DNA of 63,559 bases, the filler included. It is 7 parts of 7 records of this genome, joined end to end, with 100 filler letters (N's around TTAATTAATTAA, not from the genome) between each part and the next. Parts side by side here need not be neighbours in the genome. Positions count along the whole stretch, not along the records: positions 14,175 to 29,716 come from SRR20825010_100; 6 more parts are not named here. The stretch is one strand, 5' to 3'. Both the position numbers and the translations under genes were made by a program. Below the pieces are notes generated by a model. The model did not search any database. It was not told the DNA's origin and saw nothing but the letters and a program-made list of their open reading frames with translations. Positions 1 through 63,559 of the stretch are shown piece by piece. How positions within the stretch are numbered: the stretch's first letter is position 1; each line of letters starts with the position of its first letter.

Positions 1-36
1 ACAGTCCGTCCCAGTTGGCCGCTTTGGTATTCCCCC
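1..36 (-). tRNA. tRNA-Tyr(GTA), 5' half, truncated by window start
   Basis: Minus strand reads GGGGGAATACCAAAGCGGCCAACTGGGACGGACTGT: acceptor 5' strand, U8A9, D-arm, anticodon stem ACGGA, loop CTGT(A). The D-arm pattern is Tyr-like; the last anticodon base is outside the window. Confidence 0.8.
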
Positions 37-91
37 AACTAGTGTCACGTTTTAAACCCTTTTTCTCTGGGCTTCCTATCGTAACGGATGG

Positions 92-122
92 CAAAACTAG
101 AAGCTTTTATTAAAGATTCAAA
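92..122 (-). promoter_or_regulatory. Bacteroidota sigma-A promoter (-33 TTTG / -7 TAnnTTTG) upstream of the tRNA
   Basis: Minus strand TTTG-N19-TAGTTTTG matches the Bacteroidota consensus. Confidence 0.55.
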
Positions 123-186
123 ACATGGCTTTCAAATTTCATGATATTTTGATCTATTTATTTCCAAATAATTATAAATCAATGCA

Positions 187-2817
187 TTAATTTTCATCTT
201 TTAATGCCTCAAGAAAATATTGATAGTACATTATCAGCTCTGCGTCCGCTTCTCGAGCGGCAGCCTCACTAATTCTCTTCATTACCTCGGGCTTTTCGGT
301 GAAGCTCAACAATCCCTGAAAAGCTCCCAATCGAACATAGTTTCTGGAGTCATTCTCCATTTTTTCCAGTAAAAAAGTAACTGCATCCATTTCACCCTCC
401 TCAGGAAAACGACTAAAATACTCACTGAAGTACCCCAAGAAAAAATAAAGACCTTCACCAGAAATTGAATTAGCCTTTTCAATGAACCAATTCCCTTTCC
501 CCAAAATAGAGTTCGTAATGTAATAATCAGCTACAGGAATCACCATCCTGAAATTATTTTCTGCCGCGAAACCTTCTATTATACCAGAGTCTATCTTATG
601 ATCAGTGACTGTCACCAAGCCCATCAGTGCAGATCCAGCCACTAAATAGGAAGAATCATTTACTAAATTCAAAAATGTAGTATAATGCTTATCCGGCCCA
701 TATGCAGACAACACATCAAGGGCACCCGCTCTTACAGAATTCTTAGTATCATTCACTGCCATACCCACAACTCTTCTTTCTAGCTCTGGTGTATCTGCAA
801 GCCATTCTGGACGACCTTGAAGAATTGACAAAGCAGACTCCCGGATGGACCAAAACTGATCTTCTAAAGCTGCCGGTAGGATAGATTCCAATTCAGTAGT
901 TGCTTCCCATGCCATCAAACTATCCAATGCCTCATACCGAGCTATTCCAAATATTGATGACCTAAACTGCTCTCGCATTTGATCTGGACTCATTTCAATG
1001 GACTTTTTGGCCAACAAATTCTTTTCTTCATCAATCAATACCAAGTTGACAGGACTGCCATTTTCAAGAGCGATCTCCTGAGAAGCCCTAGTGATCATAA
1101 AGCGCTTACTATTTCTCTTACTGCCCTCATACCAACTCACCTCAAGAGGGAATTGATACAGTGGTGTCGTACTCAAATCCTGAAGCTGCGAAACCGTAAT
1201 AAGGACATTCGAAGGATCTGAATAATCCACCTTGAAATTAATATCTGGATGACCTTTGTCTAGAAACCATTGATTGAAAAACCAATTTAAATCTTCTCCA
1301 CTCACTTTTTCAAATGCTATACGGAGATCATTTACCTCCACGTTATCAAATGCATGCTCCATAAGATAATCGTTAAGTCCTGCGTAAAACGCTTCCGCTC
1401 CCAAATACTCCCGAAGCATATGCAGAATGGCTCCTCCTTTCGAATAACTGTGTGAATCGAATAAATCTTCAGCATTTTCATATTCAAAACGAACTAACTC
1501 AACCTGCTTTGTTTCTGCCTCCGCAAAGTAATTCTCCGTCTCAGCTATCAACTTCAATTTTGCCTCATCTGCCCCATACTTATATTCATTCCACAAGAAC
1601 TCACTGTAATTAGCAAACCCCTCATTTAAAGTAATATTTGCCCAAGATTCTGTGGTCACATAGTCGCCAAACCACTGGTGAAAAAGCTCATGAGCAATAA
1701 TGTAATCCCATTCAGAATCAATAGCTTCTCGTTCTGTCAGCCTCAATTCCTCCATGAAAATAGAAGCAGTAGTATTTTCCATCGCACCCGACACAAAGTC
1801 ACGGACAACGATTTGATCATATTTTGGCCAAGGATACTTCACGCCTAGTAACTCGGAGAAGAATCCAATCATTTCAGGTGTATTCTTAAAAACTTTTTCA
1901 GCGCCCTTTTCATAACCTTTTTCTACAAAATAGCCCAACGGAACATCTTCCCATTGTGCAGTCACTTTTCCAAAATCACCAATAGCAAAAGCTGCCAAAT
2001 AAGGTGAATGTGGAAGCTTCAGTTCCCAGTAATCCTTTCTCAATCCATTACCCAAATTCTCCTGGCGAATCAATTCCCCATTACCAATACTGATCAAGGA
2101 ATCCAGAACAGTTAGCTTGATCAGTTGGGTGAATTTCTCATTTGGACTATCTATCGTAGGAAACCATTTAGAATTATGGGCGGTCTCGCCCTGGGTCCAG
2201 ATCATCGTCGGTTTATCTGCCACTGTATCCAGTGGATCTATGAAATAAAGCCCTTTGGTATCAGTGATAGCAGCACTTCCCTCTCCCGCATTTCGTTCTG
2301 GAAAGGCCGTATAATCGAATGTAATCTGGAAAGTGTCTTTTCTTGTCAACTGTCTAGGTAATTGAATTCTAATTTTTTGGTCATCGTATTGATAACGCAA
2401 GGATTCAAGATCACCCTTTTGCGAGAAAAATATTTCACCTAACTCAAAGTCCTGAGCATCTAGGGTCAATTCATTTTGGGCGTAGAAAAAGGGCTTAATG
2501 GTAAGTATGGCTGTGCCTATCACTGACTGATTCAGGTAATCAAAAGCCAAATCCAACTCAGTGTGCAATATGTCAAAATCCTTTTTTTCAGATGGCTGAT
2601 AGCTCTTTATAGCTAGTTCCTCTGTAGCAATTAGCGCTTTAATCATCGAACTATCAATTTCGGCTAAATGAGTTTCAGTAGCCAAGATCAGACCATCATC
2701 AACCTCCACAGCCCCTTGATTAGTCTTGCACGCCATCAAAATTACTACAAAAAAAAGAGCTGGTAGTTTCGTCACAATCCATCGATAGCTAAGGTTCTTT
2801 AGGGTCAATTGATTCAT
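187..2817 (-). CDS. M1 family zinc aminopeptidase with C-terminal HEAT-like repeats, probable lipoprotein
   Basis: GAMEN and HELFH-X18-E motifs; ILMAC lipobox-like N-terminus. Confidence 0.92.
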   Translation of the reverse strand: MNQLTLKNLSYRWIVTKLPALFFVVILMACKTNQGAVEVDDGLILATETHLAEIDSSMIKALIATEELAIKSYQPSEKKDFDILHTELDLAFDYLNQSVIGTAILTIKPFFYAQNELTLDAQDFELGEIFFSQKGDLESLRYQYDDQKIRIQLPRQLTRKDTFQITFDYTAFPERNAGEGSAAITDTKGLYFIDPLDTVADKPTMIWTQGETAHNSKWFPTIDSPNEKFTQLIKLTVLDSLISIGNGELIRQENLGNGLRKDYWELKLPHSPYLAAFAIGDFGKVTAQWEDVPLGYFVEKGYEKGAEKVFKNTPEMIGFFSELLGVKYPWPKYDQIVVRDFVSGAMENTTASIFMEELRLTEREAIDSEWDYIIAHELFHQWFGDYVTTESWANITLNEGFANYSEFLWNEYKYGADEAKLKLIAETENYFAEAETKQVELVRFEYENAEDLFDSHSYSKGGAILHMLREYLGAEAFYAGLNDYLMEHAFDNVEVNDLRIAFEKVSGEDLNWFFNQWFLDKGHPDINFKVDYSDPSNVLITVSQLQDLSTTPLYQFPLEVSWYEGSKRNSKRFMITRASQEIALENGSPVNLVLIDEEKNLLAKKSIEMSPDQMREQFRSSIFGIARYEALDSLMAWEATTELESILPAALEDQFWSIRESALSILQGRPEWLADTPELERRVVGMAVNDTKNSVRAGALDVLSAYGPDKHYTTFLNLVNDSSYLVAGSALMGLVTVTDHKIDSGIIEGFAAENNFRMVIPVADYYITNSILGKGNWFIEKANSISGEGLYFFLGYFSEYFSRFPEEGEMDAVTFLLEKMENDSRNYVRLGAFQGLLSFTEKPEVMKRISEAAAREADAELIMYYQYFLEALKDEN

Positions 2818-2883
2818 ATTTAAAGCGTAAGAATGGGTTTCTGTTTTAGGGGAAATTGTATATTCGGCTTCAAATTAACATGA

Positions 2884-3378
2884 ATGTTTACAGTTACCAT
2901 CCAAAATAAGAGCTATTCGGTAGAAAAAGCCGAAGACACAATCCAAGTAAATGGAAAAACGATCAACTGGGATCTTCAGTGGGTTTCTGATCGGAAAATT
3001 CACCTGATTTATGAAAATAAGTCACTTGAGGCTGAATTGATTTCCATAGACAAAGAATCGAAAAGCGTCCAAATTAGATTTGGTGATAAAGTTTCAACCC
3101 TGCAACTCAAGGATAGATTTGACATCCTGTTAGAGCAAATGGGAATGAATAACACTGCATCTAACGCTTTGAAGGAAATTAAAGCGCCGATGCCAGGATT
3201 GATATTAGACCTGAAAGTACAGCCAGGAGATGAAGTAGCCAAAGGTGATGTTGTATTGATCTTAGAGGCGATGAAAATGGAGAATATTATCAAAGCGCCA
3301 GGCGATGGTATAGTAAAAGCCGTAAAAGTTTCTCTCAATCAAAGCGTAGAAAAAAATCAAGTCTTGATTCAATTTTAG
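2884..3378 (+). CDS. Biotin carboxyl carrier (biotin/lipoyl attachment) protein
   Basis: KAPMPG and EAMKMEN biotinylation motif. Confidence 0.92.
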   Translation: MFTVTIQNKSYSVEKAEDTIQVNGKTINWDLQWVSDRKIHLIYENKSLEAELISIDKESKSVQIRFGDKVSTLQLKDRFDILLEQMGMNNTASNALKEIKAPMPGLILDLKVQPGDEVAKGDVVLILEAMKMENIIKAPGDGIVKAVKVSLNQSVEKNQVLIQF

Positions 3379-3564
3379 CTTTTAAGCCTAGCATAATGAA
3401 ATGAACAAATTATATTTGTCGGATTATTTTGTGCAAATCGGGCTACGCTCGATCCTTTTTCAGTCAATTTGCTAAAGATTTTTAGCTCCAACCTGAGAAT
3501 AACTCGCCTCAAATAATCGCAACAATAGCGATAAAAAAAACCTCTGAAATACAATACCAAACAC

Positions 3565-4278
3565 ATGAAATACAAGAGAATACTGCTCAAACTCAGTGGA
3601 GAAGCGCTAATGGGTGACAAGAATTACGGCATTGACCCAGCTAGATTGCAGCAATACACAGAGGAGATCAAGAAGGTACATGACATGGGTGTGGAAATTG
3701 CAATCGTAATCGGCGGTGGCAATATTTTCAGAGGAGTGCAAGCTGAATCATCCGGAATCGACAGAGTTCAGGGTGACTACATGGGCATGCTCGCTACCTT
3801 GATTAATGCTATGGCGCTTCAAAGTGCACTGGAGCAAGGCGGAATGTACACCCGTCTAATGTCTGGTATCAAAATCGAAAGTGTTTGCGAACCTTTTATC
3901 CGCAGAAGAGCTATTCGACACTTGGAAAAAGGTCGAATTGTGATTTTTGGAGCTGGGATAGGCAACCCATATTTCACGACCGATTCTACAGCAAGTTTGA
4001 GAGCTATTGAAGTAGAAGCAGATATTGTATTGAAAGGAACAAGAGTGGATGGAGTCTATACCGCTGACCCGGAAAAAGATCCTACAGCCACAAAATATAA
4101 AACCATTTCGTTTCACGAAGTGTATGAAAAGAACCTAAACGTCATGGATATGACTGCATTTACACTTTGTCAGGAAAACAACCTGCCAATCATTGTATTT
4201 GACATGAACTTGTCTGGAAACCTAAGCAAATTGGTACAAGGCGAAGAAATAGGAACTTTGATCACTTCTTTAAACTAA
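3565..4278 (+). CDS. pyrH: UMP kinase
   Basis: [35 protein letters not shown] motifs; adjacent to frr. Confidence 0.98.
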
Positions 4279-4284
4279 AAAAAC

Positions 4285-4845
4285 ATGGAAGAAATCGAAT
4301 TATACTTAGACGAAGCAAAAGAATTGATGCAAAAAGCAGTGGATCATACTTCTGCTGAGCTTTTGAAAATCCGTGCTGGAAAGGCAATGCCAAATCTTCT
4401 GGACGGAATTATGGTTCAGTATTACGGAGCTAATACTCCTTTGAGCCAAGTATCATCAGTAAACACACCTGATGCCCGAACACTTTCCATAAAGCCTTTT
4501 GAGCGCACGATGATCTCTGAGATCGAAAAGGCGATCATTAATTCAGACCTTGGTCTGGCTCCGCAAAACAATGGAGAAGTGATCATTCTTACTATTCCGG
4601 CACTTACGGAAGAAAGACGAATTAACTTGGTAAAACAAGCTAAGCACGAATGTGACGGCGGAAAAATATCCCTACGAACAGTACGCAAGGACATCAATGA
4701 CGAACTGAAAAAGCTTCAAAAAGATGGTGCCGCAGAAGACGAAATCAAAAGAGCTGAGGACGTTGTACAAAAGCTAACCGATCAATATTCGGTTAAAATA
4801 GATGAACTGTTAGCGAAAAAAGAAATAGACATCATGAAAGTCTAA
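4285..4845 (+). CDS. frr: Ribosome recycling factor
   Basis: IRAGKA, YYG, IEKAIINSDLGLAP, PALTEERR, KEIDIMKV motifs; pyrH-frr synteny. Confidence 0.97.
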   Translation: MEEIELYLDEAKELMQKAVDHTSAELLKIRAGKAMPNLLDGIMVQYYGANTPLSQVSSVNTPDARTLSIKPFERTMISEIEKAIINSDLGLAPQNNGEVIILTIPALTEERRINLVKQAKHECDGGKISLRTVRKDINDELKKLQKDGAAEDEIKRAEDVVQKLTDQYSVKIDELLAKKEIDIMKV

Positions 4846-4846
4846 T

Positions 4847-4883
4847 CATTAAAAAACCCGGTTTTATACCGGGTTTTTTAATG
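4847..4883. terminator. Bidirectional intrinsic terminator
   Basis: CATTAAAAAACCCGGT-loop-ACCGGGTTTTTTAATG inverted repeat between convergent genes. Confidence 0.85.
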
Positions 4884-4898
4884 CTCTGATTTTTTAAA

Positions 4899-6808
4899 TT
4901 AATTATCAATATTCACATTGATAAAGGTAGCAACCCCAAACCTCACTCCCCCACGTAGGAAGTTATTGTTTTCAAATCCTGCTCCCATTTCCAATCGGAA
5001 AATTCGGAATAGATTATCCAAGGAATAGCCAACTTCCAAATAATGGGGTGAATTGTCTGTTTTTAGATAATTGAAGAAGATATTCTCTCTTAGTCCTGAA
5101 AATCTCAACATCGGTAATTGAGTAAAAAGAAATTTCCTAAACTGGTAATGTACAATACCTGAGAAGTACTTAGAGTTTGTGCTGTACTTGTAGTAATCCA
5201 TAAAGCGATAATTGGAGGCAGGACCAAAGTTGGAGAAGATCGTACGATTGCCACCGAAGTGCTGAAAATCCGGGAAATACACTTGGTCATTGGACAAAAA
5301 TGCTCCTGCCGAAAGATTGAAATCCAGCTTTCCACTTACTCCAAAAGTGTAGTTATGCTGGATCCCTAGCTCCAAGTGATCAAAATCTGCCGCTGTTCCA
5401 TCACCACTAACGCCTCCAAACGCTTTATTATAAGCGAGCTTAACCAAGGGAGACCGATCATTTATAGCATACTTTCGCCCGTTTCTGATCCCGTATTTTA
5501 TTCCCGGCCTCCACTCTAGTTCGGTATTCAATTTTAGAATATCATGATCTCCAAATGATCCCGGACTTGTCTCTACATTCTCTGGCTGGTTGGAAGTATA
5601 TTCCCTTCCTTCCTTATTGTAGAAACTGTAATTATTCGTGTCAAAAAGTTCTGCACGATGAGCATAAGTCATATTAACTCGATAGGTAATACCTCCATTT
5701 ACTCGATGCGCCCAATATGCTTGCGCAAAATCCTGCTCGTATAGCTTCATGTAATTCTGTCTAAAAATCAAGGAATAAAGGGCATTTACCTGTTCGTTGA
5801 TCGGCTCTCCCCCATTGAATTGATAGATATATCTACCGCCTCTTACTCCGAATGTTGTGCCTGATATAGGCAAGGTGCTGGACCATCGGAAATCAACTTT
5901 TCCATAAAAACGATTGCTTGAAAAGCCATATCGCAACTCAGGTTCAATATTGAAGCTTTTGCGATGTGTGCTTACACTATCAGCCAATTTGGTGGATGAC
6001 TGCTTTCTGTAAAACAATCCTACTCCAACCTTGAAACCTTCAACAGTATTGAAAGAAGTCTTTGTCCAGTTTTGCTTGAATCCTATAGAAACTCCCTTAC
6101 CCATGCTATATGAAGCGCCATTCATGAAGTCCAGCGGTCTCATCTTTCTCTTAGCTTTTTGAGCTACTGAATCCACATCACTCATCTTAGCTACCTCCAC
6201 TGTCGCCAAACTATCATCCCGCTGATATCCCTCAATCTCACTCTCGGTCAGTGGAACGGGACGAATGCTGTCCCAATAAGCTTGGTCATACTTTTTGGCC
6301 ATAGAATCCACTTCATAGTAACTTTCCTGAACTACATCTGGCACTTCGAGTTCTTTCAGTGACTCCTTCTCATATTCATTCAGAAGTTTGCGATATTCTT
6401 TTCTAGTTTTAGGTTCCTCCTTAGCCAGCTGTTCCAAGGCAGATACAGACTTATTAAAAGCCACCGCATCTTCAGGGACTTCCTGTACTTTTTCATCGAT
6501 AATTTCAGGTACGACTTCCAGATCTGGATTCAGTTCTATTTCATATTCACGGGTAGAAGCCAAGTATTTGAAATTCCCTTCAAAGCCGAAAATCTTACCG
6601 CCAAAGTCATATGTATGCGTCAACGGCATCCAGACATTGTCAGCTACTGGCGCATATTGTTGCTTAGCTTGGATCTGAAACCCCAACATAGAGGTCTGCA
6701 AGTTCAGGCTATGAATCGCCCATAAATCCTCGATAATGTAGATAAAGCCTTCAAAGACCTGCTCTCCTCTTGATCTTGGGGTGACCTTGATCTTGCTCAC
6801 CATTACAT
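4899..6808 (-). CDS. DUF5686-type Bacteroidota outer-membrane protein, 5'-truncated
   Basis: FEGFIYIIEDLWAI, YWDSIRPVPLT, FNTVEG, LEVGYSLDNLFRIFR motifs; the ORF runs into the linker. Confidence 0.75.
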
Positions 6809-6908
6809 NNNNNNNNNNNNNNNNNNNNNNNNNNNNNNNNNNNNNNNNNNNNTTAATTAATTAANNNNNNNNNNNNNNNNNNNNNNNNNNNNNNNNNNNN
6901 NNNNNNNN
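6809..6908. other. Artificial contig linker
   Basis: N44-TTAATTAATTAA-N44, which places stops in all six frames. Confidence 0.99.
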
Positions 6909-6991
6909 AATTGGGTGCGGCCTTTTGTTTTTCGGCGTCGCTACCAAGCGGCTTTGGCGGGTGTTATGCCGTTCTAATTCACGTGGCCTTT

Positions 6992-7420
6992 TTACCGGCT
7001 GGCTTCAATCCTGATGCCATCGCTGCCGGTCAGAATCAGATGCCCCTGCTTGTTAAGCTTGGCGTGATTGATGCCCTTGAGGGCATCCACAAATTGCCGC
7101 TCCATGTCCATCAGCGGGGGCGGACAGGCTTTCATGGTCATGCCACCGGTCTGGATGGTGAAGCTGTCCTTGTTCTGCACATAGCTGGCCATGTAGTTGT
7201 TGCAGGCAGCTTTTCCGGCCAGCTGGCCGGGCTGATGAAAATTCAGGGTTAGGGTGGCGTCACCTACGGGCTCACCGTTGAGTGAGGTGACGGACCAGAC
7301 ATCTCCCCGTAACTGGTTTTCTTCGATCATGGTGTGCGCCCCGCTGGTGGGTTGGCCGGTGCAGGCAGCCAGTGCCAGTACGGTACCGGTCAGCAGAAGA
7401 GGGAGACGGAATGCGTTCAT
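6992..7420 (-). CDS. META-domain (HslJ-like) lipoprotein
   Basis: LALAAC lipobox; GKAACNNY and TMKAC motifs. Confidence 0.9.
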   Translation of the reverse strand: MNAFRLPLLLTGTVLALAACTGQPTSGAHTMIEENQLRGDVWSVTSLNGEPVGDATLTLNFHQPGQLAGKAACNNYMASYVQNKDSFTIQTGGMTMKACPPPLMDMERQFVDALKGINHAKLNKQGHLILTGSDGIRIEASR

Positions 7421-7612
7421 GGTGGATCCTTGTGGTTCGGAATGGGTCTTTAGCCGTTAGTCTGCGTGCCGACCGATATGGTTCCCGCATTGTGGTCAAC
7501 TTGATCTGGAGCAAGGTTGGCGCCATTGGCATGGCTACGCGCGTTGACTGCTTGTGGGGGAAGAGGACAATGCACTGAATCCTCTCTTCTCTGATCGCAA
7601 TAATGGCGGGCC

Positions 7613-7939
7613 ATGCTGAATACATTGCTGGAATTTTATATTGAGCACCAGTGGTTGGCGTTGCCGCTGGCCATGTTGTCTGCGGTGGGGGTGGGCATAT
7701 TGTGGATGGGCTGGCTCAGTTTGATGCTGACAGCATTCGGTCAGCGGCGCTGGCTATGGGGGGTTGCGATTTTGCTGCTGCCCGTGCCGGCGTCTCCGTG
7801 TTTTGCGCTGCGTCACCCGACGCTGAACCCCTGGGCCAATCGGCTGGTGTTATGGGGGCTGCTGCTGGCGCTGCCGATCCTGATGTTAACCGGCTGGTGG
7901 GGCTGGCTGGCATTGACTCAGGCAGCGCCCGCCGCCTGA
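7613..7939 (+). CDS. Small integral membrane protein
   Basis: Three hydrophobic segments; fits the intergenic space with ATG start. Confidence 0.7.
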   Translation: MLNTLLEFYIEHQWLALPLAMLSAVGVGILWMGWLSLMLTAFGQRRWLWGVAILLLPVPASPCFALRHPTLNPWANRLVLWGLLLALPILMLTGWWGWLALTQAAPAA

Positions 7940-8584
7940 TCAGTCTTCGTGGTTTGTCAGCCAGTGTGCCGGCCGGTCCGGCTTGGCATAGCTCAGACGG
8001 CCGATACGTTGGCTGCGGTGGTAGCTGTCCAGTCCCGACAGGGCCACCGTCCCGGCCTGTTCAATATCCACAAAGCCATCATCGCCCAGCACCTCGTCGG
8101 GGAGCAGGATATGTTCGATGGCACCGATCACCAGCACGGTGTTGTTCATCGCCAGGGTTTGCACTTCCCTCACTGCCATCCCCAGTTTTATCCGCGCTTG
8201 CGCCACGAAGGGGGCGGAAAAGTCGGGAAGATAGGTCGAGCGTAGCCCGGTAGCAGCAAACTCGGAGATCTCCCGGGGATAACGGGCGGCGGTCTGGTGA
8301 GCAGCTTCAAGGATGTCAGCATGGACCTGGTTGAGCGTATAAACGCCCGTGTCTTGCAGGTATTCCAGGCTATGCCGATCCACCGAATGCGGACGCAGAA
8401 TCATCCCCATCAAGGCCGGGTCGGCCCCGAGATGAAAACAGGAGCCAACCATGGCCAGGTTTTCCTGCCCGCTCTTGGAGCGGGTGCCCACCAGGTTGGC
8501 ACTTTTGAAGCCGGACAGGCTATTGACCAGATTGACCCGCTCCCCGCGGGGCAAATCCTTGAGTGTATCGGCTGTCAGATGCAT
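7940..8584 (-). CDS. Flavin reductase-like protein
   Basis: NSLSGFKSANLVGT, FHLGADP, AHQTAARY, SGLDSYH family motifs. Confidence 0.88.
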   Translation of the reverse strand: MHLTADTLKDLPRGERVNLVNSLSGFKSANLVGTRSKSGQENLAMVGSCFHLGADPALMGMILRPHSVDRHSLEYLQDTGVYTLNQVHADILEAAHQTAARYPREISEFAATGLRSTYLPDFSAPFVAQARIKLGMAVREVQTLAMNNTVLVIGAIEHILLPDEVLGDDGFVDIEQAGTVALSGLDSYHRSQRIGRLSYAKPDRPAHWLTNHED

Positions 8585-8654
8585 GGTGTGATTCCTCCCA
8601 GGCCCGTATTATCGGCAGGTGCCGTGAGTAAACCGTGGAGACCCGTTACCGGCT

Positions 8655-9614
8655 ATGGCAAACCCTTTCGATCGCGATCAGATTATTCAGCAGTGGCAGC
8701 CCTTGAATTGGGAGGCTTTCGACCCGCTGAGTGAATCCAGCCAGCGCTATGTGGCGTACTACGGTCTCAATTTTGCCGATCGCCTGCCGGACCTGGAACA
8801 TGGCTTCGGTTATTTCGAGGCGGCGGGGCATATGCTTTCCGTGCATGGCTGGCGACCCAGGCCGCCCCATCAGTCCCGTGGCACGGTGCTGATCTGTCAC
8901 GGTTACTTTGACCATGTGGGATTGTACCGGCATGTAATCGGACATGTGCTGGAACTGGGTTATGCGGTGCTGGCCTATGATTTGCCGGGCCATGGTCTGA
9001 GCACCGGCCCGCAGGCCGTGATCGACGATTTCCGTACCTACCGCGACGTGCTGGAGCAATGTCTGTCACTGGCTACCAATTCTTTTCCCAAGCCCTGGCA
9101 TGTGATTGCCCAAAGTACCGGCGGTGCCATCGTGATGGATTACCTGGTCAGCCGTGGTGAGGGTGATGAAAACCCTTTTGAGCAGGTCATTCTGCTGGCA
9201 CCTCTGGTGCGACCGTTCAAGTGGGGAACCGCGCGCTGGTTACACACCGTGGTCAGCCCGTTTGCCAAAACCCTGAAACGGGTTTTTACCATCAATTCCA
9301 ACGATCCGGATTTCCTCGATTTTCTGGAAAACAGGGACCCGTTGCAGGCGCGGCGTATTTCCGCCATCTGGGTGAGCGCCCTGAAGAAATGGATGCCGGG
9401 TTTTGAAAAAGCGTCGCGAATAAAGGTGTCGCCGGTGGTGATTCAGGGGGACAAGGATGAAACGGTTGATTGGCAATACAACCTGGAGATGATCAAGAAA
9501 AAATTTGAAAGCCCCGATATTCGTATGCTGCCCGGGGCTCGTCACCAACTTGCCAATGAGAATGAAGCGTTCAGACGTAAAATTTTCGCGATTATTGACG
9601 AGTATCTGGCGTAA
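8655..9614 (+). CDS. Alpha/beta hydrolase (lysophospholipase-like)
   Basis: HGYFDH, DLPGHGLS, AQSTGG nucleophile elbow, QGDKDETVD, H in ARHQL. Confidence 0.9.
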   Translation: MANPFDRDQIIQQWQPLNWEAFDPLSESSQRYVAYYGLNFADRLPDLEHGFGYFEAAGHMLSVHGWRPRPPHQSRGTVLICHGYFDHVGLYRHVIGHVLELGYAVLAYDLPGHGLSTGPQAVIDDFRTYRDVLEQCLSLATNSFPKPWHVIAQSTGGAIVMDYLVSRGEGDENPFEQVILLAPLVRPFKWGTARWLHTVVSPFAKTLKRVFTINSNDPDFLDFLENRDPLQARRISAIWVSALKKWMPGFEKASRIKVSPVVIQGDKDETVDWQYNLEMIKKKFESPDIRMLPGARHQLANENEAFRRKIFAIIDEYLA

Positions 9615-9715
9615 AGCCATTTTTTTACGCTTTGTTACTTGAGCCCGTTGCAGCTTTGTAACAATGTGGATTCACGGTTCCTGACTAGGGAATTTTGTGT
9701 TTTTACAAGGAGTCT

Positions 9716-10243
9716 ATGATGAACAGTAAATGGATGTTGGCCGCTGCTTCCGGTGCGGTCTTGTTGAGTCAGGCTGCCATGGCAGACCTGAATGCAGGCG
9801 TCAATGCTGCCGTGAATGCTCAGGCAGATGCCGATGCTGCTGAACAGACTGTTCGTGACCAGCGAGATGCGGCAAAAGCAGATGCCAAGCAGGCAGAAAA
9901 AGATGCGCGGGCGCAGCGCGATCAAATGGAGAGCGATGTCAAAGCCCGCCATGACGCGATGAAAGAAGACGCCAAGGCAAAGCGTGATGCCATGAAGGAT
10001 GACGCAAACGCCATGGGTGATGATGCCCGGGCCAAGCACGAAGCCAACATGAAAAAAATGGAAGAGAACCGTGACGCCGCGCGTCAACGTCATGAAGATG
10101 CCATGAATAATGCGCAAGGGGCTGGTGCCAATGCCAACGCTGAAATGAAAGCGGGTGCCGCAGGTGTCAATGCGGAGGCGAAAGCGGATGCCAAGGCGGA
10201 CGCTGAGAAGAAAGAAAAATCCTGGTATAACTTCTGGGATTAA
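9716..10243 (+). CDS. Secreted Ala/Asp/Lys-rich helical repeat protein (LEA-like)
   Basis: AAGGAG RBS before ATG 9716; signal peptide ending AAMA; roughly 11-residue repeats; C-terminal KSWYNFWD. Confidence 0.75.
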   Translation: MMNSKWMLAAASGAVLLSQAAMADLNAGVNAAVNAQADADAAEQTVRDQRDAAKADAKQAEKDARAQRDQMESDVKARHDAMKEDAKAKRDAMKDDANAMGDDARAKHEANMKKMEENRDAARQRHEDAMNNAQGAGANANAEMKAGAAGVNAEAKADAKADAEKKEKSWYNFWD

Positions 10244-10261
10244 TATTCTTTCCGGGAAAAG

Positions 10262-10290
10262 AAAAAGGCCGCGATTCGCGGCCTTTTTTT
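10262..10290. terminator. Bidirectional intrinsic terminator
   Basis: AAAAAGGCCGCGA-T-TCGCGGCCTTTTTTT. Confidence 0.85.
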
Positions 10291-10340
10291 GGTTCTTTTG
10301 AGCATTGATTGATGAACAGTTTTTAACGGTTTCTGTCGTC

Positions 10341-10994
10341 TCAGTATTGGTTCACGGTGCCATTTTCGCCTACCAGCACCACGTCGGCAGGCCGCTTGGC
10401 GAACAGGCCATTGGTGACGACGCCGACAATATTGTTGAGCGTGGTTTCCAGTTCAATCGGGTTGGTGATATCCAGGTTGTGGACGTCCAGAATGATATTG
10501 CCGTTGTCCGTAACAAAGCCTTCGCGGTATTCCGGTTGCCCACCCAGTGCGACGAGTTTACGGGCCACATAAGAGCGGGCCATGGGGATCACTTCTACCG
10601 GTAGCGGAAACGCGCCGAGGCGTTTCACCTGCTTGGAGGCATCCACAATGCAGATGAATTCCCGTGCTGCGGCGGCGACAATTTTTTCCCGGGTGAGTGC
10701 GCCGCCGCCGCCTTTGATCATTTCCCGGTGGCTGTTCACTTCGTCTGCGCCGTCCACATACACCGATAGGTTCCCCACGTCATTCAATGAAATGACCTCG
10801 ATGCCATGCTGTTTGAGCCGCTCGGCGGTGGCATCCGAGCTGGCTACCGCGCCCTTGATGCGGTCTTTCAGAGAGGCCAGTCCGTCGATAAAGAAGTTGG
10901 CGGTGGAGCCGGTGCCCACGCCGATGATTTCCCCTTCGGGGACAAAGCGCAGCGCGGCTTCAGCCACCTGCTTTTTCAGCGCATCCTGATCCAT
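10341..10994 (-). CDS. rpiA: Ribose-5-phosphate isomerase A
   Basis: [31 protein letters not shown] motifs. Confidence 0.98.
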
Positions 10995-11150
10995 GAGGCT
11001 GTCCTGTCGTAGTGTGGGTGTGTGTCGACCGTGAAAGGTGCGCCAATTATAGGCCAGCGGCGCCCCTGACTCGACCCCGACCTATCGCATTTGTGGCGGC
11101 CAGCCCCTAGACTATTCCTTTCCCTTCACAGAATGAGCCCGGAACCCTCC

Positions 11151-12668
11151 ATGTTGGACAAATACGTTAAACGGATACTGCAATCCCGCGTCTACGACGT
11201 GGCGGTGGAAACTCCCATTCATGCAGCGCCGTTGATTTCCAAACGTATTGGCAACCGGGTGCTGCTCAAGCGTGAAGACCTTCAGCCGGTGTTCTCCTTC
11301 AAGCTGCGTGGCGCCTATAACAAGTTGTGTCAGCTAACACAGGAGCAGCTAGCTCGCGGGGTGATCTGCGCTTCGGCGGGCAATCATGCCCAGGGGCTGG
11401 CACTGGCCGCGTCGTCCATGGGTATCAAGGCAACCATCGTGATGCCGCGCACCACCCCTGACATCAAGGTCAGTTCCGTGCGTCGCCATGGCGGCAAGGT
11501 GGTGCTGCACGGCGACAGTTTTGATGAAGCGCTGGCCCATGCATTGAAGTTGCAGGCCCGCGACAATTTGACCTTTGTTCACCCCTACGATGACCCGGAT
11601 GTGATTGCCGGGCAGGGCACCGTGGGCATGGAAATTCTGCGCCAGCAAAGTCGCGATCTGGATGCCATTTTCATTCCGGTGGGCGGCGGTGGCCTGGCGG
11701 CTGGCGTGGCGGCTTATGTGAAATACGTGCGCCCGGATGTGAAAGTGATCGCCGTAGAGCCGGAGGATGCGGCCTGCCTGAAAGCGGCGTTGGAGAAAAA
11801 GCGCCGGGTTACGCTGCCTGAAGTGGGGCTGTTTGCCGACGGCGTGGCGGTGAAGCAGATCGGCAAGGAAACCTACAAGGTGCTGCGCGACCACGTGGAT
11901 GAGGTGATCACCGCCAGCACAGACGAAATCTGTGCGGCCATCAAGGATGCCTTTGAAGATACCCGGGCGATTTGTGAGCCTGCCGGTGCGTTGGCACTGG
12001 CCGGTTTGAAAAACTGGGTGGCGAAGCACGATGTGCGTGACCAGACCCTGGTAGCGATTCAAAGTGGCGCCAATGTGAATTTTGACCGCCTGCGTCATGT
12101 GTCAGAGCGTGCCGAGTTGGGTGAGCAGCGCGAGGCGATCCTGGCGGTGACCATTCCGGAGAAGCCGGGTGCGTTCCGGGCATTCTGTCAGGCTCTCGGC
12201 CGGCGAGGAATCACCGAATTCAACTACCGTTACAGTGATGACCGCGATGCCAATATTTTTGTGGGCATCCAGTTACGCCCGGGCGGTGAGGCGCTGCAGG
12301 CGTTGATGAGCGAATTGCAGGAGCGCGGTTATCCGGTGGTGGATATGAGTGGCAACGAAATGGCCAAGCTGCATATCCGCCATTTGGTTGGAGGCCATAC
12401 CTCACGTCAGGACTTGCAGGAGCGACTGTTTCGGGTGGAATTCCCGGAGCGCCCGGGGGCGTTGATGAAATTTCTGCAGTCGCTGGGCGAAAAATGGAAT
12501 ATCAGCCTGTTCCATTACCGCAACCATGGTGCGGCCTATGGCCGTGTGCTGGTGGGCTTCCAGGTGGAGGAGGGCAAGCAGGCCGGGCTATTGGCCGACC
12601 TCAAAAAGGTGCCCTATCCCATGGTGGAAGAAAGCGACAACCCTGCGTACCGGCTATTTTTGAACTAA
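11151..12668 (+). CDS. ilvA: Threonine ammonia-lyase, biosynthetic
   Basis: LKREDLQPVFSFKLRGA PLP-lysine motif, SAGNHAQG, two C-terminal ACT-like domains; divergent from rpiA. Start set to ATG 11151. Confidence 0.97.
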   Translation: MLDKYVKRILQSRVYDVAVETPIHAAPLISKRIGNRVLLKREDLQPVFSFKLRGAYNKLCQLTQEQLARGVICASAGNHAQGLALAASSMGIKATIVMPRTTPDIKVSSVRRHGGKVVLHGDSFDEALAHALKLQARDNLTFVHPYDDPDVIAGQGTVGMEILRQQSRDLDAIFIPVGGGGLAAGVAAYVKYVRPDVKVIAVEPEDAACLKAALEKKRRVTLPEVGLFADGVAVKQIGKETYKVLRDHVDEVITASTDEICAAIKDAFEDTRAICEPAGALALAGLKNWVAKHDVRDQTLVAIQSGANVNFDRLRHVSERAELGEQREAILAVTIPEKPGAFRAFCQALGRRGITEFNYRYSDDRDANIFVGIQLRPGGEALQALMSELQERGYPVVDMSGNEMAKLHIRHLVGGHTSRQDLQERLFRVEFPERPGALMKFLQSLGEKWNISLFHYRNHGAAYGRVLVGFQVEEGKQAGLLADLKKVPYPMVEESDNPAYRLFLN

Positions 12669-12741
12669 CGCCGGTTTAACCGGTCAGTTAATCGGCGTAG
12701 CCGTTGCGGAGTTTGTCAGTGCTCCTGCTTTTCGCCCGATG

Positions 12742-12885
12742 AGCGCTAACTTGTTGATTTTACATTGTCTTCGGCATGTAGAAGATGTTGGCTTGACGTG
12801 GAATGCGCCCTGCGACATTGGAGAGTTAGCGGGGGGTTCTGTTAAGAAGTGTCAGCAAGCAGCGCTAACTGCTTGACTTTACATT
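12742..12885. promoter_or_regulatory. 25-bp imperfect direct repeat containing IHF-like sites
   Basis: AGCGCTAACTTGTTGATTTTACATT (12742) vs AGCGCTAACTGCTTGACTTTACATT (12861), 22/25 identical. The reverse complement of the first matches WATCAANNNNTTR. Confidence 0.5.
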
Positions 12886-13009
12886 TGGAAATGATCAAAT
12901 TTTGACCCACTTGGCATTTTATGCTGTTGAATCAGACTAAGGTGACAATCTTGTTAATACTTTTGGGTCACTTTTTTCATATTGCTGTACCATTTTGGGG
13001 AATAGAACA

Positions 13010-13159
13010 ATGAAGAAAAAGCCGGACGCCCTGGTGCTACTGGCGGTTGTTTTCGGGTTGGGTGTGCTGGTCAGCAGCCTGACTCATGGTGGAAATGAAC
13101 CGGATTACCAGCGTTACGCTGACAGTGCAGGCATTACCGTTACTCAGACGCAGCAGTAA
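13010..13159 (+). CDS. 49-aa single-TM small protein, below the ORF-track cut-off
   Basis: MKKKPDALVLLAVVFGLGVLVSSLTHGG...: basic N-terminus plus one TM segment; GGGGAA upstream. Confidence 0.65.
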   Translation: MKKKPDALVLLAVVFGLGVLVSSLTHGGNEPDYQRYADSAGITVTQTQQ

Positions 13160-13739
13160 CCACGCTGTCCACCGGTTGGTCCCACGGGGCCACCGGTAGC
13201 TCACCTCGCTCCATTTTCTGAAAATCGTACCCGGCGGCCACCAGCCGTGGCCGGCGCGGATGCCGTGCCAGTTGTGCCAGGGTACGATCGTAGTAGCCCC
13301 CGCCCATGCCCAGTCGATACCCTGCCTCATCAAATGCCACGGCAGGCAGGATAATCACATCCAGCGCCCACAGGGCCCGTCCGCGGTAGCGCAGGGCGGG
13401 TTCGTGAATGCCGTAGGCATTGGGGCGCATGGGGTGATGATGCTGCCAGAGGCGAAATTGCAGGTGTCCGGGGCGCAGGTTGTCAACAAAAGGCAGATAG
13501 GTGGAGGCCTGCTGAAAGCGAGGGTGGCGCAGGGCGGGGCGCACATCCAGTTCGCCGTCGTTGGGCAGGTAAATGGCGACGTGGCGGGCAGGACGGTGTT
13601 GTATGGCACGGGCCAGTGCGGGGCCGAAACGGGCGCTGGCGCGGCGGCGTTGACCGATGTGCAGGGCGCGGCGGCGCTGTCGGAACTGGCGGCGCAATTG
13701 CTGGCGTTGCCGCGTGGTGGGGATTTTCGCGTCAGGCAT
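13140..13739 (-). CDS. ygfA: 5-formyltetrahydrofolate cyclo-ligase
   Basis: YLPNDGE, NAYGIHEP, PAVAFD, RLGMGGGYYDRTL, WDQPVD; directly downstream of 6S RNA. Confidence 0.95.
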   Translation of the reverse strand: MPDAKIPTTRQRQQLRRQFRQRRRALHIGQRRRASARFGPALARAIQHRPARHVAIYLPNDGELDVRPALRHPRFQQASTYLPFVDNLRPGHLQFRLWQHHHPMRPNAYGIHEPALRYRGRALWALDVIILPAVAFDEAGYRLGMGGGYYDRTLAQLARHPRRPRLVAAGYDFQKMERGELPVAPWDQPVDSVVTAASE

Positions 13740-13769
13740 CCGGCATCCGGCGTCAGGCGATAATAAAGG

Positions 13770-13955
13770 GTGCTTCCCGGCCCGCCGCTGCGGGTTTGAC
13801 CCTTGAACCGAAGGTTCAAGGTGGAGGCAGCAGCTTTGCCCTCAGGCTTTCCGCTCAATAGGCGGACATGCACACGGACAAGGCAATATATGCCCCCGGG
13901 TAGTACATTATCGGCAAGGGGACTTGACCCTCTGGCGCACGGGCCAGGAAGCACT
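13770..13955 (-). ncRNA. ssrS: 6S RNA
   Basis: About 185 nt with complementary termini (GTGCTTCCTGGCCCG / CGGGCCGGGAAGCAC), the CCTTGAACC-TTC-GGTTCAAGG element, TATAAT just upstream, and ssrS-ygfA synteny. Confidence 0.92.
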
Positions 13956-14046
13956 TGAGATCATTATATCAGGGGTGCGGGGGGTGGGTCAGTCTTGACA
14001 GGGCAGGGATTTCGTTGGTGGTTCTTGGTCAGGATGCGAAGCCGCT

Positions 14047-14074
14047 GTAGGAGCACCTCTTGCAGGTGCGAACC
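14047..14074 (+). repeat. REP-like palindrome at contig end
   Basis: GTAGGAGCACCT-CTTGC-AGGTGCGAA, a GTAG-family REP architecture. Confidence 0.5.
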
Positions 14075-14174
14075 NNNNNNNNNNNNNNNNNNNNNNNNNN
14101 NNNNNNNNNNNNNNNNNNTTAATTAATTAANNNNNNNNNNNNNNNNNNNNNNNNNNNNNNNNNNNNNNNNNNNN
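14075..14174. other. Artificial contig linker
   Basis: N44-TTAATTAATTAA-N44. Confidence 0.99.
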
Positions 14175-14204
14175 GTGGAGGTTCGAGTCCTCTTCTGGGC
14201 ACCA
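14175..14204 (+). tRNA. 3' end of tRNA-Leu (truncated gene or att duplicate)
   Basis: GTGGAGGTTCGAGTCCTCTTCTGGGCACCA = T-arm, acceptor 3' strand and CCA, as in alphaproteobacterial tRNA-Leu. The anticodon is not visible. Confidence 0.8.
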
Positions 14205-14359
14205 CTTTTCCTTTATACTTCAAAGCACTTAAAGGTACGCGGCGTAAATTTGGCGCAGTGTATTACGTCATTATGCTCGGTATTTGAGCATATTCAAGTC
14301 ATGAAAATGGGTGGCCAAAGCTATGACCACCCACTTCCGAAGCACTTCTTTTCTGAGAC

Positions 14360-14626
14360 TCATTTCTGGTGACGCTTGATATATGCCTTCACCTGATCCG
14401 GATACCACAGCGGCCCAAGTTTGCCTGCGCTCGTTGGGATGCGCACTGCCTTCGGAAAATCCGGTTTGCAGGCGACCCGCTGTTGAACGGTAATCTTTGA
14501 TCGATTGAGATATGCGGCGATGTCATCCAGCGACCAAAGCCGCTTGGATACTTTGGTCATGCGCAACTCTTCGAGAATTGATGTTAGAAGTTCCTCAATC
14601 CTAGGCTGGGGCCATGGCTTATCCAT
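14360..14626 (-). CDS. AlpA/excisionase-like HTH protein
   Basis: LWSLDDIAAYLNRSKITV...PDFPKAVRIP...PLWYPDQV; AAGGAG RBS supports start 14626. Confidence 0.75.
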   Translation of the reverse strand: MDKPWPQPRIEELLTSILEELRMTKVSKRLWSLDDIAAYLNRSKITVQQRVACKPDFPKAVRIPTSAGKLGPLWYPDQVKAYIKRHQK

Positions 14627-15461
14627 TGCCGATCTCCTTTGCTGATGCCTGACGGAAATCTTCTGCACAGTTGGAAATGATCAGTTCGCGGGCTAGCTTC
14701 GTGACCTTGAGTGAGGCTGTGTAGTTCACGGGAACCTCTTCAATGGCAAATGCCTTGAAGATGTCTCGCACCTCGGGGTTGGCATTGAGCGACAGGATAA
14801 ACTTGCCTTTGATGCCCTCAAGCTGGGCAGCCATCCTGACAAACTCTTCGCGGCTGAACAATTCTTTGCCGTAATAATCCTCGGTGCCATAGTATGGTGG
14901 GTCGAGATAGAAGAGCGTGGTGTTGCGGTCGTAACGGCGGATGAAGTCGTCATACGGCAGCTTTTCGATGGAAACACCTGCGAGCCGCTCGTGCAGCTCC
15001 TCCAGTGCCGGGCCGAGCTTGGTGACATCGAACCTGCCGGGGCGTTTTACATCAATGCCGAAAGATCGACTTCTGACCATGCCGCCAAAGGCGACGCGTT
15101 GCAGATAGAGAAACCTAGCCGCACGCTCAAGGTCTGTGAGTGTATCGGGATCGGTGGCCTGTAGGCGCTCAAATTCTTGCCTTGTAGTAATCTGAAACTT
15201 CAGCATCTCCATGAAATGCGCATAGTGGCGCTGAAGAATGCGAAAGAAGGTGGCGACATCGCCAGACAGGTCGTTGATGACTTCGGCTTGCGGCACCTGA
15301 CTTCGACGCAAGAACACGCCACCCATGCCGACGAATGGTTCAGCGTATGTGATATGCGGCACGGTGTTGATGCGACTGATAAGTTTCGCAGCTAAGAGAC
15401 GCTTACCGCCGACATATGGCGCGACAGGTTTGATGGGCTTGATGTTGGTACATTCGTTCAT
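14619..15461 (-). CDS. Phage-type DNA adenine methyltransferase (D12/Dam family)
   Basis: PYVGGK, EPFVGMGGVF, IND, YLDPPY motifs; AAGGA RBS before ATG 15461. Confidence 0.92.
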   Translation of the reverse strand: MNECTNIKPIKPVAPYVGGKRLLAAKLISRINTVPHITYAEPFVGMGGVFLRRSQVPQAEVINDLSGDVATFFRILQRHYAHFMEMLKFQITTRQEFERLQATDPDTLTDLERAARFLYLQRVAFGGMVRSRSFGIDVKRPGRFDVTKLGPALEELHERLAGVSIEKLPYDDFIRRYDRNTTLFYLDPPYYGTEDYYGKELFSREEFVRMAAQLEGIKGKFILSLNANPEVRDIFKAFAIEEVPVNYTASLKVTKLARELIISNCAEDFRQASAKEIGNG

Positions 15462-15480
15462 GATGATGTTCCTTGGGGGC

Positions 15481-15708
15481 TTAGTAGGCTGGAAAACGGG
15501 TTTGTGAGGCCAAGTATGCGTCGAGATCGCTTTGGCGATAGCGAACGGCACGACCGAGCTTGAGAAAGCGAGGGCCAGTTCGGTAGACACGCCACTTGGT
15601 TAGCGTGGCAGGAGCGAGCCCGAGATATCGAGCCGCGTCCGGTGTCGTGAGCATGTCACCCACGACAGTACTATTGTCTCCGTTCCGGGGAGGTTTAATA
15701 GGCATCAT
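15481..15708 (-). CDS. Excisionase-like helix-turn-helix protein
   Basis: LTTPDAARYLGLAPATLTKWR...GPRFLKLGRAVRYRQSDLDAYL; AAGGAG RBS. Confidence 0.88.
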   Translation of the reverse strand: MMPIKPPRNGDNSTVVGDMLTTPDAARYLGLAPATLTKWRVYRTGPRFLKLGRAVRYRQSDLDAYLASQTRFPAY

Positions 15709-15743
15709 ATTGCTCCTTACGTTTGTGGTCAGTAAGGAGCAAT
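15709..15743 (-). promoter_or_regulatory. Perfect 12-bp hairpin occluding the RBS of the excisionase-like gene
   Basis: ATTGCTCCTTAC-N11-GTAAGGAGCAAT immediately 5' of the ATG. Confidence 0.65.
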
Positions 15744-15909
15744 GTGACAAGTTCAGGAAATGTGATGCGATATCAACTGGGACACATGTCACTCATTTGT
15801 TGGTGAAGGCGGCATGAGTGCCGGTGGCCGCCCGTCCTGCCCTATAAGGCACTGAGCAATCCCCTCACCGGAGTACAGTGGATAATATGGCGGTTTCTTG
15901 TTAGGTTTT

Positions 15910-16572
15910 TCAAAGGATGAAGAGGAAACACGTTACCTTTTTGCCGGTGATTTCGATGCGGTCCGTGACCGTTTCAACAAGTTTTCTCTTTTTCTCAAAG
16001 GTGAAGGATTTCCACTTTTGTGAGAGGCTTTGCCCATCTGCTTTGAGCTCTTTAGGTAACGGGTAGTTGTCCAGTTGAGCATGGAAGATTTCTTCAAGAT
16101 CATCCTTGGCAATCTTGGTCCGACAGTTCTCGCACACATATTTTGATGTGTTCGATTGCACATACATCTTCTGCCCGCAGCCACAACGGACAAATCCTGC
16201 AAACAGATTGGCGACCTTGCGGGCTGGCGGGCCACTCCTCCCTTTCTGGGATTCTAGGATGGTGCTACAGCGTTGCCACAGGCCCTCAGGGACGAGCGCT
16301 TCCACCTCCTCATTTCCAAGGACGATTTCATCTTTGAGCAGGCGCGTGAGGGTGGCCAGTGTGAATAGCGCACCGTTTCGTGTGCGGTGTCCTTCAGCAT
16401 TCAGGATGTCACAGACGGTCTGACGACGCTCATGTTCTGCAAAGAGTTCGAATGCGCGTAGGCGGATTGGAGCTTCGTCCGCGTTGAGAACGAGACGTCC
16501 GTTTTCTCTTCTGTATCCAAACGGTGTGGGGCCGGTGCGAGTGTTCGTCATGCCAGAAACCTTTGAGTTCAT
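15910..16572 (-). CDS. Large serine recombinase DNA-binding fragment (recombinase domain + Zn ribbon, no catalytic domain)
   Basis: PFGYRR...EAPI, LNAEGHRTR, NLFAGFVRCGCG...YVCENC, C-terminal KRKLVETVTDRIEI. Confidence 0.75.
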   Translation of the reverse strand: MNSKVSGMTNTRTGPTPFGYRRENGRLVLNADEAPIRLRAFELFAEHERRQTVCDILNAEGHRTRNGALFTLATLTRLLKDEIVLGNEEVEALVPEGLWQRCSTILESQKGRSGPPARKVANLFAGFVRCGCGQKMYVQSNTSKYVCENCRTKIAKDDLEEIFHAQLDNYPLPKELKADGQSLSQKWKSFTFEKKRKLVETVTDRIEITGKKVTCFLFIL

Positions 16573-17147
16573 CTTGTGTCAGAAACTCAGGACATTGGCG
16601 GTATGATACACTTTAACTACATGAAATTATTAGAATTTAAGCCATTTTGAACAGAATTACGCATTCTGTTCAAAATATAGATTATAAGTCAACTTGTTTT
16701 GAGTGAGGTTATGAAGGGAAGGTTATCAACGTCATTATATGACACCTAAGGAAATCGGAAATATTTAACCCCGGAGAATACTCCAGGCGGGTGGTCTAAA
16801 ATTGGGGAGCACCTCATAACATCTGGATTTTCTTGTTCCAGGTGGCCCAAAGATGGGGGGCAAATTCATCAGCTGTCACAGCTAAAGCAAAATCACTCCA
16901 TTTGGTGGCATGGTCCTGGAGGAAAAACCGGCAGAATGGGAGCCTTCTATAACGTTACCGGATAACATGGAGCTCACAGCGGCAAAACTCCCTATCATTC
17001 CCCCAGAGAGAAGCTACAATAGATGCACGAAGAGTCCCACAAGGTCGTACATTCCTACACTAATTATTCGAGCTATATAAGAGACAGAACGGTTGGAGGT
17101 TGGCCTAATATTTAGTACTATTTATCAAATAACAGGAAATAGAACTG

Positions 17148-17945
17148 ATGAATAGTACAAGGTATATGGGAAATTTAGCAGCTCCTGATGTGGGCAAGGC
17201 CTTAACAGCAGGCTCAATTTTAATTTTGCCGGTGGGTGCAATGGAGCAGCATGGGCCCCATTTGCCGCTAAATACAGATACCATTCTGGCTGAGCGATTT
17301 GCGGGTAGGGTTATTGCGCGATGGGGCGATCAATATGATCTGTGGCAATTACCTTCATTTCCTTATGGGATTTCAGTCGAGCACAATTGGGCGGCGGGCA
17401 CTTTATCTCATTCGGCGGCTCTCTTTTGTGAGATAATTCATGAATTGATGCAAGAGCTTACAAGAACTCAGGCGGCGCGCAAGCTGGTTATTGTAAATGG
17501 GCACGGTGGGAATAGGGGCATTCTTGAAGTGTTAATACAGGAGATTCGCGTAAGGCATAGCATAATCGCGTGCGTGGTTCACCCAAGTGCCCTCTCTCCG
17601 GTCAAATCAAATTCTAAATGTATTGAGGTTCATGGCGGCAAGAGTGAAACTTCTATTTTGCTGGAGCTTGCGCCAGAATTAGTTGACATGAGCAAACTAA
17701 CTTTGACGGCTGAGAATTCAGATCAGGAGACTGTAAAGGAGCTAATTCTAAGCCGCGGGGCAACATGGCCCTGGTCATCTAATGATCAAGGAATTAGTAC
17801 AAGTGGCATTATTGGTGATCCACAATCTGCGACCATCGAATTAGGCAAACGTATTGTCGATGGGGCACTTGCTGAAATACCAAAGGTATTGAACAGATTG
17901 AACGAGCTGCATCAACAGACTCCGCACTCTAGGGACGGTGACTAG
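17148..17945 (+). CDS. Creatininase-family amidohydrolase
   Basis: LPVGAMEQHGPHLPLNTD, SVEH, VNGHGGN, HGGKSETS, GIIGDP motifs. Confidence 0.93.
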   Translation: MNSTRYMGNLAAPDVGKALTAGSILILPVGAMEQHGPHLPLNTDTILAERFAGRVIARWGDQYDLWQLPSFPYGISVEHNWAAGTLSHSAALFCEIIHELMQELTRTQAARKLVIVNGHGGNRGILEVLIQEIRVRHSIIACVVHPSALSPVKSNSKCIEVHGGKSETSILLELAPELVDMSKLTLTAENSDQETVKELILSRGATWPWSSNDQGISTSGIIGDPQSATIELGKRIVDGALAEIPKVLNRLNELHQQTPHSRDGD

Positions 17946-19197
17946 AACTTGCTTTGATTAGTTCTAAAAATGGAATTGCTCCTTCTGGTAGCACAGATTT
18001 AAGTGCCTCGGTCGTTCTTGCCAAGACAATCATGTCAATATCTTTATTATTATCTAAGCGGCGGATGAAGAACTCCCGGTCCGCGGCACCCCACAATGCA
18101 AGATACCGTATCAATGTCTCACATCCGACTAGCGCCCGTAGGCAAGCCATTATTTGCTCCGTTCCCACTTTTCGCTCTCGCAGAACCAAATCTATCAACG
18201 CCAGCGGAAAGTCTACTTGCATAGCTTTCGCCAACCACGCAAAACCGGCGCATACCCGAGGATTAATTTCATGAATTATAAAACCGTCTCCCGTGAAGCA
18301 TCCATCGACTCCAAACCCGCCTACATAGCCGCATTGTTTGACTAGCTTTCGCAAAGCATATGCAATTTGTTTTTTCGCTTCATTTAATTCTAATAGGTCT
18401 ATTGCCATTGCGCTAAGAATGCCCGGCGCATGGATACGGAAATTATTCGGATTCCAGTAGAGAAGAGCACTAACAGGACCGAATATAACTGTGTCATCCC
18501 CAATCACATAACCATAGAAGGTTGCAGGACGCCCTACCGAATACATAGATATTCGCACAGCATCATACTTGACGCAGACATGATCTAAGAATTGGCGTTT
18601 TCGTATGCATTCACTATCGGCGGGTAGCAAAAAAACGTCACTGCTACCCATGGCGAGATAATCTTTTGATACACCCGAAAAAACACAACTATTTTGTCCA
18701 ATCCATTTATCAATACTATTTAGCCCATCAGCTAATTTTGAAGTGCAAATATATTTCTGGATGAAATGCTGCTGAAAATTGGTGAGCTGAACTTGTTGCT
18801 GTTTTTGTTCAGCTAAGTACCATTCTTTTTTTCTGGCAGCCAAAACCCGTCGTCCGCTAATGGCATGAACATTCGCACAGGAGCCTGCATAAATTAAGGC
18901 TTTCGATCTTTCATCCAAGTTATCTAATTGCGCTATCCACGAAATATCGGGATTTGAAAGTTCTCTATTTTGCTGATCCAATTGGTGTGCAATGCTTGTT
19001 TTTTTTGGTGTCGAAGTAGGTAAATGATCTACCTTCTTGGCCCCCATCAACCGGAAAGCTGTTTCTAGGCCTTTTGAGCCAGCTGCTTGGCCCGTTAGTA
19101 TAATGTGTTCATTTGCTATGATCGGCGCGGCCGCATCAAAAACCTGCTTTTTTAAGTCTTGCGCAACGCTGGAAAATACTTGCATTATGGCCCCCAA
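17929..19197 (-). CDS. Divergent ATP-grasp-fold protein (putative amide ligase)
   Basis: YVGGFGVDG...IHEINPR C-terminal ATP-grasp signature. Confidence 0.65.
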   Translation of the reverse strand: MGAIMQVFSSVAQDLKKQVFDAAAPIIANEHIILTGQAAGSKGLETAFRLMGAKKVDHLPTSTPKKTSIAHQLDQQNRELSNPDISWIAQLDNLDERSKALIYAGSCANVHAISGRRVLAARKKEWYLAEQKQQQVQLTNFQQHFIQKYICTSKLADGLNSIDKWIGQNSCVFSGVSKDYLAMGSSDVFLLPADSECIRKRQFLDHVCVKYDAVRISMYSVGRPATFYGYVIGDDTVIFGPVSALLYWNPNNFRIHAPGILSAMAIDLLELNEAKKQIAYALRKLVKQCGYVGGFGVDGCFTGDGFIIHEINPRVCAGFAWLAKAMQVDFPLALIDLVLRERKVGTEQIMACLRALVGCETLIRYLALWGAADREFFIRRLDNNKDIDMIVLARTTEALKSVLPEGAIPFLELIKASSSHRP

Positions 19198-19826
19198 TCA
19201 ATCTCAAGCAATAGTCGGGGCAGTTCATTTAGAGATGGAATGATATTGGCATCATTGTTCAGCGGGTTCTCTACTTCGCCTTTCCTGCTGAGGAAGACGG
19301 CTTTCCATCCTGCATTGATTGCCCCACAGACATCATTTCGCCAGCTATCGCCAACATGAATGATATCGTGCCTCTCTTTTGCTAACGTCTTTTCCACATA
19401 TCGAAAAGCCCGGACATCAGGCTTTACATAGCCGAGTTCAAAAGAGTAGAAACTATGCTCGAAAAACGAGCCTAATAGTAACTTTCGTAAATCTCCTGAT
19501 TCCCACTGAGTACAGTTGCTAAAACTTACTAACTTATACCCTAATTCTTGAAGAGAAGTTAGGCATTGCGAGACTTCTTCAAAAATTTGGGCGCTCGGTT
19601 TCTCATACTTTTCAAGAAACAGCTCCGCGTCGGCGGTCCCTACCAGAGTGCATATTTTCTTAGTGACTGTCTCTATATTGCAGGGCTTGGTCAACGCTTC
19701 ACGAGACAGTAATGGACGTATTCGATCAATTGGAACCGCTAAATGTTGGCTTAGAGCATAACAAAACCCACCGCCATCAATATCAAGTAGCGTCCCACCC
19801 ACATCAAACGATACTATTTTTGCCAT
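19185..19826 (-). CDS. HAD-superfamily hydrolase/phosphatase
   Basis: FDVGGTL motif I, SN motif II, KPD motif III, HVGDSWRND motif IV. Confidence 0.92.
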   Translation of the reverse strand: MAKIVSFDVGGTLLDIDGGGFCYALSQHLAVPIDRIRPLLSREALTKPCNIETVTKKICTLVGTADAELFLEKYEKPSAQIFEEVSQCLTSLQELGYKLVSFSNCTQWESGDLRKLLLGSFFEHSFYSFELGYVKPDVRAFRYVEKTLAKERHDIIHVGDSWRNDVCGAINAGWKAVFLSRKGEVENPLNNDANIIPSLNELPRLLLEIDWGP

Positions 19827-20944
19827 AGCCCTAAAAATTCATTGGAGTTGAAGCGAATATATCCCTCATTAGGGACGATGTGTTGCCCCATAATCTTTTG
19901 CCGTTGAGGCTCAAGTATAGGATTGAACTCAGCAATACATGAATCGGGGTGGGAACGTGCAGCCATAAAATGGAGAGAAGTCATGAGCGCTTTTCCATGA
20001 GGAGCCAAAATAAGGCCCTGACCGTATACAAGACTGGCAACTCTACTAAAGGCGCGTATGCCCCCACATTGCAGAAGATCAGGCTGTAATGCCACTAATC
20101 CCTTACTATCGTATATTGAAAAGAAGTCTTGAATCGAAGTAAAAGTTTCGCCAGTTGCAAGAGGGCAGAGCCCATCCATTTCTTTCAACAATTCCTCTGT
20201 GTTGACGTCTGGTACGGGCTGCTCCAGCCATGAAAGCGACATTGAGCCAAGCGCTTGTATAAAGGCCATCGTATAGTCAATATTCCACCTTTGCCGGACT
20301 TCTACAAATAGCCGTCCATTTATTCCCAACACTTCGTATAGTTGACGAATTCGTCTTATATTACGCCGCAGCCCTTCCTCACCATCCGCAGGGCCATCCT
20401 GAAGCGCCCATTTTTGACAACTAAACCCTTCACTTCGAGCCTGTTCGGCAATTTCGCTAGTTTTATCACCATCAACGTTCAAGGTTATAAAGCTGAGATA
20501 TGTGGGGATATTGGTAACCATCCGAGCGTTGAGATGACTTGCTAAGCTTTCGTCTTGCTCACGCAAAGTCGCATCCCAAGTCGCACACTCCTTGGCTGAC
20601 TCAAATTCCAACCGAAGATTGGCCGGCAAAGTTGTCAAAAGCGAAACGAATTGATCATTGGAGAGAGTTAGAATACATAGATCTCCGAAAATCCTAGCCG
20701 CCAATTTTCTATCAGCAACTGGTATTGGGCCATACCGCCCCGTCATGGAGCCGCTAAGCTGTACTTCAATAATGACCCAACTTATATCGGGTATAGGATT
20801 CGCTTGATCCAAAGCCATACTGATCAGCCCTGAGAAAGGAGATGCCCTCCAAAAATCAATTGCTAAATACACATCCCAACTAGCTTGACCTGCTAGTTGA
20901 AGCGTTACCTTCTCAATGGACACTGCCCCAACTGATTTTAGCAT
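19814..20944 (-). CDS. Enolase superfamily (mandelate racemase/MLE-like) enzyme
   Basis: WLEQP, ATGE, LQPD..CGG, LAPHG barrel motifs; start overlaps the stop of the radical SAM gene. Confidence 0.8.
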   Translation of the reverse strand: MLKSVGAVSIEKVTLQLAGQASWDVYLAIDFWRASPFSGLISMALDQANPIPDISWVIIEVQLSGSMTGRYGPIPVADRKLAARIFGDLCILTLSNDQFVSLLTTLPANLRLEFESAKECATWDATLREQDESLASHLNARMVTNIPTYLSFITLNVDGDKTSEIAEQARSEGFSCQKWALQDGPADGEEGLRRNIRRIRQLYEVLGINGRLFVEVRQRWNIDYTMAFIQALGSMSLSWLEQPVPDVNTEELLKEMDGLCPLATGETFTSIQDFFSIYDSKGLVALQPDLLQCGGIRAFSRVASLVYGQGLILAPHGKALMTSLHFMAARSHPDSCIAEFNPILEPQRQKIMGQHIVPNEGYIRFNSNEFLGLWQK

Positions 20945-22008
20945 CTGCTCTCGCTCAGCTGCTCGCCCGCAAATTCAAAATACCAAAGTGGACGGTAATT
21001 CTCCCAGCCCATCGGCCGCATAGCTGTCTGGGAAAATAATTTCTCCATTTGCAGTCGAAAATCTAGATAGAAAGTTAAACTCTCAGCACCATGCGCTTGA
21101 TATTGATCCATCAGTCCATTGTGTGGTTGATAGACCTGAAAGTTTGGGAAGCGCGTTAAATGAGGGACCAGTTTCTCAATCTGTTGACATGCAAGTTCTA
21201 ACTCATCAAGGCCTACAATATAGGTGAAATCTGTTTCACATCCGGACTTCTTAGCGGATTCTAGAAGTTTGGGCATCAAATCAACGGTCAAACTGCTCTT
21301 TGAGGAACGCAGGATTTTATTTCTATTGGAGAAGCACTCGACTGTAAGAATCAAATGAAACTTATTAATTTCTCGGATGAGTGTTTTAAATGCGCCTTCA
21401 GTCCTAAGCTCTGAACTTAGGAAACCTATTACCGGTTCAGAATGAAGTTCTTTAAGGGCGCTTCTGACCATTAATATATGATCTATCGTCTCTTCTTCAC
21501 TCGGGAAACATCCTGTCGATAAATTGACTTCGATTAGATGGGATAGATCTTTCTTACCTTGTGCCCGAGCCAAGGCTTTAAAACTCTGCACAAGATCATC
21601 AGTTTCACGGTGGGGAGGATCTGATGCGCCTTCTAAAGTGTTAGGACAAAAGACACATCCCGTGCAGTGGCTTCTGGAATTTGAATTGAGGGTCATTACT
21701 GTTCCCTGCCGCCTGAAATACCCAGTGATTGCATTATCGTCCCGGCATTCATAGATTTCTGCGACAACGTCACCTGATAGATACAACTTACCGGAATCGA
21801 TGTGGAAGGGCGATTGCCACCTATTAGTAGAAAGAATGAACCGAAATTCTATATCCGGTTTAGCATCCATGCGTAGGCGCAATCGCAATCGAGGGCTGTC
21901 AACTTTATTCCTAAGGCCACACGCATTGAGCGCAATTAGTATTATATCTTCAGAACATATATTTTTGCTGTCGCCTAAATATTGGGCATCCTGAATTGAG
22001 TCCAACAT
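20938..22008 (-). CDS. Putative radical SAM enzyme with shortened CxxCxxC motif
   Basis: SHCTGCVFCPN; downstream LTVECF, FTYIVGLD, WENYRPLWY; GGAGGG RBS before ATG 22008. Confidence 0.72.
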   Translation of the reverse strand: MLDSIQDAQYLGDSKNICSEDIILIALNACGLRNKVDSPRLRLRLRMDAKPDIEFRFILSTNRWQSPFHIDSGKLYLSGDVVAEIYECRDDNAITGYFRRQGTVMTLNSNSRSHCTGCVFCPNTLEGASDPPHRETDDLVQSFKALARAQGKKDLSHLIEVNLSTGCFPSEEETIDHILMVRSALKELHSEPVIGFLSSELRTEGAFKTLIREINKFHLILTVECFSNRNKILRSSKSSLTVDLMPKLLESAKKSGCETDFTYIVGLDELELACQQIEKLVPHLTRFPNFQVYQPHNGLMDQYQAHGAESLTFYLDFRLQMEKLFSQTAMRPMGWENYRPLWYFEFAGEQLSESRC

Positions 22009-22025
22009 GTTAAATTCCCCTCCAT

Positions 22026-22889
22026 TTAAGTCTGCATTTTTTCCTTTAACCAAGCTCTTTGCAAACCCACCGCAGAGTCCGATTCACGAAGGTGTTTTTT
22101 AACGATTGGTTTTCTTCGATATTTTTGGCCTTGTGTGCCTATGACCCTAGTAATTGCAAGCTCCACAGGGGAAAGCTGCGCCCTGCGTGAATCGAAATTG
22201 AATTTGCCATGTAAAGGTATGGATGGATTGGTTATCGCGCGCCAGTTTCCACTACAATTTCTATTTCGGGCGTGCAGTAAGAAGGGATGCAGCAAGAAAA
22301 CGTCGCCGGCTTCTCCTTCTATGTAAATTTTTTCAGAGTTCTCGCAAGAGTGCCCGTCAAAAAAGTTATGCGCTATGCCTTCAGGATGATTACACAGTAC
22401 AGAAGCTACTTGTTTGATAGAATTAATTTGTATTGCTGTGCCCCCACTCTCCTGGGTGCAGGCTGTCCACAAAACAACACACACTAGGTTCACGCTCGCC
22501 CCATCAAGGTAGTGTTGTTGAAAGCCATCAATATGCCAGTTGGCTAAGCTGTTTTTTGTTTGATGAGGCGGTGCGACAACAAACCCATCACCCCATTCCA
22601 TTTCCTCTTCAGAAATGTTTCGGTTCACCAGTGTTTCTATTGCTGAGACAAGATTCGGTGCCTCCTCCTTAATTGAGAAGGAGTGCCGCCTTGGGAAATG
22701 AAGGTGTGATGTTTTTAGTTCTTGTTCAAGTTCGCTTCTATTTTCCAAAATCCACTTTCTAGTTGGCTTCCACCAATTTCGTGAAAATTCTGGTTCGAAT
22801 GCCTTTCTGACAGCCAAAAAACCGTTCTCAATGAAAAACGAAACTTCATTTTCAGACAGTTCCTTCGATGCAAGACTAGCTTCTAACAT
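22026..22889 (-). CDS. Phytanoyl-CoA dioxygenase (PhyH)-like Fe(II)/2OG oxygenase
   Basis: FIENGFLAVRKAF, WHIDG (HxD), GGT, GEAGDVFLLHPFLLH; ATG 22889 overlaps the upstream stop. Confidence 0.85.
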   Translation of the reverse strand: MLEASLASKELSENEVSFFIENGFLAVRKAFEPEFSRNWWKPTRKWILENRSELEQELKTSHLHFPRRHSFSIKEEAPNLVSAIETLVNRNISEEEMEWGDGFVVAPPHQTKNSLANWHIDGFQQHYLDGASVNLVCVVLWTACTQESGGTAIQINSIKQVASVLCNHPEGIAHNFFDGHSCENSEKIYIEGEAGDVFLLHPFLLHARNRNCSGNWRAITNPSIPLHGKFNFDSRRAQLSPVELAITRVIGTQGQKYRRKPIVKKHLRESDSAVGLQRAWLKEKMQT

Positions 22890-23685
22890 AGCCAGACTGC
22901 ATGGAATAAACGGCTTTTTCGAGAAACTTTGTCTGCTTATTCGGTTCACCCAATTCAGTCCACAAAGCTTCTTCAAAGTCGGAGACGCGGTTACCATATA
23001 GATGTTTCGCAGAGAATGATGTTGAGTAAAGACACCCTAAAATATCTTGGAACGACCAGGACCTTTCGACAGCGACTTCAGATTGCTCGACTTGCTCATA
23101 CCCATGCCTTAGCAGCATGTCGCTATATGGTTCCTTCGACGTTGAAAAATAGGCAGTTCCGGCTCTACGCTTCTCACCCAAAAATCGTTTAATGACCACT
23201 TTGATGGCTTTTTGCCAAGACTCTGACCCGGTCCAAAAACTGCCGTCACCAATTATGGCTATACCACCGCCTTCTCTTAGAAATCGGCGACCATTAACTA
23301 GAATTTTGTCTTGGTCCATCCAGTGAAATGCGCGGCTTATGGTTATCAAATCGACCGACTGAGGTTCAACTAGGACATCCTCGGCCTTAGCATTCAACCA
23401 AGAGACATTATTGACTGGATTAGGCCAGAGACTGCGCGCTTTTTCTGCCTCGCTAATCATCAACGGGTCAACATCAACACCGAGCACTTCTTTAACCTGC
23501 GCACTGATTGCTAGTGTGAGCTGCCCTGTGCCACAACCTAAATCCAGAACAACGCTGGTTTGGGGCACCAATTTAAACCGGGTCGATAGATACTCTATCA
23601 CTTCTGTTGGTATGTAAGGTCGATATTGCCGGTAGTGATGAGCGGTACCTGCAAAGAGCTCTCCATTCTTGTTTTCGGCAGTCAT
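22876..23685 (-). CDS. Class I SAM-dependent methyltransferase
   Basis: YRQYRP, VLDLGCGTG, GVD, AFHWMD. Confidence 0.92.
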   Translation of the reverse strand: MTAENKNGELFAGTAHHYRQYRPYIPTEVIEYLSTRFKLVPQTSVVLDLGCGTGQLTLAISAQVKEVLGVDVDPLMISEAEKARSLWPNPVNNVSWLNAKAEDVLVEPQSVDLITISRAFHWMDQDKILVNGRRFLREGGGIAIIGDGSFWTGSESWQKAIKVVIKRFLGEKRRAGTAYFSTSKEPYSDMLLRHGYEQVEQSEVAVERSWSFQDILGCLYSTSFSAKHLYGNRVSDFEEALWTELGEPNKQTKFLEKAVYSMQSGYVRS

Positions 23686-23717
23686 GTTAATTGTATGTTT
23701 CCTTTCCTGAGAATTGC

Positions 23718-25811
23718 TTAAAATAACTGCAAAACATGCTCAGAAATTGCAATATATCCAGCAGAATTTTCATCATATCGCCGTTGGCCGGCCAACCCCC
23801 GAGCACGTCCAACAAACCCCAGGATGTTGTGTCTTGAATGATCCGTGTCCCATAAAAGTGTCTTAATTGTACTAGTGTACCCTAAATACGCCCAAGTGCA
23901 ACCTGAGTGGCTATTTATACAATTAATAAAGGAGCGACACTCTGGGTCTTCCGGCCGTTCTAATAAGGTTAATTCATTTAATGCATAGAGCGTGATTTCC
24001 AGCGTTGGTGCTTTCTTCTTCAAATATTTGATTGCCAAAAGGCATTGATCAAGCATGTTATTGCCAATTGCAACCAGAGCCTGCGATGCTGCCCCCCCAC
24101 GCCTTACCTCTGTCCATAACTTGACACCATTGCTTAGCGGCAGCGAACGAAGTGGCTCTCGTGGAGCATTTTTTCCCATAACGACAACGTTTAAATGCGA
24201 TTGATCTGCTAGGCAGCTACTAATAATGTCTACAGCATCACGACTACCTGATGGCGTATATACTCGAAGCTGCTCGTGGCCTCGTGCTATCAAACTATCC
24301 ACAAATCCAGGGTTTTGGTGACTGGGGCAATTTTCCCACCCAAGACTGGTAAGCAAAAGCAGGGCGCTTGGATATTTCGTTTTCCCGTTGCAATGGGCCC
24401 GCCGTCCCAAAAAACGTAAATGTTGCATGGCGGCGCTATCACATAATGTTGCAAAAGCTTCATATGTCAAAAAGATGCCTCGTTTTCCCGAGGCTGAGTA
24501 CCCCAGAAGCCAAGAAAAACACAGTTGTTCATTCAATACTTCAAATATTTTTCCTGCAGGAGAGAAGCCATCGCTCCCGCCTTGAGGAGAATTTTGGTGC
24601 CGCAAATGTGTATGTTCTAAAAGTGAACCAAATCGATTTGATTCCAACTCATCTGGACTAAAGAAGATGAGATCGGATGTGTCTTTGTCCTTTATTGCTT
24701 TAACAAAAAAACTAGCGACATCCTGAATGAGTGAACTATTTGAAAGAGGATAAGTATATGATTTTAATTTTTTGTTGTTATTGATGCTGTTTTTTTCCGT
24801 CCCTAAACGCAATTCTAAAGGAGGCAATATCGATAGGGCTTGAGATACAAGTTTCCCGTCAACATCAAATAATGTTGATGGGTTGTATGAAAGTAGCCAT
24901 GATTCAACAGCCTTGGCTTCATCATCTGAATTGGCAGGATTTCTCAAAATTGGTTTGTGGCTCTTAGCTGACCCTACAAATTTCTCATCTTTAAAGTAGG
25001 TGGGCCCAGTCCATCCTTTTTCAGTAGTAAAAATTATGATCGGTTGCTGGAAATGTTTGGTATCAAGGCATAATTGTTCAAACGATTTTTGCGTTGCCAA
25101 GGCTAGCGTCTCGTGGTCATGAGCCCAGTAAACTTGAAGGTTGTATGCATTAAAATAATCACTGACCCTTTTTCTCGACCACATGGAAAACAATGAACGA
25201 CTGCCCATTCGAAAGTGATTTGCATTGACAATTGGCAGGACTGCTCCATCGATGTCTCTGGATAAAAACTCAAACCCTTGCCACGCTGACTGAGTGAGCG
25301 CGGTTTCCAATTCACCGTCACCTAATATGCAGACCGTTATAGTTCCAGCATTATTAATTGCGTAGCCTTGAGAAAAAGCAAGCGCGCCGCCCAATTCACC
25401 GCCACAGTAGTCAGTATTCGGATATTCTGGCGCTATCTCAGTATCAATCCCGTAGCTGGCCCCAAAGTCTCTAGTAAGGTTTGTTAAGCCCTGCATGTTT
25501 TGGGGATATCTTTTGTCAATTTGGAGGAAAGAACCCTCTAAAAACATTGACGCAGCTAATGCAGGGCCAGCATGCCCTGTGCCTACCACAAGTTTGGTGG
25601 GCACGTTATGATAACTAACTTGTGCGCATACATGCGCGTAAATGGCATTAATACCTGGAACACAGCCCCAATGACCAAAAACAGTGTCTTTAAAGTCCTT
25701 TTTTTCTAGGCCGCGCTGAAGAAGAACATTATCTTTGAGGTAAAGAAGAACACAGCTCACATAATTAGCGGCACGCCAGAACTGAACAATATTTGCAATT
25801 GGAACGCTCAT
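23718..25811 (-). CDS. Divergent phosphoketolase (XFP family, ThDP-dependent)
   Basis: WRAANY, GHWG, GTGHAG, GGELG, GDGE, FSPDELESNR, EVLNEQ, TYEAF, SHQNPG; 697 aa. Confidence 0.88.
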   Translation of the reverse strand: MSVPIANIVQFWRAANYVSCVLLYLKDNVLLQRGLEKKDFKDTVFGHWGCVPGINAIYAHVCAQVSYHNVPTKLVVGTGHAGPALAASMFLEGSFLQIDKRYPQNMQGLTNLTRDFGASYGIDTEIAPEYPNTDYCGGELGGALAFSQGYAINNAGTITVCILGDGELETALTQSAWQGFEFLSRDIDGAVLPIVNANHFRMGSRSLFSMWSRKRVSDYFNAYNLQVYWAHDHETLALATQKSFEQLCLDTKHFQQPIIIFTTEKGWTGPTYFKDEKFVGSAKSHKPILRNPANSDDEAKAVESWLLSYNPSTLFDVDGKLVSQALSILPPLELRLGTEKNSINNNKKLKSYTYPLSNSSLIQDVASFFVKAIKDKDTSDLIFFSPDELESNRFGSLLEHTHLRHQNSPQGGSDGFSPAGKIFEVLNEQLCFSWLLGYSASGKRGIFLTYEAFATLCDSAAMQHLRFLGRRAHCNGKTKYPSALLLLTSLGWENCPSHQNPGFVDSLIARGHEQLRVYTPSGSRDAVDIISSCLADQSHLNVVVMGKNAPREPLRSLPLSNGVKLWTEVRRGGAASQALVAIGNNMLDQCLLAIKYLKKKAPTLEITLYALNELTLLERPEDPECRSFINCINSHSGCTWAYLGYTSTIKTLLWDTDHSRHNILGFVGRARGLAGQRRYDENSAGYIAISEHVLQLF

Positions 25812-25816
25812 GAATT

Positions 25817-26260
25817 CTACCTTTTCTGCTGCTGGTAAGGCGTATTTTGTTGCTTGCGGCAGGAATTGAGAATTGTTTCAATGCGTGCGGACCTTATCGC
25901 CGCGGTCGAGGCTTCTCTGAGGAAAAGAAGAGCCTGCCTACGCTCCAGCGGACTCAAACAGTCGAAAGTCAGGCCGGCGAACGATAAAGCCTCTTGCAAA
26001 TCTCTCGGCGCTTTAAGGTTTTGGATAAATTTTTTAACCAGCAATTTACCCTTAATCGTCTCGTCTACTTTACACTCAAATTCTGAGGGAATAAAAACTA
26101 TAAGTATAGAGGAAACATCGACAATTTTAGTGGCAAAAACTTCGCCATTGACCTCGATTTTTGGGGACATCATGCTTCCCGGGAAATATTCTGGGCGGGG
26201 TAGCTCAATATACTTGTCATTCCCTTCCTCTAACACCTTTGTTTCAAATTCGAGCTTCAT
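25817..26260 (-). CDS. DUF1905 / YdeI-OmpD-associated (bacteriocin-protection-like) protein
   Basis: C-terminal PRDLQEAL...FDCLSPLERRQAL...EAST...RSARIE pattern; beta-rich N-terminus. Confidence 0.6.
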   Translation of the reverse strand: MKLEFETKVLEEGNDKYIELPRPEYFPGSMMSPKIEVNGEVFATKIVDVSSILIVFIPSEFECKVDETIKGKLLVKKFIQNLKAPRDLQEALSFAGLTFDCLSPLERRQALLFLREASTAAIRSARIETILNSCRKQQNTPYQQQKR

Positions 26261-27063
26261 CTGTTAGCCCTTGTAGTTGCAGTAATAGTCCGTAGTTTAG
26301 CCTTCTCGATAAAGCCTTTTCGGCTTCGATCTGCGGTGGCCAGAGCATCTCTGATCAAAGAAATTATTTGAGGTTGGAAATCCTCAACTATCCGCGGGGA
26401 ACAAATGTCTGTTGCAAATATCTGACCTATAATTTGTTCTTCTTGCCAACATCGTGTCAGAGAAATTTCTATTTTTTCCAAAACCCTAAATCCAGCTATA
26501 GACAAGCTTTCTTCAAAGGTCTCGACGGCCTGAATTCGAGTATTATCAGTCTCTGCGACAAGACCTTGTTGTACTAACCAGCCCCTAACGATGTCCTTTA
26601 TCGAATAGTTTCCATAGACCAGAGGCCCAGTCCCCAAGGGGCTATCACCCAAAATAGCTAAAACCCCGCCATCAATCAGAAACCGGCGAAGCATATTTAA
26701 GGTGTCTGCAGTCGGAAATAAATGAAATGACCTACCAATAACAGCCAATGTATAAGAACCTAGGACAAGGGGGAGTTCATTGAGATTTTCCGCCCTGCCG
26801 TGTTGCCAAATGATGTTGGCGTGAGATGCATGATGAGCGCCTTTTGCAGCCGTAATCATCGCAAGATCACTATCAATGCCTGTGACTTCTCGGGCATGTG
26901 GCGCGATCAGAGTTGTTAATTGGCCAGTTCCGCACCCGATGTCGAGAACCTTGGCCTCAGGAGTAAGGTTCGCATATTTTTTTAAATGCGGAATCAAGGC
27001 CGAAGGATAGCCCGGCCGAAATGCAAGGTCATATTCTGCTCGGCAAAAGGGATGCGGTTTCAA
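26257..27063 (-). CDS. Class I SAM-dependent methyltransferase (paralog of 22876..23685)
   Basis: FRPGYP, VLDIGCGTG, GID, GRSFH. Confidence 0.9.
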   Translation of the reverse strand: MKPHPFCRAEYDLAFRPGYPSALIPHLKKYANLTPEAKVLDIGCGTGQLTTLIAPHAREVTGIDSDLAMITAAKGAHHASHANIIWQHGRAENLNELPLVLGSYTLAVIGRSFHLFPTADTLNMLRRFLIDGGVLAILGDSPLGTGPLVYGNYSIKDIVRGWLVQQGLVAETDNTRIQAVETFEESLSIAGFRVLEKIEISLTRCWQEEQIIGQIFATDICSPRIVEDFQPQIISLIRDALATADRSRKGFIEKAKLRTITATTRANR

Positions 27064-27536
27064 ATTACCCCCCGATCGTGGAAGAGTACCGCAAATTCCT
27101 TACGAGCTTTTGAGCAAAACGCCTCAACTTCCCTTATGTCATGGGGGACGCGTGCTTTGAAAAGATCACTTTGAAAAAAAGGGCCGGGCCGTTTGTGGCG
27201 GATTTTTGAATGGTTGAAAACGGGTTGAATGATGAAGTGAATATGAGCACTCTGCCAGTTTGTATGAGCCCACAAACCCGCATATATCTGGTCACAATGC
27301 GTGAGATTGCGCACCACTTTTCCAGTTCCCGTGATAATTGGGCCAAGTTCTTTGGACTCTTCTACAGTTAAAGCGTCAATGCCAGTACAATGTCGCCACG
27401 GCTTCACAAGCATAGTCCCAATCCCAAGTGGCGCAAGTTCATGCTCAATTAGCCAATGCTCTGAGGCAAAAATGGTTCCTCCAGGTATACTTATTTCACG
27501 GCCTGAAATTTTACAGGCGTGGCATTCCTTGTTCAT
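27060..27536 (-). CDS. HIT-family nucleotide hydrolase-like protein
   Basis: N-terminal CHAC, GTMLVKPWRH, HIHFIIQP (variant triad); start at ATG 27536 after GGGGG. Confidence 0.78.
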   Translation of the reverse strand: MNKECHACKISGREISIPGGTIFASEHWLIEHELAPLGIGTMLVKPWRHCTGIDALTVEESKELGPIITGTGKVVRNLTHCDQIYAGLWAHTNWQSAHIHFIIQPVFNHSKIRHKRPGPFFQSDLFKARVPHDIREVEAFCSKARKEFAVLFHDRGVI

Positions 27537-27619
27537 AAGATTACCCCCCGACAACATCATGACTAAGATTCTAAAAATCAGCCCGCGATATGAACCCGGC
27601 ATTCCTACCTTGCGATAGG

Positions 27620-28963
27620 TTAGAGCAAGGTGACGCTCGCATTCAGTTTTCCATTTTTCGTGTAGATGAAATCTTCAGATATGACCCGCCCATTAAGACA
27701 ATGTCCTGTTGACTTGATAAATTTGGCCATATTTTCTTGTACTTTCATCATAGTTTTCTCATCACACTCTGGCCCTAGATTAATGTCGAAATAACCTTTT
27801 TTCCGCTGTACAACCTGAAAAGGAAAAACACCTAAATACTTCAAAATGTCAGTTATTTTCGCTGGACCAACTAACTCGTTCTGTTGACCAATAAAAGAAA
27901 CTGCGTACCGCCCTTCCAAAGCTGTAATAACTTTGCCCGATCTGCCACAGGCACAGTCAATACTCTCAATGCTACCTATATCTCCGGTATCAAATCGGAT
28001 TATTGGCATTAGGTTTGACTTCATCGAAGTGACAACAAGGCGACCTAGTTGACCATCTGGTAGTATTCCGCCGGAATTCATGTCTAGAACTTCTACAAAG
28101 GCTAAATCTTCTTCAATATGCATATTGCCCACTTTCGGGCATTGCCAAGCAACGAAACCAACCTCACTGCTGCCATATAAATCAATCACAGGGCAGTGAA
28201 AATAAGCCTCCAAGCTCTCTCGGACACCGGTATGCATCTGTTCAAAAGTCGAAACGATTGCCGTAAATTTCGGCCTTAGCCCGCGGCTCGCGCAAAAGCT
28301 CAAAAGACCTAGAAAGCGAGACGGAGCCCCAAAAGCATACCCGATATCTCGCTTCACTGTTTCCTCATACTCCAAAACAATATCTTTATTGGAGCTTGTG
28401 TATCTTCGTAAACGCCAAATCAAATGTTCGTCGGGCGCTGGCTCTACTGAAAGCAATGGTTCCGCTATCTGACCTTCGACATTTTCATACCTGGGTGAAA
28501 GGTCTATAACTTCACAATCAGCTCTCATCCCAAAATCGTTTTCTAACCGCCTTCGAAGCCCTTCATTAAAGACATATTCATCATTTAGAGATTTGATATG
28601 GGGTGTTGGTTGGCCAAGGCTGCCGCTCGAATGAGTGACTACGATCTGACCCGGGTTGTAATGTGATGAAACGAAATCGCCTAAATTGCTTAACAATACT
28701 TCATTGTTTATTACCGGGAAATCAGAGAGCCGCAACTGACCGCCTCGCTTTTGAACCAACTTTCTTAAGCTTTGTTTGTAAAATCCAACTGAACCAAATG
28801 CATGGGCCAGAGTTGCAAAGAGGTTTTCTAACCCTTTATCTGCTATCTTCTCAGGCCTGAACCCCACGCCCTGAATAGATAGAAAACGTTCCTTCCATTC
28901 AGGGGTGTCAAATTCTGATCGAAAATGTTCGCGCACTTGAAATATCGTTGCAGAATCAAGCAA
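27620..28963 (-). CDS. Phenylacetate-CoA ligase (PaaK/CapK)-like adenylate-forming enzyme
   Basis: HSSGSLGQP P-loop, DLYGSSEVG, FVEVLD, GRLVVT, PIIRFDTGD, EGR. Confidence 0.85.
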   Translation of the reverse strand: MLDSATIFQVREHFRSEFDTPEWKERFLSIQGVGFRPEKIADKGLENLFATLAHAFGSVGFYKQSLRKLVQKRGGQLRLSDFPVINNEVLLSNLGDFVSSHYNPGQIVVTHSSGSLGQPTPHIKSLNDEYVFNEGLRRRLENDFGMRADCEVIDLSPRYENVEGQIAEPLLSVEPAPDEHLIWRLRRYTSSNKDIVLEYEETVKRDIGYAFGAPSRFLGLLSFCASRGLRPKFTAIVSTFEQMHTGVRESLEAYFHCPVIDLYGSSEVGFVAWQCPKVGNMHIEEDLAFVEVLDMNSGGILPDGQLGRLVVTSMKSNLMPIIRFDTGDIGSIESIDCACGRSGKVITALEGRYAVSFIGQQNELVGPAKITDILKYLGVFPFQVVQRKKGYFDINLGPECDEKTMMKVQENMAKFIKSTGHCLNGRVISEDFIYTKNGKLNASVTLL

Positions 28964-28972
28964 TAAATTTAC

Positions 28973-29389
28973 TCAAGCAACAGTTATTGGCCTATGTTCA
29001 ATATATCCGAGAAACGCACGGCCGCCTGTCGTGCGAATATCAGGTGTTAGGATCACATCAACTAAGCTAGGCTTTTTCCAGCCCTCAGATGGCCGAACAG
29101 AGATTTCGTTTGTAGCGGAGATGTCAAAATCGACATCTACAAACTGGTTATCAACACGAATCAAAACACTATCAGCGGTCACGCTTGCAGGATCGATTGT
29201 ACCGTCCAGCTCAAAGGTCATGTATCTTGCACCAGACTTTGGCTTTGGCCCGGGAGCGGGAAACTGTATCTTGGGGATATCTTTTTCATAATCGAAGCCC
29301 CAGTCCATGGCCCTCAAAAGCCCATGGCCGTGTAACGTACCTACTTCAAGAATTCTCGCGGCAACGTCATTTTTGCTCATTTTCGCCAT
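28973..29389 (-). CDS. 138-aa protein with C-terminal bacterial Ig-like (Big_5/SbsA-type) domain, no signal peptide
   Basis: TFELDGTIDPASVTADSV...ISVRPSEGW...VILTPDIRTTGGRA resembles the Big_5 pattern; first gene of the operon. Confidence 0.55.
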   Translation of the reverse strand: MAKMSKNDVAARILEVGTLHGHGLLRAMDWGFDYEKDIPKIQFPAPGPKPKSGARYMTFELDGTIDPASVTADSVLIRVDNQFVDVDFDISATNEISVRPSEGWKKPSLVDVILTPDIRTTGGRAFLGYIEHRPITVA

Positions 29390-29604
29390 GTCTATTATCC
29401 ATTTGTTTAGAGTGATTGAATAAAACTCAATACAAATGAAACTGAATACATCAATGGGTAGTGTACGAACTTTTGAATACGCTTCAAGTGTGTATATTAG
29501 TGACATGAGCGATAAAATTACAATCAATGCAGGAAATTTTCTATAGAAAACATGTTCGCTACCCATTTCCTCTCCGATCTGAGCTCGGTACTGTCCCAAT
29601 GCTA

Positions 29605-29716
29605 GGCTCTGTTGACAAAAGGGATTCCCAAACAGCCTCTGGTATGATTCAAGACTTCTTTTTAGGAGGAAGTTTTGGTGCGTGGCGATTTGTCGGATGC
29701 GGAATGGGCGGTGATC
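29605..29716 (+). mobile_element. IS5-family element, left end and transposase N-terminus (truncated)
   Basis: TA then GGCTCTGTTGACAAAAGGGATTCCC...TGATTCAAG end; AGGAGG RBS; TTG 29675 encodes MVRGDLSDAEWAVI. Confidence 0.8.
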
Positions 29717-29816
29717 NNNNNNNNNNNNNNNNNNNNNNNNNNNNNNNNNNNNNNNNNNNNTTAATTAATTAANNNNNNNNNNNNNNNNNNNNNNNNNNNN
29801 NNNNNNNNNNNNNNNN
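29717..29816. other. Artificial contig linker
   Basis: N44-TTAATTAATTAA-N44. Confidence 0.99.
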
Positions 29817-29870
29817 GCGCTTTCCATCGCCAACCAGGGCCCGCAAAGCGTACTGGCCCTGTTCAGGTAA
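29817..29870 (+). CDS. Flagellin, extreme C-terminus
   Basis: ALSIANQGPQSVLALFR*, the alphaproteobacterial flagellin tail. Confidence 0.85.
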   Translation, partial: ALSIANQGPQSVLALFR

Positions 29871-29958
29871 CTAAATCCTTGGGGGATCGAGTAAACGGAG
29901 AGATTTTTCGGTAGGTAGTCGCGGGGCCTAGAACGCACGACACCTAACCTCTCCAGAG

Positions 29959-29993
29959 AAGAGGCGCTGCCGTATCCGGTAGCGCCTCTTTTT
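29959..29993 (+). terminator. Intrinsic terminator after flagellin
   Basis: AAGAGGCGCTGCCG-TATC-CGGTAGCGCCTCTT followed by T-tract. Confidence 0.85.
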
Positions 29994-30025
29994 CATCTCA
30001 GCTCTGTCGCTCTAGCGGCAATGGC

Positions 30026-30796
30026 CTACCACTCCACATAACCGCAGAAGTGTTTCTGGTCGGCCTTTTTGGCGCGGTACACCAGTTGGCTGCCACGGCC
30101 ACCATCCTTGGGGCGCAGGATCTGGTTGACCATGAAGATAAGCCGCTTGCCAACACTACCGGTCACGCTATCAAGCTTGATGGTATATTCCGAGTTTGGC
30201 TTAGCCGGGCTTTTGGGCGAAAACGTGCCTGTCCAGCTCTCACTGGCTTTAGAATATTTCATGGTGACCATTTCCGTGGTGGTATCCACCGTGCAGCTTG
30301 CGGAATCGTCCAGCGAGCCAAGGTAGGCCTTATAGTTATCAAGCGTTGGCTCTGTGCAAAACGCGATGGCCGGTGCTGACTGGCTGCGGATCACGATCTC
30401 CTCAAGCCCGGCGAGCTTTTTTTGCACCTTCATCACCTTGATGTGCCGCTCAATATCCTTCACCTCAGGCGCTGTGCACATCGGATGGTCTTGCCACTCC
30501 TCTGCCGTGCGGCTTGTGTACATGCGCAGCAGCATATCGTTCACCCGGTTGTCGCTCTTGCGGGCTGTCACACGCGTCACAAAAAAGCTGCAGTTCATAT
30601 CAAAGCCGTCGTCGATATAAGCGCAGGCTGCGGAAAGCGTGGCCGGATATGCGCTACGCTGAAGCGCCAACTCGTTGATAACAGGCGGCGCGGCACGTTT
30701 TGCCGGTGCGCTTGTTTGTGCGGCTGCTGGTCCAGCCTGAAGGGCCACAGCCAGCAATAGGCCCGCTGCTGTTATACAGCCCAATAGTCGTTGCAT
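30026..30796 (-). CDS. Secreted hypothetical protein with several cysteines
   Basis: Signal peptide MQRLLG...PAAAQ; no family recognised. Confidence 0.7.
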   Translation of the reverse strand: MQRLLGCITAAGLLLAVALQAGPAAAQTSAPAKRAAPPVINELALQRSAYPATLSAACAYIDDGFDMNCSFFVTRVTARKSDNRVNDMLLRMYTSRTAEEWQDHPMCTAPEVKDIERHIKVMKVQKKLAGLEEIVIRSQSAPAIAFCTEPTLDNYKAYLGSLDDSASCTVDTTTEMVTMKYSKASESWTGTFSPKSPAKPNSEYTIKLDSVTGSVGKRLIFMVNQILRPKDGGRGSQLVYRAKKADQKHFCGYVEW

Positions 30797-30889
30797 ACTG
30801 ATTTTCCCCACCCAGAATTTCTATCAAGAAACGGGAGTATACACAGGCGGAATTAGGCTGGCTATGACCCTTTCGGGTTATAGTTTTTT

Positions 30890-31483
30890 TCACAACTGCA
30901 AGGCGATCAGCGCCGCAAGCCAGGATAAGGCACCCGTATACCGGCGTTTTAGCGTCCAGCGGGATAAATTTCCAGTTTTTCCGGGCCTACCAGTTGGTAG
31001 GCTTCGCCGAACCTTGGCCCAGGGAATGCGGCCTCCTGTCTCTCCGTCCTGATGCCATGCGCCAAAAAATAGTATCTCCCTGTCTTCCTTGTCGGGCAGC
31101 AACAGCAGGAGGTCCAGCGTTGGCTGCATGGTGTCAATCTCGTCTGCCTGAATGCGCGCCCGGAAACGCGCCTGAAAGCTGGTGAGGCCCGCGCCCACAT
31201 ATGTGCCGCCGTCAGCCATCATTTCCGGCCAGTAAGACTGCCGCGCACGCAGGAAACCCCGCTCCCTGTCTGGCAGGCGGCGCAGGGTCCACGCTGCTGA
31301 GACAAGCCGTGCTTCCACCACCGGGATCAGGGCTTCCTTGTCCGGTCTGCTACCCCCACAGGAGGTGACAGCGCGGGCGATGTCGCGCGCGGTATCAACC
31401 AAGGCACGACGGCCAGGTCCATGGCCAGAATCACGGCCAGAATCACTGCCAGACCGGGGACCAAGTTTGCTGTGCTGGATCAT
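30890..31483 (-). CDS. Phage-related protein (DUF6362-like, possible late regulator)
   Basis: VEARLVSAAWTLRRLPD...SYWPE...IDTMQPTLDLL...PWAKV...SRWTLKRRYTGAL HTH-like tail. Confidence 0.6.
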   Translation of the reverse strand: MIQHSKLGPRSGSDSGRDSGHGPGRRALVDTARDIARAVTSCGGSRPDKEALIPVVEARLVSAAWTLRRLPDRERGFLRARQSYWPEMMADGGTYVGAGLTSFQARFRARIQADEIDTMQPTLDLLLLLPDKEDREILFFGAWHQDGETGGRIPWAKVRRSLPTGRPGKTGNLSRWTLKRRYTGALSWLAALIALQL

Positions 31484-31576
31484 GAAATTCCTTTTCTGTT
31501 GCGGGCTCTCGTACTGGCCTTGACGCTGGCCCAGCTGCCGGTGTTTTATACTTATGATTGAACTAAGGTTTATTTT

Positions 31577-32533
31577 TTAGCTTCGCCACCGCCATGCCGG
31601 CCCATATTCGTTAACAATTTCAGCCGGGATATTGGCGTTTGCGCTATGGCGGGGGTCCGGACCCAGGCCTGATGCCTCAAACACCGGATGGTCACGCCCG
31701 ATGGCCCAGTTCTGGCTCAGGTAATCCCCCCTGAACCGGCTCTTGGCGTCACCCAGGAAAAGCCGCCAGTCGTCCAAACTGCTGCTATCAAACTTGCGCT
31801 TTGGCGGCGGGGCCGGATTATCCCGCGCGTGAGCCGCACCCTTGTGCACAGCACCAAGCCTTGCGTCCCGCGCTTCCAGAATGGCGGGCGTATAATAGGC
31901 CAGTGTGCCGGGTGCCTTGCCGGTGCGCGCTTCCTCCCGTGCTCTCAGCGCCGTAATGGTGGGGGTGATGTCATGGTCTATGTCGGCGCCCGCAGCCAGC
32001 CATTCGCTCACGACCGTTCGCGCCTTCACCTGCAAACCATCACCATCAAGCCCGGCAGCAGCGGCAGCGGTTTTTACCGCTTCCCTATCTGGTTCTGGAG
32101 TCTGGTTCTGGCTTTTGGTTGGCAGGTTTTTGCTAGTCCCATTGCTAATCCCACTGCTAACCCCAGTGCTAACCCCAGTGCTAGCCCGGCTCACTTTCCG
32201 GGCTTTGGCGCGGCCACCCTTCGCCCCGTTTTGCCGGTTTTTCGCCACACGTTCTTCAACACCCCGGTATACCTCGCTCAGCTTCTTTTGCTGCCAGAGG
32301 CCACCGTCAACGATGAAAAATTCCATCAGCACCGGTTTGATCTTGCGCCACCGGGCACGAGTTACCCCAACGGTGCGCGCCAGTGTCTGGTCACAGTCCT
32401 TGAGCGCGCAACCCCTTGTGCGCCAGGCACACATCAGCAGTAGCAGGTAAGCGCCGTGCTCTTCTGCGGTCAGATGGCGGGTGTCCGCCAGATAGGCGTC
32501 AGTAAACAGCGGCAATGCGGGAAATTCAGCCAT
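31577..32533 (-). CDS. DUF1376/YdaU-family phage replication protein
   Basis: MAEFPALPLFTDAYLADTRHLTAEEHGAYLLLLM...WRKIKP...NGAKGG; GGAGG RBS. Confidence 0.88.
   Translation of the reverse strand: MAEFPALPLFTDAYLADTRHLTAEEHGAYLLLLMCAWRTRGCALKDCDQTLARTVGVTRARWRKIKPVLMEFFIVDGGLWQQKKLSEVYRGVEERVAKNRQNGAKGGRAKARKVSRASTGVSTGVSSGISNGTSKNLPTKSQNQTPEPDREAVKTAAAAAGLDGDGLQVKARTVVSEWLAAGADIDHDITPTITALRAREEARTGKAPGTLAYYTPAILEARDARLGAVHKGAAHARDNPAPPPKRKFDSSSLDDWRLFLGDAKSRFRGDYLSQNWAIGRDHPVFEASGLGPDPRHSANANIPAEIVNEYGPAWRWRS
32131..32186. repeat. Five 12-bp tandem repeats inside the DUF1376 gene (possible iterons)
   Basis: TGCTAGTCCCAT / TGCTAATCCCAC / TGCTAACCCCAG x2 / TGCTAGCC. Confidence 0.75.
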
Positions 32534-32735
32534 GGGCATTTCCTCCAATTGCCGAAGATGAAGGCAAAGCCACAGATGCGCCACATAACTGGCCACACTT
32601 CTGACCACATGTCGGCCAGCGCCAACAGCCAGAGAAGAAAAAGGGCCAACCCTGGCCCTCTTGTTTTATTACCGCTACCGCGCCCGGCTGATGCCGGGGA
32701 CAGCGCGCCGCATGAATATCATTTGACTCTCTCAT
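32526..32735 (-). CDS. Small Cys-rich ORF at the cro position
   Basis: Starts just past the operators and its stop overlaps the DUF1376 start; no recognisable HTH. Confidence 0.4.
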   Translation of the reverse strand: MRESNDIHAARCPRHQPGAVAVIKQEGQGWPFFFSGCWRWPTCGQKCGQLCGASVALPSSSAIGGNAHG

Positions 32736-32745
32736 GTTTATATGA

Positions 32746-32813
32746 TTACGATATTCGTAACTTAATGCAAGGAAAATTACGTTTAATGTAAATTATTTTT
32801 ACACTAACCGTAA
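32746..32813. promoter_or_regulatory. OR-like cluster: three TTACG-N5-CGTAA operators between divergent genes
   Basis: TTACGATATTCGTAA 32746-60; TTACGTTTAATGTAA 32777-91; TTACACTAACCGTAA 32799-813. Confidence 0.85.
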
Positions 32814-32825
32814 TGATGGAACGCG

Positions 32826-33548
32826 ATGCCCAAACAGGAATGGATACGAGCAGCCCTCAAAAAAAAGGGCTTCAAGCTTAAGGACGTAGCGGCGGCGCTT
32901 CATGTGCCCCCGCCGCGTGTTACCGACATTTTGAACGGCAAACGGGAAGTGCAGGCTGATGAGGTGGAACCGCTCGCGGATCTGCTTTCCATGAGCGCCC
33001 GATCACTGCTGCGCAGCCTGCAGGACGGCAAGGCCACCATCGTACCGGGTGACGAAGGCGCACCGCGCGTGCCGGTCATCGGCCAATTGATGGGGGACGG
33101 CACGCTAGCCCCCACCCCCAAAGGGTTGAAGTTCGACAGCGTTGCGCCGCCGCCGGACGCTGAAACCAGCGAGGGGCTGAGCTGCTTCTTGATGGGAGAC
33201 AGCTCCATGGCCGGGCTGATCAGCGAGGGCAGCTTTGTCATCACGGCTGACCCAAAGGTGCATTTTGTGCCCATCGCACCCGGCGGGCTTTATGTTTTCA
33301 AGCTGGCAGACAGCAGACATGTGCTGCGGAAATATATCCGTGACGAAAAAGGCGAAGGCTGGCTTGTGGCTGTGCCGGGGCCAGAGTTTGAAAGCGCCAT
33401 CGGATATGAGATTTTCCGCTTCACCATGCTGCCCGACGGGCTCGCCCCCAAAGGCAAGCTGCTGACAGGTGATGATATCATCGGCGGTGTGATGTGGGTG
33501 CATACCCGCATGCTGGAGCCGGAAGACGGCGCGCGCATAAAGGCCTGA
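32826..33548 (+). CDS. CI-like repressor (XRE HTH + S24-like C-terminal domain)
   Basis: LKDVAAALHVPPPRVTDILNGKRE HTH; VPVIG, GDSSM, LRKY. Confidence 0.85.
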   Translation: MPKQEWIRAALKKKGFKLKDVAAALHVPPPRVTDILNGKREVQADEVEPLADLLSMSARSLLRSLQDGKATIVPGDEGAPRVPVIGQLMGDGTLAPTPKGLKFDSVAPPPDAETSEGLSCFLMGDSSMAGLISEGSFVITADPKVHFVPIAPGGLYVFKLADSRHVLRKYIRDEKGEGWLVAVPGPEFESAIGYEIFRFTMLPDGLAPKGKLLTGDDIIGGVMWVHTRMLEPEDGARIKA

Positions 33549-33579
33549 ATAAGCGCGTGCCGGAAGGCTTGTCTACTCC

Positions 33580-34326
33580 TCAAGGTGCCGGCGGGTTTTC
33601 AGCAATCGCGCGGTTAAATGCTTCCAGCATCAGCATGGTTTTAGGCGTGCGTTTACAGCGCAAGCGGTGCGGTATCTTGAGAAAAGGTTCCTCGCTCAGC
33701 GGCACAATGGTTTTGCCAACCTCCGGCTCGTTTAATTGTGCGAGCTCCCCAAGCGGGATAGCATCCACCCGGCGAGAGCGCAGCATGGCCATAAGCACCT
33801 GAAAAGACGGCGCGTTGATCCGCTCCAGGCCACCGAGAATTGTACGACCGATAAAATCATCAGCCCCATCGATATTGCCAAAGCTGCGCAGGTCATCAAT
33901 CGATTTGAAATCGCGGTCCTTCATCACATAAATCCAGAAAGGGTTCATGTAATAGATATCTGAGCTTTGCTGGATTTCCGTGTTGACGGGAAGTGGCGCA
34001 ATAACGCATCCCACAGGGTCAGCCTGATACAGGCTGATGGCGCGTTTGAGCGGCAGGTAGCGTATCTTCACGCTCCGGCCTGCGTCCTGCATCAACTTCG
34101 CGAATATCTGCTCAGACGGGGAATTCTTCAGCTCAACACTGTCGAAACTGGCTTCATCGCTATAATAGCTGACAGCGCGGTAAAGAGTGATCTGATCATG
34201 GTCAGCCACCTCTTCCGCATACGCAGCAGAAGCCGAAAACCACAACACCACCAGGGCGCAACACATGCCCCACAGGCCTGAACGATAAGCATTACGCAAC
34301 ATCAATATCCTCGATTTATCAGTCAC
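33580..34326 (-). CDS. Periplasmic solute-binding-like protein
   Basis: Signal peptide ending AYA; YLPLKRAI, MLRSRRVDAI, C...FNRAI pattern shared with the two neighbouring paralogs; GTG 34326 chosen as start. Confidence 0.75.
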   Translation of the reverse strand: MTDKSRILMLRNAYRSGLWGMCCALVVLWFSASAAYAEEVADHDQITLYRAVSYYSDEASFDSVELKNSPSEQIFAKLMQDAGRSVKIRYLPLKRAISLYQADPVGCVIAPLPVNTEIQQSSDIYYMNPFWIYVMKDRDFKSIDDLRSFGNIDGADDFIGRTILGGLERINAPSFQVLMAMLRSRRVDAIPLGELAQLNEPEVGKTIVPLSEEPFLKIPHRLRCKRTPKTMLMLEAFNRAIAENPPAP

Positions 34327-34411
34327 ATAACCCCCACGTTCCTGCAAAAAGACTATACCACCCACACCAACAGGCACCAACAGCCATTTGGTATCGCGCC
34401 CGTCAAAATAT

Positions 34412-34463
34412 TTTCGATATTCGTAAAATATGCATTGACAAATAGTTACGTTATTCGTAATTT
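34412..34463 (+). promoter_or_regulatory. OL/PL-like sigma70 promoter overlapped by two operators
   Basis: TTGACA(34435)-N17-TAATTT(34458); operators TTTCGATATTCGTAA 34412-26 and TTACGTTATTCGTAA 34446-60. Confidence 0.85.
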
Positions 34464-34469
34464 CATCTC

Positions 34470-35210
34470 ATCAGCACCGGCAAGCACGGTGCGGTGACGA
34501 GCAGAACCCCGGACGGAGGCGGTTAGTCTTTTAAATGGGGTTTGGAAAACGCAGACAAAAAGCCTTCGCCCCCAATAAGGGCTTCGTCGTCTGCTAGCTC
34601 AAAACCCCCGAAGGTAGTGCATGGATGCGGCCCCTCCCCAATGCCGCAGATGCCAAAAACCCTTCGCGGTTACATAACCGGGCCACTGGCCCTGCAATAT
34701 ACCCTTCACAAAAGGGGGTTATGTATCGCCGCACTGCCCTGACCAGGCAGCTGGCCCCGACATGGCTTTCCCCGCCGCGGCACATCGCCCGGCGGCCCCT
34801 TCCGGAAGCCCGGGGAAAAGCCGATAGGGCCGCGTATGCGGCCACCGGCACCCTTTGCAGGCGAGCCCCCTCCCCCTCGCCTGCAAAGGGCCTTCGGCCA
34901 AAACCTCAAAATATGGAAAAAACACCCGGCCCGTTCCCAAAACCGCCTGGCCAAGCGTCATAGGGGCAGACACATGCCGGTCAGTTGCGGTTTACCCCTT
35001 TTTTTCCGCATCCGAACGCGCAGGCTTTGGTGATAGTGGTTGGCATTCTCCCACCCTTTGGACGCGCCGCTGGACCCAAAGACAGCCCCTGCGACTCTTG
35101 TTCCGTTCGGGCGACTGACCGACAGCCGGGGAGCGTGCATTTGTGCATGATGGACCTCCCGCAGCGTGCAAATTGCATCGCCCCCGGCTTCCTCCTCTGC
35201 CCGCCCGGCA
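34470..35210 (+). ncRNA. Candidate large structured non-coding RNA (may extend to about 35770)
   Basis: Many nested helices with G-U pairs on the + strand directly downstream of the promoter; no credible ORF. Confidence 0.6.
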
Positions 35211-35803
35211 CGCACGTATCGCCAACAACCAACTACCGCTTTAGTTTAGTTTTTTCACTTATTGGTGATGTGGACAGACTTCTCTTTTCACCGCCCGCAT
35301 CCATCAGCAATACTGCCTTCAGGGTCGATGCTTATACCCCATCATCGCAAACATCGGCCCGGCGGCGTCGCAACCGCAACTTGTGGACGCCAGGGGCTGT
35401 GGCTCTGGATTATGGTCGTAGACTGTGTTCATGGCCCGGCCCCCACGCCACGAGGGATCCCTCACACCAGCCCTCAACGAAAAACGGCGCCAAATTGGCG
35501 CCGCTCTCAGGGGGAAACTACTGTACTAAAATGTCTTCGTCGTGCTTGGACGAAAGTCTCGCTTGGTCTGTAACTCGGGCCTTATCTGTGGTGCTTCTCA
35601 ATCTTGGCATTTATGAGCTGTCATCACTCGGCGCCTGTACTTGGCTCTTGTGCTTGGTGCTTTACTCAGAACTTGTGATTTTAGGTAACAGTACCCGGAC
35701 GCCCCCGTCACCGGGGTTGCGATAAACTGCGCCCAGCATGCGGTAAACAGAAGATTACGGTGCTGGGCGGTAAATTATAGAGGGAAGGATTGAAGGCGTG
35801 GGG

Positions 35804-36637
35804 TCAGTCGCCTTCAGGCGGATCGGGGAAAAACCGCGGCGCAACGCCCGCACGCTCAAACAGGTCTTTCATGCCTGTGCGCACGATCTGGTTCTCAAGC
35901 AGCGCGTTCACCACACCCACAAAGGCTTCGTTCTCTGGCGTACGGTGGCACACAATGCCTATACCCACCTTCAGGATAGACAGGTCAGGGTTATACGGCG
36001 GCAGCTTTTCGCCCAAAGCCTCAAACACAAAAATATTATCCGGCAGGGAACCAGACATATAGTCCACCCGGCCTGCGCTCAGCATGCGGGCTTTGGTGGT
36101 TTCGTCTGTTGTCGGGATAAAGACCGGGTCATATTGCCCCAATATGTTAGGCAGCGCAGACCCGTTTGCATAGGCAATGGTCTTGCCTTCAAGCAGCGTG
36201 AAGTCCTGCAACGGTTCCGTGCCCGGCTTGCTGAAGATATGGCTTTCCACAAAAATCAGCGGCAGCGTTTCCACATATTCATGGGCGTTATCAATCTCCG
36301 CCCCGTTCAGAAGATGCGGGATACTGCTGGGGTAGAGGCAACTGCGGCCATGGGCTGCAAATTCCACCTTCGCGCGCTTATAGGGCTGCGGCATATACCG
36401 CTGACCACGCTGCACGCCGGTAAGCGCATATTTTACCACGTCATTATAAAAACCTGTGCCGTCGAGCGCGAGTGTCATGCCCCAACCGGTGCCAAAGATT
36501 GCATCTTCCGGGTCGGTTTCGGTCGCACGGGCGTAATATGAGGGCACCATGAGCAATGCGGCGAGAACAAGCAATAGAGTGCCAGCCCAAAGAGGCGGTC
36601 TTGTGTTTCCACTGCTCGCGATATCAAATGCCGTCAT
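35804..36637 (-). CDS. Periplasmic solute-binding-like protein
   Basis: Signal peptide; DGTGFYND, PYKRAK, CLYPS, MLSAGRVDY, IVCHR. Confidence 0.82.
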   Translation of the reverse strand: MTAFDIASSGNTRPPLWAGTLLLVLAALLMVPSYYARATETDPEDAIFGTGWGMTLALDGTGFYNDVVKYALTGVQRGQRYMPQPYKRAKVEFAAHGRSCLYPSSIPHLLNGAEIDNAHEYVETLPLIFVESHIFSKPGTEPLQDFTLLEGKTIAYANGSALPNILGQYDPVFIPTTDETTKARMLSAGRVDYMSGSLPDNIFVFEALGEKLPPYNPDLSILKVGIGIVCHRTPENEAFVGVVNALLENQIVRTGMKDLFERAGVAPRFFPDPPEGD

Positions 36638-36677
36638 TATATCATCTCTGCATTAAAGCCCCCAGGCGTGCCTTTTG

Positions 36678-37685
36678 TTACGGAGTGTTTGGTGCCGACC
36701 TTTCCACAGCATGCGTGACAGGCGCCTTTGCTGCAAGTTTATCCGCATCCATGCTTTCCCTCAGCCTCAGTGCCTCAATCGCACCAGAGGCGGGCCTCAC
36801 GGCGTTCATCTCGCCCGCAAAAGCTTCCTCATGCCAGATCCCGGCTTCAAACAGCTTGGCGCGGTATCCGGGGTCTGCGTTCATGTCCCGGATCCGCGAA
36901 TTGAGCGCATGGATAAACACAACATTCTCTTCTGAGCGGTGGCACACAAGCGATACCCCAGCCTCCAGAAACGGCATTGCGGGGTCAAACTCCGGCAACG
37001 GTTGCCCCATCGCCGCAAATACAAGCACCGCATCAGGCAGCATGGCGGTCATATAATCAACCCGGCCTGTGAGCAGCATTTGCGCCTTGTCAGCCTCGTC
37101 ATGCACGCTGATGAGCGTAGCGCCAGAACCCCTGAGCACATTTTGCATCACAGACCCTGATGGCACCGCAACGGTTTTGCCGTAAAGCTCGCCCATGGCA
37201 CGCGGCGGCGGGCCGCCTGCGCGCGAGAACAGATGGGTCTTTGTGGTAAAAAGCGGGGCTGTTTCAACAAAATCGTCCCGGTCACTTATATGCCCGCCCG
37301 CATCCAGAACATCGATGGCCGAGGGGTAAAGGCACGCCCCGGCACGGTCGAGGAACCTGGCTTTCGCCCGCTTGTAGGGCATGAGCTGATAGGAAACCCC
37401 GGCCTTCTCATCGCGCAGCAATGCATCGGCCAGCTCGTTATAAAAGCCGGTGCCATCCTGTGCGAGGGTCTGGCCCCACACGGTGGCAAACACCACCCTC
37501 TTCTCGCGCCCGGAAGCCGTTGAAGGCCCAATTTGATGATAAGCATCAGCCCGCGCCTGAACAGCGCCTGGCCCTGAATTCTGTTCTGTAGCCTGCGCTT
37601 CGTGATACGTCAGATACAGAAAGAAAAGCGCGGTCGCCCCCGACCCCGCAACAAACAATTTACGCAACAAATTACTCACCCACAC
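36678..37685 (-). CDS. Periplasmic solute-binding-like protein (tandem paralog)
   Basis: DGTGFYNE, PYKRAK, CLYPS, MLLTGRVDY, LVCHR. Confidence 0.82.
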   Translation of the reverse strand: MWVSNLLRKLFVAGSGATALFFLYLTYHEAQATEQNSGPGAVQARADAYHQIGPSTASGREKRVVFATVWGQTLAQDGTGFYNELADALLRDEKAGVSYQLMPYKRAKARFLDRAGACLYPSAIDVLDAGGHISDRDDFVETAPLFTTKTHLFSRAGGPPPRAMGELYGKTVAVPSGSVMQNVLRGSGATLISVHDEADKAQMLLTGRVDYMTAMLPDAVLVFAAMGQPLPEFDPAMPFLEAGVSLVCHRSEENVVFIHALNSRIRDMNADPGYRAKLFEAGIWHEEAFAGEMNAVRPASGAIEALRLRESMDADKLAAKAPVTHAVERSAPNTP

Positions 37686-37974
37686 CTGTTTACTCTAGGG
37701 GTTTACCTTTTGTACGGTGAGTTTCTCCCCCCGGATCAACAAACCAGCAAACCCCTTGCCTGAAAGGTTGAGGCTAGGCAGGCAAAACCACACGTGCAAC
37801 GGAAAAGCGCGGGGGACGCCCAGAAATATGTGAATTTCCGCATAAATACACGTCATAAACGCGCCAAACGATGGTTATACACCCAAAGCGCGCAGCGGCT
37901 TATCATAAGCGTATGTGCGACACTTATATTTGATATCGATTGCAGAGCTCACGCCGGACGACACGCGCGCCAGA

Positions 37975-38014
37975 ATCAAACACGTATCAAACACGCATCG
38001 AACACGCATCGAAC
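37975..38014. repeat. 11-bp tandem repeat, about 3.6 copies
   Basis: ATCAAACACGT ATCAAACACGC ATCGAACACGC ATCGAAC. Confidence 0.8.
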
Positions 38015-38052
38015 CTAGCGCACGCTCAAACCTGCCGCAGCTCAGCCTCGCC

Positions 38053-38706
38053 TCAAGCGCTCAAACTCGCCTCAAAATGCCTCAGAAGCGTGCTGTGCAG
38101 GCGGCGTTCGTCTTCTTCATGCGCACCGTAAACAAGCTGTTCCCGCGCAAGCCAGAAGGTTTCCTTGAAGGCCCGTGCGATCTTCTCCGCACCGACCGCA
38201 TGGAAACGTTCACTGCAGGATGCGAGGTGAGTGGCAAACCGGCTGGCCGCATTATCAAAGCGCAGGCCAAGGCCTTCGAAGCTGTCATCGCCTGACATTT
38301 TATGCGCGAGGTCAAGCGCACGGATAATGCCGCGCCGTTCCTCACAAAGCCGAATGAGCACGCTCACGATAATGCCAGGGGCATCATCCACAAGCGCGGG
38401 ATGGTGCGCCAGCTCGCCCTCGAGGCTTTCAAGCGTTAATTCGCACTCAAGCCCCAACCGGTCATCAAGGCAATGCAGCAGCGCCGCCTTGTCAGAAAAC
38501 CGGTTATAGAATGAACCAACCGAAGCCTCGGCCTCCCGCACGATCTCATGCACCGAAACTTCGTGCCAGTGTTTGCCTTTCAGAAGACCTTCCGCTGCCT
38601 CAAGAAACCGCATGAACGACCGACGGCTGCGACCCTGCATGGGTGCCTGCACCCACTTGCCATATAGCCACTGGCCTTCGCCCCCACTTACCGACATTGC
38701 TGTCAT
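38053..38706 (-). CDS. TetR/AcrR family transcriptional regulator
   Basis: QGRSRRS...LEAAEGLL...VSVHEIVREAEASVGSFYNRFSDKAALL. Confidence 0.92.
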   Translation of the reverse strand: MTAMSVSGGEGQWLYGKWVQAPMQGRSRRSFMRFLEAAEGLLKGKHWHEVSVHEIVREAEASVGSFYNRFSDKAALLHCLDDRLGLECELTLESLEGELAHHPALVDDAPGIIVSVLIRLCEERRGIIRALDLAHKMSGDDSFEGLGLRFDNAASRFATHLASCSERFHAVGAEKIARAFKETFWLAREQLVYGAHEEDERRLHSTLLRHFEASLSA

Positions 38707-39104
38707 ATAGTTCTCTCCATCAAGCCTCGAGCAGAGGCTCTATCAAGTTTCACCCTAAACTCATGCCAACAGCTTTCCCGGACGCACCAAACCGCGCGCC
38801 AGATCTTGCCCCTCTGACCCCAACAGCCCGAATGCGCAGCACCCAACACCGGCTCCCATCAAAAGTGACAGGCAGCACAACCGCACACACAAGGCCTGGC
38901 CATATGAACCAGAGCCAAGGCGCAGAAAGCCAATCAGGCGCGCACCCACGCACCAGGCAAAGTTCAGCCAAGCCCAAAGCTCACCGATGCTCGAGGGCAA
39001 TCAAAAGCCCACAAGCACCAAAGACCTAAAGGCCAGCAAGCCAAAGGCGGAACCCCGGCGGTCCACTGACCACAGGAAAACAAACCTCCAAAAGCCTACC
39101 GTGC

Positions 39105-39134
39105 CCCAAGAGCCTGAGACCCAAGAGCCTGAGA
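39105..39134. repeat. 15-bp tandem repeat at contig end
   Basis: CCCAAGAGCCTGAGA x2. Confidence 0.8.
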
Positions 39135-39234
39135 NNNNNNNNNNNNNNNNNNNNNNNNNNNNNNNNNNNNNNNNNNNNTTAATTAATTAANNNNNNNNNN
39201 NNNNNNNNNNNNNNNNNNNNNNNNNNNNNNNNNN
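39135..39234. other. Artificial contig linker
   Basis: N44-TTAATTAATTAA-N44. Confidence 0.99.
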
Positions 39235-39703
39235 TTCATTTAAACAAGATACATCGATATATACGGATTTACAGGTGACTTCATCCCTTGATAACAACTA
39301 CCCAGTACCATCGTGAGGTCGACGGCCGACGACGAGGGGCCCGGCCGGGCCGGGAGTGGGCGTCGGGCGGTGGGGACCACCGTCGTCTGGACAAGTGCGA
39401 GGTGACCTTCATTTCTTGTTATACTGGCTGCTCAGCGTTAAGCCGCTCGTTCGAGTGTGGCTTCAGGTTATCAGAATCTGCTCAGTCCGGCCCGTCCCCC
39501 CCGCCCGGCCGTCGGTCCGGCACGTCGTCCCCGACCATCGGCTACGCCGCGCCCGGGCCCGCTGCGGCATCCGGGCACGGCCCGGCCGCTCAGCCGCTTT
39601 GTCTGAGTTTGTGCCCACGTCTTCGAGGCTCCGGTTGATATGAATACAAAATAGAGTAGGCCGGCCCTTGGTTCTGAGTCAGGGGCGAGTCGACGCAAGC
39701 TTG

Positions 39704-41379
39704 ATGAAGCGATCGGACACAGCGTCGCCCAAGGATGGTCCCTGGGGCCGCCGGGGAGAGGAAGCGCCGGGCAGCGAGACGAAACCACCCGACACAATCG
39801 CCGAGATGAAGGGTGTTGTCGTTGTGGTTGTGAAGGAGGAGGACGGCCTGGAGTCGGTCAAGCGGCGCCATATCATGGCGCGCGCAAGCAGCGTTTGCTC
39901 CGGGCCGAGGCGCATGTTGCGCAACTTCCCCATCGTGTGGTATGGCACAGTATTGGGCCTCACAAGTCAATGTGGGTGGCCTTTTTACTTTTTTGTTTTG
40001 TTCGATCAATACCCTGGACTGTGTGCTGATCGAACCCCCTCCTTTTCCCAATTTCAGCGCTGCTGTGGAAGGCGATGGCCACTCAGCCGTCCATGTCATG
40101 GGCCAACATCCCCGAATGGGTGTACAAGGCAGTTTGGGGCGTCGGCCTCTTGTGGTTCATGGCGGTGACAGTGGTGTATCTGCTCAAGTTTATATTCGAG
40201 CCTTGCGCCGTGAAGGCCGAGATCGGACATCCCGTGAGGGTGAATTTCGTGTTCGCGCCGGTTATTGCGACCCTTTTTTTGTTGATTGGAACACCGTTTG
40301 GGGGTAGCAGCGTGAATATGACCGTCTGTGAGGTGGTGTGGTGGCTCACGATGACGATCAACTTCGGCATGTCGATGCGGCTGTATTGGAATTGGCTCCT
40401 TTCTCCCAATGGCACCAACATGTCAAAGAGCAACCCGACTTACCAGATCGCAGTGGGTAAGCCACCCCCTCAGTCCTCTGCGCTGCTGGCGCTTAGTTAA
40501 CTCTCTGACGTCCTTGCAGTTTCCCACTTTGTGGGCAGCACGGCGGGGGCCATGGTGGACCAGAAGGAATTCGCCAAGTTTTTCTTCTCCACGGGCCTCC
40601 TCCTCGAGTCGGTTCTCATAGTGCAGACGTTTGGCTCGCTGCACCACAACACCTTGCTGCCTAAGCCCCTCATGCCCGTCATCTTTCTATTCATAGCGCC
40701 ATCGTCCGCCGCCGCCACCTCATGGGGCAAGCTGCACGGGTGGGACAACGTTAGCACTGTGCTGTTTTTTATCGGCTTGGCGTTCTATGCGCTTGTGTTT
40801 GCCAACATTGACTCATTCTTTCGGCTCAAGTTCTCACTCGCATGGTGGGCAACAACTTTTCCAATGGTGAGTAGGCCCCCCTTTCCCTTCCCTCCCTGCA
40901 ATGGCTCTGACAGGCTTGTCGACCAACAGACGGCGAGTGCCCTGGCCTTTATGGACTATGCCACATACAACACGACAGTGACGACACAGGTTCTGTCGTT
41001 TGCATGGTGCATCTTTGCTGTGTCCTGCGTGCTGCTGATGGCGACCCTCACTGTCGTGTTTGTGGCCTCCGGGGCGCTGCTCCTGACCGACCCGGTGCCC
41101 GTCAAGTGTCCGGTTGACCGTCAGAAGGTGGTTGTCCGGACGGTGAAGAAGGTGTCCCGGGACCTCATTGAGAAGGGAGCGGAGCCGGCTGACGTGGAAC
41201 AACTTGCGAGGCAGACCGCGATGGACCTGAGCAAGATGAGTGACTCCGATAGTGCGAGTCTGGGGCAGCTGGAGATGGATGCGTGGGGCCTGTCTGACCC
41301 GGTGCTGGAGGGCTCATTCTTGCCGGAGGACCAGGTTGCTGCCATAATACAGAAGCGCATGGTGGCCGAAAGACAGTAG
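39704..41379 (+). CDS. Eukaryotic SLAC1/SLAH-like S-type anion channel (TDT family), 4 exons: 39704-39971, 40058-40456, 40520-40866, 40930-41379
   Basis: GT-AG introns with CTGAY branch sites. Spliced product of 487 aa has FPIVWYGTVLGLTSQSLLW, HPVRVNFVFAP, NPTYQIAVVSHFVG, LPKPLMPVIFLFIAP, FSLAWWATTFPMTA. Start codon is uncertain. Confidence 0.88.
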
Positions 41380-42539
41380 GGCAAACAGAGTGGATGTTGC
41401 CAGGTGAGACTGTCGAGATCGTCCACGAGTGCCGCATGACACACGTGCGATCTCCAGTCAACTCCGGCTCCGCCGGCCCACCCCAGTCAAAGACCAAACC
41501 AGGCAGTAATTAACTAACTGGTTGCTGGGTTTACTATCTGCAAAAGGGTATCGGCGAAAGCCGTCCCTCTCGTCATCACACAAATAAAACATAATCTTAA
41601 AACAAACGCACAAGCCTCAGCCAGGCTTGAGAAGGAATCAGCATGCAAACAAATCGGGAACCATAGTGAAAAGATAACAACCTCTTGCGAGCTAGCAATA
41701 ACCAGGGGCATCTCTGGTCGAGATGATCGGACAATCGTCCGCGACCTGACTCGACACCGCGGGCAAAACCAATTAGAAACAACAGTACACTTCGGTTCCC
41801 ATAACATCGGACACTCCAGCACCAAAGCTCCGGCATCACCCTGGGGTGAACACCTGAGGGGACACACCGGCAAGCCGACTCGCAGGCCTCGTCGTCAGCC
41901 AACCACGGCAGCGTGCGACGGCCCACCCGTGTCTCGTGCAGCATCTCCCACAACACCAGCCGCAGCTCAGAGGCATAAGCTGAACCTTCACCAGCACCAA
42001 CCCACTCAGAGCATCACTTGCCAGCATCCACGGCAGCAGGCACTGTCCACCGCAACCATCCATCACCAGCAGGGACCAGCGTCCCAGTCCAGCCGCCAAA
42101 CCGCGGCCACCATGCGGTGAGCAATCAGAACACGGGTAGCCACTACCCAAACTACATCAATAATAAAAAAAGCTCGCTCCAAACTCGCCTATCAATTCGA
42201 ACTCGCCCAACGTTTTCTGGACGATCACAAGAAGTCTAGCCGTAATACACCGCATCGTAGTTCTTCCTCGTCCCCTCCTCCAGTACAAACTAGGGAGCAT
42301 TCTCACTCGTGACTTGGCTTCTCCCGACAGCCGCGATGCGGCGCAGCGAGCCCCCCCTCCCCCCTACCCGGGTTCCTGCTGGGAGGGTCAGGCCTGCTCT
42401 CGCTGTGTCCGGTCACTGATGTGTGGTGACCCAGCCTGGCGGGAACCGGCGGTTGGCGGTCGGACGGTGAGTGCTTCCTCCTCGCGTGCGACGTGGCAGC
42501 AGAGGGCAGGCGGGGATGGAAGGCACATTGATATCACCA

Positions 42540-43980
42540 TCACTCCCCAGAGAGTGGTCCTCCCCCCCGGCCCCATGCCCTCTTGGCAAAGCTGGCCGGA
42601 GCCACGCCAGCACCAATGTAGTTGTCAAAGTATGTGAAGAACTGTTGGTAGTTGTGCTTGCCTGTCTTGTGATGGTACTGCTCAGCGGTAAGGCAGGGCG
42701 CCGTGTTAGTGAGGGCGACAACACGACATCACGCGTAACCACAACAGCAGCTAGAACAACACCAATCGCGGCGGCGGCAACATCAACCACAGCAATGACT
42801 GCAGTGGGGGCAAACGTCAAGCGCCCACACTTCGACAACATAACAACATCATCAAAAAAAAAAGGAAATAGTCGAGGGTGACCCACCTCGTGCCTTCGTG
42901 GCCCGCCAAGGATGCCGAACGGTACAACGTGGTGAAGCATCCATGGGCAGTCGTAGCCCGCATGGCTCTCTGTCAGTAGGTAGGTGATGACAATGTTGTG
43001 CAACGCCCGGCAGATCGGGTGGACCCGCAGTGCGTTCAGGGTGATGATGTTGACCACAACCTAATACAATAAGAGCACGCAAAGTCAGCGGAACAGGTGG
43101 GTGTGGGCTGACTATTCAGTCAGCACTGCCGGGAGTAAGTGTATGTGCGTTGTGTTAAATAGTGACCGTGGTTTGCCATTCAGTCATGCAGCAAGAGATG
43201 GTGCCGGGTGTGGCGCGCGCGTGTGTGTGTGTGTGTGTGTGTCGTGTTAACCACTGACCTGCATAGTCCCATCCACCAGCCCATGCCTAATGATATCGAT
43301 GGACACGAGGGGTGAGCTCGTGTGGTGCCGATTATGCAGCCTTCTTAGTACCTTCACCCGATGCATCGCCCAGTGCAGAGGGAAGAACAGCAAATCATAA
43401 ACAAAGTGTGTCGCAATAAGGCTGAAAATAATCTCCCACATTCCAGGCGCGGCCTCGGGCAGGTTCCGACGCGGGTATACAAAATCAAAAAGGAACAGAG
43501 GGGCGAGATAGGCCGCGGCTGCCAGGTACCCGATGCCGTGTTTGTAGGCAGACATGGTCCTCCCTGCCGAGTTGAACTGCCACTGGTGGCACCACGGCAC
43601 AAACTTGTCGATAAATTCAAAAACGTGAATCCAGAGGGTGAAGGCAGACGTAGCAAGGATGGGCTCAAAACTGTCGTGCTGTGAGAGAGGAGGGGAGGGG
43701 GGTCAGCGACCACGGCCGATTCAACTGCGGGCAAACCGCAACCCACACCAGCCCTAACAACGCTTTGCAACCCACGCCGACCCTAAACGCCCTAACCCAA
43801 CAGGCACCCAAACTCCGCCCATAATTAAACAAAGAACTGCAGACATACGTTGACGATGCTCCACTCCCTAGCCTCAGTCCACCACTGCTGAACCTTGTGG
43901 TCGGCAGCGTCGTTGAACACTACCAGCACGGCAAGACAGAGAACCACTGCTGCCCGGATTGCCGTGGTTGTGGGGTTCAT
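42540..43980 (-). CDS. Eukaryotic fatty acid hydroxylase / sterol desaturase family (cholesterol 25-hydroxylase-like), 4 exons: 43980-43849, 43678-43259, 43060-42887, 42677-42540
   Basis: GT-AG phase-0 introns with CTRAC branch sites. Spliced 287 aa carries His boxes HWAMH, HNRHH, ESHAGYD and HE|YHH, plus NYQQFFTYFD. Confidence 0.88.
43221..43242. repeat. (GT)11 microsatellite in intron
   Basis: Direct read. Confidence 0.95.
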
Positions 43981-44585
43981 TTCAGAAATCGAGAAAACTC
44001 AACTGAGCGCGAACCCACGGGAGTAACTGACAAAGAACAAATCGCGATAAGGGTGTCACAACATATATGTGAGTGGCGTGGCCGGGCGACGTGGCAGAGT
44101 CGATAGGCACAACCAAACGTGGAAAACAAGCTCAGTCCTGCTTCGCGAAGACAGATGCCCGGCCCCTCACCGGTACGGCCGGCGACGTACGAGTGCGCGG
44201 CGCGGGGTTTTGTCAGTTGGTGGTCGGGCCGGGCAGAGAGCTGTGGTTCCCAGCCCTGGTCTCAGTGCCGGGGCGGGCGCGCCCGCGTCCGGGCGGCGGC
44301 CCTGGCGGGCCGCCTGGCACCCCAGCCTGCAGGGAGTCACTCACTCAGTGACAAGCCTGCCGGCGCGGCGAGCCCGTGCCGGGTCGGCATGCGGGCCGAC
44401 CGACTGAGCGGTCGCATTGCTTTCAAACTGACCCACTGTAGCCCGGATGCCGCATGAGCCGCATGGCAGCGAGCGTACTACACCAACGGGCACGGCAGGA
44501 TACCAACTGGGAGGCGGCGACCTACAGTGGCGACGGTTTTCGGGCCACGATCTGTGTTACGGAATCATTGTCGCTTCAATAAATA

Positions 44586-44685
44586 GGAAGTATAACCAAA
44601 TTAGGTATCATTTTTCAATTTTTGAAAAATGATACCTAATTTGGTCATTTTGAAAAATGATCAAACCTAATTTGGTTATACTTCC
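44586..44685. repeat. Nested AT-rich palindrome (100 bp)
   Basis: Outer 21-bp perfect IR 44586-606/44665-685; inner 24-bp perfect IR 44595-618/44622-645. Confidence 0.9.
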
Positions 44686-46008
44686 GATGAAGGCGGTTAA
44701 TTGGCCATACAGTTTACCCCTTCACTGATGATTTTTATACTCCCAACCGCTATATCGTTTCAACAGAGAAAAATCCAATAAGGGCCCGCCATCTGGCGCT
44801 TTCTTGATATTTTTGTCTAATCAGGCAATTTCAAAAAAGAAACACGTGTCAATCATGATCCATGCTTTGTGGCGGACCAGGCACCCAGTGATGTTTGCTG
44901 GTCTCCGCGGCTGGGCAAGCCCGCTGAGATACTGTGCCGCCAGCCGCCAGGCGTCTATGTACGTACACGTGGTACCGGTCTTGAAAGATGTCCTGTACAA
45001 CAGCAGTGTATTTATCGTTATTATTTAATAAACTATTCGCTTGCATATACTTATTGGTTGTGTTCACTTGAGTTCACTCCGTCCTGTGGCGAGCCCCATT
45101 TGCTGTCGCTGTGCCGCGTTGTTAGTGCTAGCCACGTACCACACGTACCCTGTCACTTGTGGTACCCGTGGTGTCCCACCAGCTGTGCTTGACTGCCGCT
45201 CGGTGCAAGCACCAATGACCCAAGCTCCGCTTGTTGGCCGCTTGCGACCACCCATGTGCTGTTCCCTTCGCGGCTGTCCTGTGCCGTCTGTCACTTGCCA
45301 CATCCGCACGCTACACATACTCATTCCCGCGTATGTCGCTGTGTGGCCCGTGCTCGCCCGTAGCCCCATAGCAGTGCCGTTGTCCCTACTGCATGCAACC
45401 GCCAGTTGTCCCAGTCTCTCCTCGACTCCGAGACACATGTCAATCATCCCAAATCACCGACCATCATTCTAAGCGGACTGGGGGTGCCGCACAGCACTCC
45501 CCGGCCTCAACTCATCATTGATCACTGATGAACGGGACTCCATCTGCGCAACGTCGGTGAGGGCGTCCATGGGGGCTTTCACTGGACGCAGATTATCCAC
45601 CAACCGAGGGGAGAGATGAGACAGAACTGTTCCTCCACCCCGACCTCCACCCCGGCCGCGCCCGCCACCCCGGCCGTGCCCACTCCCCCGTGTAGGCTGC
45701 GGCTGCGGCTGCGGCGGCAAAGAGCGTGGGGACCCGCGGGGTTTGGGAGGGTGTCCCCGCTTACGTGTCGTAACTGGGGTCTGTATGGGTGCGGCTGTCC
45801 CTCTTGTTGCACGCACAATGGTCTCGTAAATTTCGGGCGCGGCATGGTATGCATTCCAGCAAACCTCGTGCTGTGCCGACCGACTGCTCGCGAGCGTCCC
45901 CCCCCCCTCCTCCTCGAGACAAGGCACCTGAAGCATAGTGCGCCCATCCCGGCCCCTAGGTTGACTTAAAATGGGCAGGTGCTTCACCAGCAAGTCCTCA
46001 CACTTGAG

Positions 46009-46108
46009 NNNNNNNNNNNNNNNNNNNNNNNNNNNNNNNNNNNNNNNNNNNNTTAATTAATTAANNNNNNNNNNNNNNNNNNNNNNNNNNNNNNNNNNNN
46101 NNNNNNNN
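46009..46108. other. Artificial contig linker
   Basis: N44-TTAATTAATTAA-N44. Confidence 0.99.
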
Positions 46109-46788
46109 ACGGAGAACAATTTGTGGCTTCTACAATTGTTTCTACACCCATGGTTGAAAAAATAGCTACTCATTTTAATGTGAAATACATTGAAGGACTC
46201 ACAGGTTTCAAATGGATTGCCAAAATGATAAAAGACTTCCCAGCACTTGATTTTATTGGTGGTGGTGAAGAAAGCTTTGGATATTTAGTAGGCGATTTTG
46301 TACGTGATAAAGATGCTGTTACCGCTGCCCTACTCGCTTGTGAAATTGCAGCACAAAAGAAAAGTGAAAACAGCAGTATGTTTCAATACTTGAATACACT
46401 TTACAATCAATTTGGAAACTATCGTGAACATTTAATTTCAATTACTAAAAAAGGAAAACAAGGTGCTGAAGAAATTTCAACAATTATGAAAACCCTTCGT
46501 GAAAATCCTTTTAAAGAAATTGCAGGTAGCAAAGTGGTTCGAATGGACGATGTTTCAAAAAATGAAACAACAGATTTTGTAAAACAGGAAAAATTGTCAT
46601 TATACCTGCCAAAATCCAATGTATTAATCTTTTATACGGAAGATGGCAGCAAAATTGCAGCACGACCAAGCGGTACAGAACCAAAAATAAAGTTCTACAT
46701 TAGCGTAAATACTTCTGAAAAGGAAAATTTTGAAGAAATACTTCAGAAGAAAATAAATACTATTACCGCACAACTAAATATTAGTTAA
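46109..46788 (+). CDS. Phosphoglucomutase/phosphomannomutase, C-terminal part
   Basis: STIVST, LTGFKWI, GGEESFG, VRDKDA, RPSGTEPKIKFY. Confidence 0.95.
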
Positions 46789-48614
46789 TGAATTATTTCA
46801 AAAAAATACTGCGTTACGCCTATCCATACAAGAGATATGCTTTTTTAAATATCTTTTTTAATGTGCTTTACGCATTATTTGGTACACTTTCATTTGTAGC
46901 GTTGATTCCTGTTTTAGAAATTATTTTCAGTGATAATCGTACCCTTGAAACTAAACCCATTTATGAAGGGATTTCTACAATAAAAGATTTTTCTCAAGAA
47001 TACCTTAATTACTTTATTATTGACAACATCAATAAACACGGAGAGTTTAAGGTGCTTATGTACATGGTTGGTATTATAATTTCTCTTTTTTTATTGAAAA
47101 ATTTGAGTAATTATTTAGCAATGTTTTACTCCACTTTTCTTCGAAATGGAGTACTAAAAGATTTACGAAATGACCTTTATAGCAAAGTAATTCAATTTCC
47201 ATTAGCGTTCTATTCTGAAAAAAGAAAAGGAGATACCATTTCACGATTAAGTGGTGATGTGGATGAAGTAAAAAACTCCGTGCTTTCTGTATTAGAAATG
47301 ATTGTTCGCGAGCCTTTAACGATTATTTTTTCATTGGCTACGATGCTTTTTATAAGTCCAAAGCTTACACTCTTTGTATTTTTATTTCTTCCAATTTCAG
47401 GGTTTTTAATATCGAAAATTGGTAAGTCTCTTAAAAAAGGATCTTTAAAAGTACAGCAGGAACAAGGAACATTTCTTTCAATTCTGGAAGAAACTATGGG
47501 TGGATTACGAATTATAAAAGCGTTTCATGCTGAAGGTCTTTTTCAAAAGAAATTTGAAGATAGCAACCACCGTTTTTATAAATATTCTAATTCGGTTCTT
47601 AACCGACAAAACCTAGCATCACCAGTTAGTGAGCTTTTAGGAATTATTACAATAGGAATTTTATTAGTTTATGGCGGCTATTTGGTTTTTGTTGATAAAA
47701 CGCTAGAAGCCAGCTTCTTTATTGGCTATATTATGTTGGCATACAACATTCTAACACCTGCTAAGGCTATTGCAAAAGCAAGCTATTCTGTGAAACGCGC
47801 AGATGGTTCTGCACACCGTATTTTGGAGCTATTGGAAGCTAAAAATACAATTACTGATATTGAAAACCCAGTGCAGAAAGAAGGTTTTGATGGTACTATT
47901 TCCATCAAAAATATTTCGTTTAAATACGATGATCAATATGTATTGAAAGATTTTTCTTTGGAAATTCCAAAGGGAAAAACGGTTGCACTTGTTGGTCAAT
48001 CTGGTAGTGGAAAAAGTACAATAGCCAATTTACTAACACGATTTTACGATGTAAATAAAGGAAGCATTGAAATTGATGGTGTTGACATAAAAGATATTTC
48101 AAAAAAGTCATTACGGGGTTTAATGGGGATTGTTTCACAAGATTCCATTCTTTTTAATGACTCCGTAGCAAACAATTTAAAACTCGGTAAACCGAATGCT
48201 TCTGAAGCAGAATTAATGGAAGCTGCAGAAATAAGCAATTCATACGAGTTTATTAAAAATCTTCCCGATGGTTTTGACACCAACATTGGTGATGGAGGAG
48301 GAAAAATAAGTGGCGGACAAAAGCAGCGTTTAAGTATTGCGCGGGCTGTTTTGAAAAATCCGCCGATTATGATTTTGGATGAAGCAACTTCTGCTTTAGA
48401 CACTGAAAGTGAGCGTTTGGTGCAAGATGCCTTAGAAAAAATGATGAAAAACAGAACTTCCATCGTCATTGCGCATCGCCTTTCTACCATTCAAAATGCA
48501 GATAATATTGTGGTACTTTCCAAAGGAAAAATCGTAGAACAAGGTAAACACCAAGAACTTTTGGAGAAAAAAGGTGTTTATTACAGTTTGGTAGAAATGC
48601 AATCGCTTGCATAA
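46788..48614 (+). CDS. ABC transporter permease/ATPase fusion (MsbA-like)
   Basis: TM domain, GQSGSGKS, ISGGQKQR, ILDEATSALD, AHRLST. Confidence 0.95.
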   Translation: MNYFKKILRYAYPYKRYAFLNIFFNVLYALFGTLSFVALIPVLEIIFSDNRTLETKPIYEGISTIKDFSQEYLNYFIIDNINKHGEFKVLMYMVGIIISLFLLKNLSNYLAMFYSTFLRNGVLKDLRNDLYSKVIQFPLAFYSEKRKGDTISRLSGDVDEVKNSVLSVLEMIVREPLTIIFSLATMLFISPKLTLFVFLFLPISGFLISKIGKSLKKGSLKVQQEQGTFLSILEETMGGLRIIKAFHAEGLFQKKFEDSNHRFYKYSNSVLNRQNLASPVSELLGIITIGILLVYGGYLVFVDKTLEASFFIGYIMLAYNILTPAKAIAKASYSVKRADGSAHRILELLEAKNTITDIENPVQKEGFDGTISIKNISFKYDDQYVLKDFSLEIPKGKTVALVGQSGSGKSTIANLLTRFYDVNKGSIEIDGVDIKDISKKSLRGLMGIVSQDSILFNDSVANNLKLGKPNASEAELMEAAEISNSYEFIKNLPDGFDTNIGDGGGKISGGQKQRLSIARAVLKNPPIMILDEATSALDTESERLVQDALEKMMKNRTSIVIAHRLSTIQNADNIVVLSKGKIVEQGKHQELLEKKGVYYSLVEMQSLA

Positions 48615-48679
48615 ATCTGCGCGTTGCATTAAACCATTCTTTACTATCGTAGTCTTATTACTAAGTTGCGTACTTAAAA

Positions 48680-49234
48680 ATGGTTGAAGAAAAAGAATTG
48701 GTAGCGGCATTGCAAACTGAATCGGAAAAAGAATCCGCATTCAGAGAACTTGTTTCTCAATACAAGGAACGGCTTTATTGGCAAATTCGAAATATGGTTT
48801 TAGACCATGCTGATGCTGATGATGTGCTTCAAAATACCTTTATAAAAATTTTCAGAAACATCAATTCCTTTAAAAGTGAAAGTAAGTTGCATACGTGGAT
48901 GTACCGAATTGCAGCAAATGAATCCATCACTTTTATCAACAAAAAAGCAAAACGCAACAATGTTTCAATAGACAATGTAAAAGATAATGCGGTTCGGAAA
49001 TTGGAGAGTGATGTTTATTTTGAAGGTGATACTATTCAGCTTCAATTTCAAAAAGCAATTGCAACTCTACCTGAAAGGCAAAGGTTAATTTTTACAATGA
49101 AATATTTTGAAGACCATACTTTCGAGGAACTTTCAGCCATATTGGAAACTTCTGTGGGCGGTTTAAAGAGCAGCTATCACATTGCAGTAAAGAAAATTAC
49201 AGAATATATAAAAACACAAGATGAAACTCTTTAA
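48680..49234 (+). CDS. ECF RNA polymerase sigma factor
   Basis: DADDVLQNTFIK, TWMYRIAANE, region 4 HTH. Confidence 0.93.
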   Translation: MVEEKELVAALQTESEKESAFRELVSQYKERLYWQIRNMVLDHADADDVLQNTFIKIFRNINSFKSESKLHTWMYRIAANESITFINKKAKRNNVSIDNVKDNAVRKLESDVYFEGDTIQLQFQKAIATLPERQRLIFTMKYFEDHTFEELSAILETSVGGLKSSYHIAVKKITEYIKTQDETL

Positions 49235-49258
49235 GAAATTTAGAGTCATAGTTTGGAA

Positions 49259-49759
49259 ATGAAAAAACAGAAAAAAAATACAGGTTTTATTACTCCCGAA
49301 AATTATTTCGAGAATTTTGATGCACAACTTTTTGGAAAAATCAAAGCGAATGACTTTCCAAAAACTACTGGTTTTAAAACACCTGAAAATTATTTTGAAA
49401 GTTTAGAAGAAAATATTTTAAACACCATAAAAGCAGAAGAAAAACCTACGAAGGTTGTTTCATTATTTCCGAAGAAATATTTTGGCTATGCCGCCGCAAT
49501 TGCTGCTAGTTTGGTTATTGGCTTTGTAACCTTTAACTCCACAAATACTACAAATACAAATCTTGACACCCTACAATTAGCTGCTATTGACACTTATATA
49601 GAAGAAGGTAATTTAAATCTTGACCTTTATGAGCTAACTACTTATATAGATGATGAAGATATTACAGACATAAACCTAAAAAGCCAACAATTTTCAGAAA
49701 GTACCTTGAAAAACTATCTCTTAGAAAATGTTGATGAAGAAACTTTAATAATCGAATAA
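49259..49759 (+). CDS. Putative single-TM anti-sigma factor
   Basis: Duplicated GFxTPENYFE motif, YAAAIAASLVIG TM segment; follows the ECF sigma gene. Confidence 0.7.
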   Translation: MKKQKKNTGFITPENYFENFDAQLFGKIKANDFPKTTGFKTPENYFESLEENILNTIKAEEKPTKVVSLFPKKYFGYAAAIAASLVIGFVTFNSTNTTNTNLDTLQLAAIDTYIEEGNLNLDLYELTTYIDDEDITDINLKSQQFSESTLKNYLLENVDEETLIIE

Positions 49760-50202
49760 TGAAAAAATTACTTTTTTTACTTTTAGTATGTACCGTTGCG
49801 GCCCAAGCGCAGGATGGAAAGCATGAAAAGATTAAAGCACTCAAAACAGCTTATATAACTGAGAAGTTAGCATTAACACCATCAGAAGCTGAAAAATTTT
49901 GGCCTATTTACAATGAATTTGACGAGAAATTTCATGAGTTACGAAAAAAAGAAAAAAGTGAAATTTTTTCTAAACTACGTGCAGGTCTAGATAATCTAAG
50001 TGAAGCAGAAGCAAATACACTTATTGATAAAAGTTTTTCTATACAAACAGAAGAATTAGAATTACGTAAGCAAATGATTAAAGCCCTAAGAAACGTATTA
50101 TCTCCAAAAAAAATAATCATCCTTAAAAAAACGGAAGATGATTTTAAAAGGGAGCTTTTGGCACGATATAGGCAAAACAAAAATGAAAAAGGAAATAAAT
50201 AA
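49759..50202 (+). CDS. Periplasmic helical protein ('sensor of ECF-type sigma factor' type)
   Basis: Signal peptide; KTAYITEKLALTPSEAEKFWPIYN. Confidence 0.8.
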   Translation: MKKLLFLLLVCTVAAQAQDGKHEKIKALKTAYITEKLALTPSEAEKFWPIYNEFDEKFHELRKKEKSEIFSKLRAGLDNLSEAEANTLIDKSFSIQTEELELRKQMIKALRNVLSPKKIIILKKTEDDFKRELLARYRQNKNEKGNK

Positions 50203-50230
50203 AAAAACCCCAAATTGGGGCTTTTTTTAT
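50199..50230. terminator. Bidirectional intrinsic terminator
   Basis: A-tract CCCCAA-A-TTGGGG T-tract between convergent genes. Confidence 0.7.
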
Positions 50231-50247
50231 TTATAATCGGTTACTAA

Positions 50248-51093
50248 TTATTTAGCTCCCCATTCTTTTAAAGACTTTTCATTTAAAGCTACATAATCAG
50301 TATTTCCGGCTGTTTTAGCTAGTTCTAATGATTTTTTTGCAGCTTCTATAGCTCCTTTTTTATCACCAGCTTTAGCATAAATCAATGATTTTTGACGTAG
50401 TTGCCAGAAAGCAGGTTCTTTGTTCATATCTATAGCTTTATCAATCCATGTTTTAGCTTGATTAATATCTTTACCAGACTCTAAATAGTAAACAGCTGAA
50501 GCATAATAATCACCCGCACTTGGACCATTCATCGTTTTTTCTATTCCAGCAGTAACTGCTTTATCAGTAAAAAACTTAATTGGCACGCCTACATAAGCTT
50601 TCTCCCACATCATACCTAACAAAACAGAATCATTAGTTAAATCATCAAGAGACATAGTAAAAGTTTCAATATCAATTGGTAACGGATATGCATCAACAGT
50701 TACTTTTGCAGCTACTTTAGATTCGTCCCAATTTTCTGGAGTACCCCAACTTGAAGCATCGCTATAAAAATATACTTCCCAACTAGAAGCGCTTGGTTTT
50801 GTATAAACTGCGTACGTACCTGCTTTTAGAGTTTTACCTCCAATTTCAACGCCATCGCTGAATGTAATTTTGGTACTTGCATTTGCGCCTGTCCGCCACA
50901 TTTTATCATAAGGAACTAAACTTCCAAAAATTGTTCTACCCTTCATAGAAGGACGAGAATATTCAAGAGTAACATCTGTTAATCCTACTTTTTGCTCAAT
51001 TTTTTGAAAAGGGCTTGCTTGAGGAGTTTGTACTTGAGCCTGAATACTAATTGTAAGCATTAAGGCAGAAAAAAGTAAAATAATTTTTTTCAT
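50248..51093 (-). CDS. DUF2911 family protein with C-terminal TPR
   Basis: Signal peptide; PQASP, YSRPSMKGRTIFG, WRTGAN. Confidence 0.9.
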   Translation of the reverse strand: MKKIILLFSALMLTISIQAQVQTPQASPFQKIEQKVGLTDVTLEYSRPSMKGRTIFGSLVPYDKMWRTGANASTKITFSDGVEIGGKTLKAGTYAVYTKPSASSWEVYFYSDASSWGTPENWDESKVAAKVTVDAYPLPIDIETFTMSLDDLTNDSVLLGMMWEKAYVGVPIKFFTDKAVTAGIEKTMNGPSAGDYYASAVYYLESGKDINQAKTWIDKAIDMNKEPAFWQLRQKSLIYAKAGDKKGAIEAAKKSLELAKTAGNTDYVALNEKSLKEWGAK

Positions 51094-51428
51094 TGTAATG
51101 GATTTAAGGTGTGTATATTTCCTACGAAAATACAATAAGCGATATTTTTAATAGTTAAGAAAAGCTTAAATATGTTAATAATATTAACCTTCCCTCTTCC
51201 TGAAAACCACAGCTATACGCAAAACATGCGATAATTGTTAATTTTTTGTTTAATCTTTTTTTGATTTATTAAAACAAACTAATTTTAAAGGAAAAAGAAA
51301 TGTTATGTTAAATTTATTAAGAAGAATACTCCGAATAAAATTTGAAAATAAAGCTATTGAAGCTAAAACCTATAGGCTATTACGTATGAATAAGAAGCTT
51401 TCAATTAAGCAAAGCAAATAAAAATAGC

Positions 51429-52733
51429 TTGACAGAAAAAATTACTATTTTTTGGTTTCGAAGAGATTTAAGACTAATTGATAATGTTGGATTATATAAT
51501 GCGCTTCAAGGAAAACATCCTGTGATTCCTATATTTATTTTCGATACTGAAATAATTAACGAACTTCCAAAAAACGACCTGCGTATTAGCTTTATTTTTG
51601 AAACCCTTCAAAAAATACGTACTGAATTAAAGAAGTATGGAAGCAGTATTGCTTTATATCACGGTAAACCCGAACAGGTATTCGAAGAAATTTTTTCTGA
51701 ATTTAATATTCAAAATGTATTAACCAATCACGATTACGAACCCTATGCAAGAACGCGTGATAAAAATATTGAAAAACTACTTTCACGAAAAAGCATTGGT
51801 TTTACTACTTTTAAAGACCAAGTAATTTTTGAAAAAAATGAAGTTGTAAAAGACAATGGCGACCCATACATTGTTTACACTCCCTATATGAAAGTATGGA
51901 AGAAAAAATTTATTTCAGAATATCAAGAAAAAAAAATCAACACTAAATCGCATTTTAATAATCTTTATAAAAATTTAAAACTTCCTAATCTTTCTCTAAA
52001 TGATATTGGTTTCAAAAAATCAGGGATACCAATTCCTAATTTTGATGTTTCTTCAACAACAGTTAAAAATTATGTAGCCAAAAGAAATTTTCCTGCGGAA
52101 GATGCTACAAGTTATTTAGGAATACACCTTCGTTTTGGTACAGTGAGCATTCGAGAAATAATAAAAAAAGCAACTTTTGAAACTAATGAAGTATTTTGGC
52201 AAGAACTAATTTGGAGAGAGTTTTTTATGCAAATTCTTTGGCATTTCCCAGAAACAGTGAAGAATGCGTTTAAAAAGAAATACGACCGTATTAATTGGCG
52301 AAATAACGAAGAAGAATTCCAAATTTGGAAAGAAGGAAAAACAGGCTACCCACTTGTTGATGCTGGCATGCGTCAGTTAAACGAAACTGGATATATGCAC
52401 AATAGAGTTCGAATGGTAGCGGCTAGTTTTTTATGCAAGCACCTTTTAATTGATTGGCGGTGGGGTGAGGCTTATTTTGCGGAAAAATTAGGCGATTATG
52501 AAATGTCCAGCAATGTTGGTAACTGGCAATGGGTGGCAGGAAGTGGTGTTGATGCAGCCCCCTATTTTCGAATTTTCAATCCAACTACTCAAATTGAAAA
52601 ATTTGATAAAGAATATAAGTACATTAAAAAATGGGTGCCTGAATTTGGAAGCAGCAGCTACCCAAATCAAATGGTAGCGCATAAAGAAGCCCGTGAACGC
52701 TGCCTAAATATTTACAAAGCTGCTTTATCCTGA
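51429..52733 (+). CDS. phrB: Deoxyribodipyrimidine photolyase (class I type)
   Basis: WFRRDLRL, ELIWREFF, GYPLVDAGMRQL, MHNRVRM, GNWQW, APYFRIFNP. Confidence 0.93.
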   Translation: MTEKITIFWFRRDLRLIDNVGLYNALQGKHPVIPIFIFDTEIINELPKNDLRISFIFETLQKIRTELKKYGSSIALYHGKPEQVFEEIFSEFNIQNVLTNHDYEPYARTRDKNIEKLLSRKSIGFTTFKDQVIFEKNEVVKDNGDPYIVYTPYMKVWKKKFISEYQEKKINTKSHFNNLYKNLKLPNLSLNDIGFKKSGIPIPNFDVSSTTVKNYVAKRNFPAEDATSYLGIHLRFGTVSIREIIKKATFETNEVFWQELIWREFFMQILWHFPETVKNAFKKKYDRINWRNNEEEFQIWKEGKTGYPLVDAGMRQLNETGYMHNRVRMVAASFLCKHLLIDWRWGEAYFAEKLGDYEMSSNVGNWQWVAGSGVDAAPYFRIFNPTTQIEKFDKEYKYIKKWVPEFGSSSYPNQMVAHKEARERCLNIYKAALS

Positions 52734-52855
52734 AAACCAAAAGTTCTTTTTAGTGTTGTTAAATAAAATGTAAATAAAGTGTAATTTTATTTTGTTCTAC
52801 ACAATTTTGCTACTCTTGCACAGTTAAAAGAAAGCATTACAATAAAACCAACACT

Positions 52856-53443
52856 ATGAAGAAAATTTTAATACTGATCTTCCCGCTATTTCTATTTTCG
52901 CTGACCTTGACAGCACAAGACTCTATTCAAATTATTAAAAATTCCCTTAACGACCAAATAACTGAAACTATTGAGAAAAGCAATAGTTATCAAGATTATA
53001 AGGTTATTAAAAAAGTAAAGTTAGCCACTTTAAAAAAAAATATTTTAGATACAGTTGCATTGCTGGAAAAAAATATAAATTCTCAAGAGGTAGAATTAGG
53101 TCATAGAAAAAGCGAAATAGATTCACTTAGAAAGAACTTAACTAATACAAAACAAAATCTTGCAACTTCAAAAGAAAAAGAAGATGGTATTCTCTTTTTT
53201 GGAACCTTAGTGTCAAAAATTACCTACAATACGATAATGTGGGGTATAATTATTATTTTATTAGTCATTACTGGCTTCTTATTCTACCGCTTTATAAACA
53301 GTCACAAAATTACAAACGAAGCCCAATTAAAAATGGCTGAGATGGAAATAGAATTAGAAGATTACCGTCGAAATAGCCTTGAACGTGAACAAAAATTACG
53401 TAGAAAGCTTCAAGATGAAATTAATAAAAATCGAAAAGGGTAA
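52856..53443 (+). CDS. Conserved flavobacterial coiled-coil membrane protein
   Basis: Signal peptide, coiled coil, TM segment, C-terminal LEREQKLRRKLQDEINK. Confidence 0.8.
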   Translation: MKKILILIFPLFLFSLTLTAQDSIQIIKNSLNDQITETIEKSNSYQDYKVIKKVKLATLKKNILDTVALLEKNINSQEVELGHRKSEIDSLRKNLTNTKQNLATSKEKEDGILFFGTLVSKITYNTIMWGIIIILLVITGFLFYRFINSHKITNEAQLKMAEMEIELEDYRRNSLEREQKLRRKLQDEINKNRKG

Positions 53444-53448
53444 ATTAA

Positions 53449-54049
53449 TTAGGGTTCTGTTCTAGTAATTTTTGCTCCAATTGCACGAAGTCTTTCGTCA
53501 ATATTTTCATAACCACGATCAATCTGTTCAATATTATGGATTGTACTAACTCCTTGTGCTGAAAGTGCTGCAATCAACAATGAAATTCCTGCACGTATAT
53601 CTGGAGAAACCATTGTTGTAGCCTTTAGGTTTGACTGAAAGTTATGACCAATTACTGTAGCTCTATGTGGATCGCAAAGAATAATTTTCGCTCCCATATC
53701 AATCAATTTATCTACAAAGAACAGACGACTTTCAAACATTTTTTGGTGAATAAGCACACTTCCTTTTGCTTGAGTACACACAACAAGTACAATACTTAAA
53801 AGGTCTGGAGTAAACCCTGGCCATGGTGCATCTGCAACTGTAAGTATCGATCCATCTATATAGCCCTGTATTTCGTATTCCTTTTGTAACGGAATATGAA
53901 TATCGTCGCCTTTTTTATTGAGCTTAATACCAAGTTTTCTAAAAGTATCTGGAATAATACCAAGGTTTTCCCAACTAACATTTTTAATTGTTATTTCACT
54001 TTTAGTCATAGCCGCAAGACCAATCCAGCTACCAATTTCAATCATATCA
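53449..54049 (-). CDS. murA: UDP-N-acetylglucosamine 1-carboxyvinyltransferase, C-terminal part
   Basis: PWPGFTPD, MFESR, PDIRAG, IDRGYE. Confidence 0.95.
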
Positions 54050-54149
54050 NNNNNNNNNNNNNNNNNNNNNNNNNNNNNNNNNNNNNNNNNNNNTTAATTA
54101 ATTAANNNNNNNNNNNNNNNNNNNNNNNNNNNNNNNNNNNNNNNNNNNN
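54050..54149. other. Artificial contig linker
   Basis: N44-TTAATTAATTAA-N44. Confidence 0.99.
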
Positions 54150-54222
54150 GAGCCCTTCGGTAAACTTAGGACAGGCTCTAAGGCATTAAACCCTCTAAGG
54201 ATAAAAAAGAATTCTAATTGTG

Positions 54223-55176
54223 ATGAAAAAATATACTATTGAAAACAATTATATAAAATTAGTAACTATAGATTATGGAGCTGCAATTCATCAGCTTATT
54301 ACAAAAGATAAAAATGAAAACGATGTAAATGTGGTTATTAGCTTTGAAGATTTAGAAAGCTATAAGCACAACCCAACCTACCTTGGTGCTTCTGTAGGAC
54401 GTTTTGCAGGAAGAATTAATAAAGATGGTTATACAATAAACGGAAAACATTACAGTGTTTACACAAAAAATGATGTTCATTTACATGGAGGAAAAGAAGG
54501 ATTCTCATTTAAAACTTGGAAAATGGAAAGCATTTCCGAAGGAGAGAATCCTAGTATAAAATTTTCTTATTCAAGTAACGATATGGAAGAAGGATACCCA
54601 GGAAATCTTCAAGTTTCTGTTACCTATACAATTGTTAAAAATCAGCTTTCCATTGTTTTTGATGCTACAACAGATCAAGACACCATTGTAAACTTAACCA
54701 ATCATAATTACTACAACCTCAGCGGAGAAGGAAGTATTTTAGACCATGAATTACTTATTAATGCTGAAAGTATTCTTACAAAAGATTCTGATGCTATTCC
54801 TACAGGAAAGTATACTTCTGTTGCCAATACCTATTTTGATTTTAGGGAAAAAAGAGAGATTGGAAGTACTTATGAATTTAAAGGCATAGACGACACCTAT
54901 GTTTTAAAAGAAAACAATCCGTTAGCAACTATATATAGTAAAAAAACAGGTATTGAAATGGTGGTTACCTCTAATCAGCCTGGAGTTGTAATTTACACTC
55001 CAGAAACTATGGACGAAAACAAAATATCAAACAAACCTCTTGGTAAGTATCCAAGTATTTGTTTTGAAACTGAAAAGTTTTCTGACGGACCAAATCAAAA
55101 AGATTTTCCTTCTACATTATTAAAAAAAGGAGATATCTATAAAAATGAAACTTATTTGACATTCAATATAAAATAA
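54223..55176 (+). CDS. galM: Aldose 1-epimerase (galactose mutarotase)
   Basis: GASVGRFAGRI, LHGG, EEGYPG, NLTNHNYYNL, ICFETE. Confidence 0.92.
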   Translation: MKKYTIENNYIKLVTIDYGAAIHQLITKDKNENDVNVVISFEDLESYKHNPTYLGASVGRFAGRINKDGYTINGKHYSVYTKNDVHLHGGKEGFSFKTWKMESISEGENPSIKFSYSSNDMEEGYPGNLQVSVTYTIVKNQLSIVFDATTDQDTIVNLTNHNYYNLSGEGSILDHELLINAESILTKDSDAIPTGKYTSVANTYFDFREKREIGSTYEFKGIDDTYVLKENNPLATIYSKKTGIEMVVTSNQPGVVIYTPETMDENKISNKPLGKYPSICFETEKFSDGPNQKDFPSTLLKKGDIYKNETYLTFNIK

Positions 55177-55184
55177 TCAAATAA

Positions 55185-55238
55185 AAAGTGTAGTCTAAAA
55201 AGTAATTTATAGTTTGCATACTTTTTAGACTACACTTT
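55185..55238. repeat. 20-bp perfect inverted repeat between convergent genes
   Basis: AAAGTGTAGTCTAAAAAGTA-N14-TACTTTTTAGACTACACTTT. Confidence 0.85.
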
Positions 55239-55255
55239 ATCTATTTTAGATTTAA

Positions 55256-55681
55256 TTATACCATTAAATTTAAAGTAACGTCTATATTATCTTCTGTTGC
55301 TCTGGAATACGGGCAAACTTCATGAGCTTCATTAATAAGTTCCTCTCCTACTTCTTCATCAATTCCTGGTAAAGTAACGTCTAAAACCACTTCTAATAAA
55401 AATCCACCAAGTTCTGGATGTTTTCCTATTCCTACCGTTGCTCTTACATCAAAATCGGTTCCAATATCAACTTTTTTTTCTTTCGCTACATGCTGTAGTG
55501 CACTCCCAAAACAAGCAGAGTATCCAGCTGCAAACAACTGTTCTGGATTGGTAAACGCACCTCCGTTACCGCCCAAATCTTTAGGCAATTCCAATTTCAT
55601 ATCTATTACACCATCGTCACTCTTTACGTGTCCTGATCTTCCGCCAGTGGTTGTAGCACTAGCTTTGTATAATGCTTTCAT
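55256..55681 (-). CDS. ohr: Organic hydroperoxide resistance protein
   Basis: GGRSG, TNPEQLFAAGYSACF, AHEVCPYSRAT. Confidence 0.95.
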   Translation of the reverse strand: MKALYKASATTTGGRSGHVKSDDGVIDMKLELPKDLGGNGGAFTNPEQLFAAGYSACFGSALQHVAKEKKVDIGTDFDVRATVGIGKHPELGGFLLEVVLDVTLPGIDEEVGEELINEAHEVCPYSRATEDNIDVTLNLMV

Positions 55682-55774
55682 TTGTCTATTTTTAATAATT
55701 CATCTCTAATATACTTTTAATAACACACATTATCATAATTTTAGTTATTAAATTTGTTTTAAAATTTAGCAAAA

Positions 55775-56854
55775 TTGTCAACCAAAAAGCCACATAAATC
55801 AGCTTTAAAAAACCAAGAAGGGGTTTCTATAGATGAAATTACAAACCCAGCTGCTATTGCTAAATTTAAAGCTAAAAGAAACAAAGACATTTCTGCTAAA
55901 AAATTAGCGCACGCAATTATAAAAGGAGATATTACTGCATTAAGTAGAGCGATAACTCTTATAGAAAGTGCTAATCCCGACCATACAGCAAAAGCAAATG
56001 AGGTTCTTAATTTATGCCTTCCTCATGCCAATAATTCAATTCGAATTGGAATTACTGGCGTTCCTGGAGTGGGAAAAAGTACTTTTATTGAAGTTTTAGG
56101 AAACACCATTGCAACCAGTAAAAATAAACTTGCAGTGTTGGCGGTAGACCCAAGTAGTTCTGTTACCAAAGGAAGTATTCTAGGCGATAAAACTCGCATG
56201 GAAAACTTAGTAAAAAACAAAAATGTGTATATCCGCCCTTCTGCTGCTGGCAATTCTTTGGGAGGTGTTGCTCGTAAAACTAGAGAAAGTATTATTTTAT
56301 GTGAAGCCTGCGGATTTAAAACTATTTTAATAGAAACTGTAGGAGTTGGACAAAGTGAAACTGCTGTTCATAGCATGGTAGATTTCTTTTTATTACTGAA
56401 ATTAGCTGGTGCTGGCGACGAACTTCAAGGTATAAAACGGGGAATTATTGAGCTTGCCGATGCCATTGTAATTAATAAAGCAGATGGAGACAATCTTCAA
56501 AAAGCAAAAATTGCAAAAACAGAATTTAAAAGAGCGCTCCATCTCTACCCTCCAAAAAATAACGGATGGATTCCTAAAGTGTTATTAACCTCAGCAATTG
56601 AAAATAAAGGAGTTGATGAAGCATGGAGTCTTATTGAAACGTATCTAAAAATTTCTAAAAGTGATGATTATTTCAATATTAAAAGAATAGAACAAAATAA
56701 ATTTTGGCTTTATCAAACTATTGAAGATTCCTTAAAATCTAATTTTTATCATCATAAAAAAGTAAAAGAAGAGTTACAATTACAGTTAAAAGCTATTGAA
56801 TTGAACGAAACTACTCCTTTTGCTGCAGCTCAATATTTACTTACTTTATTATAA
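55775..56854 (+). CDS. meaB: Methylmalonyl-CoA mutase-associated GTPase
   Basis: GITGVPGVGKST, AVDPSS, GSILGDKTRM, ETVGVGQSE, GDELQGIKRG, NKAD. Confidence 0.95.
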   Translation: MSTKKPHKSALKNQEGVSIDEITNPAAIAKFKAKRNKDISAKKLAHAIIKGDITALSRAITLIESANPDHTAKANEVLNLCLPHANNSIRIGITGVPGVGKSTFIEVLGNTIATSKNKLAVLAVDPSSSVTKGSILGDKTRMENLVKNKNVYIRPSAAGNSLGGVARKTRESIILCEACGFKTILIETVGVGQSETAVHSMVDFFLLLKLAGAGDELQGIKRGIIELADAIVINKADGDNLQKAKIAKTEFKRALHLYPPKNNGWIPKVLLTSAIENKGVDEAWSLIETYLKISKSDDYFNIKRIEQNKFWLYQTIEDSLKSNFYHHKKVKEELQLQLKAIELNETTPFAAAQYLLTLL

Positions 56855-56924
56855 TTATTGTCTTAAATACCTACATTTGCAAATATTTTGAACTTCAAAT
56901 GTTCAAAAAATAGCTTTTAAATAT

Positions 56925-57638
56925 ATGAATTACGAGTTTACTATAATAGTTCCTGTTTACAACGAAGAAGACAACTTGGAAAGAGTTGAAACAGCCTTTA
57001 ACGATTACTTTAAGATTGCTACAAAGTCTACCAAAGTTCTTTTTGTAAATGATGGATCAAAAGATAAAAGTCAGGAACTTATAGAATCTATTTGTAAGCG
57101 TTCTCCTAATTTTGAATACATTTCTTTTTTAGAAAATAGAGGTTTAAGTGCTGCTATAAAAGCAGGATTTGATTATGTAGATACGCCGATTTTAGGATAT
57201 ATCGACTCCGATTTACAAACAGCTCCGGAAGATTTTAATCTTCTTTTAAACCATATAAACCACTACGATTTGGTAACTGGGGTTCGGGCTAATAGAAAGG
57301 ATTCTTTTGTTAAAAACATGTCTTCTACCATTGCAAATGGAATTAGAAGAACCTTTACTCACGATGGAATGGACGACACTGGATGCCCATTAAAAGTTAT
57401 AAAAACCGATTTTGCAAAACGAATTCCTATGTTTAATGGTTTACATCGGTTTTTGCCTGCCATGATTTTACTACAAGAAGGTAAGATTATTCAAATTCCG
57501 GTACAGCATTTCCCACGTATTGCTGGAACGGCTAAATTTGGCTTTTGGAACCGATTAATAGGGCCACTTCAAGATTGTTTTGCTTACTTGTGGATGAAGA
57601 AAAAGTATATTAATTATACGGTTGCTAAAAAAGGATAA
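56925..57638 (+). CDS. GT2 glycosyltransferase (ArnC/DPM1-like)
   Basis: IVPVYNEE, VNDGSKD, DSDLQ, DTGCPLK, HRFLP. Confidence 0.92.
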   Translation: MNYEFTIIVPVYNEEDNLERVETAFNDYFKIATKSTKVLFVNDGSKDKSQELIESICKRSPNFEYISFLENRGLSAAIKAGFDYVDTPILGYIDSDLQTAPEDFNLLLNHINHYDLVTGVRANRKDSFVKNMSSTIANGIRRTFTHDGMDDTGCPLKVIKTDFAKRIPMFNGLHRFLPAMILLQEGKIIQIPVQHFPRIAGTAKFGFWNRLIGPLQDCFAYLWMKKKYINYTVAKKG

Positions 57639-58262
57639 ATGGCAAATTGGATTATATACTCCATTGGCTTTCTAGCGCAAATTCTATTTTCAGGAAGACT
57701 CATTTATCAATGGTTAGCATCAGAAAAAAGTAAAAAAGTATTAACTCCTTCTTTGTTTTGGAAATTGAGTTTATTTGCTTCTTTTCTATTATTTGTTTAC
57801 GGATGGCTTAGAGATGATTTTGCCATTATGCTAGGACAAATGCTTACTTATTTTATCTATATTAGAAATTTACAGTTACAAGGAGAGTGGCAAAAAGCAC
57901 CTAAATTACTTAGGATATTCTTACTTTTTTTTCCAATTCTTATCATCGTTTATGGGTATAATAATAACGTATACGATATAGATGACCTTTTTAAGAATGA
58001 AGACATTCCTATTTGGTTATTAATTCTTGGAATAATAGCGCAAATTCTATTTACCTTCCGATTTATTTACCAATGGTTATATTCTGAAAAAAGAAAAGAA
58101 TCTTCCTTACCCGCAGGTTTTTGGCTTTTAAGCTTAGTTGGGGCTTTGCTGATTCTTAGTTATGCTATTTTCAGAAAAGACCCTGTTTTATTGGTTGGAC
58201 ATTCTTTAGGAACAATTATCTACGCTAGAAATCTATTTATTTTAAAAAAACAAGATGACTGA
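57639..58262 (+). CDS. Lipid A biosynthesis N-terminal (LAB_N) duplicated-domain membrane protein
   Basis: Two copies of GxxAQILFxxRxxYQWLxSEK...P..FW..SL. Confidence 0.88.
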   Translation: MANWIIYSIGFLAQILFSGRLIYQWLASEKSKKVLTPSLFWKLSLFASFLLFVYGWLRDDFAIMLGQMLTYFIYIRNLQLQGEWQKAPKLLRIFLLFFPILIIVYGYNNNVYDIDDLFKNEDIPIWLLILGIIAQILFTFRFIYQWLYSEKRKESSLPAGFWLLSLVGALLILSYAIFRKDPVLLVGHSLGTIIYARNLFILKKQDD

Positions 58263-59877
58263 GTTTATAGAAAAGCATTCGATTAAGATATTACTGGTAG
58301 TTTGTGTAGCTATTTTCATAAGCAACCTAGACGTAATTTATGTAAATATAATGGAAGCTAGAAACTTTGTAACAGCAAGAGAAATGCTTTATAAAGGGAA
58401 TTGGCTACTTACCACCATGAACGATTTTCCTAGATATGAAAAACCCCCATTACCAACATGGCTCACCGCCATAAGCGCAAGTTTAATTGGGATTCATAAT
58501 TTATTTGCCTTACGTTTACCCGCAGCTTTATCGGCTATTATATTAGTTTTCTTCTTATATAAAATTGCAGTTTTACTTTTCAATAATAAAAAATTAAGCT
58601 TCTATGCTTCTTTAATTCTTGCCACATCCTTTTATATTATTTTTTCAGGTAGAAATGGGCAATGGGATATTTTTACGCATAGTTTTATGGTAATTAGCAT
58701 TTATCATTTAATTAAAATGCTACAATACCAAGAAAAATGCTGGCAGAATTCTTTAATTGCTGGGCTATTTTTTGGAGCTTCCTTTCTAAGTAAAGGTCCC
58801 GTATCTATGTATGCCTTATGGCTTCCTTTTTTAATAGCTTACGGTATAGCATACAGAAGTAATATTAGCAAGCGTAAAATTCTTCCATTTTGTGCGATGT
58901 TAATTTTAGGGCTTATTATTGGAGTTTCTTGGTTTGCCTACGTTAGATATGCCGACCCACAAGCATTTTTAGATATCGCAAAAGAAGAGGCTGGAAATTG
59001 GACAAGCTATAATGTACGTCCATTTTATTACTATTGGAGTTTCTTTACACAAAGCGGAATATGGACAATCCCCGCTTTTGTAGCACTCCTTTATCCATAT
59101 TTAAAAAATAAAGTAAGTAATAAAAAAGGATACACTTTTGCATTAGCTTGGACTCTTGCTTCTGTAGTTTTATTATCTATAATTCCTGAAAAGAAATCGA
59201 GATATTTATTGCCTGTTCTAATCCCAATGGCGCTAAATACTTCATTCTATATGGAATATTTAATTCTTCATTTTAAAGAACTTAAAAGAGGTGAAAAAAT
59301 CCCTGTTTATTTTAATTTTATATTAATAGGGCTTATTGGGGTTGCTTTTCCAATTGGTGGTTTTATCTTTTTAAAAGATAAACTCGACGGTTTCTATATC
59401 AGTTTTATTTTAACATCTGTATTCCTTTTTACTATTGGAGTATGCATTTTTTATTTTCTGCGAAAAAAAAATATAGAAAACGTATTTTACCTCGTTATTT
59501 CATTTATTCTTACAATATTAGTTTTTGGCTTTCCTTTAGCTAAAACCTTTAATACCAATCAGAATTTTAACAATATCAACACCTTAAAAACCAACTTAAA
59601 ACTGTACTCATTAGGAGAACCTGCTCCAGAAATGATCTGGCACTTAGGATATTCCGCTCCTGAAATTAAACATGGAGAAACTATAACTTTTCCTGAAGAA
59701 AGTGAGTTTGGTATTTTAGTTAATAAGGATAGAGAAGATGAATTAAAACGTATCTTTGAAACTGAATATTCTATAAAATTAATAAAAGAGTACGATATAA
59801 ATTATACTGCCAATCCAGAGGAACGCGCATATAAAAACCGATTAACAAGCAATTATTACCTTATTAAAAAAGATTGA
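58255..59877 (+). CDS. ArnT/GT39-family membrane glycosyltransferase
   Basis: MEARNFVTAREM, YEKPPL, LRLPAAL, FLSKGP, KKSRYLLP. Confidence 0.9.
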   Translation: MTEFIEKHSIKILLVVCVAIFISNLDVIYVNIMEARNFVTAREMLYKGNWLLTTMNDFPRYEKPPLPTWLTAISASLIGIHNLFALRLPAALSAIILVFFLYKIAVLLFNNKKLSFYASLILATSFYIIFSGRNGQWDIFTHSFMVISIYHLIKMLQYQEKCWQNSLIAGLFFGASFLSKGPVSMYALWLPFLIAYGIAYRSNISKRKILPFCAMLILGLIIGVSWFAYVRYADPQAFLDIAKEEAGNWTSYNVRPFYYYWSFFTQSGIWTIPAFVALLYPYLKNKVSNKKGYTFALAWTLASVVLLSIIPEKKSRYLLPVLIPMALNTSFYMEYLILHFKELKRGEKIPVYFNFILIGLIGVAFPIGGFIFLKDKLDGFYISFILTSVFLFTIGVCIFYFLRKKNIENVFYLVISFILTILVFGFPLAKTFNTNQNFNNINTLKTNLKLYSLGEPAPEMIWHLGYSAPEIKHGETITFPEESEFGILVNKDREDELKRIFETEYSIKLIKEYDINYTANPEERAYKNRLTSNYYLIKKD

Positions 59878-60545
59878 TTATGATATTTAACAAAACCGAA
59901 AAACTAGGATATGCTTTTTTAGCAATTATTTTTATTTTCAGTTTATACTTAGGGTTTACAAATCCAGAATATTTTGACAACACTTTTGCGGCTGAAGATA
60001 AAACTGTAGAATCTGGAACGGCAATTATGCTTTTATGTGTAAGTTTACTTTGTTTCTTTAGATTGTTTACCATTAGTAAAGGCAAATCTTTAACTTGGAA
60101 AATTGGGGTATTCCTTTTTGCCCTATTATTCTTTTTTGGAGCTGGAGAAGAAATTTCTTGGGGACAACGCATTTTTGGAATCGAATCTGGAGACTACTTT
60201 TTACAAAATAATGCTCAAAAAGAAACCAATTTGCACAACTTGGTAGTAGGTGGTAAAAAAATTAATAAAATAATTTTTAGTCAACTTCTTATGGTAGCTA
60301 TGGTTGTTTATTTATTAGTATTACCTGTACTTTATAGAAAGAAAGATTGGGCTAAAAACCTAGTTGATAAGTTTGCAGTTCCAGTTGTTAAGTGGCATCA
60401 AACAATAGCTTTTATTGCTTCTACAATTATAGTAGCTATTATCCCTCCAAGTAGAAAATGGGAAGTTTATGAACTCGCCTTTGGAGTTATCTTCTTTTTA
60501 ATATTTTTGTATCCTTTAAACGATTATATCTTTAAGAAAAAATAA
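59874..60545 (+). CDS. Multi-TM membrane protein
   Basis: EDxxVE, AGEEISWGQRIF, NAQKETNLHNL conserved-looking motifs. Confidence 0.8.
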   Translation: MIMIFNKTEKLGYAFLAIIFIFSLYLGFTNPEYFDNTFAAEDKTVESGTAIMLLCVSLLCFFRLFTISKGKSLTWKIGVFLFALLFFFGAGEEISWGQRIFGIESGDYFLQNNAQKETNLHNLVVGGKKINKIIFSQLLMVAMVVYLLVLPVLYRKKDWAKNLVDKFAVPVVKWHQTIAFIASTIIVAIIPPSRKWEVYELAFGVIFFLIFLYPLNDYIFKKK

Positions 60546-60550
60546 ATAAT

Positions 60551-60595
60551 AAAATAACAAGGGCTAGCAATATTGCTAACCCTTGTTATTTTTTT
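60551..60595. terminator. Bidirectional intrinsic terminator
   Basis: AAAATAACAAGGG...CCCTTGTTATTTT hairpin. Confidence 0.8.
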
Positions 60596-60606
60596 CTCCC
60601 CTAACT

Positions 60607-62118
60607 TTATTCCTCTACACTCTTAAACTTTTTAATAGCTTCATTTGGCGCTATAATATTATATCCTTCCCAAAAAGATGGATCATAATTTGGCAAATAA
60701 GTCGGAATCATAGTAGGCTCTATTTCAATTTTCTCAAATATTTCTTTATCAATTGGAGTGCTTTCAAAAATTACAAGCTCATTTTTTATGCTATTTTGAA
60801 GAGTGAAATTAACATGAGTTGCTACTTCATTTTGTTTTCTTCTGCCTTTAACATTTTTATTTTTTTCAATAATAGATAAAGGTCTATCAAAACCTACTTT
60901 TTCTGCATTTGCTTCTTCTAAATATTTTAAACTGTATTTTCCTCTTGAATTTTTTTCATATAAAAAAGTTCCTCTTTGTAAGTAATTTAAATAGGACACC
61001 CCAAAGAGGTTAATTTTTTTTAAAGGCTTTACATTTTCATAATCCAGTCTTACAACGGCAAAATCATCTGCATTTACATACATTACCCCTTTAAAATCGG
61101 CACCTCCATCTGGTTCAAACCTTATCTTATAAACCAAATCCGTTTGTAAATACACAAGTCCTTCTAATGTAAAGTCATACTTTCTAGATTTATGTATAAA
61201 ATTTAAATCGCTATCCTCATAAATAAAATTCTTTTTTAATAGACTTGATAGATAGGAGCTTCTATACTTTAAAAAATTCTCCTTTTTCTTTCTCTCTTTT
61301 TTAAGTTTATTTTCTACTATGGTATCCATTGCTTCATCTTCAAAAAATGAAGAATCTATTTCTGATTTAGCGCCAATAATGCCCGACTTTATTTTAAAAT
61401 AGGAATCTCGTTTTACATGCTTTCGCATAATTTTTTGCAACTTATCTTCAACCCCCTCAAAAGAGAGCTGATTATTTTTATCATAAAGCTCTGATGCTTT
61501 AATAATATCGAGTTTTGCTAATTGATTATCTTCCTCCATTTTTAAATAATAATCGCCTAAAACCTCTGTATGGTAAGAAGATTTCTTTGGAATTGCATTG
61601 ACAATACTATCTGTAAATTGCTGATTTATTTCTGGAATAGTACTTTCTTTAAGTTTCACTTTTTTATCTAAAACATTTGTATAATCTGAAGTTCTCAAAA
61701 ATATACGCTGTTGTACAAAATCAGTATCATAATTTATCTCCAAACTATCTTTAACTTTTTCCAGAATTTCATCTATGGTATACTGTTTATTTAATAAAAC
61801 TACTTCATCAAGTTCAATATCTTCTGTGCTTAACTCAATAGCAGTTTCAGAAAAATTATTAATTGCGTAGCTCTTTTGATTATAGCCTAAGCAACTTATA
61901 AACAGTGAATCTTTCTCTGAAGATATTGTATCAATATTGATGGTAAAATCTCCAGCTTCGGAACTTATTACCCCTGCTTTTTTATTATAAGAAATGGTTG
62001 CAAAAGGGATGGGTTCTTTGGTGGTACTATCTATTACCTTAGCCGAAATTATTTTTTGAGAAAAAACAGTGTTTAGTGATAAAAAACATACAAAAATGGT
62101 AATGTAAACTTGCTTCAT
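60607..62118 (-). CDS. Carboxypeptidase-regulatory-like domain secreted protein
   Basis: Signal peptide; VIDSTTKEPIPFATI...ISCLGY...LDEVV; C-terminal YDPSFWEGYNII. Confidence 0.85.
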   Translation of the reverse strand: MKQVYITIFVCFLSLNTVFSQKIISAKVIDSTTKEPIPFATISYNKKAGVISSEAGDFTINIDTISSEKDSLFISCLGYNQKSYAINNFSETAIELSTEDIELDEVVLLNKQYTIDEILEKVKDSLEINYDTDFVQQRIFLRTSDYTNVLDKKVKLKESTIPEINQQFTDSIVNAIPKKSSYHTEVLGDYYLKMEEDNQLAKLDIIKASELYDKNNQLSFEGVEDKLQKIMRKHVKRDSYFKIKSGIIGAKSEIDSSFFEDEAMDTIVENKLKKERKKKENFLKYRSSYLSSLLKKNFIYEDSDLNFIHKSRKYDFTLEGLVYLQTDLVYKIRFEPDGGADFKGVMYVNADDFAVVRLDYENVKPLKKINLFGVSYLNYLQRGTFLYEKNSRGKYSLKYLEEANAEKVGFDRPLSIIEKNKNVKGRRKQNEVATHVNFTLQNSIKNELVIFESTPIDKEIFEKIEIEPTMIPTYLPNYDPSFWEGYNIIAPNEAIKKFKSVEE

Positions 62119-62362
62119 ATATTATGGATTTTAATCGAAAATAGACTAAAAACTAAAATCAAATAGTTCCTTTAAGCTTTTATTATGCCATATTTATAAT
62201 TATTTAACATATAAATTTGACAGCTAAATATAGTTATAAGATTTGCCTCTTTCCATTGGTTTGTGAAGAACCTCCCAATTTCATAAAAAAATTTACCCTT
62301 TAGAAAGTTATTCCGTAACTTCGTAACCGCAAAATTTTTCAGATAAACAAAAAATCTACGAT

Positions 62363-63559
62363 ATGAGTAAATACGATGTAATCGTTTTGGGTAGTGGTCC
62401 TGGTGGCTATGTTACTGCCATTCGCGCATCGCAACTCGGTTTTAAAACTGCTGTTGTTGAAAAAGAAAACCTTGGAGGTGTATGTTTAAACTGGGGATGT
62501 ATCCCTACAAAAGCCCTTTTAAAATCGGCTCAAGTTTTTGAATATTTAAAACATGCTGACGATTACGGTATCAAGGTAAAAGATGTTGATAAAGATTTTG
62601 ACGCCGTAGTAAAAAGGAGTCGGAATGTTGCTGATGGAATGAGCAAAGGAGTTCAATTCTTGATGAAGAAAAATAAAATTGATGTTCTTGAAGGTTTCGG
62701 AAAATTAAAATCTGGAAAGAAAATCGATGTAAAAGATAAAGATGGTAAAACTACCGAATATAGTGCAGACCATATTATTATTGCTACTGGCGCACGTTCT
62801 AGAGAATTACCAAGTCTTCCACAAGACGGGAAAAAAGTAATTGGCTACCGTGAAGCTATGACCTTACCTAAACAACCAAAGAAAATGATTGTGGTTGGTA
62901 GTGGAGCTATCGGAATTGAGTTTGCTTACTTTTACAACTCTATGGGAACCGAAGTTACTGTAGTAGAATACTTACCAAACATTGTTCCTGTTGAAGATGA
63001 AGACGTTTCTAAACAATTAGAACGTAGCTTTAAAAAAGCTGGAGTAAAAATTAAAACTTCTGCTGAAGTTACTAAAGTAGATACTTCTGGAAGTGGCGTA
63101 AAAGCTACAATTAAAACTAGCAAAGGAGAAGAAGTAATAGAAGCCGACATAGTATTATCTGCTGTAGGTATTAAAACAAATATCGAAAACATTGGATTAG
63201 AGGATGTAGGTATTGCTACCGACCGTGATAAAATCTTGGTTAACGATTATTACCAAACAAATATCCCAGGATATTATGCTATTGGTGATGTTACTCCTGG
63301 ACAAGCATTGGCACACGTTGCTTCTGCTGAAGGAATTCTTTGTGTAGAAAAAATTGCTGGAATGCATGTAGAAGCTTTAGACTATGGAAATATTCCTGGT
63401 TGTACCTATGCTACCCCAGAAATTGCTTCTGTAGGATTAACTGAAAAACAAGCTAAGGAAAAAGGCTACGAACTTAAGATTGGTAAATTCCCTTTCTCAG
63501 CTAGTGGAAAAGCAAAAGCTTCTGGAACACCAGATGGTTTTGTAAAAGTTATTTTTGAT
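62363..63559 (+). CDS. lpdA: Dihydrolipoyl dehydrogenase, 3'-truncated (absent from the ORF track)
   Basis: MSKYDVIVLGSGPGGY, GGVCLNWGCIPTK, IIATGAR, GSGAIGIE, YAIGDV, LAHVASAEG. Confidence 0.97.
   Translation, partial: MSKYDVIVLGSGPGGYVTAIRASQLGFKTAVVEKENLGGVCLNWGCIPTKALLKSAQVFEYLKHADDYGIKVKDVDKDFDAVVKRSRNVADGMSKGVQFLMKKNKIDVLEGFGKLKSGKKIDVKDKDGKTTEYSADHIIIATGARSRELPSLPQDGKKVIGYREAMTLPKQPKKMIVVGSGAIGIEFAYFYNSMGTEVTVVEYLPNIVPVEDEDVSKQLERSFKKAGVKIKTSAEVTKVDTSGSGVKATIKTSKGEEVIEADIVLSAVGIKTNIENIGLEDVGIATDRDKILVNDYYQTNIPGYYAIGDVTPGQALAHVASAEGILCVEKIAGMHVEALDYGNIPGCTYATPEIASVGLTEKQAKEKGYELKIGKFPFSASGKAKASGTPDGFVKVIFD

Follow-up and report, generated by a model that had tools for sequence, protein, structure and literature searches.

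A 13-gene locus in the window, by which we mean the whole 63,559-nucleotide stretch of DNA that we analyzed, is probably a specialized small-molecule operon that combines a mobile six-gene core with lineage-specific tailoring genes. Gene arrangement and content support the view that the 13 genes form one coherent operon whose enzymes look biosynthetic, built around unusual phosphoketolase-like and radical-SAM-like proteins. Its product is best read as a small molecule derived from a sugar and tailored by amide ligation in a lineage-specific way.

Layout of the window and flanks of the cluster

The window is made up of seven unrelated pieces separated by 100-bp linkers of N and TTAATTAATTAA. 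One of these pieces, 15.5 kb long (14175-29716), carries the cluster; the join at 14075-14174 opens it, and the join at 29717-29816, read directly, closes it.

6809-6908, 14075-14174, 29717-29816, 39135-39234, 46009-46108, and 54050-54149: six 100-bp joins (44 N + TTAATTAATTAA + 44 N), located by script
14360-16572, minus: left flank of the cluster piece, mobile-element genes (Pfam; PHROGs phrog_56, phrog_66, and phrog_95), comprising the next four
14360-14668, minus: phrog_4996-like ORF
14619-15590, minus: Dam-like D12 DNA methyltransferase
15481-15792, minus: AlpA/excisionase-like HTH_17 protein
15910-16572, minus: serine-recombinase fragment without the catalytic N-terminal domain

The initial annotation placed the cluster on a mobile island, AT-richer than the phage relics beside it. 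The phage-like genes from 29817 onward belong to a different piece, and their adjacency to the cluster rests on an artificial join; the GC contrast (44.5% in the cluster versus 56.7% in the phage-like DNA) is therefore uninformative about an island. The sole physically linked flank is the left one, with its integrase fragment, excisionase-like gene, and Dam-like methyltransferase, and on the cluster's own piece it is this flank that supports a presumed mobility. The earlier remark that no NRPS/PKS or transporter is in view holds in that no transporter, regulator, or NRPS gene was found on the piece at 14175-29716, which stops 117 to 327 bp upstream of the first operon gene.

Operon architecture

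As first described, twelve co-oriented genes are closely packed: the minus-strand ORFs run from 29389 (or 29599) down to 17929 with spacings of -14 to +32 nt, and a creatininase gene is convergent with them, overlapping the 3' end of the ATP-grasp gene by 17 nt.

28973-29389, minus: small protein at the head of the operon, Ig-like (Big_5-like) at its C terminus (Pfam Big_5 E 0.11, short of the cut-off)
27620-28963, minus: PaaK/F390-synthetase-like adenylate-forming ligase (NCBIfam DVU_1553 family 1.5e-33, PaaK 4e-19)
27060-27602, minus: candidate HIT-like nucleotide-binding protein, a weak call (NCBIfam ATP adenylyltransferase E 7e-4)
26257-27063, minus: MT1, class I SAM-dependent methyltransferase, paralogue of MT2 (Pfam Methyltransf_25 3e-14)
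25817-26260, minus: YdeI/OmdA-like small protein, core member (Pfam OmdA 2.5e-4, 21.4 bits versus a cut-off of 25.6)
23718-25811, minus: phosphoketolase-like ThDP enzyme of a noncanonical "Glu-type" lineage (Pfam XFP_N 1.4e-71, XFP 2.9e-34)
22876-23685, minus: MT2, class I SAM-dependent methyltransferase, core member (Pfam Methyltransf_25 3e-17)
22026-22889, minus: PhyH-like Fe(II)/2-oxoglutarate oxygenase, weak (Pfam PhyH 22.8 to 23.3 bits versus a cut-off of 22)
20938-22008, minus: radical-SAM-fold protein with a CX2CX2C motif (C130, C133, C136), at fold level only
19814-20944, minus: enolase-superfamily enzyme of the mandelate-racemase (MR) subgroup type (Pfam MR_MLE_C 1.3e-26)
19185-19826, minus: HAD-fold hydrolase, motif I atypical and reading D-V-G-G-T (Pfam Hydrolase 2e-11)
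17929-19197, minus: ATP-grasp ligase (weak Pfam/NCBIfam matches; fold level)
17148-17945, plus: creatininase-family metal-dependent amidohydrolase (Pfam Creatininase 1.5e-55)

The original domain calls differ in strength. Those for the creatininase, HAD, enolase C-terminal, phosphoketolase, and PaaK-like proteins and for both methyltransferases are strong, those for the radical SAM and ATP-grasp proteins hold at fold level only, and those for the PhyH, YdeI/OmdA, HIT, and Ig-like proteins are weak. The reading frame of the Ig-like gene is open as far as a TTG at 29599, and a start there would give the protein a hydrophobic N terminus; an Atlas feature search matched the protein to Big_5 clusters with a score of 0.95. 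For the HIT-like protein, a Pfam search up to E 10 gave no match, and the PDB match was the HIT-family entry 3ksv (E 0.024). Because the Ig-like, HIT-like, and window ATP-grasp genes had no counterpart in related loci (n = 9 for the Ig-like gene) and the PaaK-like protein has one close relative only among 5.8 billion proteins (P0244, 45% identity), the full 13-gene combination is nearly unique. We counted this against the small-molecule reading, as we did the lack of a transporter or regulator on the cluster's piece.

A conserved core in related loci

A genome scan found at least nine related loci, and the counts given here are among the matches listed. The six-gene core consists of the radical-SAM-fold CX2CX2C protein, the phosphoketolase-like enzyme, the MR-type enolase, the HAD-like protein, a methyltransferase, and the YdeI-like protein. 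Among these matches it is carried by Shimazuella soli, by Streptomyces plasmids, by plasmids of Nocardia farcinica, pNF1 among them, and by a Mycobacterium intracellulare plasmid, with a reduced core on 30 Clostridium perfringens plasmids, including pCPF5603. The core spans Bacillota and Actinomycetota, mostly on plasmids; the radical-SAM-like gene is present on 39 plasmid records. It adjoins the phosphoketolase-like gene in all nine related loci among the matches listed, and by tblastn the enolase-like and HAD-like genes are each found in seven of the nine, as is an MT2-like gene (30 to 40% identity). Six metagenomic pairs of phosphoketolase-like and radical-SAM-like matches agree in longest-contig size, an indirect sign of co-occurrence. 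No short ORF was conserved across the related loci.

The pCPF5603-family cluster shares with the window the radical-SAM-like (37% identity), Glu-type phosphoketolase-like (32%), HAD-like (26%), and PaaK-like (26%, a 419-amino-acid protein) genes and a class I methyltransferase. It has no gene for the enolase-like, YdeI-like, PhyH, creatininase, or ATP-grasp protein; in their place are genes for a PHP-domain protein, a BtrH-like protein, two NRPS-type adenylation enzymes, acyl carrier proteins (ACPs), and an ABC-2 transporter. Plasmid operons of S. goshikiensis, S. avidinii, and S. virginiae share the radical-SAM-like, phosphoketolase-like, enolase-like, YdeI-like, HAD-like, and methyltransferase genes, together with recurrent creatininase and PhyH-family genes. 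They encode Sua5/YrdC and an APH-type kinase rather than the PaaK-like, HIT-like, ATP-grasp, second methyltransferase, and Ig-like proteins, and their creatininase gene (45% identity, measured in S. goshikiensis and S. avidinii) is co-directional, whereas that of the window is convergent. In Streptomyces plasmids the immediate neighbors of the cassette include CRISPR-Cas loci, which belong to two distinct types, and restriction/HNH endonuclease genes are nearby. The M. intracellulare relative adds an MFS transporter; the Nocardia relative adds extra radical SAM enzymes and has a GntR regulator, a nucleoside hydrolase, and pyrF nearby; and the Shimazuella locus adds an S9 peptidase and an ATP-grasp protein and has a 109-amino-acid ORF. 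Nucleotide-handling accessories across the variants are a GGDEF-like protein, NUDIX, and the Sua5/YrdC and APH-type kinase pair. We counted the relatives' NRPS-type adenylation domains, ACPs, BtrH-like protein, transporters, extra radical SAM enzymes, and S9 peptidase with ATP-grasp on the side of biosynthesis.

The initial annotation did not recognize the gene combination, and we likewise found no characterized counterpart: no characterized cluster or catabolic operon matched. It had named such a match, or genes that never co-occur elsewhere, as grounds against its reading; since nothing characterized matched and the core occurs together in Shimazuella and actinomycete plasmids, neither was found.

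A noncanonical phosphoketolase-like enzyme

The XFP N-terminal and central domains of the ThDP enzyme are strongly assigned. It has in common with the canonical xylulose-5-phosphate/fructose-6-phosphate phosphoketolases of Bifidobacterium (3AHC, 3AI7) a three-domain architecture and the ThDP motif GDGE...N. However, the window enzyme is 27 to 32% identical to them and about 100 residues shorter, and unlike them it falls below every NCBIfam phosphoketolase cut-off (422.6 bits versus 777 for phosphoketolase). Its gene lies in a tailoring-enzyme operon, whereas canonical genes lie with central metabolism. In a tree built with FastTree only and containing several long branches, the window enzyme fell outside the starred, 71-row canonical clade, as did all 14 cluster-linked rows.

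In the comparison of 3ahc with 3ahh, E125 aligns with His142 of BbPK, a substrate-pocket residue that is replaced by Glu in 57/57 noncanonical alignment rows. Gln546 is deleted, His548 is variable, and the Gln321 position is Lys in nine of ten Glu-type loci. Equivalents of His64, His97, His320, His553, Asn549, and Tyr501 are kept. Passages of PMC6435721 and PMC10547157 assign His97 to dehydration of the dihydroxyethyl-ThDP intermediate, and His64, Tyr501, and Asn549 to phosphate attack. With roles taken from those passages, the enzyme retains the residues for ThDP activation and binding, dehydration, and phosphate attack, and its substrate pocket is remodeled. None of 78 His-type phosphoketolase loci had a radical-SAM-like neighbor; one Glu-type gene, in L002 (Sulfopaludibacter), also had none, which we counted against the small-molecule reading.

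Other core enzymes

The radical-SAM-like ORF reaches a TTG at 22053; its likely start is the ATG at 22008, which follows a GGAGGGG ribosome-binding site. The protein had no Pfam match, its family had no sequence match to any solved structure, and it had no match in 50,697 phage records. We found 259 homologues, and C130, G132, C133, F135, and C136 are invariant among 41 sequences. In a Foldseek search with its AlphaFold model (pLDDT 87.7), all top matches were radical SAM enzymes (E 5e-6 to 1e-4, TM ~0.4), namely MgmA, LipA, viperin-like enzymes, SkfB, BioB, and HydE; the RiPP maturases SkfB, SuiB, and PsnB occur among the fold matches of this model and the ATP-grasp model taken together. The model thus confirms a radical SAM identity at the level of predicted fold only.

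The closest PDB matches of the enolase-like protein are the MR/MLE entry 3sqs (2e-22) and galactonate and rhamnonate dehydratases, and seven aligned cluster-linked copies all keep the active-site pattern K, D/E, E, E, D, H, E. In the HAD-like protein, Gly stands at position +2 from the nucleophile Asp in seven of seven cluster-linked copies, and the usual acid/base Asp is absent. The phosphoketolase-like, acid-sugar-dehydratase-like, and HAD enzymes would also suit sugar catabolism, which we counted against biosynthesis. MT1 and MT2 are 30% identical. A YdeI-like profile that we built matches the window and all seven nonclostridial related loci (L001 and L082 to L087) and nothing in the C. perfringens loci; the protein is fused to a GGDEF-like domain in L082 and to the HAD-like protein in L087.

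Tailoring genes

Every NCBIfam score of the PaaK-like protein is below the equivalog cut-off, and its PDB matches are phenylacetate-CoA ligases (2e-15); NCBIfam also gave a weak DdaG match among the window proteins (E 0.005). The PhyH-like ORF extends to 22997, with a likely start at the ATG at 22889, and its translation has a visible HxD motif (WHIDG) and distal His; annotation also places PhyH-family genes in clusters L082, L084, L085, and L089. For the ATP-grasp protein, a profile of 41 sequences placed nothing but ATP-grasp entries at the top of the PDB list. With the AlphaFold model (pLDDT 90.6), Foldseek matches to PurK, PurT, and the ATP-grasp peptide ligase 8ynq had E values near 1e-9, which confirms the identity at the level of modeled fold only. 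The initial annotation pointed to creatininase-family enzymes that act as deacylases or peptidases in apramycin and mycofactocin pathways. The creatininase protein of the cluster does match the mycofactocin enzyme MftE (1.6e-37) but stays below the equivalog cut-offs for MftE (129 versus 172 bits) and creatininase (92 versus 235), and the parallel was not supported; it also matches IolN, a 3-dehydro-scyllo-inosose hydrolase (7e-13).

Alternative readings of the locus

A catabolic or salvage operon is unlikely. An unusual sugar, sugar acid, or deoxy-sugar would enter the cell, lose water through the action of the enolase-type enzyme, lose its phosphate, and be split by the phosphoketolase-like enzyme into acetyl phosphate and a central metabolite. 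The retained dehydration and phosphorolysis machinery of the phosphoketolase, the kinship of the enolase-like protein with acid-sugar dehydratases, the IolN match, and the GntR regulator adjoining the Nocardia cluster all fit, and a passage of the review PMC4810218 labels the pCPF5603 enterotoxin-plasmid genes "putative metabolic genes." However, such a route has no obvious place for two methyltransferases, a radical-SAM-fold enzyme, and adenylating and ATP-grasp ligases; an uptake system, a kinase, and a dehydrogenase are all absent from the window operon; the related clusters encode BtrH-like proteins, ACPs, and NRPS-type adenylation domains along with ABC-2/MFS transporters of the exporter type; and occurrence is patchy and on plasmids. 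Slightly less likely still is a conflict system whose product, a modified nucleotide or an analogue of a nucleoside, would act on phages or competitors as a chain terminator or antimetabolite, in the manner of viperin. The carriage of the cassette on mobile elements and plasmids, the CRISPR-Cas and endonuclease neighbors, the viperin-like fold matches, and the nucleotide-handling accessories (with the Nocardia nucleoside hydrolase and pyrF and the possible HIT protein of the window) would suit this, but the viperin matches are no better than those to LipA, BioB, and HydE, and no PADLOC system matched, the lone match being to the methyltransferase domain of mad2. The absence of phage-record matches to the radical-SAM-like protein and of a nucleoside-specific enzyme in the window operon also speaks against it, and the relatives' exporters and NRPS parts suggest a secreted product.

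Nikkomycin/polyoxin and dapdiamide-type Trojan-horse dipeptide pathways use radical SAM enzymes, Fe/2OG oxygenases, phosphatase-fold proteins, and ATP-grasp or PaaK-like ligases, and this generic toolkit, with an amidohydrolase, is present in the window. A peptidyl-nucleoside or cofactor pathway, as the initial annotation proposed, is nevertheless improbable. The analogy and its nucleoside product are not supported: no nucleoside-building or nucleotide-sugar-specific enzyme, and no enolpyruvyl-transferase, nucleotidyl-sugar, or aminotransferase domain, occurs among the 13 proteins; the radical-SAM-like family lacks sequence matches to solved structures; and the creatininase is below the MftE cut-off with no other mycofactocin gene present. 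To our knowledge, the phosphoketolase-like protein has no role in nikkomycin/polyoxin or cofactor pathways, and neither it, an MR-type enolase, nor a CX2CX2C radical-SAM-like protein is part of peptidyl-nucleoside or dapdiamide pathways. We give very little credence to a RiPP-type pathway. There, the radical SAM, ATP-grasp, and methyltransferase enzymes would modify a ribosomally made peptide, and a creatininase/MftE-like peptidase would cut it. The MftE similarity, the maturases among the fold matches, and the Shimazuella peptidase and 109-amino-acid ORF point that way, but with no gap larger than 32 nt the operon could not conceal a precursor gene, the related loci share no conserved small ORF, and the phosphoketolase-like, enolase, and HAD enzymes of the core are not RiPP tools.

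A proposed pathway

For the small-molecule operon that we favor, we infer every chemical step from family membership. The ThDP enzyme would cleave a nonstandard ketose-type substrate (HOCH2-CO-CHOH-R), yielding an acyl phosphate plus a fragment that is an aldehyde, and the enolase-type enzyme would work on a (hydroxy)acid intermediate bearing an alpha-proton. The radical enzyme and the methyltransferases would decorate the skeleton. In the window version, the PhyH-type oxygenase would hydroxylate this skeleton, amide-linked acyl or amino-acid groups would be added by the ATP-grasp ligase and the PaaK-like adenylating enzyme, and the creatininase-family amidohydrolase may strip off a peptidyl or acyl group, either to mature the product or to protect the producer. 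The sugar-amino acid product suggested in the initial annotation is a reasonable proposal. Whatever the operon makes is likely exported and would serve the host of the mobile element as an antimetabolite or a signal.

Layout and physical context of the cluster

The cluster lies on a single 15.5-kb piece of the window (14175-29716) and consists of twelve co-oriented minus-strand ORFs and one convergent gene. With the most plausible starts, neighboring genes are spaced from -14 to +32 nt, and we therefore read the set as one operon plus a convergent partner.

Features of the cluster piece and the joins of the window
29389 (29599 by longest ORF) down to 17929, minus strand: the twelve co-oriented ORFs
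17148-17945, opposite to the twelve ORFs: convergent gene (creatininase)
15910-16572, minus strand: serine-recombinase gene with Recombinase and zinc-ribbon domains, lacking the catalytic N-terminal resolvase domain
6809-6908, 14075-14174, 29717-29816, 39135-39234, 46009-46108 and 54050-54149: joins, each 100 bp (44 N + TTAATTAATTAA + 44 N)

Seven pieces make up the window, with GC contents, in order, of 40.1, 57.2, 45.5, 56.7, 57.1, 32.2 and 31.4%. Reading the DNA directly and by script showed that all six joins are identical, so inference from adjacency across them is invalid. The phage-like genes to the right of the cluster belong to the piece that starts at 29817, separate from the cluster piece, and the GC contrast with them therefore carries no information. 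The initial annotation had placed the cluster on a mobile island beside phage relics; since those genes sit beyond an artificial join, that context is partly an artifact, and the window illustrates how impressions of an island can arise from concatenated contigs.

A mobile-element neighborhood is supported on one side only, by the predicted genes of the left flank on the same piece: a serine-recombinase fragment, an excisionase-like HTH_17 protein, a Dam-like methyltransferase and a phage-family ORF. The recombinase gene is probably a truncated relic: it lacks the resolvase domain, and of the 651 positions in an integrase profile it covers just 241-430. Between the first cluster gene and the upstream end of the piece there are 117-327 bp, so the operon may have further genes upstream. 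A repeat search of the cluster piece found no att-like flanking repeats (short chance matches only), Rfam found no riboswitch or other RNA in it, and a promoter and terminator scan returned sites no more numerous than in shuffled sequence.

The pieces at 1-6808, 46109-54049 and 54150-63559 have a GC content of 31-40% and carry genes of Bacteroidota type (DUF5686, DUF2911 and CarboxypepD_reg), housekeeping genes included, while those at 6909-14074, 29817-39134 and 39235-46008 have a GC content of about 57% and carry proteobacterial-looking housekeeping genes and phage-like genes. Together the pieces look like a mixed assembly or a bin of several organisms. One 57% GC piece holds rpiA, ilvA, ygfA and a 6S RNA gene (13770-13953, minus strand; Rfam RF00013, 97.5 bits) that adjoins the 5-formyltetrahydrofolate cyclo-ligase gene (13140-13739) in the classic ssrS-ygfA pairing. 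Piece ends interrupt genes, for example those for a phosphoglucomutase (fragment at 46123) and an EPSP synthase (fragment ending at 54045).

Family assignments of the 13 proteins

Most of the domain labels in the initial annotation were borne out by strong Pfam or NCBIfam matches, and radical SAM and ATP-grasp held by predicted fold; the PhyH, YdeI, HIT and Ig-like labels proved weak. The strong matches include the HAD hydrolase, the two class I methyltransferases MT1 and MT2 (30% identical to each other), and the PaaK/F390-synthetase-like adenylating enzyme (NCBIfam, 1.5e-33; PaaK in the PDB, 2e-15). The PhyH protein barely passes (22.8-23.3 bits versus a cut-off of 22), the YdeI/OmdA match falls short (21.4 versus 25.6 bits), the HIT call rests on NCBIfam (7e-4) and PDB (0.024) matches with no Pfam match, and the Ig-like call rests on Pfam Big_5 (E value of 0.11) and an Atlas feature score of 0.95. 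The Pfam score of the ATP-grasp protein misses the cut-off (16.8 versus 27 bits), but its predicted model (pLDDT 90.6) gave only ATP-grasp enzymes among the Foldseek matches listed to rank 46, at about 1e-9, including PurK, PurT, biotin carboxylase and a Streptomyces ATP-grasp peptide ligase.

The convergent gene matched Pfam Creatininase at 1.5e-55 (188.6 bits versus a cut-off of 31.3) and fell below the equivalog cut-offs for MftE (129.3 versus 172 bits) and creatininase (92 versus 235 bits). By these profile scores its predicted product is a creatininase-family member that is neither MftE nor creatininase proper. A mycofactocin-like cofactor pathway was considered and rejected: beyond the subthreshold MftE-like match, NCBIfam found no mycofactocin family among the 13 proteins, and MftA, MftB, MftC, MftD and MftF are absent.

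A core of the cluster recurs on plasmids of several genera

The closest relatives of the cluster proteins are metagenomic, with up to 48% identity for the phosphoketolase-like protein and up to 55% for the radical-SAM-like protein. In six metagenomic pairs of these two proteins, the longest contigs were of equal size (19697, 30401, 17399, 821681, 13663 and 20294 bp), an indirect sign of linkage. A tblastn search of 72,556 plasmids with the radical-SAM-like protein returned 39 records, from Clostridium perfringens (30 plasmids of 70-77 kb), Streptomyces (5), Nocardia (3) and Mycobacterium (1).

Annotated neighborhoods of related loci
Shimazuella soli (L001): GGDEF-like, ATP-grasp, YdeI-like, radical-SAM-like (44% identity), methyltransferase, enolase-like, phosphoketolase-like and S9 peptidase genes in one row
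Streptomyces sp. NBC_01216 (L082): radical-SAM-like, enolase, HAD, GGDEF-YdeI fusion, phosphoketolase, PhyH, methyltransferase, NUDIX
S. goshikiensis (L084), S. avidinii (L085) and S. virginiae (L089): radical-SAM-like, phosphoketolase-like, enolase, YdeI-like, HAD, methyltransferase, creatininase, PhyH, Sua5/YrdC; APH-type kinase opposite
N. farcinica plasmids (L083 and L090), including pNF1: core plus GGDEF-like, two further radical SAM proteins and a second methyltransferase
M. intracellulare subsp. chimaera plasmid (L087): GGDEF-like, radical-SAM-like, enolase, HAD-YdeI fusion, phosphoketolase-like, MFS transporter, methyltransferase
C. perfringens, including pCPF5603: ABC-2 transporter, BtrH-like, adenylating enzyme, ACP, PaaK-like, HAD, adenylation-domain protein, radical-SAM-like, phosphoketolase, PHP-domain, methyltransferase

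When nine related loci were searched by tblastn, all nine had a phosphoketolase-like gene, and the MT2-like, enolase-like and HAD-like genes were each found in seven. The creatininase (45% identity) and the PaaK-like gene were each found in two; S. virginiae, outside the nine-locus count, supplies a third annotated creatininase. A profile search found the YdeI-like domain in the window and in all seven nonclostridial loci tested. The Ig-like, HIT-like and ATP-grasp genes of the window had no counterpart in the related loci by tblastn, nor did the ATP-grasp gene have a tblastn match in plasmids. For the PaaK-like gene there was a single close relative, the metagenomic protein P0244 (45% identity), whose contig equals in size that of P0128, a radical-SAM-like match. 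Based on these results, we describe the cluster as a widespread core joined by rare tailoring genes. The cluster as a whole had no megablast match in Escherichia coli genomes and plasmids.

The initial annotation had left open whether these genes ever co-occur elsewhere. They do: the core, made up of radical-SAM-like, phosphoketolase-like, enolase-like, HAD-like, MT2-like and YdeI-like genes, recurs together in Shimazuella soli and on actinomycete plasmids, and a reduced set is found on C. perfringens plasmids. The C. perfringens radical-SAM-like match had 37.5% identity and the same E value in 29 of the 30 plasmids (including NC_007773.1, pCPF5603) and 35.5% identity in the other. From these matches, the gene appears to be conserved within this 70-77 kb plasmid family.

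A phosphoketolase relative with an altered substrate pocket

The phosphoketolase-like protein matched XFP_N (1.4e-71) and XFP (2.9e-34), with XFP_C just below the cut-off, and it has the ThDP motif GDG...N, in which G164, D165, G166, E167 and N198 are invariant. Its best NCBIfam phosphoketolase score, 422.6 bits, is below the curated threshold of 777. We placed it in a FastTree phylogeny of 128 sequences, which has several long branches and in which linkage to a radical-SAM-like gene is known for 14 rows. The 71 ordinary-length phosphoketolases formed one clade with a FastTree support of 100, and all 14 linked sequences fell outside this canonical clade, as did the window copy.

We then took the alignment columns in which the 71 canonical rows are conserved at 95% or more and examined them in the other 57 rows. 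Residues H47, H80, H285, H498, Y450 and N494, which correspond to His64, His97, His320, His553, Tyr501 and Asn549 of the Bifidobacterium phosphoketolase (BbPK), are kept, as is the ThDP motif. At the position of BbPK His142, all 57 noncanonical rows have Glu (E125 in the window protein); Gln546 is deleted in all 57, and His548 is variable. An alignment check paired E125 with the sole residue that differs between PDB entries 3ahc and 3ahh, where the former has His and the latter Ala. This residue is number 162 of the chain and, once a 20-residue tag is subtracted, number 142 of the native enzyme. In PMC6435721, His97 is described as donating the proton when the dihydroxyethyl-ThDP intermediate is dehydrated, His142 and Gly155 as speeding up this step, and His64, Tyr501 and Asn549 as forming the phosphate site. 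PMC10547157 describes an H142N variant with a smaller pocket, improved 8.5-fold with glycolaldehyde and 3.6-fold with erythrulose. Since the catalytic and phosphate-binding residues are kept but substrate-pocket residues are changed, we infer that the Glu-type lineage would retain ThDP-dependent cleavage, dehydration and phosphorolysis and act on a different substrate.

A phosphoketolase-like profile scan of genome contigs gave 80 loci among the matches listed, mostly canonical phosphoketolases, with His at the BbPK His142 position in 78 and Glu in 2 (L001 and L002). Among 88 loci, the genome-scan part of which comprises the matches listed, none of the 78 His-type genes had a radical-SAM-like neighbor, and all eight plasmid loci fetched via the radical-SAM-like gene had a Glu-type neighbor. 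Of the two Glu-type genes among the scan matches listed, that of Shimazuella soli has a radical-SAM-like partner, and that of a Candidatus Sulfopaludibacter metagenome-assembled genome (L002, 9950-12145) does not; the latter lies beside an SDR gene, a 3-hydroxyisobutyrate-dehydrogenase-like gene and a gene for an 8xMP membrane protein. The Glu-type lineage thus occurs in at least one further genomic setting.

A radical-SAM-fold protein with a CX2CX2C motif

The radical-SAM-like protein matched no Pfam family and had no meaningful PDB sequence match, alone or as a profile, and precomputed PF04055 (Radical_SAM) assignments were present on only 3 of 120 listed homologues. A model predicted from 41 homologues (pLDDT 87.7) matched only radical SAM enzymes in the PDB by Foldseek through rank 24 (E values of 5e-6 to 3e-4; TM score of about 0.4), with MgmA, LipA, viperin-like, SkfB, BioB and HydE as the top matches. 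As predicted, the fold is the partial (beta/alpha)6 TIM barrel of the radical SAM superfamily. In that superfamily, a [4Fe-4S] cluster is bound by the three Cys of a CX3CX2C motif, which sits in the loop that follows strand 1 of the barrel. In the 41 sequences, C130, G132, C133, F135 and C136 are invariant, and the cysteine spacing is CX2CX2C rather than the canonical CX3CX2C. The motif nevertheless falls in the expected place in the model, in the loop between the first barrel strand (119-122) and a helix (137-140), and its three cysteines could bind an iron-sulfur cluster. We know of no characterized radical SAM enzyme with this spacing.

Enolase-like and HAD-like enzymes

The enolase-like protein matched MR_MLE_C at 1.3e-26 (94 bits versus a cut-off of 29.4). 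In the mandelate racemase subgroup, the barrel domain carries three acidic residues that bind metal, together with a Lys on strand 2 and a dyad of His (strand 7) and Asp (strand 6). Seven cluster-linked copies conserve K (QKW), D/E, E, GE, D (QPD), H (PHG) and E, which, with strands assigned by pattern, is the order expected for this subgroup. The nearest solved relatives are acid-sugar dehydratases; this and the residue pattern point to a substrate that would be an intermediate bearing a carboxylate and an alpha-proton that can be abstracted.

The HAD-like enzyme has motifs II to IV (S/T, K and GDxxxD) in the cluster-linked copies, but motif I reads D-x-G-(G/D)-T in all seven rather than the canonical DxDx(T/V). 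The second Asp of motif I is the general acid/base in HAD phosphatases, and known members without it are dehalogenases, phosphonatase and P-type ATPases. With Gly at this position, "phosphatase" is not a safe label.

Proposed function and alternatives

We consider it reasonably probable that the cluster directs the biosynthesis of a specialized small molecule, probably one that is exported. A radical enzyme, two methyltransferases, an oxygenase, two carboxylate-activating ligases and an amidohydrolase fit biosynthesis better than catabolism, as do the NRPS-type adenylation domains, ACPs, BtrH-like protein, peptidases and exporter-type transporters of the relatives. Our confidence in any specific reaction scheme is far lower. 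In one such scheme, the Glu-type ThDP enzyme would split a ketose-type intermediate into an acyl phosphate and an aldehyde fragment, the enolase-type enzyme would process a hydroxy-acid intermediate, and the radical enzyme and methyltransferases would modify the skeleton. In the window version, the PhyH-type enzyme might hydroxylate this skeleton, the PaaK-like and ATP-grasp ligases might add acyl or amino-acid groups, and the creatininase-family enzyme might take off an acyl or peptidyl group.

A catabolic or salvage operon would suit the intact phosphoketolase chemistry and the dehydratase-like enolase, and the sole published mention that we found of any version of the cassette, a passage of a review (PMC4810218), calls the pCPF5603 genes "putative metabolic genes." Such an operon leaves the tailoring and ligase genes unexplained, as well as the NRPS parts in the relatives, and we regard it as unlikely. 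Location on plasmids and integrative elements, the two CRISPR-Cas types that adjoin the cluster in Streptomyces plasmids, and the nucleotide-handling accessories of different variants would be in keeping with a nucleotide-analogue conflict system. However, PADLOC 2.0 found no defense system (11 of the 13 proteins had no hit, and MT1 and MT2 matched only the methyltransferase part of mad2), and the radical-SAM-like protein had no tblastn match in phage records, which leaves this explanation a slightly longer shot again.

The peptidyl-nucleoside or cofactor pathway proposed in the initial annotation would be expected to resemble nikkomycin and polyoxin clusters, which have an enolpyruvyl-UMP-forming transferase and nucleoside tailoring enzymes. 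The window cluster has neither by Pfam and NCBIfam, in which none of the 13 proteins matched a domain that is EPSP-synthase-like or specific to nucleosides. A nucleoside product is thus unsupported, and with its defining components missing we hold this pathway to be quite improbable. The defining components of a RiPP pathway are likewise missing from the cluster, and we give that origin very little credence.

Within the biosynthetic reading that we favor, a bolder proposal can be made, which we offer tentatively and expect may well fail. The six-gene core would be an unrecognized mobile biosynthetic pathway that combines a Glu-type ThDP enzyme acting on a non-sugar-phosphate substrate with a CX2CX2C radical-SAM-fold enzyme, with chemistry undescribed for either superfamily. 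The pathway would yield a sugar-derived antimetabolite or signal of a new class and be spread by plasmids and integrative elements among Actinomycetota, Bacillota and the window's host, including C. perfringens, N. farcinica and M. intracellulare plasmids, for intermicrobial or antiphage conflict.

Full-text searches of open-access papers and preprints found no description of this gene combination, and the few comentions of "phosphoketolase" with "radical SAM" in the literature searched included none relevant by title. We therefore provisionally treat the cassette as uncharacterized and file the locus as an orphan small-molecule biosynthetic operon whose core enzyme pair may represent categorically new chemistry. 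The observed gene cluster is real and worth follow-up. If our reading holds, this orphan pathway contains two enzyme lineages of undescribed chemistry, a phosphoketolase relative with a rebuilt substrate pocket and a radical-SAM-fold protein with unfamiliar Cys spacing. The cassette is not a one-off, as it crosses phyla on plasmids (the pCPF5603 family, N. farcinica pNF1 and M. intracellulare subsp. chimaera), and identifying the product would assign a function to a widespread accessory module and might uncover a novel antimetabolite scaffold as well as novel ThDP and radical chemistry.

Genes that accompany the cassette

A GGDEF-like protein of about 200-240 amino acids is encoded in the cassettes of Shimazuella soli (L001, 4619-5290), N. 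farcinica (L083, 14852-15478), Streptomyces sp. NBC_01216 (L082, 14932-16095, N-terminal half) and M. intracellulare (L087, 11255-11971); in L082 it is fused to the YdeI-like domain. We found no GGDEF-like gene in the window, and neither C. perfringens nor the remaining Streptomyces plasmids have one. Its place seems to be filled by various nucleotide-using enzymes, Sua5/YrdC in some versions and PaaK-like or HIT-like proteins in others.

Both N. farcinica loci (L083 and L090, about 6400-10600) have, just upstream of the cluster, an extra plasmid-borne pyrF (OMP decarboxylase) gene, a nucleoside hydrolase gene and a GntR regulator gene. CRISPR-Cas loci immediately precede the clusters of S. 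avidinii (L085, 1-3069) and S. virginiae (L089, 1-6181), and they are of two types, I-U and I-E. In L084, L085 and L089, the genes ahead of the cluster include an HTH regulator and DUF397 pair and then a small "ATP-binding protein" gene. The HTH and DUF397 pair is also found upstream in Nocardia L083 and L090, and L082 has HTH-type genes only.

Follow-up and report, generated by a model that had tools for sequence, protein, structure and literature searches.

A candidate structured non-coding RNA locus adjoining a phage-type repressor gene in Kordiimonas

Background

Few bacterial RNAs several hundred nucleotides in length have multi-domain folds that are both conserved and covarying. The ornate class (GOLLD, ROOL, OLE, raiA and HEARO) consists of RNAs hundreds of nucleotides long, with multi-domain covarying folds, conserved loops and junctions and variable stems; GOLLD and ROOL are often associated with prophages. 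OLE, GOLLD, ROOL and raiA each opened a new line of work, and most are still without a function. On a smaller scale, AbcR1 and AbcR2 are sRNAs of about 110 nt that regulate mRNAs of ABC-transporter binding proteins and carry motif M1 before M2, in the order hairpin 1 (M1), M2, hairpin 2, terminator, and HK022 put, an RNA of about 70 nt, consists of two short stem-loops and acts on RNA polymerase in cis. Large ornate bacterial non-coding RNAs are treated in PMC12286853, and PMC5461406 gives the AbcR seed motifs as CUCCCA, in a hairpin loop, and GUUCCC, single-stranded.

Here we describe a locus on the chromosome of a marine bacterium, Kordiimonas. We estimate at roughly 0.6 the probability that positions 34304-35803 hold an undescribed, genus-restricted locus for a structured non-coding RNA on the plus strand, transcribed from promoter P1; the mechanism of action is outside this estimate. 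Like the ornate RNAs, the Kordiimonas RNA extends over hundreds of nucleotides in a multi-domain covarying fold with conserved loops and junctions and variable stems. Unlike them, it has no Rfam match to any of the class, is confined to one family of Alphaproteobacteria and lies behind an operator-bearing promoter, with a modular, variable 5' domain and an ORF inserted in three genomes. With AbcR1 and AbcR2 it has in common that it is alphaproteobacterial, exposes both seed motifs as given in that source and adjoins genes named solute-binding proteins, whereas the motifs come in reversed order, about 115 nt apart, and belong to a multi-helix core of 260 nt within a much larger RNA. The setting resembles the lambdoid CI/Cro switches: replication-type genes lie divergent to a gene for an HTH repressor, whose own promoter carries three 15-bp palindromic operators, and two more stand at a second promoter, one of them overlapping the -10. 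In contrast to those switches, the second promoter fronts a non-coding RNA and not early genes, no phage structural or lysis genes lie within 20 kb, and no S24 domain was found. As in HK022 put, a structured RNA stands just downstream of an early-type promoter that is here predicted to be repressor-controlled; the locus measures about 1 kb, however, and nothing follows on the plus strand to antiterminate into, because the next genes are convergent.

Location, distribution and non-coding nature of the locus

In the window (the whole stretch of DNA analysed, 63,559 nt, seven parts joined with filler), positions 34304-35803 are a 1.5-kb non-coding gap flanked by two minus-strand genes. Its structured, gene-free part takes up about 1.1 kb beside the phage-type repressor gene. 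Homologues amount to 15 distinct sequences, found only in genomes of the Kordiimonas family and in metagenome contigs, and the carriers include non-pathogenic marine bacteria available in culture, namely K. gwangyangensis DSM 19435, K. aestuarii JCM 17742, K. lacus S3-22 and K. lipolytica CGMCC 1.15304. The order of motifs is collinear in all homologues and the context is constant, with a CI-like repressor/DUF1376/DUF6362 module on one side and two paralogous minus-strand genes on the other; the association with the CI/DUF1376 module made by the original prediction holds in all 14 loci examined for context. Neighbouring genes are periplasmic-binding-protein-like, and solute-binding proteins according to two sources. 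The genes 3' of the RNA are convergent and no plus-strand gene comes after it. A prophage setting was not borne out: the 22 proteins in 20 kb on each side are flagellins, two-component proteins and products of other cellular genes, phage structural or lysis genes were absent from the same 20 kb, and collections of phages and plasmids searched with the gap by BLAST gave no match.

Compared with the relative G002, identity in 60-nt windows of the RNA reaches 90-97% against 79% over the whole 8-kb module, so that conservation of the RNA windows exceeds that of the neighbouring genes. Over the entire gap (81% identical to G002), the length of 19 out of 21 indels is not divisible by three, and the substitutions number 79/85/85 by position modulo three. 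Pfam searches of the gap ORFs returned nothing, and no remnant of the ORF1 present in some relatives (see below) was found in the Kordiimonas genome under study. A protein-coding gene or pseudogene is thereby ruled out, in agreement with the earlier statement that there is no credible ORF. Repeated palindromes of the REP or MITE type are ruled out as well, since the 430-nt hairpin-rich part matched only itself in the 4.2-Mb genome (next best E 0.24). UTRs of the flanking genes are ruled out by the strand evidence given below and by the minus-strand operon's own terminator at 35480-35502.

The locus RNA matches no family of Rfam 15 at gathering thresholds, in the window or in six related loci, and on 34200-35900 at E<=10 the best score was 21 bits against thresholds of 55-71. 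ARAGORN detected no tRNA or tmRNA. The families compared take in GOLLD, ROOL, OLE, HEARO, raiA, 6S, tmRNA, RNase P, introns, riboswitches and alphaproteobacterial sRNAs, and novelty with respect to Rfam was upheld, as was the view that the RNA is not a recognisable RNase P, tmRNA or intron. The sole Rfam match in the window, a 6S RNA, falls in a different piece (13770-13953), and the six related loci yielded only an unrelated cobalamin riboswitch and one tRNA.

Repressor, operators and promoter P1

The regulatory features upstream of the RNA are as follows.

32746-32760 (perfect TTACGATATTCGTAA), 32777-32791 and 32799-32813, no strand: three palindromic operators between the DUF1376 gene and the CI-like gene (pattern search)
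32826..33548, plus strand: CI-like repressor gene, 240 aa, N-terminal HTH_3 (Pfam HTH_3 1.5e-7; PHROG phrog_4 'transcriptional repressor' 3.5e-13)
34412..34426, no strand: operator O2, TTTCGATATTCGTAA, upstream of the P1 -35 (pattern search; conserved in relatives)
34435..34463, plus strand: promoter P1, with -35 TTGACA at 34435-34440, a 17-nt spacer and -10 TAATTT at 34458-34463
34446-34460, no strand: operator O1, TTACGTTATTCGTAA, overlapping the P1 spacer and the start of the -10

The DUF1376 gene is divergent from the CI-like gene and its product matches PHROG 'primosomal protein' families. All five operator palindromes (32746, 32777, 32799, 34412 and 34446) fit the pattern TTWCG-N5-CGTAA, for which the window holds 15 strand-matches with at most one mismatch against 6.25 expected; none of 100 shuffles reached 15. 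The operator regions cross-match between loci, and the arrangement of P1 and its operators is equally legible in G125, G152, G116, G083 and G057. The predicted TTGACA-N17-TAATTT promoter can be read in the sequence and its two operators were recovered by the pattern search. A promoter scan tool called neither P1 nor the candidate internal promoter P2, because its -10 criterion is stricter.

As expected of a CI-type system, one palindrome type occurs at the repressor's own promoter and overlapping P1. Transcription would start at about 34471 from P1, and the CI-like repressor would shut P1 via O1 and O2; since the same palindrome is found at both promoters, the RNA would be made only when the repressor is inactive. 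Of the proposed repressor gating, the operators common to P1 and the repressor promoter thus stand, while the control itself is inferred from operator sequence. A peptidase S24 (autocleavage) domain was not found in the 240-aa protein by Pfam, which recognised HTH domains only.

Folding and strand

On the plus strand 34470-35210 has a minimum free energy of -322.9 kcal/mol, compared to -282.4 +/- 5.7 for shuffles (z -7.1; 0/20 as good), versus z -1.1 on the minus strand, where 4 of 20 shuffles were as good; folding beyond shuffles, as predicted, is therefore clear for the plus strand. Among 150-nt windows starting at 34375-35125, the plus strand has z <= -1.45 in 10 of 11 and lies below the minus strand in 10 of 11. 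In some of these windows the minus strand, too, has a somewhat better fold than its shuffles. Within covarying helices, G.U/U.G pairs outnumber A.C/C.A pairs in each of three alignments (19 v 5, 17 v 0 and 17 v 3; total 53 v 8), and the plus strand is therefore the RNA strand, for which G-U pairs had originally been invoked.

RNAfold, and RNAalifold with G002, recovered six of the helices proposed earlier: 34474-79/34487-92, 34551-56/34589-94 and 34851-65/34876-90 in the 5' part, and 34978-84/35115-21, 35012-18/35104-10 and 35124-31/35182-89 further downstream. The global minimum free energy fold of 34470-35230 was set aside, with 32 broken pairs on the two-sequence alignment, mostly in untrusted long-range helices.

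Domains of the RNA

The 5' part comprises a single large feature.

34471..34930, plus strand: 5' domain of the putative RNA-1, lineage-variable and strongly folded (RNAfold; RNAalifold with G002, showing compensatory changes; local z-scores)

It contains a 5' hairpin (34474-79/34487-92), several hairpins whose loops are rich in C and, at 34851-65/34876-90, a perfect stem of 15 bp with loop CCCCCUCCCC; G125, G152, G116 and G083 likewise show a comparable 5' hairpin together with a long hairpin bearing a C loop. These 5' 460 nt align with the closest relative only, and their counterpart measures 350 to 1240 nt elsewhere. In three relatives (G057, G128 and G070) a conserved ORF1 of 138 aa lies between the 5' part and the core; its end abuts the core in G128, and in G057 the cobalamin riboswitch falls within the insertion. 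G116 has the promoter and the 5' domain and lacks the core.

The sequence common to all relatives is 34931-35190 plus 35236-35470. The first of these segments is the core.

34931..35190, plus strand: conserved core, domain X (model R1 match 34931-35188, 43.5 bits, E 5e-11)
34933-41, plus strand: motif GUUCCCAAA of domain X
34978-84/35115-21, plus strand: helix H1 of domain X
34986-90/35006-10, plus strand: helix H2 of domain X, with a C-rich loop
35011-18/35104-11, plus strand: helix H3 of domain X
35049-57, plus strand: loop motif CUCCCACCC of domain X
35124-31/35182-89, plus strand: helix H4 of domain X
35190..35201, plus strand: pyrimidine tail UCCUCCUCUGCC after H4, anti-Shine-Dalgarno-like in sequence

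In clade II, G125 and G152, H3 can form two mutually exclusive pairings, CGAAGG/CCUUCG and CCCGA..GGC/GCC.UCGGG; the second was modelled because clade I has it alone. Four sequences (G057, G128, G070 and L057) have an inserted GNRA hairpin, with tetraloops GGGA and GCGA. Most relatives carry CCUCC after H4, and G152 has a U7 run there. H4 and the pyrimidine tail may be the end of RNA-1, or a terminator; the tract is poor in U in most genomes.

The second common segment begins with an AT-rich block and continues into a 3' domain.

35236..35320, plus strand: AT-rich block conserved in sequence, candidate P2 or single-stranded RNA (alignments), containing CGCTTTAGTTTAG and ACAGAC
35255-68, plus strand: palindrome or hairpin H5, TCACTTATTGGTGA, 14 bp with invariant arms
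35309-14, plus strand: -10-like box AATACT (TATAAT in G125, TATAAG/TATATA in clade II)
35321..35470, plus strand: 3' domain, or separate RNA-2 (fold z; per-clade RNAalifold; arm test)
35322-30/35352-60, plus strand: helix H6 of the 3' domain, with conserved loop UAUACCCCAUCAUCGCAAA
35364-69/35386-91, plus strand: helix Hg' of the 3' domain
35393-99/35437-43, plus strand: helix H7 of the 3' domain
35480..35502, minus strand: intrinsic terminator of the convergent p335-p277 operon, a GGCGCCA/TGGCGCC hairpin followed by T5 on the minus strand

Conservation of the AT-rich block lies in its sequence rather than in covariation. The 3' domain folds with z -3.5 on the plus strand (0/200 shuffles as good) versus -1.6 on the minus strand, and no plus-strand terminator is evident after it. 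The minus-strand terminator is kept, with loop changes, in G002 and clade II, and sets the right boundary of the RNA locus.

An extent of about 740 nt had been predicted. Its 3' third is the most conserved part and in fact continues to about 35470, whereas the 5' 460 nt, which hold most of the helices then listed, are variable. The idea of a single RNA also held in part: the plus-strand structured RNA is real and conserved, but with ORF1 splitting the 5' domain from the core in three relatives and G116 coreless, it is no fixed unit, and a second RNA is possible.

Covariation and covariance models

The multi-helix fold of the plus strand is conserved and covaries; it comprises the universal core at 34931-35190 and a 3' hairpin domain at 35321-35445. 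Built from six clade II sequences only, model R1 of the core detects the remaining nine sequences at homologous positions (E 2e-46 to 1e-4); in G057, G128, G070 and L057 the match ends about 40 nt early, and the H1 3' strand and H4 are there probably placed on non-homologous stems. In the alignment of all 15 sequences, few in number and related, and fitted to the model structure, which favours pairing, 92.7% of cells are paired versus 79.8% in shuffles (0/500 as high). Compensatory changes on both sides, the covariation among homologues that the original prediction called for, occur in 29 of 51 pairs versus 12.7 in shuffles and 3-9 with slid partners, and the covariation score is 0.281 versus 0.109 shuffled and <=0.054 slid. 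A 12-sequence alignment gave 92.5% paired, 24 of 51 pairs and a score of 0.257.

Cognate arms pair more stably than non-cognate ones in H4 (-25.5 v -17.8 kcal/mol), H6 (-16.9 v -10.7) and H7 (-23.9 v -17.5). MAFFT with RNAalifold over both clades returned 16 pairs in one run and 0 in another; per-clade folds and covariance models were used because variable stems are misaligned across clades. With filters off, model R2 (3' domain, clade II) hits the right places in clade I at 6.9-10.9 bits (E 0.85-5.6). With default filters it gave no significant clade I match, and its extra matches were on the reverse strand of clade II loci only.

Possible transcripts

Two sequencing runs, both taken to be RNA by guess, have contigs over the locus: 34480-34751 and 35321-35470 in X14, and 34569-34815 in X19. 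As these are contigs, at a depth of 2-8, strand and ends are weakly supported. In X14 the adaptor-like GTATCAACGCAGAGTACATGGG directly precedes A35321, 7 nt after the -10-like box; we take it to be the SMART template-switch oligo, which would mark the 5' end of a plus-strand RNA. None of the runs on record as RNA contains the region, and of four runs compared with the locus, X18 has no contig over it. The X14 and X19 contigs leave 34923-35264 and 35607-37800 uncovered, an absence that proves nothing. A loose end of X14 at 34336 was rejected as a start site: it coincides with TGGGGG and probably arose by strand invasion during template switching, and a minus-strand -10 candidate (TATAGT, 34352-57) does not fit it.

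One RNA or two, and other explanations

The locus probably encodes two RNAs rather than one. RNA-1, about 730 nt here, would run from the fast-evolving 5' domain into domain X, perhaps ending at H4 and the pyrimidine tail. The conserved -10-like box and the adaptor-tagged contig at 35321 suggest a second RNA; this RNA-2, of about 150 nt, would probably start at A35321 from an internal promoter with AATACT as its -10.

A less favoured view, to which we give perhaps one chance for every four against it, is that one primary transcript, about 1.0 kb in length, extends from P1 as far as the hairpin at 35486-35502 and forms one large ornate RNA; 35321 would be a processing site or reverse-transcriptase stop, and 35236-35320 a single-stranded or tertiary-contact region and no promoter. 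All parts are indeed collinear and co-inherited in 14 genomes, and inserted GNRA tetraloops (here GGGA and GCGA) typify RNAs that make tertiary contacts. Long-range pairs can also be drawn: clade I RNAalifold joins GUUU (35243-46) to the ACAGAC/ACAAAC block around H5, and in clade II a 5' CGCUCGU pairs with GCGCGUG just before H5, closing domain X. Yet these pairs are invariant or not common to both clades, the -10-like box stands at a fixed 7-9 nt before H6 in every sequence (as TATAAT in G125), and the tagged 5' end lies exactly 7 nt past it, all of which counts against the single transcript.

The three relatives with ORF1 point to another possibility, that the 5' domain is the leader of ORF1 and domain X its 3' UTR, left over in the present genome after loss of the ORF. 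The position of ORF1, abutting domain X in G128, and the riboswitch in the G057 insertion would fit such a cis-regulatory element. We regard it as improbable, since 11 of 14 core-bearing loci are without ORF1 and nevertheless retain a core showing compensatory changes and local identity of 90-97%, and the genes that follow are convergent.

Hairpins acting in DNA, whether as a single-stranded replication origin, as a site of recombination or packaging, or as arrays of protein-binding palindromes of the phage-derived CI/DUF1376 module, would accord with the primosomal matches of the DUF1376 protein, the invariant arms of H5 and the sequence conservation of the AT-rich block. This explanation is highly improbable: the asymmetry of folding and the excess of G.U over A.C (53 v 8) suit RNA, or at most plus-strand single-stranded DNA, the helices covary and the loops are conserved, cDNA-like contigs cover parts of the locus, and the module is chromosomal with cellular flanks. 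A non-functional origin (chance GC-rich hairpins, REP-like repeats, flanking UTRs or a decayed gene) is largely refuted and has the slimmest chance of all: the DNA is GC-rich with many spurious ORFs, and the minus strand folds somewhat better than shuffles in places, but the sequence is single-copy with z -7.1, covaries against two controls, is conserved above the neighbouring genes without frame conservation, and lies next to a minus-strand operon with a terminator of its own.

Possible function

Our best guess is that the plus-strand RNA is a repressor-gated regulatory RNA displaying C-rich, anti-Shine-Dalgarno-like loops. Action in trans by base-pairing is a tentative proposal, which we think rather doubtful; unpaired C-rich elements (GUUCCC, CUCCCACCC, CCCCCUCCCC, UACCCCAUCA and CCUCCUC) would be complementary to G-rich ribosome-binding sites, in an AbcR-like manner. 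Given its size and ornate junctions, the RNA could instead serve as a ribonucleoprotein scaffold or be an ornate RNA that self-assembles. It is also conceivable, at somewhat longer odds than base-pairing, that a new class of large ornate RNA, about 0.75-1 kb, is the cargo of a domesticated phage-type switch, with the 150-nt sRNA as a second arm and the C-rich loops serving as a multivalent trap or guide for G-rich ribosome-binding sites or for a partner protein, or the RNA as a GOLLD/ROOL-like particle; the CI-like repressor would silence the RNA, a signal would release it, and the loops would reprogram translation.

Two operators and a neighbouring repressor make a simple on/off switch, and natural variants already dissect the RNA: the 5' domain alone in G116, the ORF in three genomes and the GNRA insertions. 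If the C-rich loops are seeds, the RNA would count as a multivalent relative of the anti-Shine-Dalgarno sRNA principle, of unusually large size; otherwise structural study gains a new candidate. C-rich loops may merely reflect the C>G composition of the strand.

Both AbcR motifs occur in domain X, CUCCCA at 35049-35054 in loop CUCCCACCC and GUUCCC at 34933-34938 (AUUCCC in several relatives). Homology to the AbcR (alpha-r15) family found no Rfam match even at E<=10, and we treat the likeness as a lead to how the RNA might work, not as membership. Candidate targets include the neighbouring periplasmic-binding-protein-like genes. Duplexes of the C-rich motifs reach -17.7 kcal/mol with the u261 start and -16.5 with the p335 start, as raw energies that serve as a lead only, and UGGGUG is conserved before the p335 start.

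Genomic setting of the locus

The RNA locus described here, a genuine, new and genus-restricted structured RNA locus of Kordiimonas, lies in a piece of the window (29818-39135) that is identical to part of a Kordiimonas sp. MAG chromosome and is bounded by N...TTAATTAATTAA...N spacers (29738-29817 and 39136-39235). Because the window is stitched from unrelated pieces, as is also seen from jumps in ORF GC3 (about 0.2, 0.4 and 0.7), genes across the spacers are not true neighbours. Gene calls around the locus were made by comparative translation; for the paralogous pair on the right, the minus-frame proteins are 92% identical to those of the close relative G002, vs. 61% for the overlapping plus ORF. 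The calls therefore place the RNA in a 1.5-kb gap (34304-35803) with a minus-strand gene on each side.

Features around the gap
Left of the gap, minus: genes for a 261-aa protein, a DUF6362 protein and a DUF1376 'primosomal-like' protein
32826-33548, plus: CI-like HTH repressor, divergent from the DUF1376 group
33580-34302, minus: secreted 240-aa protein, left of the gap
35486-35502, minus: hairpin followed by T5, terminator of the p277-p335 operon
35804-36637 and 36678-37685, minus: paralogous genes p277 and p335, right of the gap
Beyond the paralogous pair, right side: TetR gene

The RNA thus points away from the secreted-protein gene and towards the p277-p335 operon. The 240-aa, 277-aa and 335-aa proteins all have a secreted or periplasmic look and none has a Pfam family; the first and last have alike N-termini, MLR(N/K), and almost all 35 relatives of the 277-aa protein come from Kordiimonas or from unnamed contigs. 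The setting is not that of a prophage, although CI and DUF1376 are phage-type: in the chromosome, the 22 proteins encoded up to 20 kb to the left and right are cellular ones, flagellins and two-component systems among them.

Folding, strand and non-coding nature

The promoter, the two operators and all helices listed in the original prediction are present. For 34470-35210 the predicted folding energy of the plus strand is -322.9 kcal/mol, vs. -282.4 ± 5.7 for dinucleotide shuffles (z -7.1; 0 of 20 as good); on the minus strand z is -1.1, and 4 of 20 shuffles do as well. Scanned in 150-nt windows, the signal extends from about 34375 to 35275, with none past that. G.U/U.G pairs outnumber A.C/C.A pairs in all three alignments (19 vs. 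5, 17 vs. 0 and 17 vs. 3), as expected from the G-U positions remarked on at the outset; these pair counts and the agreeing z-scores of the predicted folds place the RNA on the plus strand.

The reading as a degraded or protein-coding gene is ruled out by comparison of the gap with the 81%-identical relative G002, where 19 of 21 indels have lengths not divisible by three and substitutions spread evenly over the three phases (79/85/85), and by the absence of any Pfam match in the gap; the G002 comparison and Pfam agree in this with the earlier claim that no credible ORF is present. A repeat family is likewise ruled out, as the only match to 430 nt of the hairpins in the 4.2-Mb genome is the locus itself. 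Novelty with respect to Rfam 15 held as well: no family reached its gathering threshold, E<=10 gave no meaningful match, and the homologous region of six related loci had none either. BLAST of phage and plasmid collections gave no match, and main-text literature searches on Kordiimonas ncRNA and on large ncRNA/GOLLD/ROOL gave no description of this RNA.

Homologues and covariation

BLAST recovers the region from 8 of the 45 family genomes and from 8 of 201 in an order-wide sample. An anchored pattern of two conserved motifs gave 24 matches in 185,579 species genomes, eight of them Kordiimonas contigs, and 39 in metagenome contigs, of which five are true homologues (two identical over the core). 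Covariance-model searching raised the family count to 11 of 45 through three further, more divergent genomes, and found 8 of 151 in the order sample, all the same family members. Gene order is the same in 14/14 loci examined for context: TetR - p335 - p277 - [RNA] - (secreted protein) - CI - DUF1376 - DUF6362. Three collinear blocks are conserved.

Conserved collinear blocks
34406-34503: operators, promoter and first hairpin
34931-35190: domain X, the conserved core
35236-35445: third block

The stretch from promoter to domain X varies from 350 to 1240 nt and is alignable in sequence only among close relatives. Relative to G002, substitutions spare stems or are compensatory (AAGCCUU/AGGGCUU to AAGCCUA/UGGGCUU; GGCCGC/GCGGCC to GGCCA/UGGCC), and in hairpin 35139-35178 three changes are double, three are one-sided and none breaks a pair. 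Among all homologues of the core, unpaired motifs are kept (GUUCCCAAA, CGUCAUAG, CAGACAC, a C-rich loop, CUCCCACCCUUUGGA, CCUCCUC and UACCCCAUCA) and the stems between them vary in sequence.

Stem variants among homologues (H1-H4, domain X; H6 and H7, 3' domain)
H1: GGUCAG/CUGACC vs. AACCAG/CUGGUU
H2: GCGGC/GCCGC vs. GCAGC/GCUGC, in two separate clades
H4: GCCGGGG/CCCCGGC vs. GCCGGAA/UUCCGGC
H6: GGGUCGAUG/CAUCGGCCC, GGGCCAAU/AUUGGCCC, GGGUCGGC/GCCGGCCC, GUGCCAAGCU/AGCUUGGUAC
H7: GGGGGCUG/CAGCCCCC vs. GGAAGGCUGUGA/UCACAGCCUUCC

A covariance model of domain X (R1), built from six sequences of homologue group clade II with a structure of our choosing, detects the nine remaining sequences at homologous positions, including the window at 34931-35188 (43.5 bits). 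Covariation exceeded that of both controls: in the 15-sequence alignment, which is fitted to R1 and made of related sequences, 29 of 51 pairs changed on both sides, vs. 12.7 after shuffling and 3-9 with partners slid by 1-3 columns. Pairing occurs in 92.7% of 670 cells, vs. 79.8 ± 0.8% with 3' letters shuffled (0 of 500 as high), and the covariation score is 0.281, vs. 0.109 shuffled and at most 0.054 slid. A 12-sequence alignment gave 92.5% paired, 24/51 both-side changes and a score of 0.257. Where a GNRA hairpin (GGGCCGAGGGAUCGGC) is inserted, as in four of the sequences, H4 and the H1 3' strand have probably been matched to the wrong stems.

For the 3' domain, RNAalifold predicted 35 pairs in each clade, with three double changes in clade II and five in clade I, and in an alignment-free test cognate arms pair better than non-cognate ones; a clade II model of this domain did not reach clade I significantly. 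The 5' strand of H3 has two mutually exclusive pairings, with CCUUCG or GCCUCGGG, both kept in clade II loci (e.g. L019 5147-5235) and also in G125 and G152, and may be an alternative-conformation element.

Promoter and proposed repressor control

Promoter elements before the RNA
P1, promoter: TTGACA-N17-TAATTT
O1, operator: palindrome TTACGTTATTCGTAA, over the P1 spacer and -10
O2, operator: TTTCGATATTCGTAA, 9 nt upstream of the P1 -35

Three sites of the O1/O2 type occur between the CI-like and DUF1376 genes, and the P1/operator layout with the 5' hairpin is also read in G125, G152, G116, G083 and G057; the hairpin stem covaries, being CACCG/CGGUG in the window but CCCGG/CCGGG in G125. Because operator type is shared with the CI promoter region and layout with relatives, we may reasonably infer from sequence that P1 is repressed by the CI-like protein. 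An S24 domain, which would imply SOS induction, was not found in this protein by Pfam.

Modular organization

The locus appears modular, on account of an inserted ORF, a natural variant, an AT-rich block with a -10-like box, and sequencing contigs. Only three genomes have, after the putatively repressor-controlled promoter and separating the 5' domain from domain X, a 138-aa ORF that is conserved (identities of 65% and 60%, frames open; motif LRGWFQEFF, no known family); there is no trace of it in the window's genome, G002 or G083.

Occurrences of the 138-aa ORF
L016 5366-5779, plus (G057)
C42:26762-27148 (G128)
C1:59078-59356 (G070)

In K. aestuarii (L016), a cobalamin riboswitch (105 bits), a truncated 4HBT thioesterase and a (CCCATG)n run also lie between these domains (5678-5883 (+), 5920-6162 (+) and about 6150-6205), an insertion that resembles a piece taken over from another locus. 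G116 (L029 9690-10200, minus strand of the locus) is a natural variant with the 5' domain only: CI/DUF1376/DUF6362, operators and promoter are followed by some 450 nt of non-coding sequence rich in hairpins, with C-rich loops (CCCCCUCCCCCCC and CUCCCCACC), and domain X, the 3' domain, p277/p335 and TetR are absent. From domain X to H6 runs an AT-rich block, conserved by sequence not covariation, ending in a -10-like box (AATACT in the window, TATAAT in G125, TATAAG/TATATA in clade II) 7-9 nt before H6 in every sequence.

Contigs of X14 and X19, runs guessed to be RNA, no run with the region being recorded as such, cover 34480-34751 (deepest, depth 8) and 35321-35470 (X14) and 34569-34815 (X19). 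In one X14 contig (depth 2), A35321 is immediately preceded by GTATCAACGCAGAGTACATGGG, which we take for a SMART template-switch oligo. In cDNA libraries of this type, the oligo at such a place marks the 5' end of a plus-strand RNA, and the contig is a hint only of a 5' end at 35321. It also jumps from 35470 directly to 35323 across a shared CAG, the pattern that reverse transcriptase would leave on hopping from the 5' end of one 150-nt RNA copy onto the 3' end of the next; the jump could also stem from a circle or concatemer, or from faulty assembly.

We favour two RNAs; the main rival is a single processed 1-kb transcript. Under the two-RNA reading, RNA-1 would start at about 34471 and end perhaps at H4 and its UCCUCCUCU tail near 35200, where G152 has a U7 run, and RNA-2 would comprise about 150 nt (35321-35470). 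The span first put forward, 34470..35210, agrees with the proposed RNA-1, and RNA-2 falls outside it; the anatomy of the locus is now better defined.

Possible function

Unpaired C-rich hairpin loops (CGCCCCCAAUA, CCCUCCCCAAU, CCCCCUCCCC, UUUACCCCU7, CUCCCACCC, UACCCCAUCA) and single-stranded elements (GUUCCCAAA, CCUCCUC) are strikingly numerous, and two of the C-rich elements contain exact AbcR seed motifs, CUCCCA and GUUCCC. These motifs of Brucella and Agrobacterium sRNAs pair with ABC-transporter binding-protein mRNAs (PMC5461406, PMC4152367). The adjacent p277 family has a solute-binding protein name from two sources, with no Pfam match, and its paralogue p335 has UGGGUG 8-10 nt before the start in 7 of 9 genomes inspected. 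On these grounds we tentatively propose, at little better than one chance in four, that the RNA would be repressor-gated and act in trans by masking G-rich ribosome-binding sites. The C-rich elements may instead be mere strand composition. Junctions this elaborate, together with the GNRA insertions, would fit an RNP scaffold equally, or an ornate RNA that assembles with itself (PMC12286853).

The locus matches no Rfam family. It is like large ornate RNAs in size and style; like AbcR-type sRNAs in its seed-like motifs; and like lambdoid switches in its control region. Elsewhere in the window, one piece carries a 6S RNA (RF00013, 97.5 bits; 13770-13953, minus) and a different piece a serine-recombinase fragment (15910-16572, minus) and a D12 adenine methyltransferase (14619-15590, minus).
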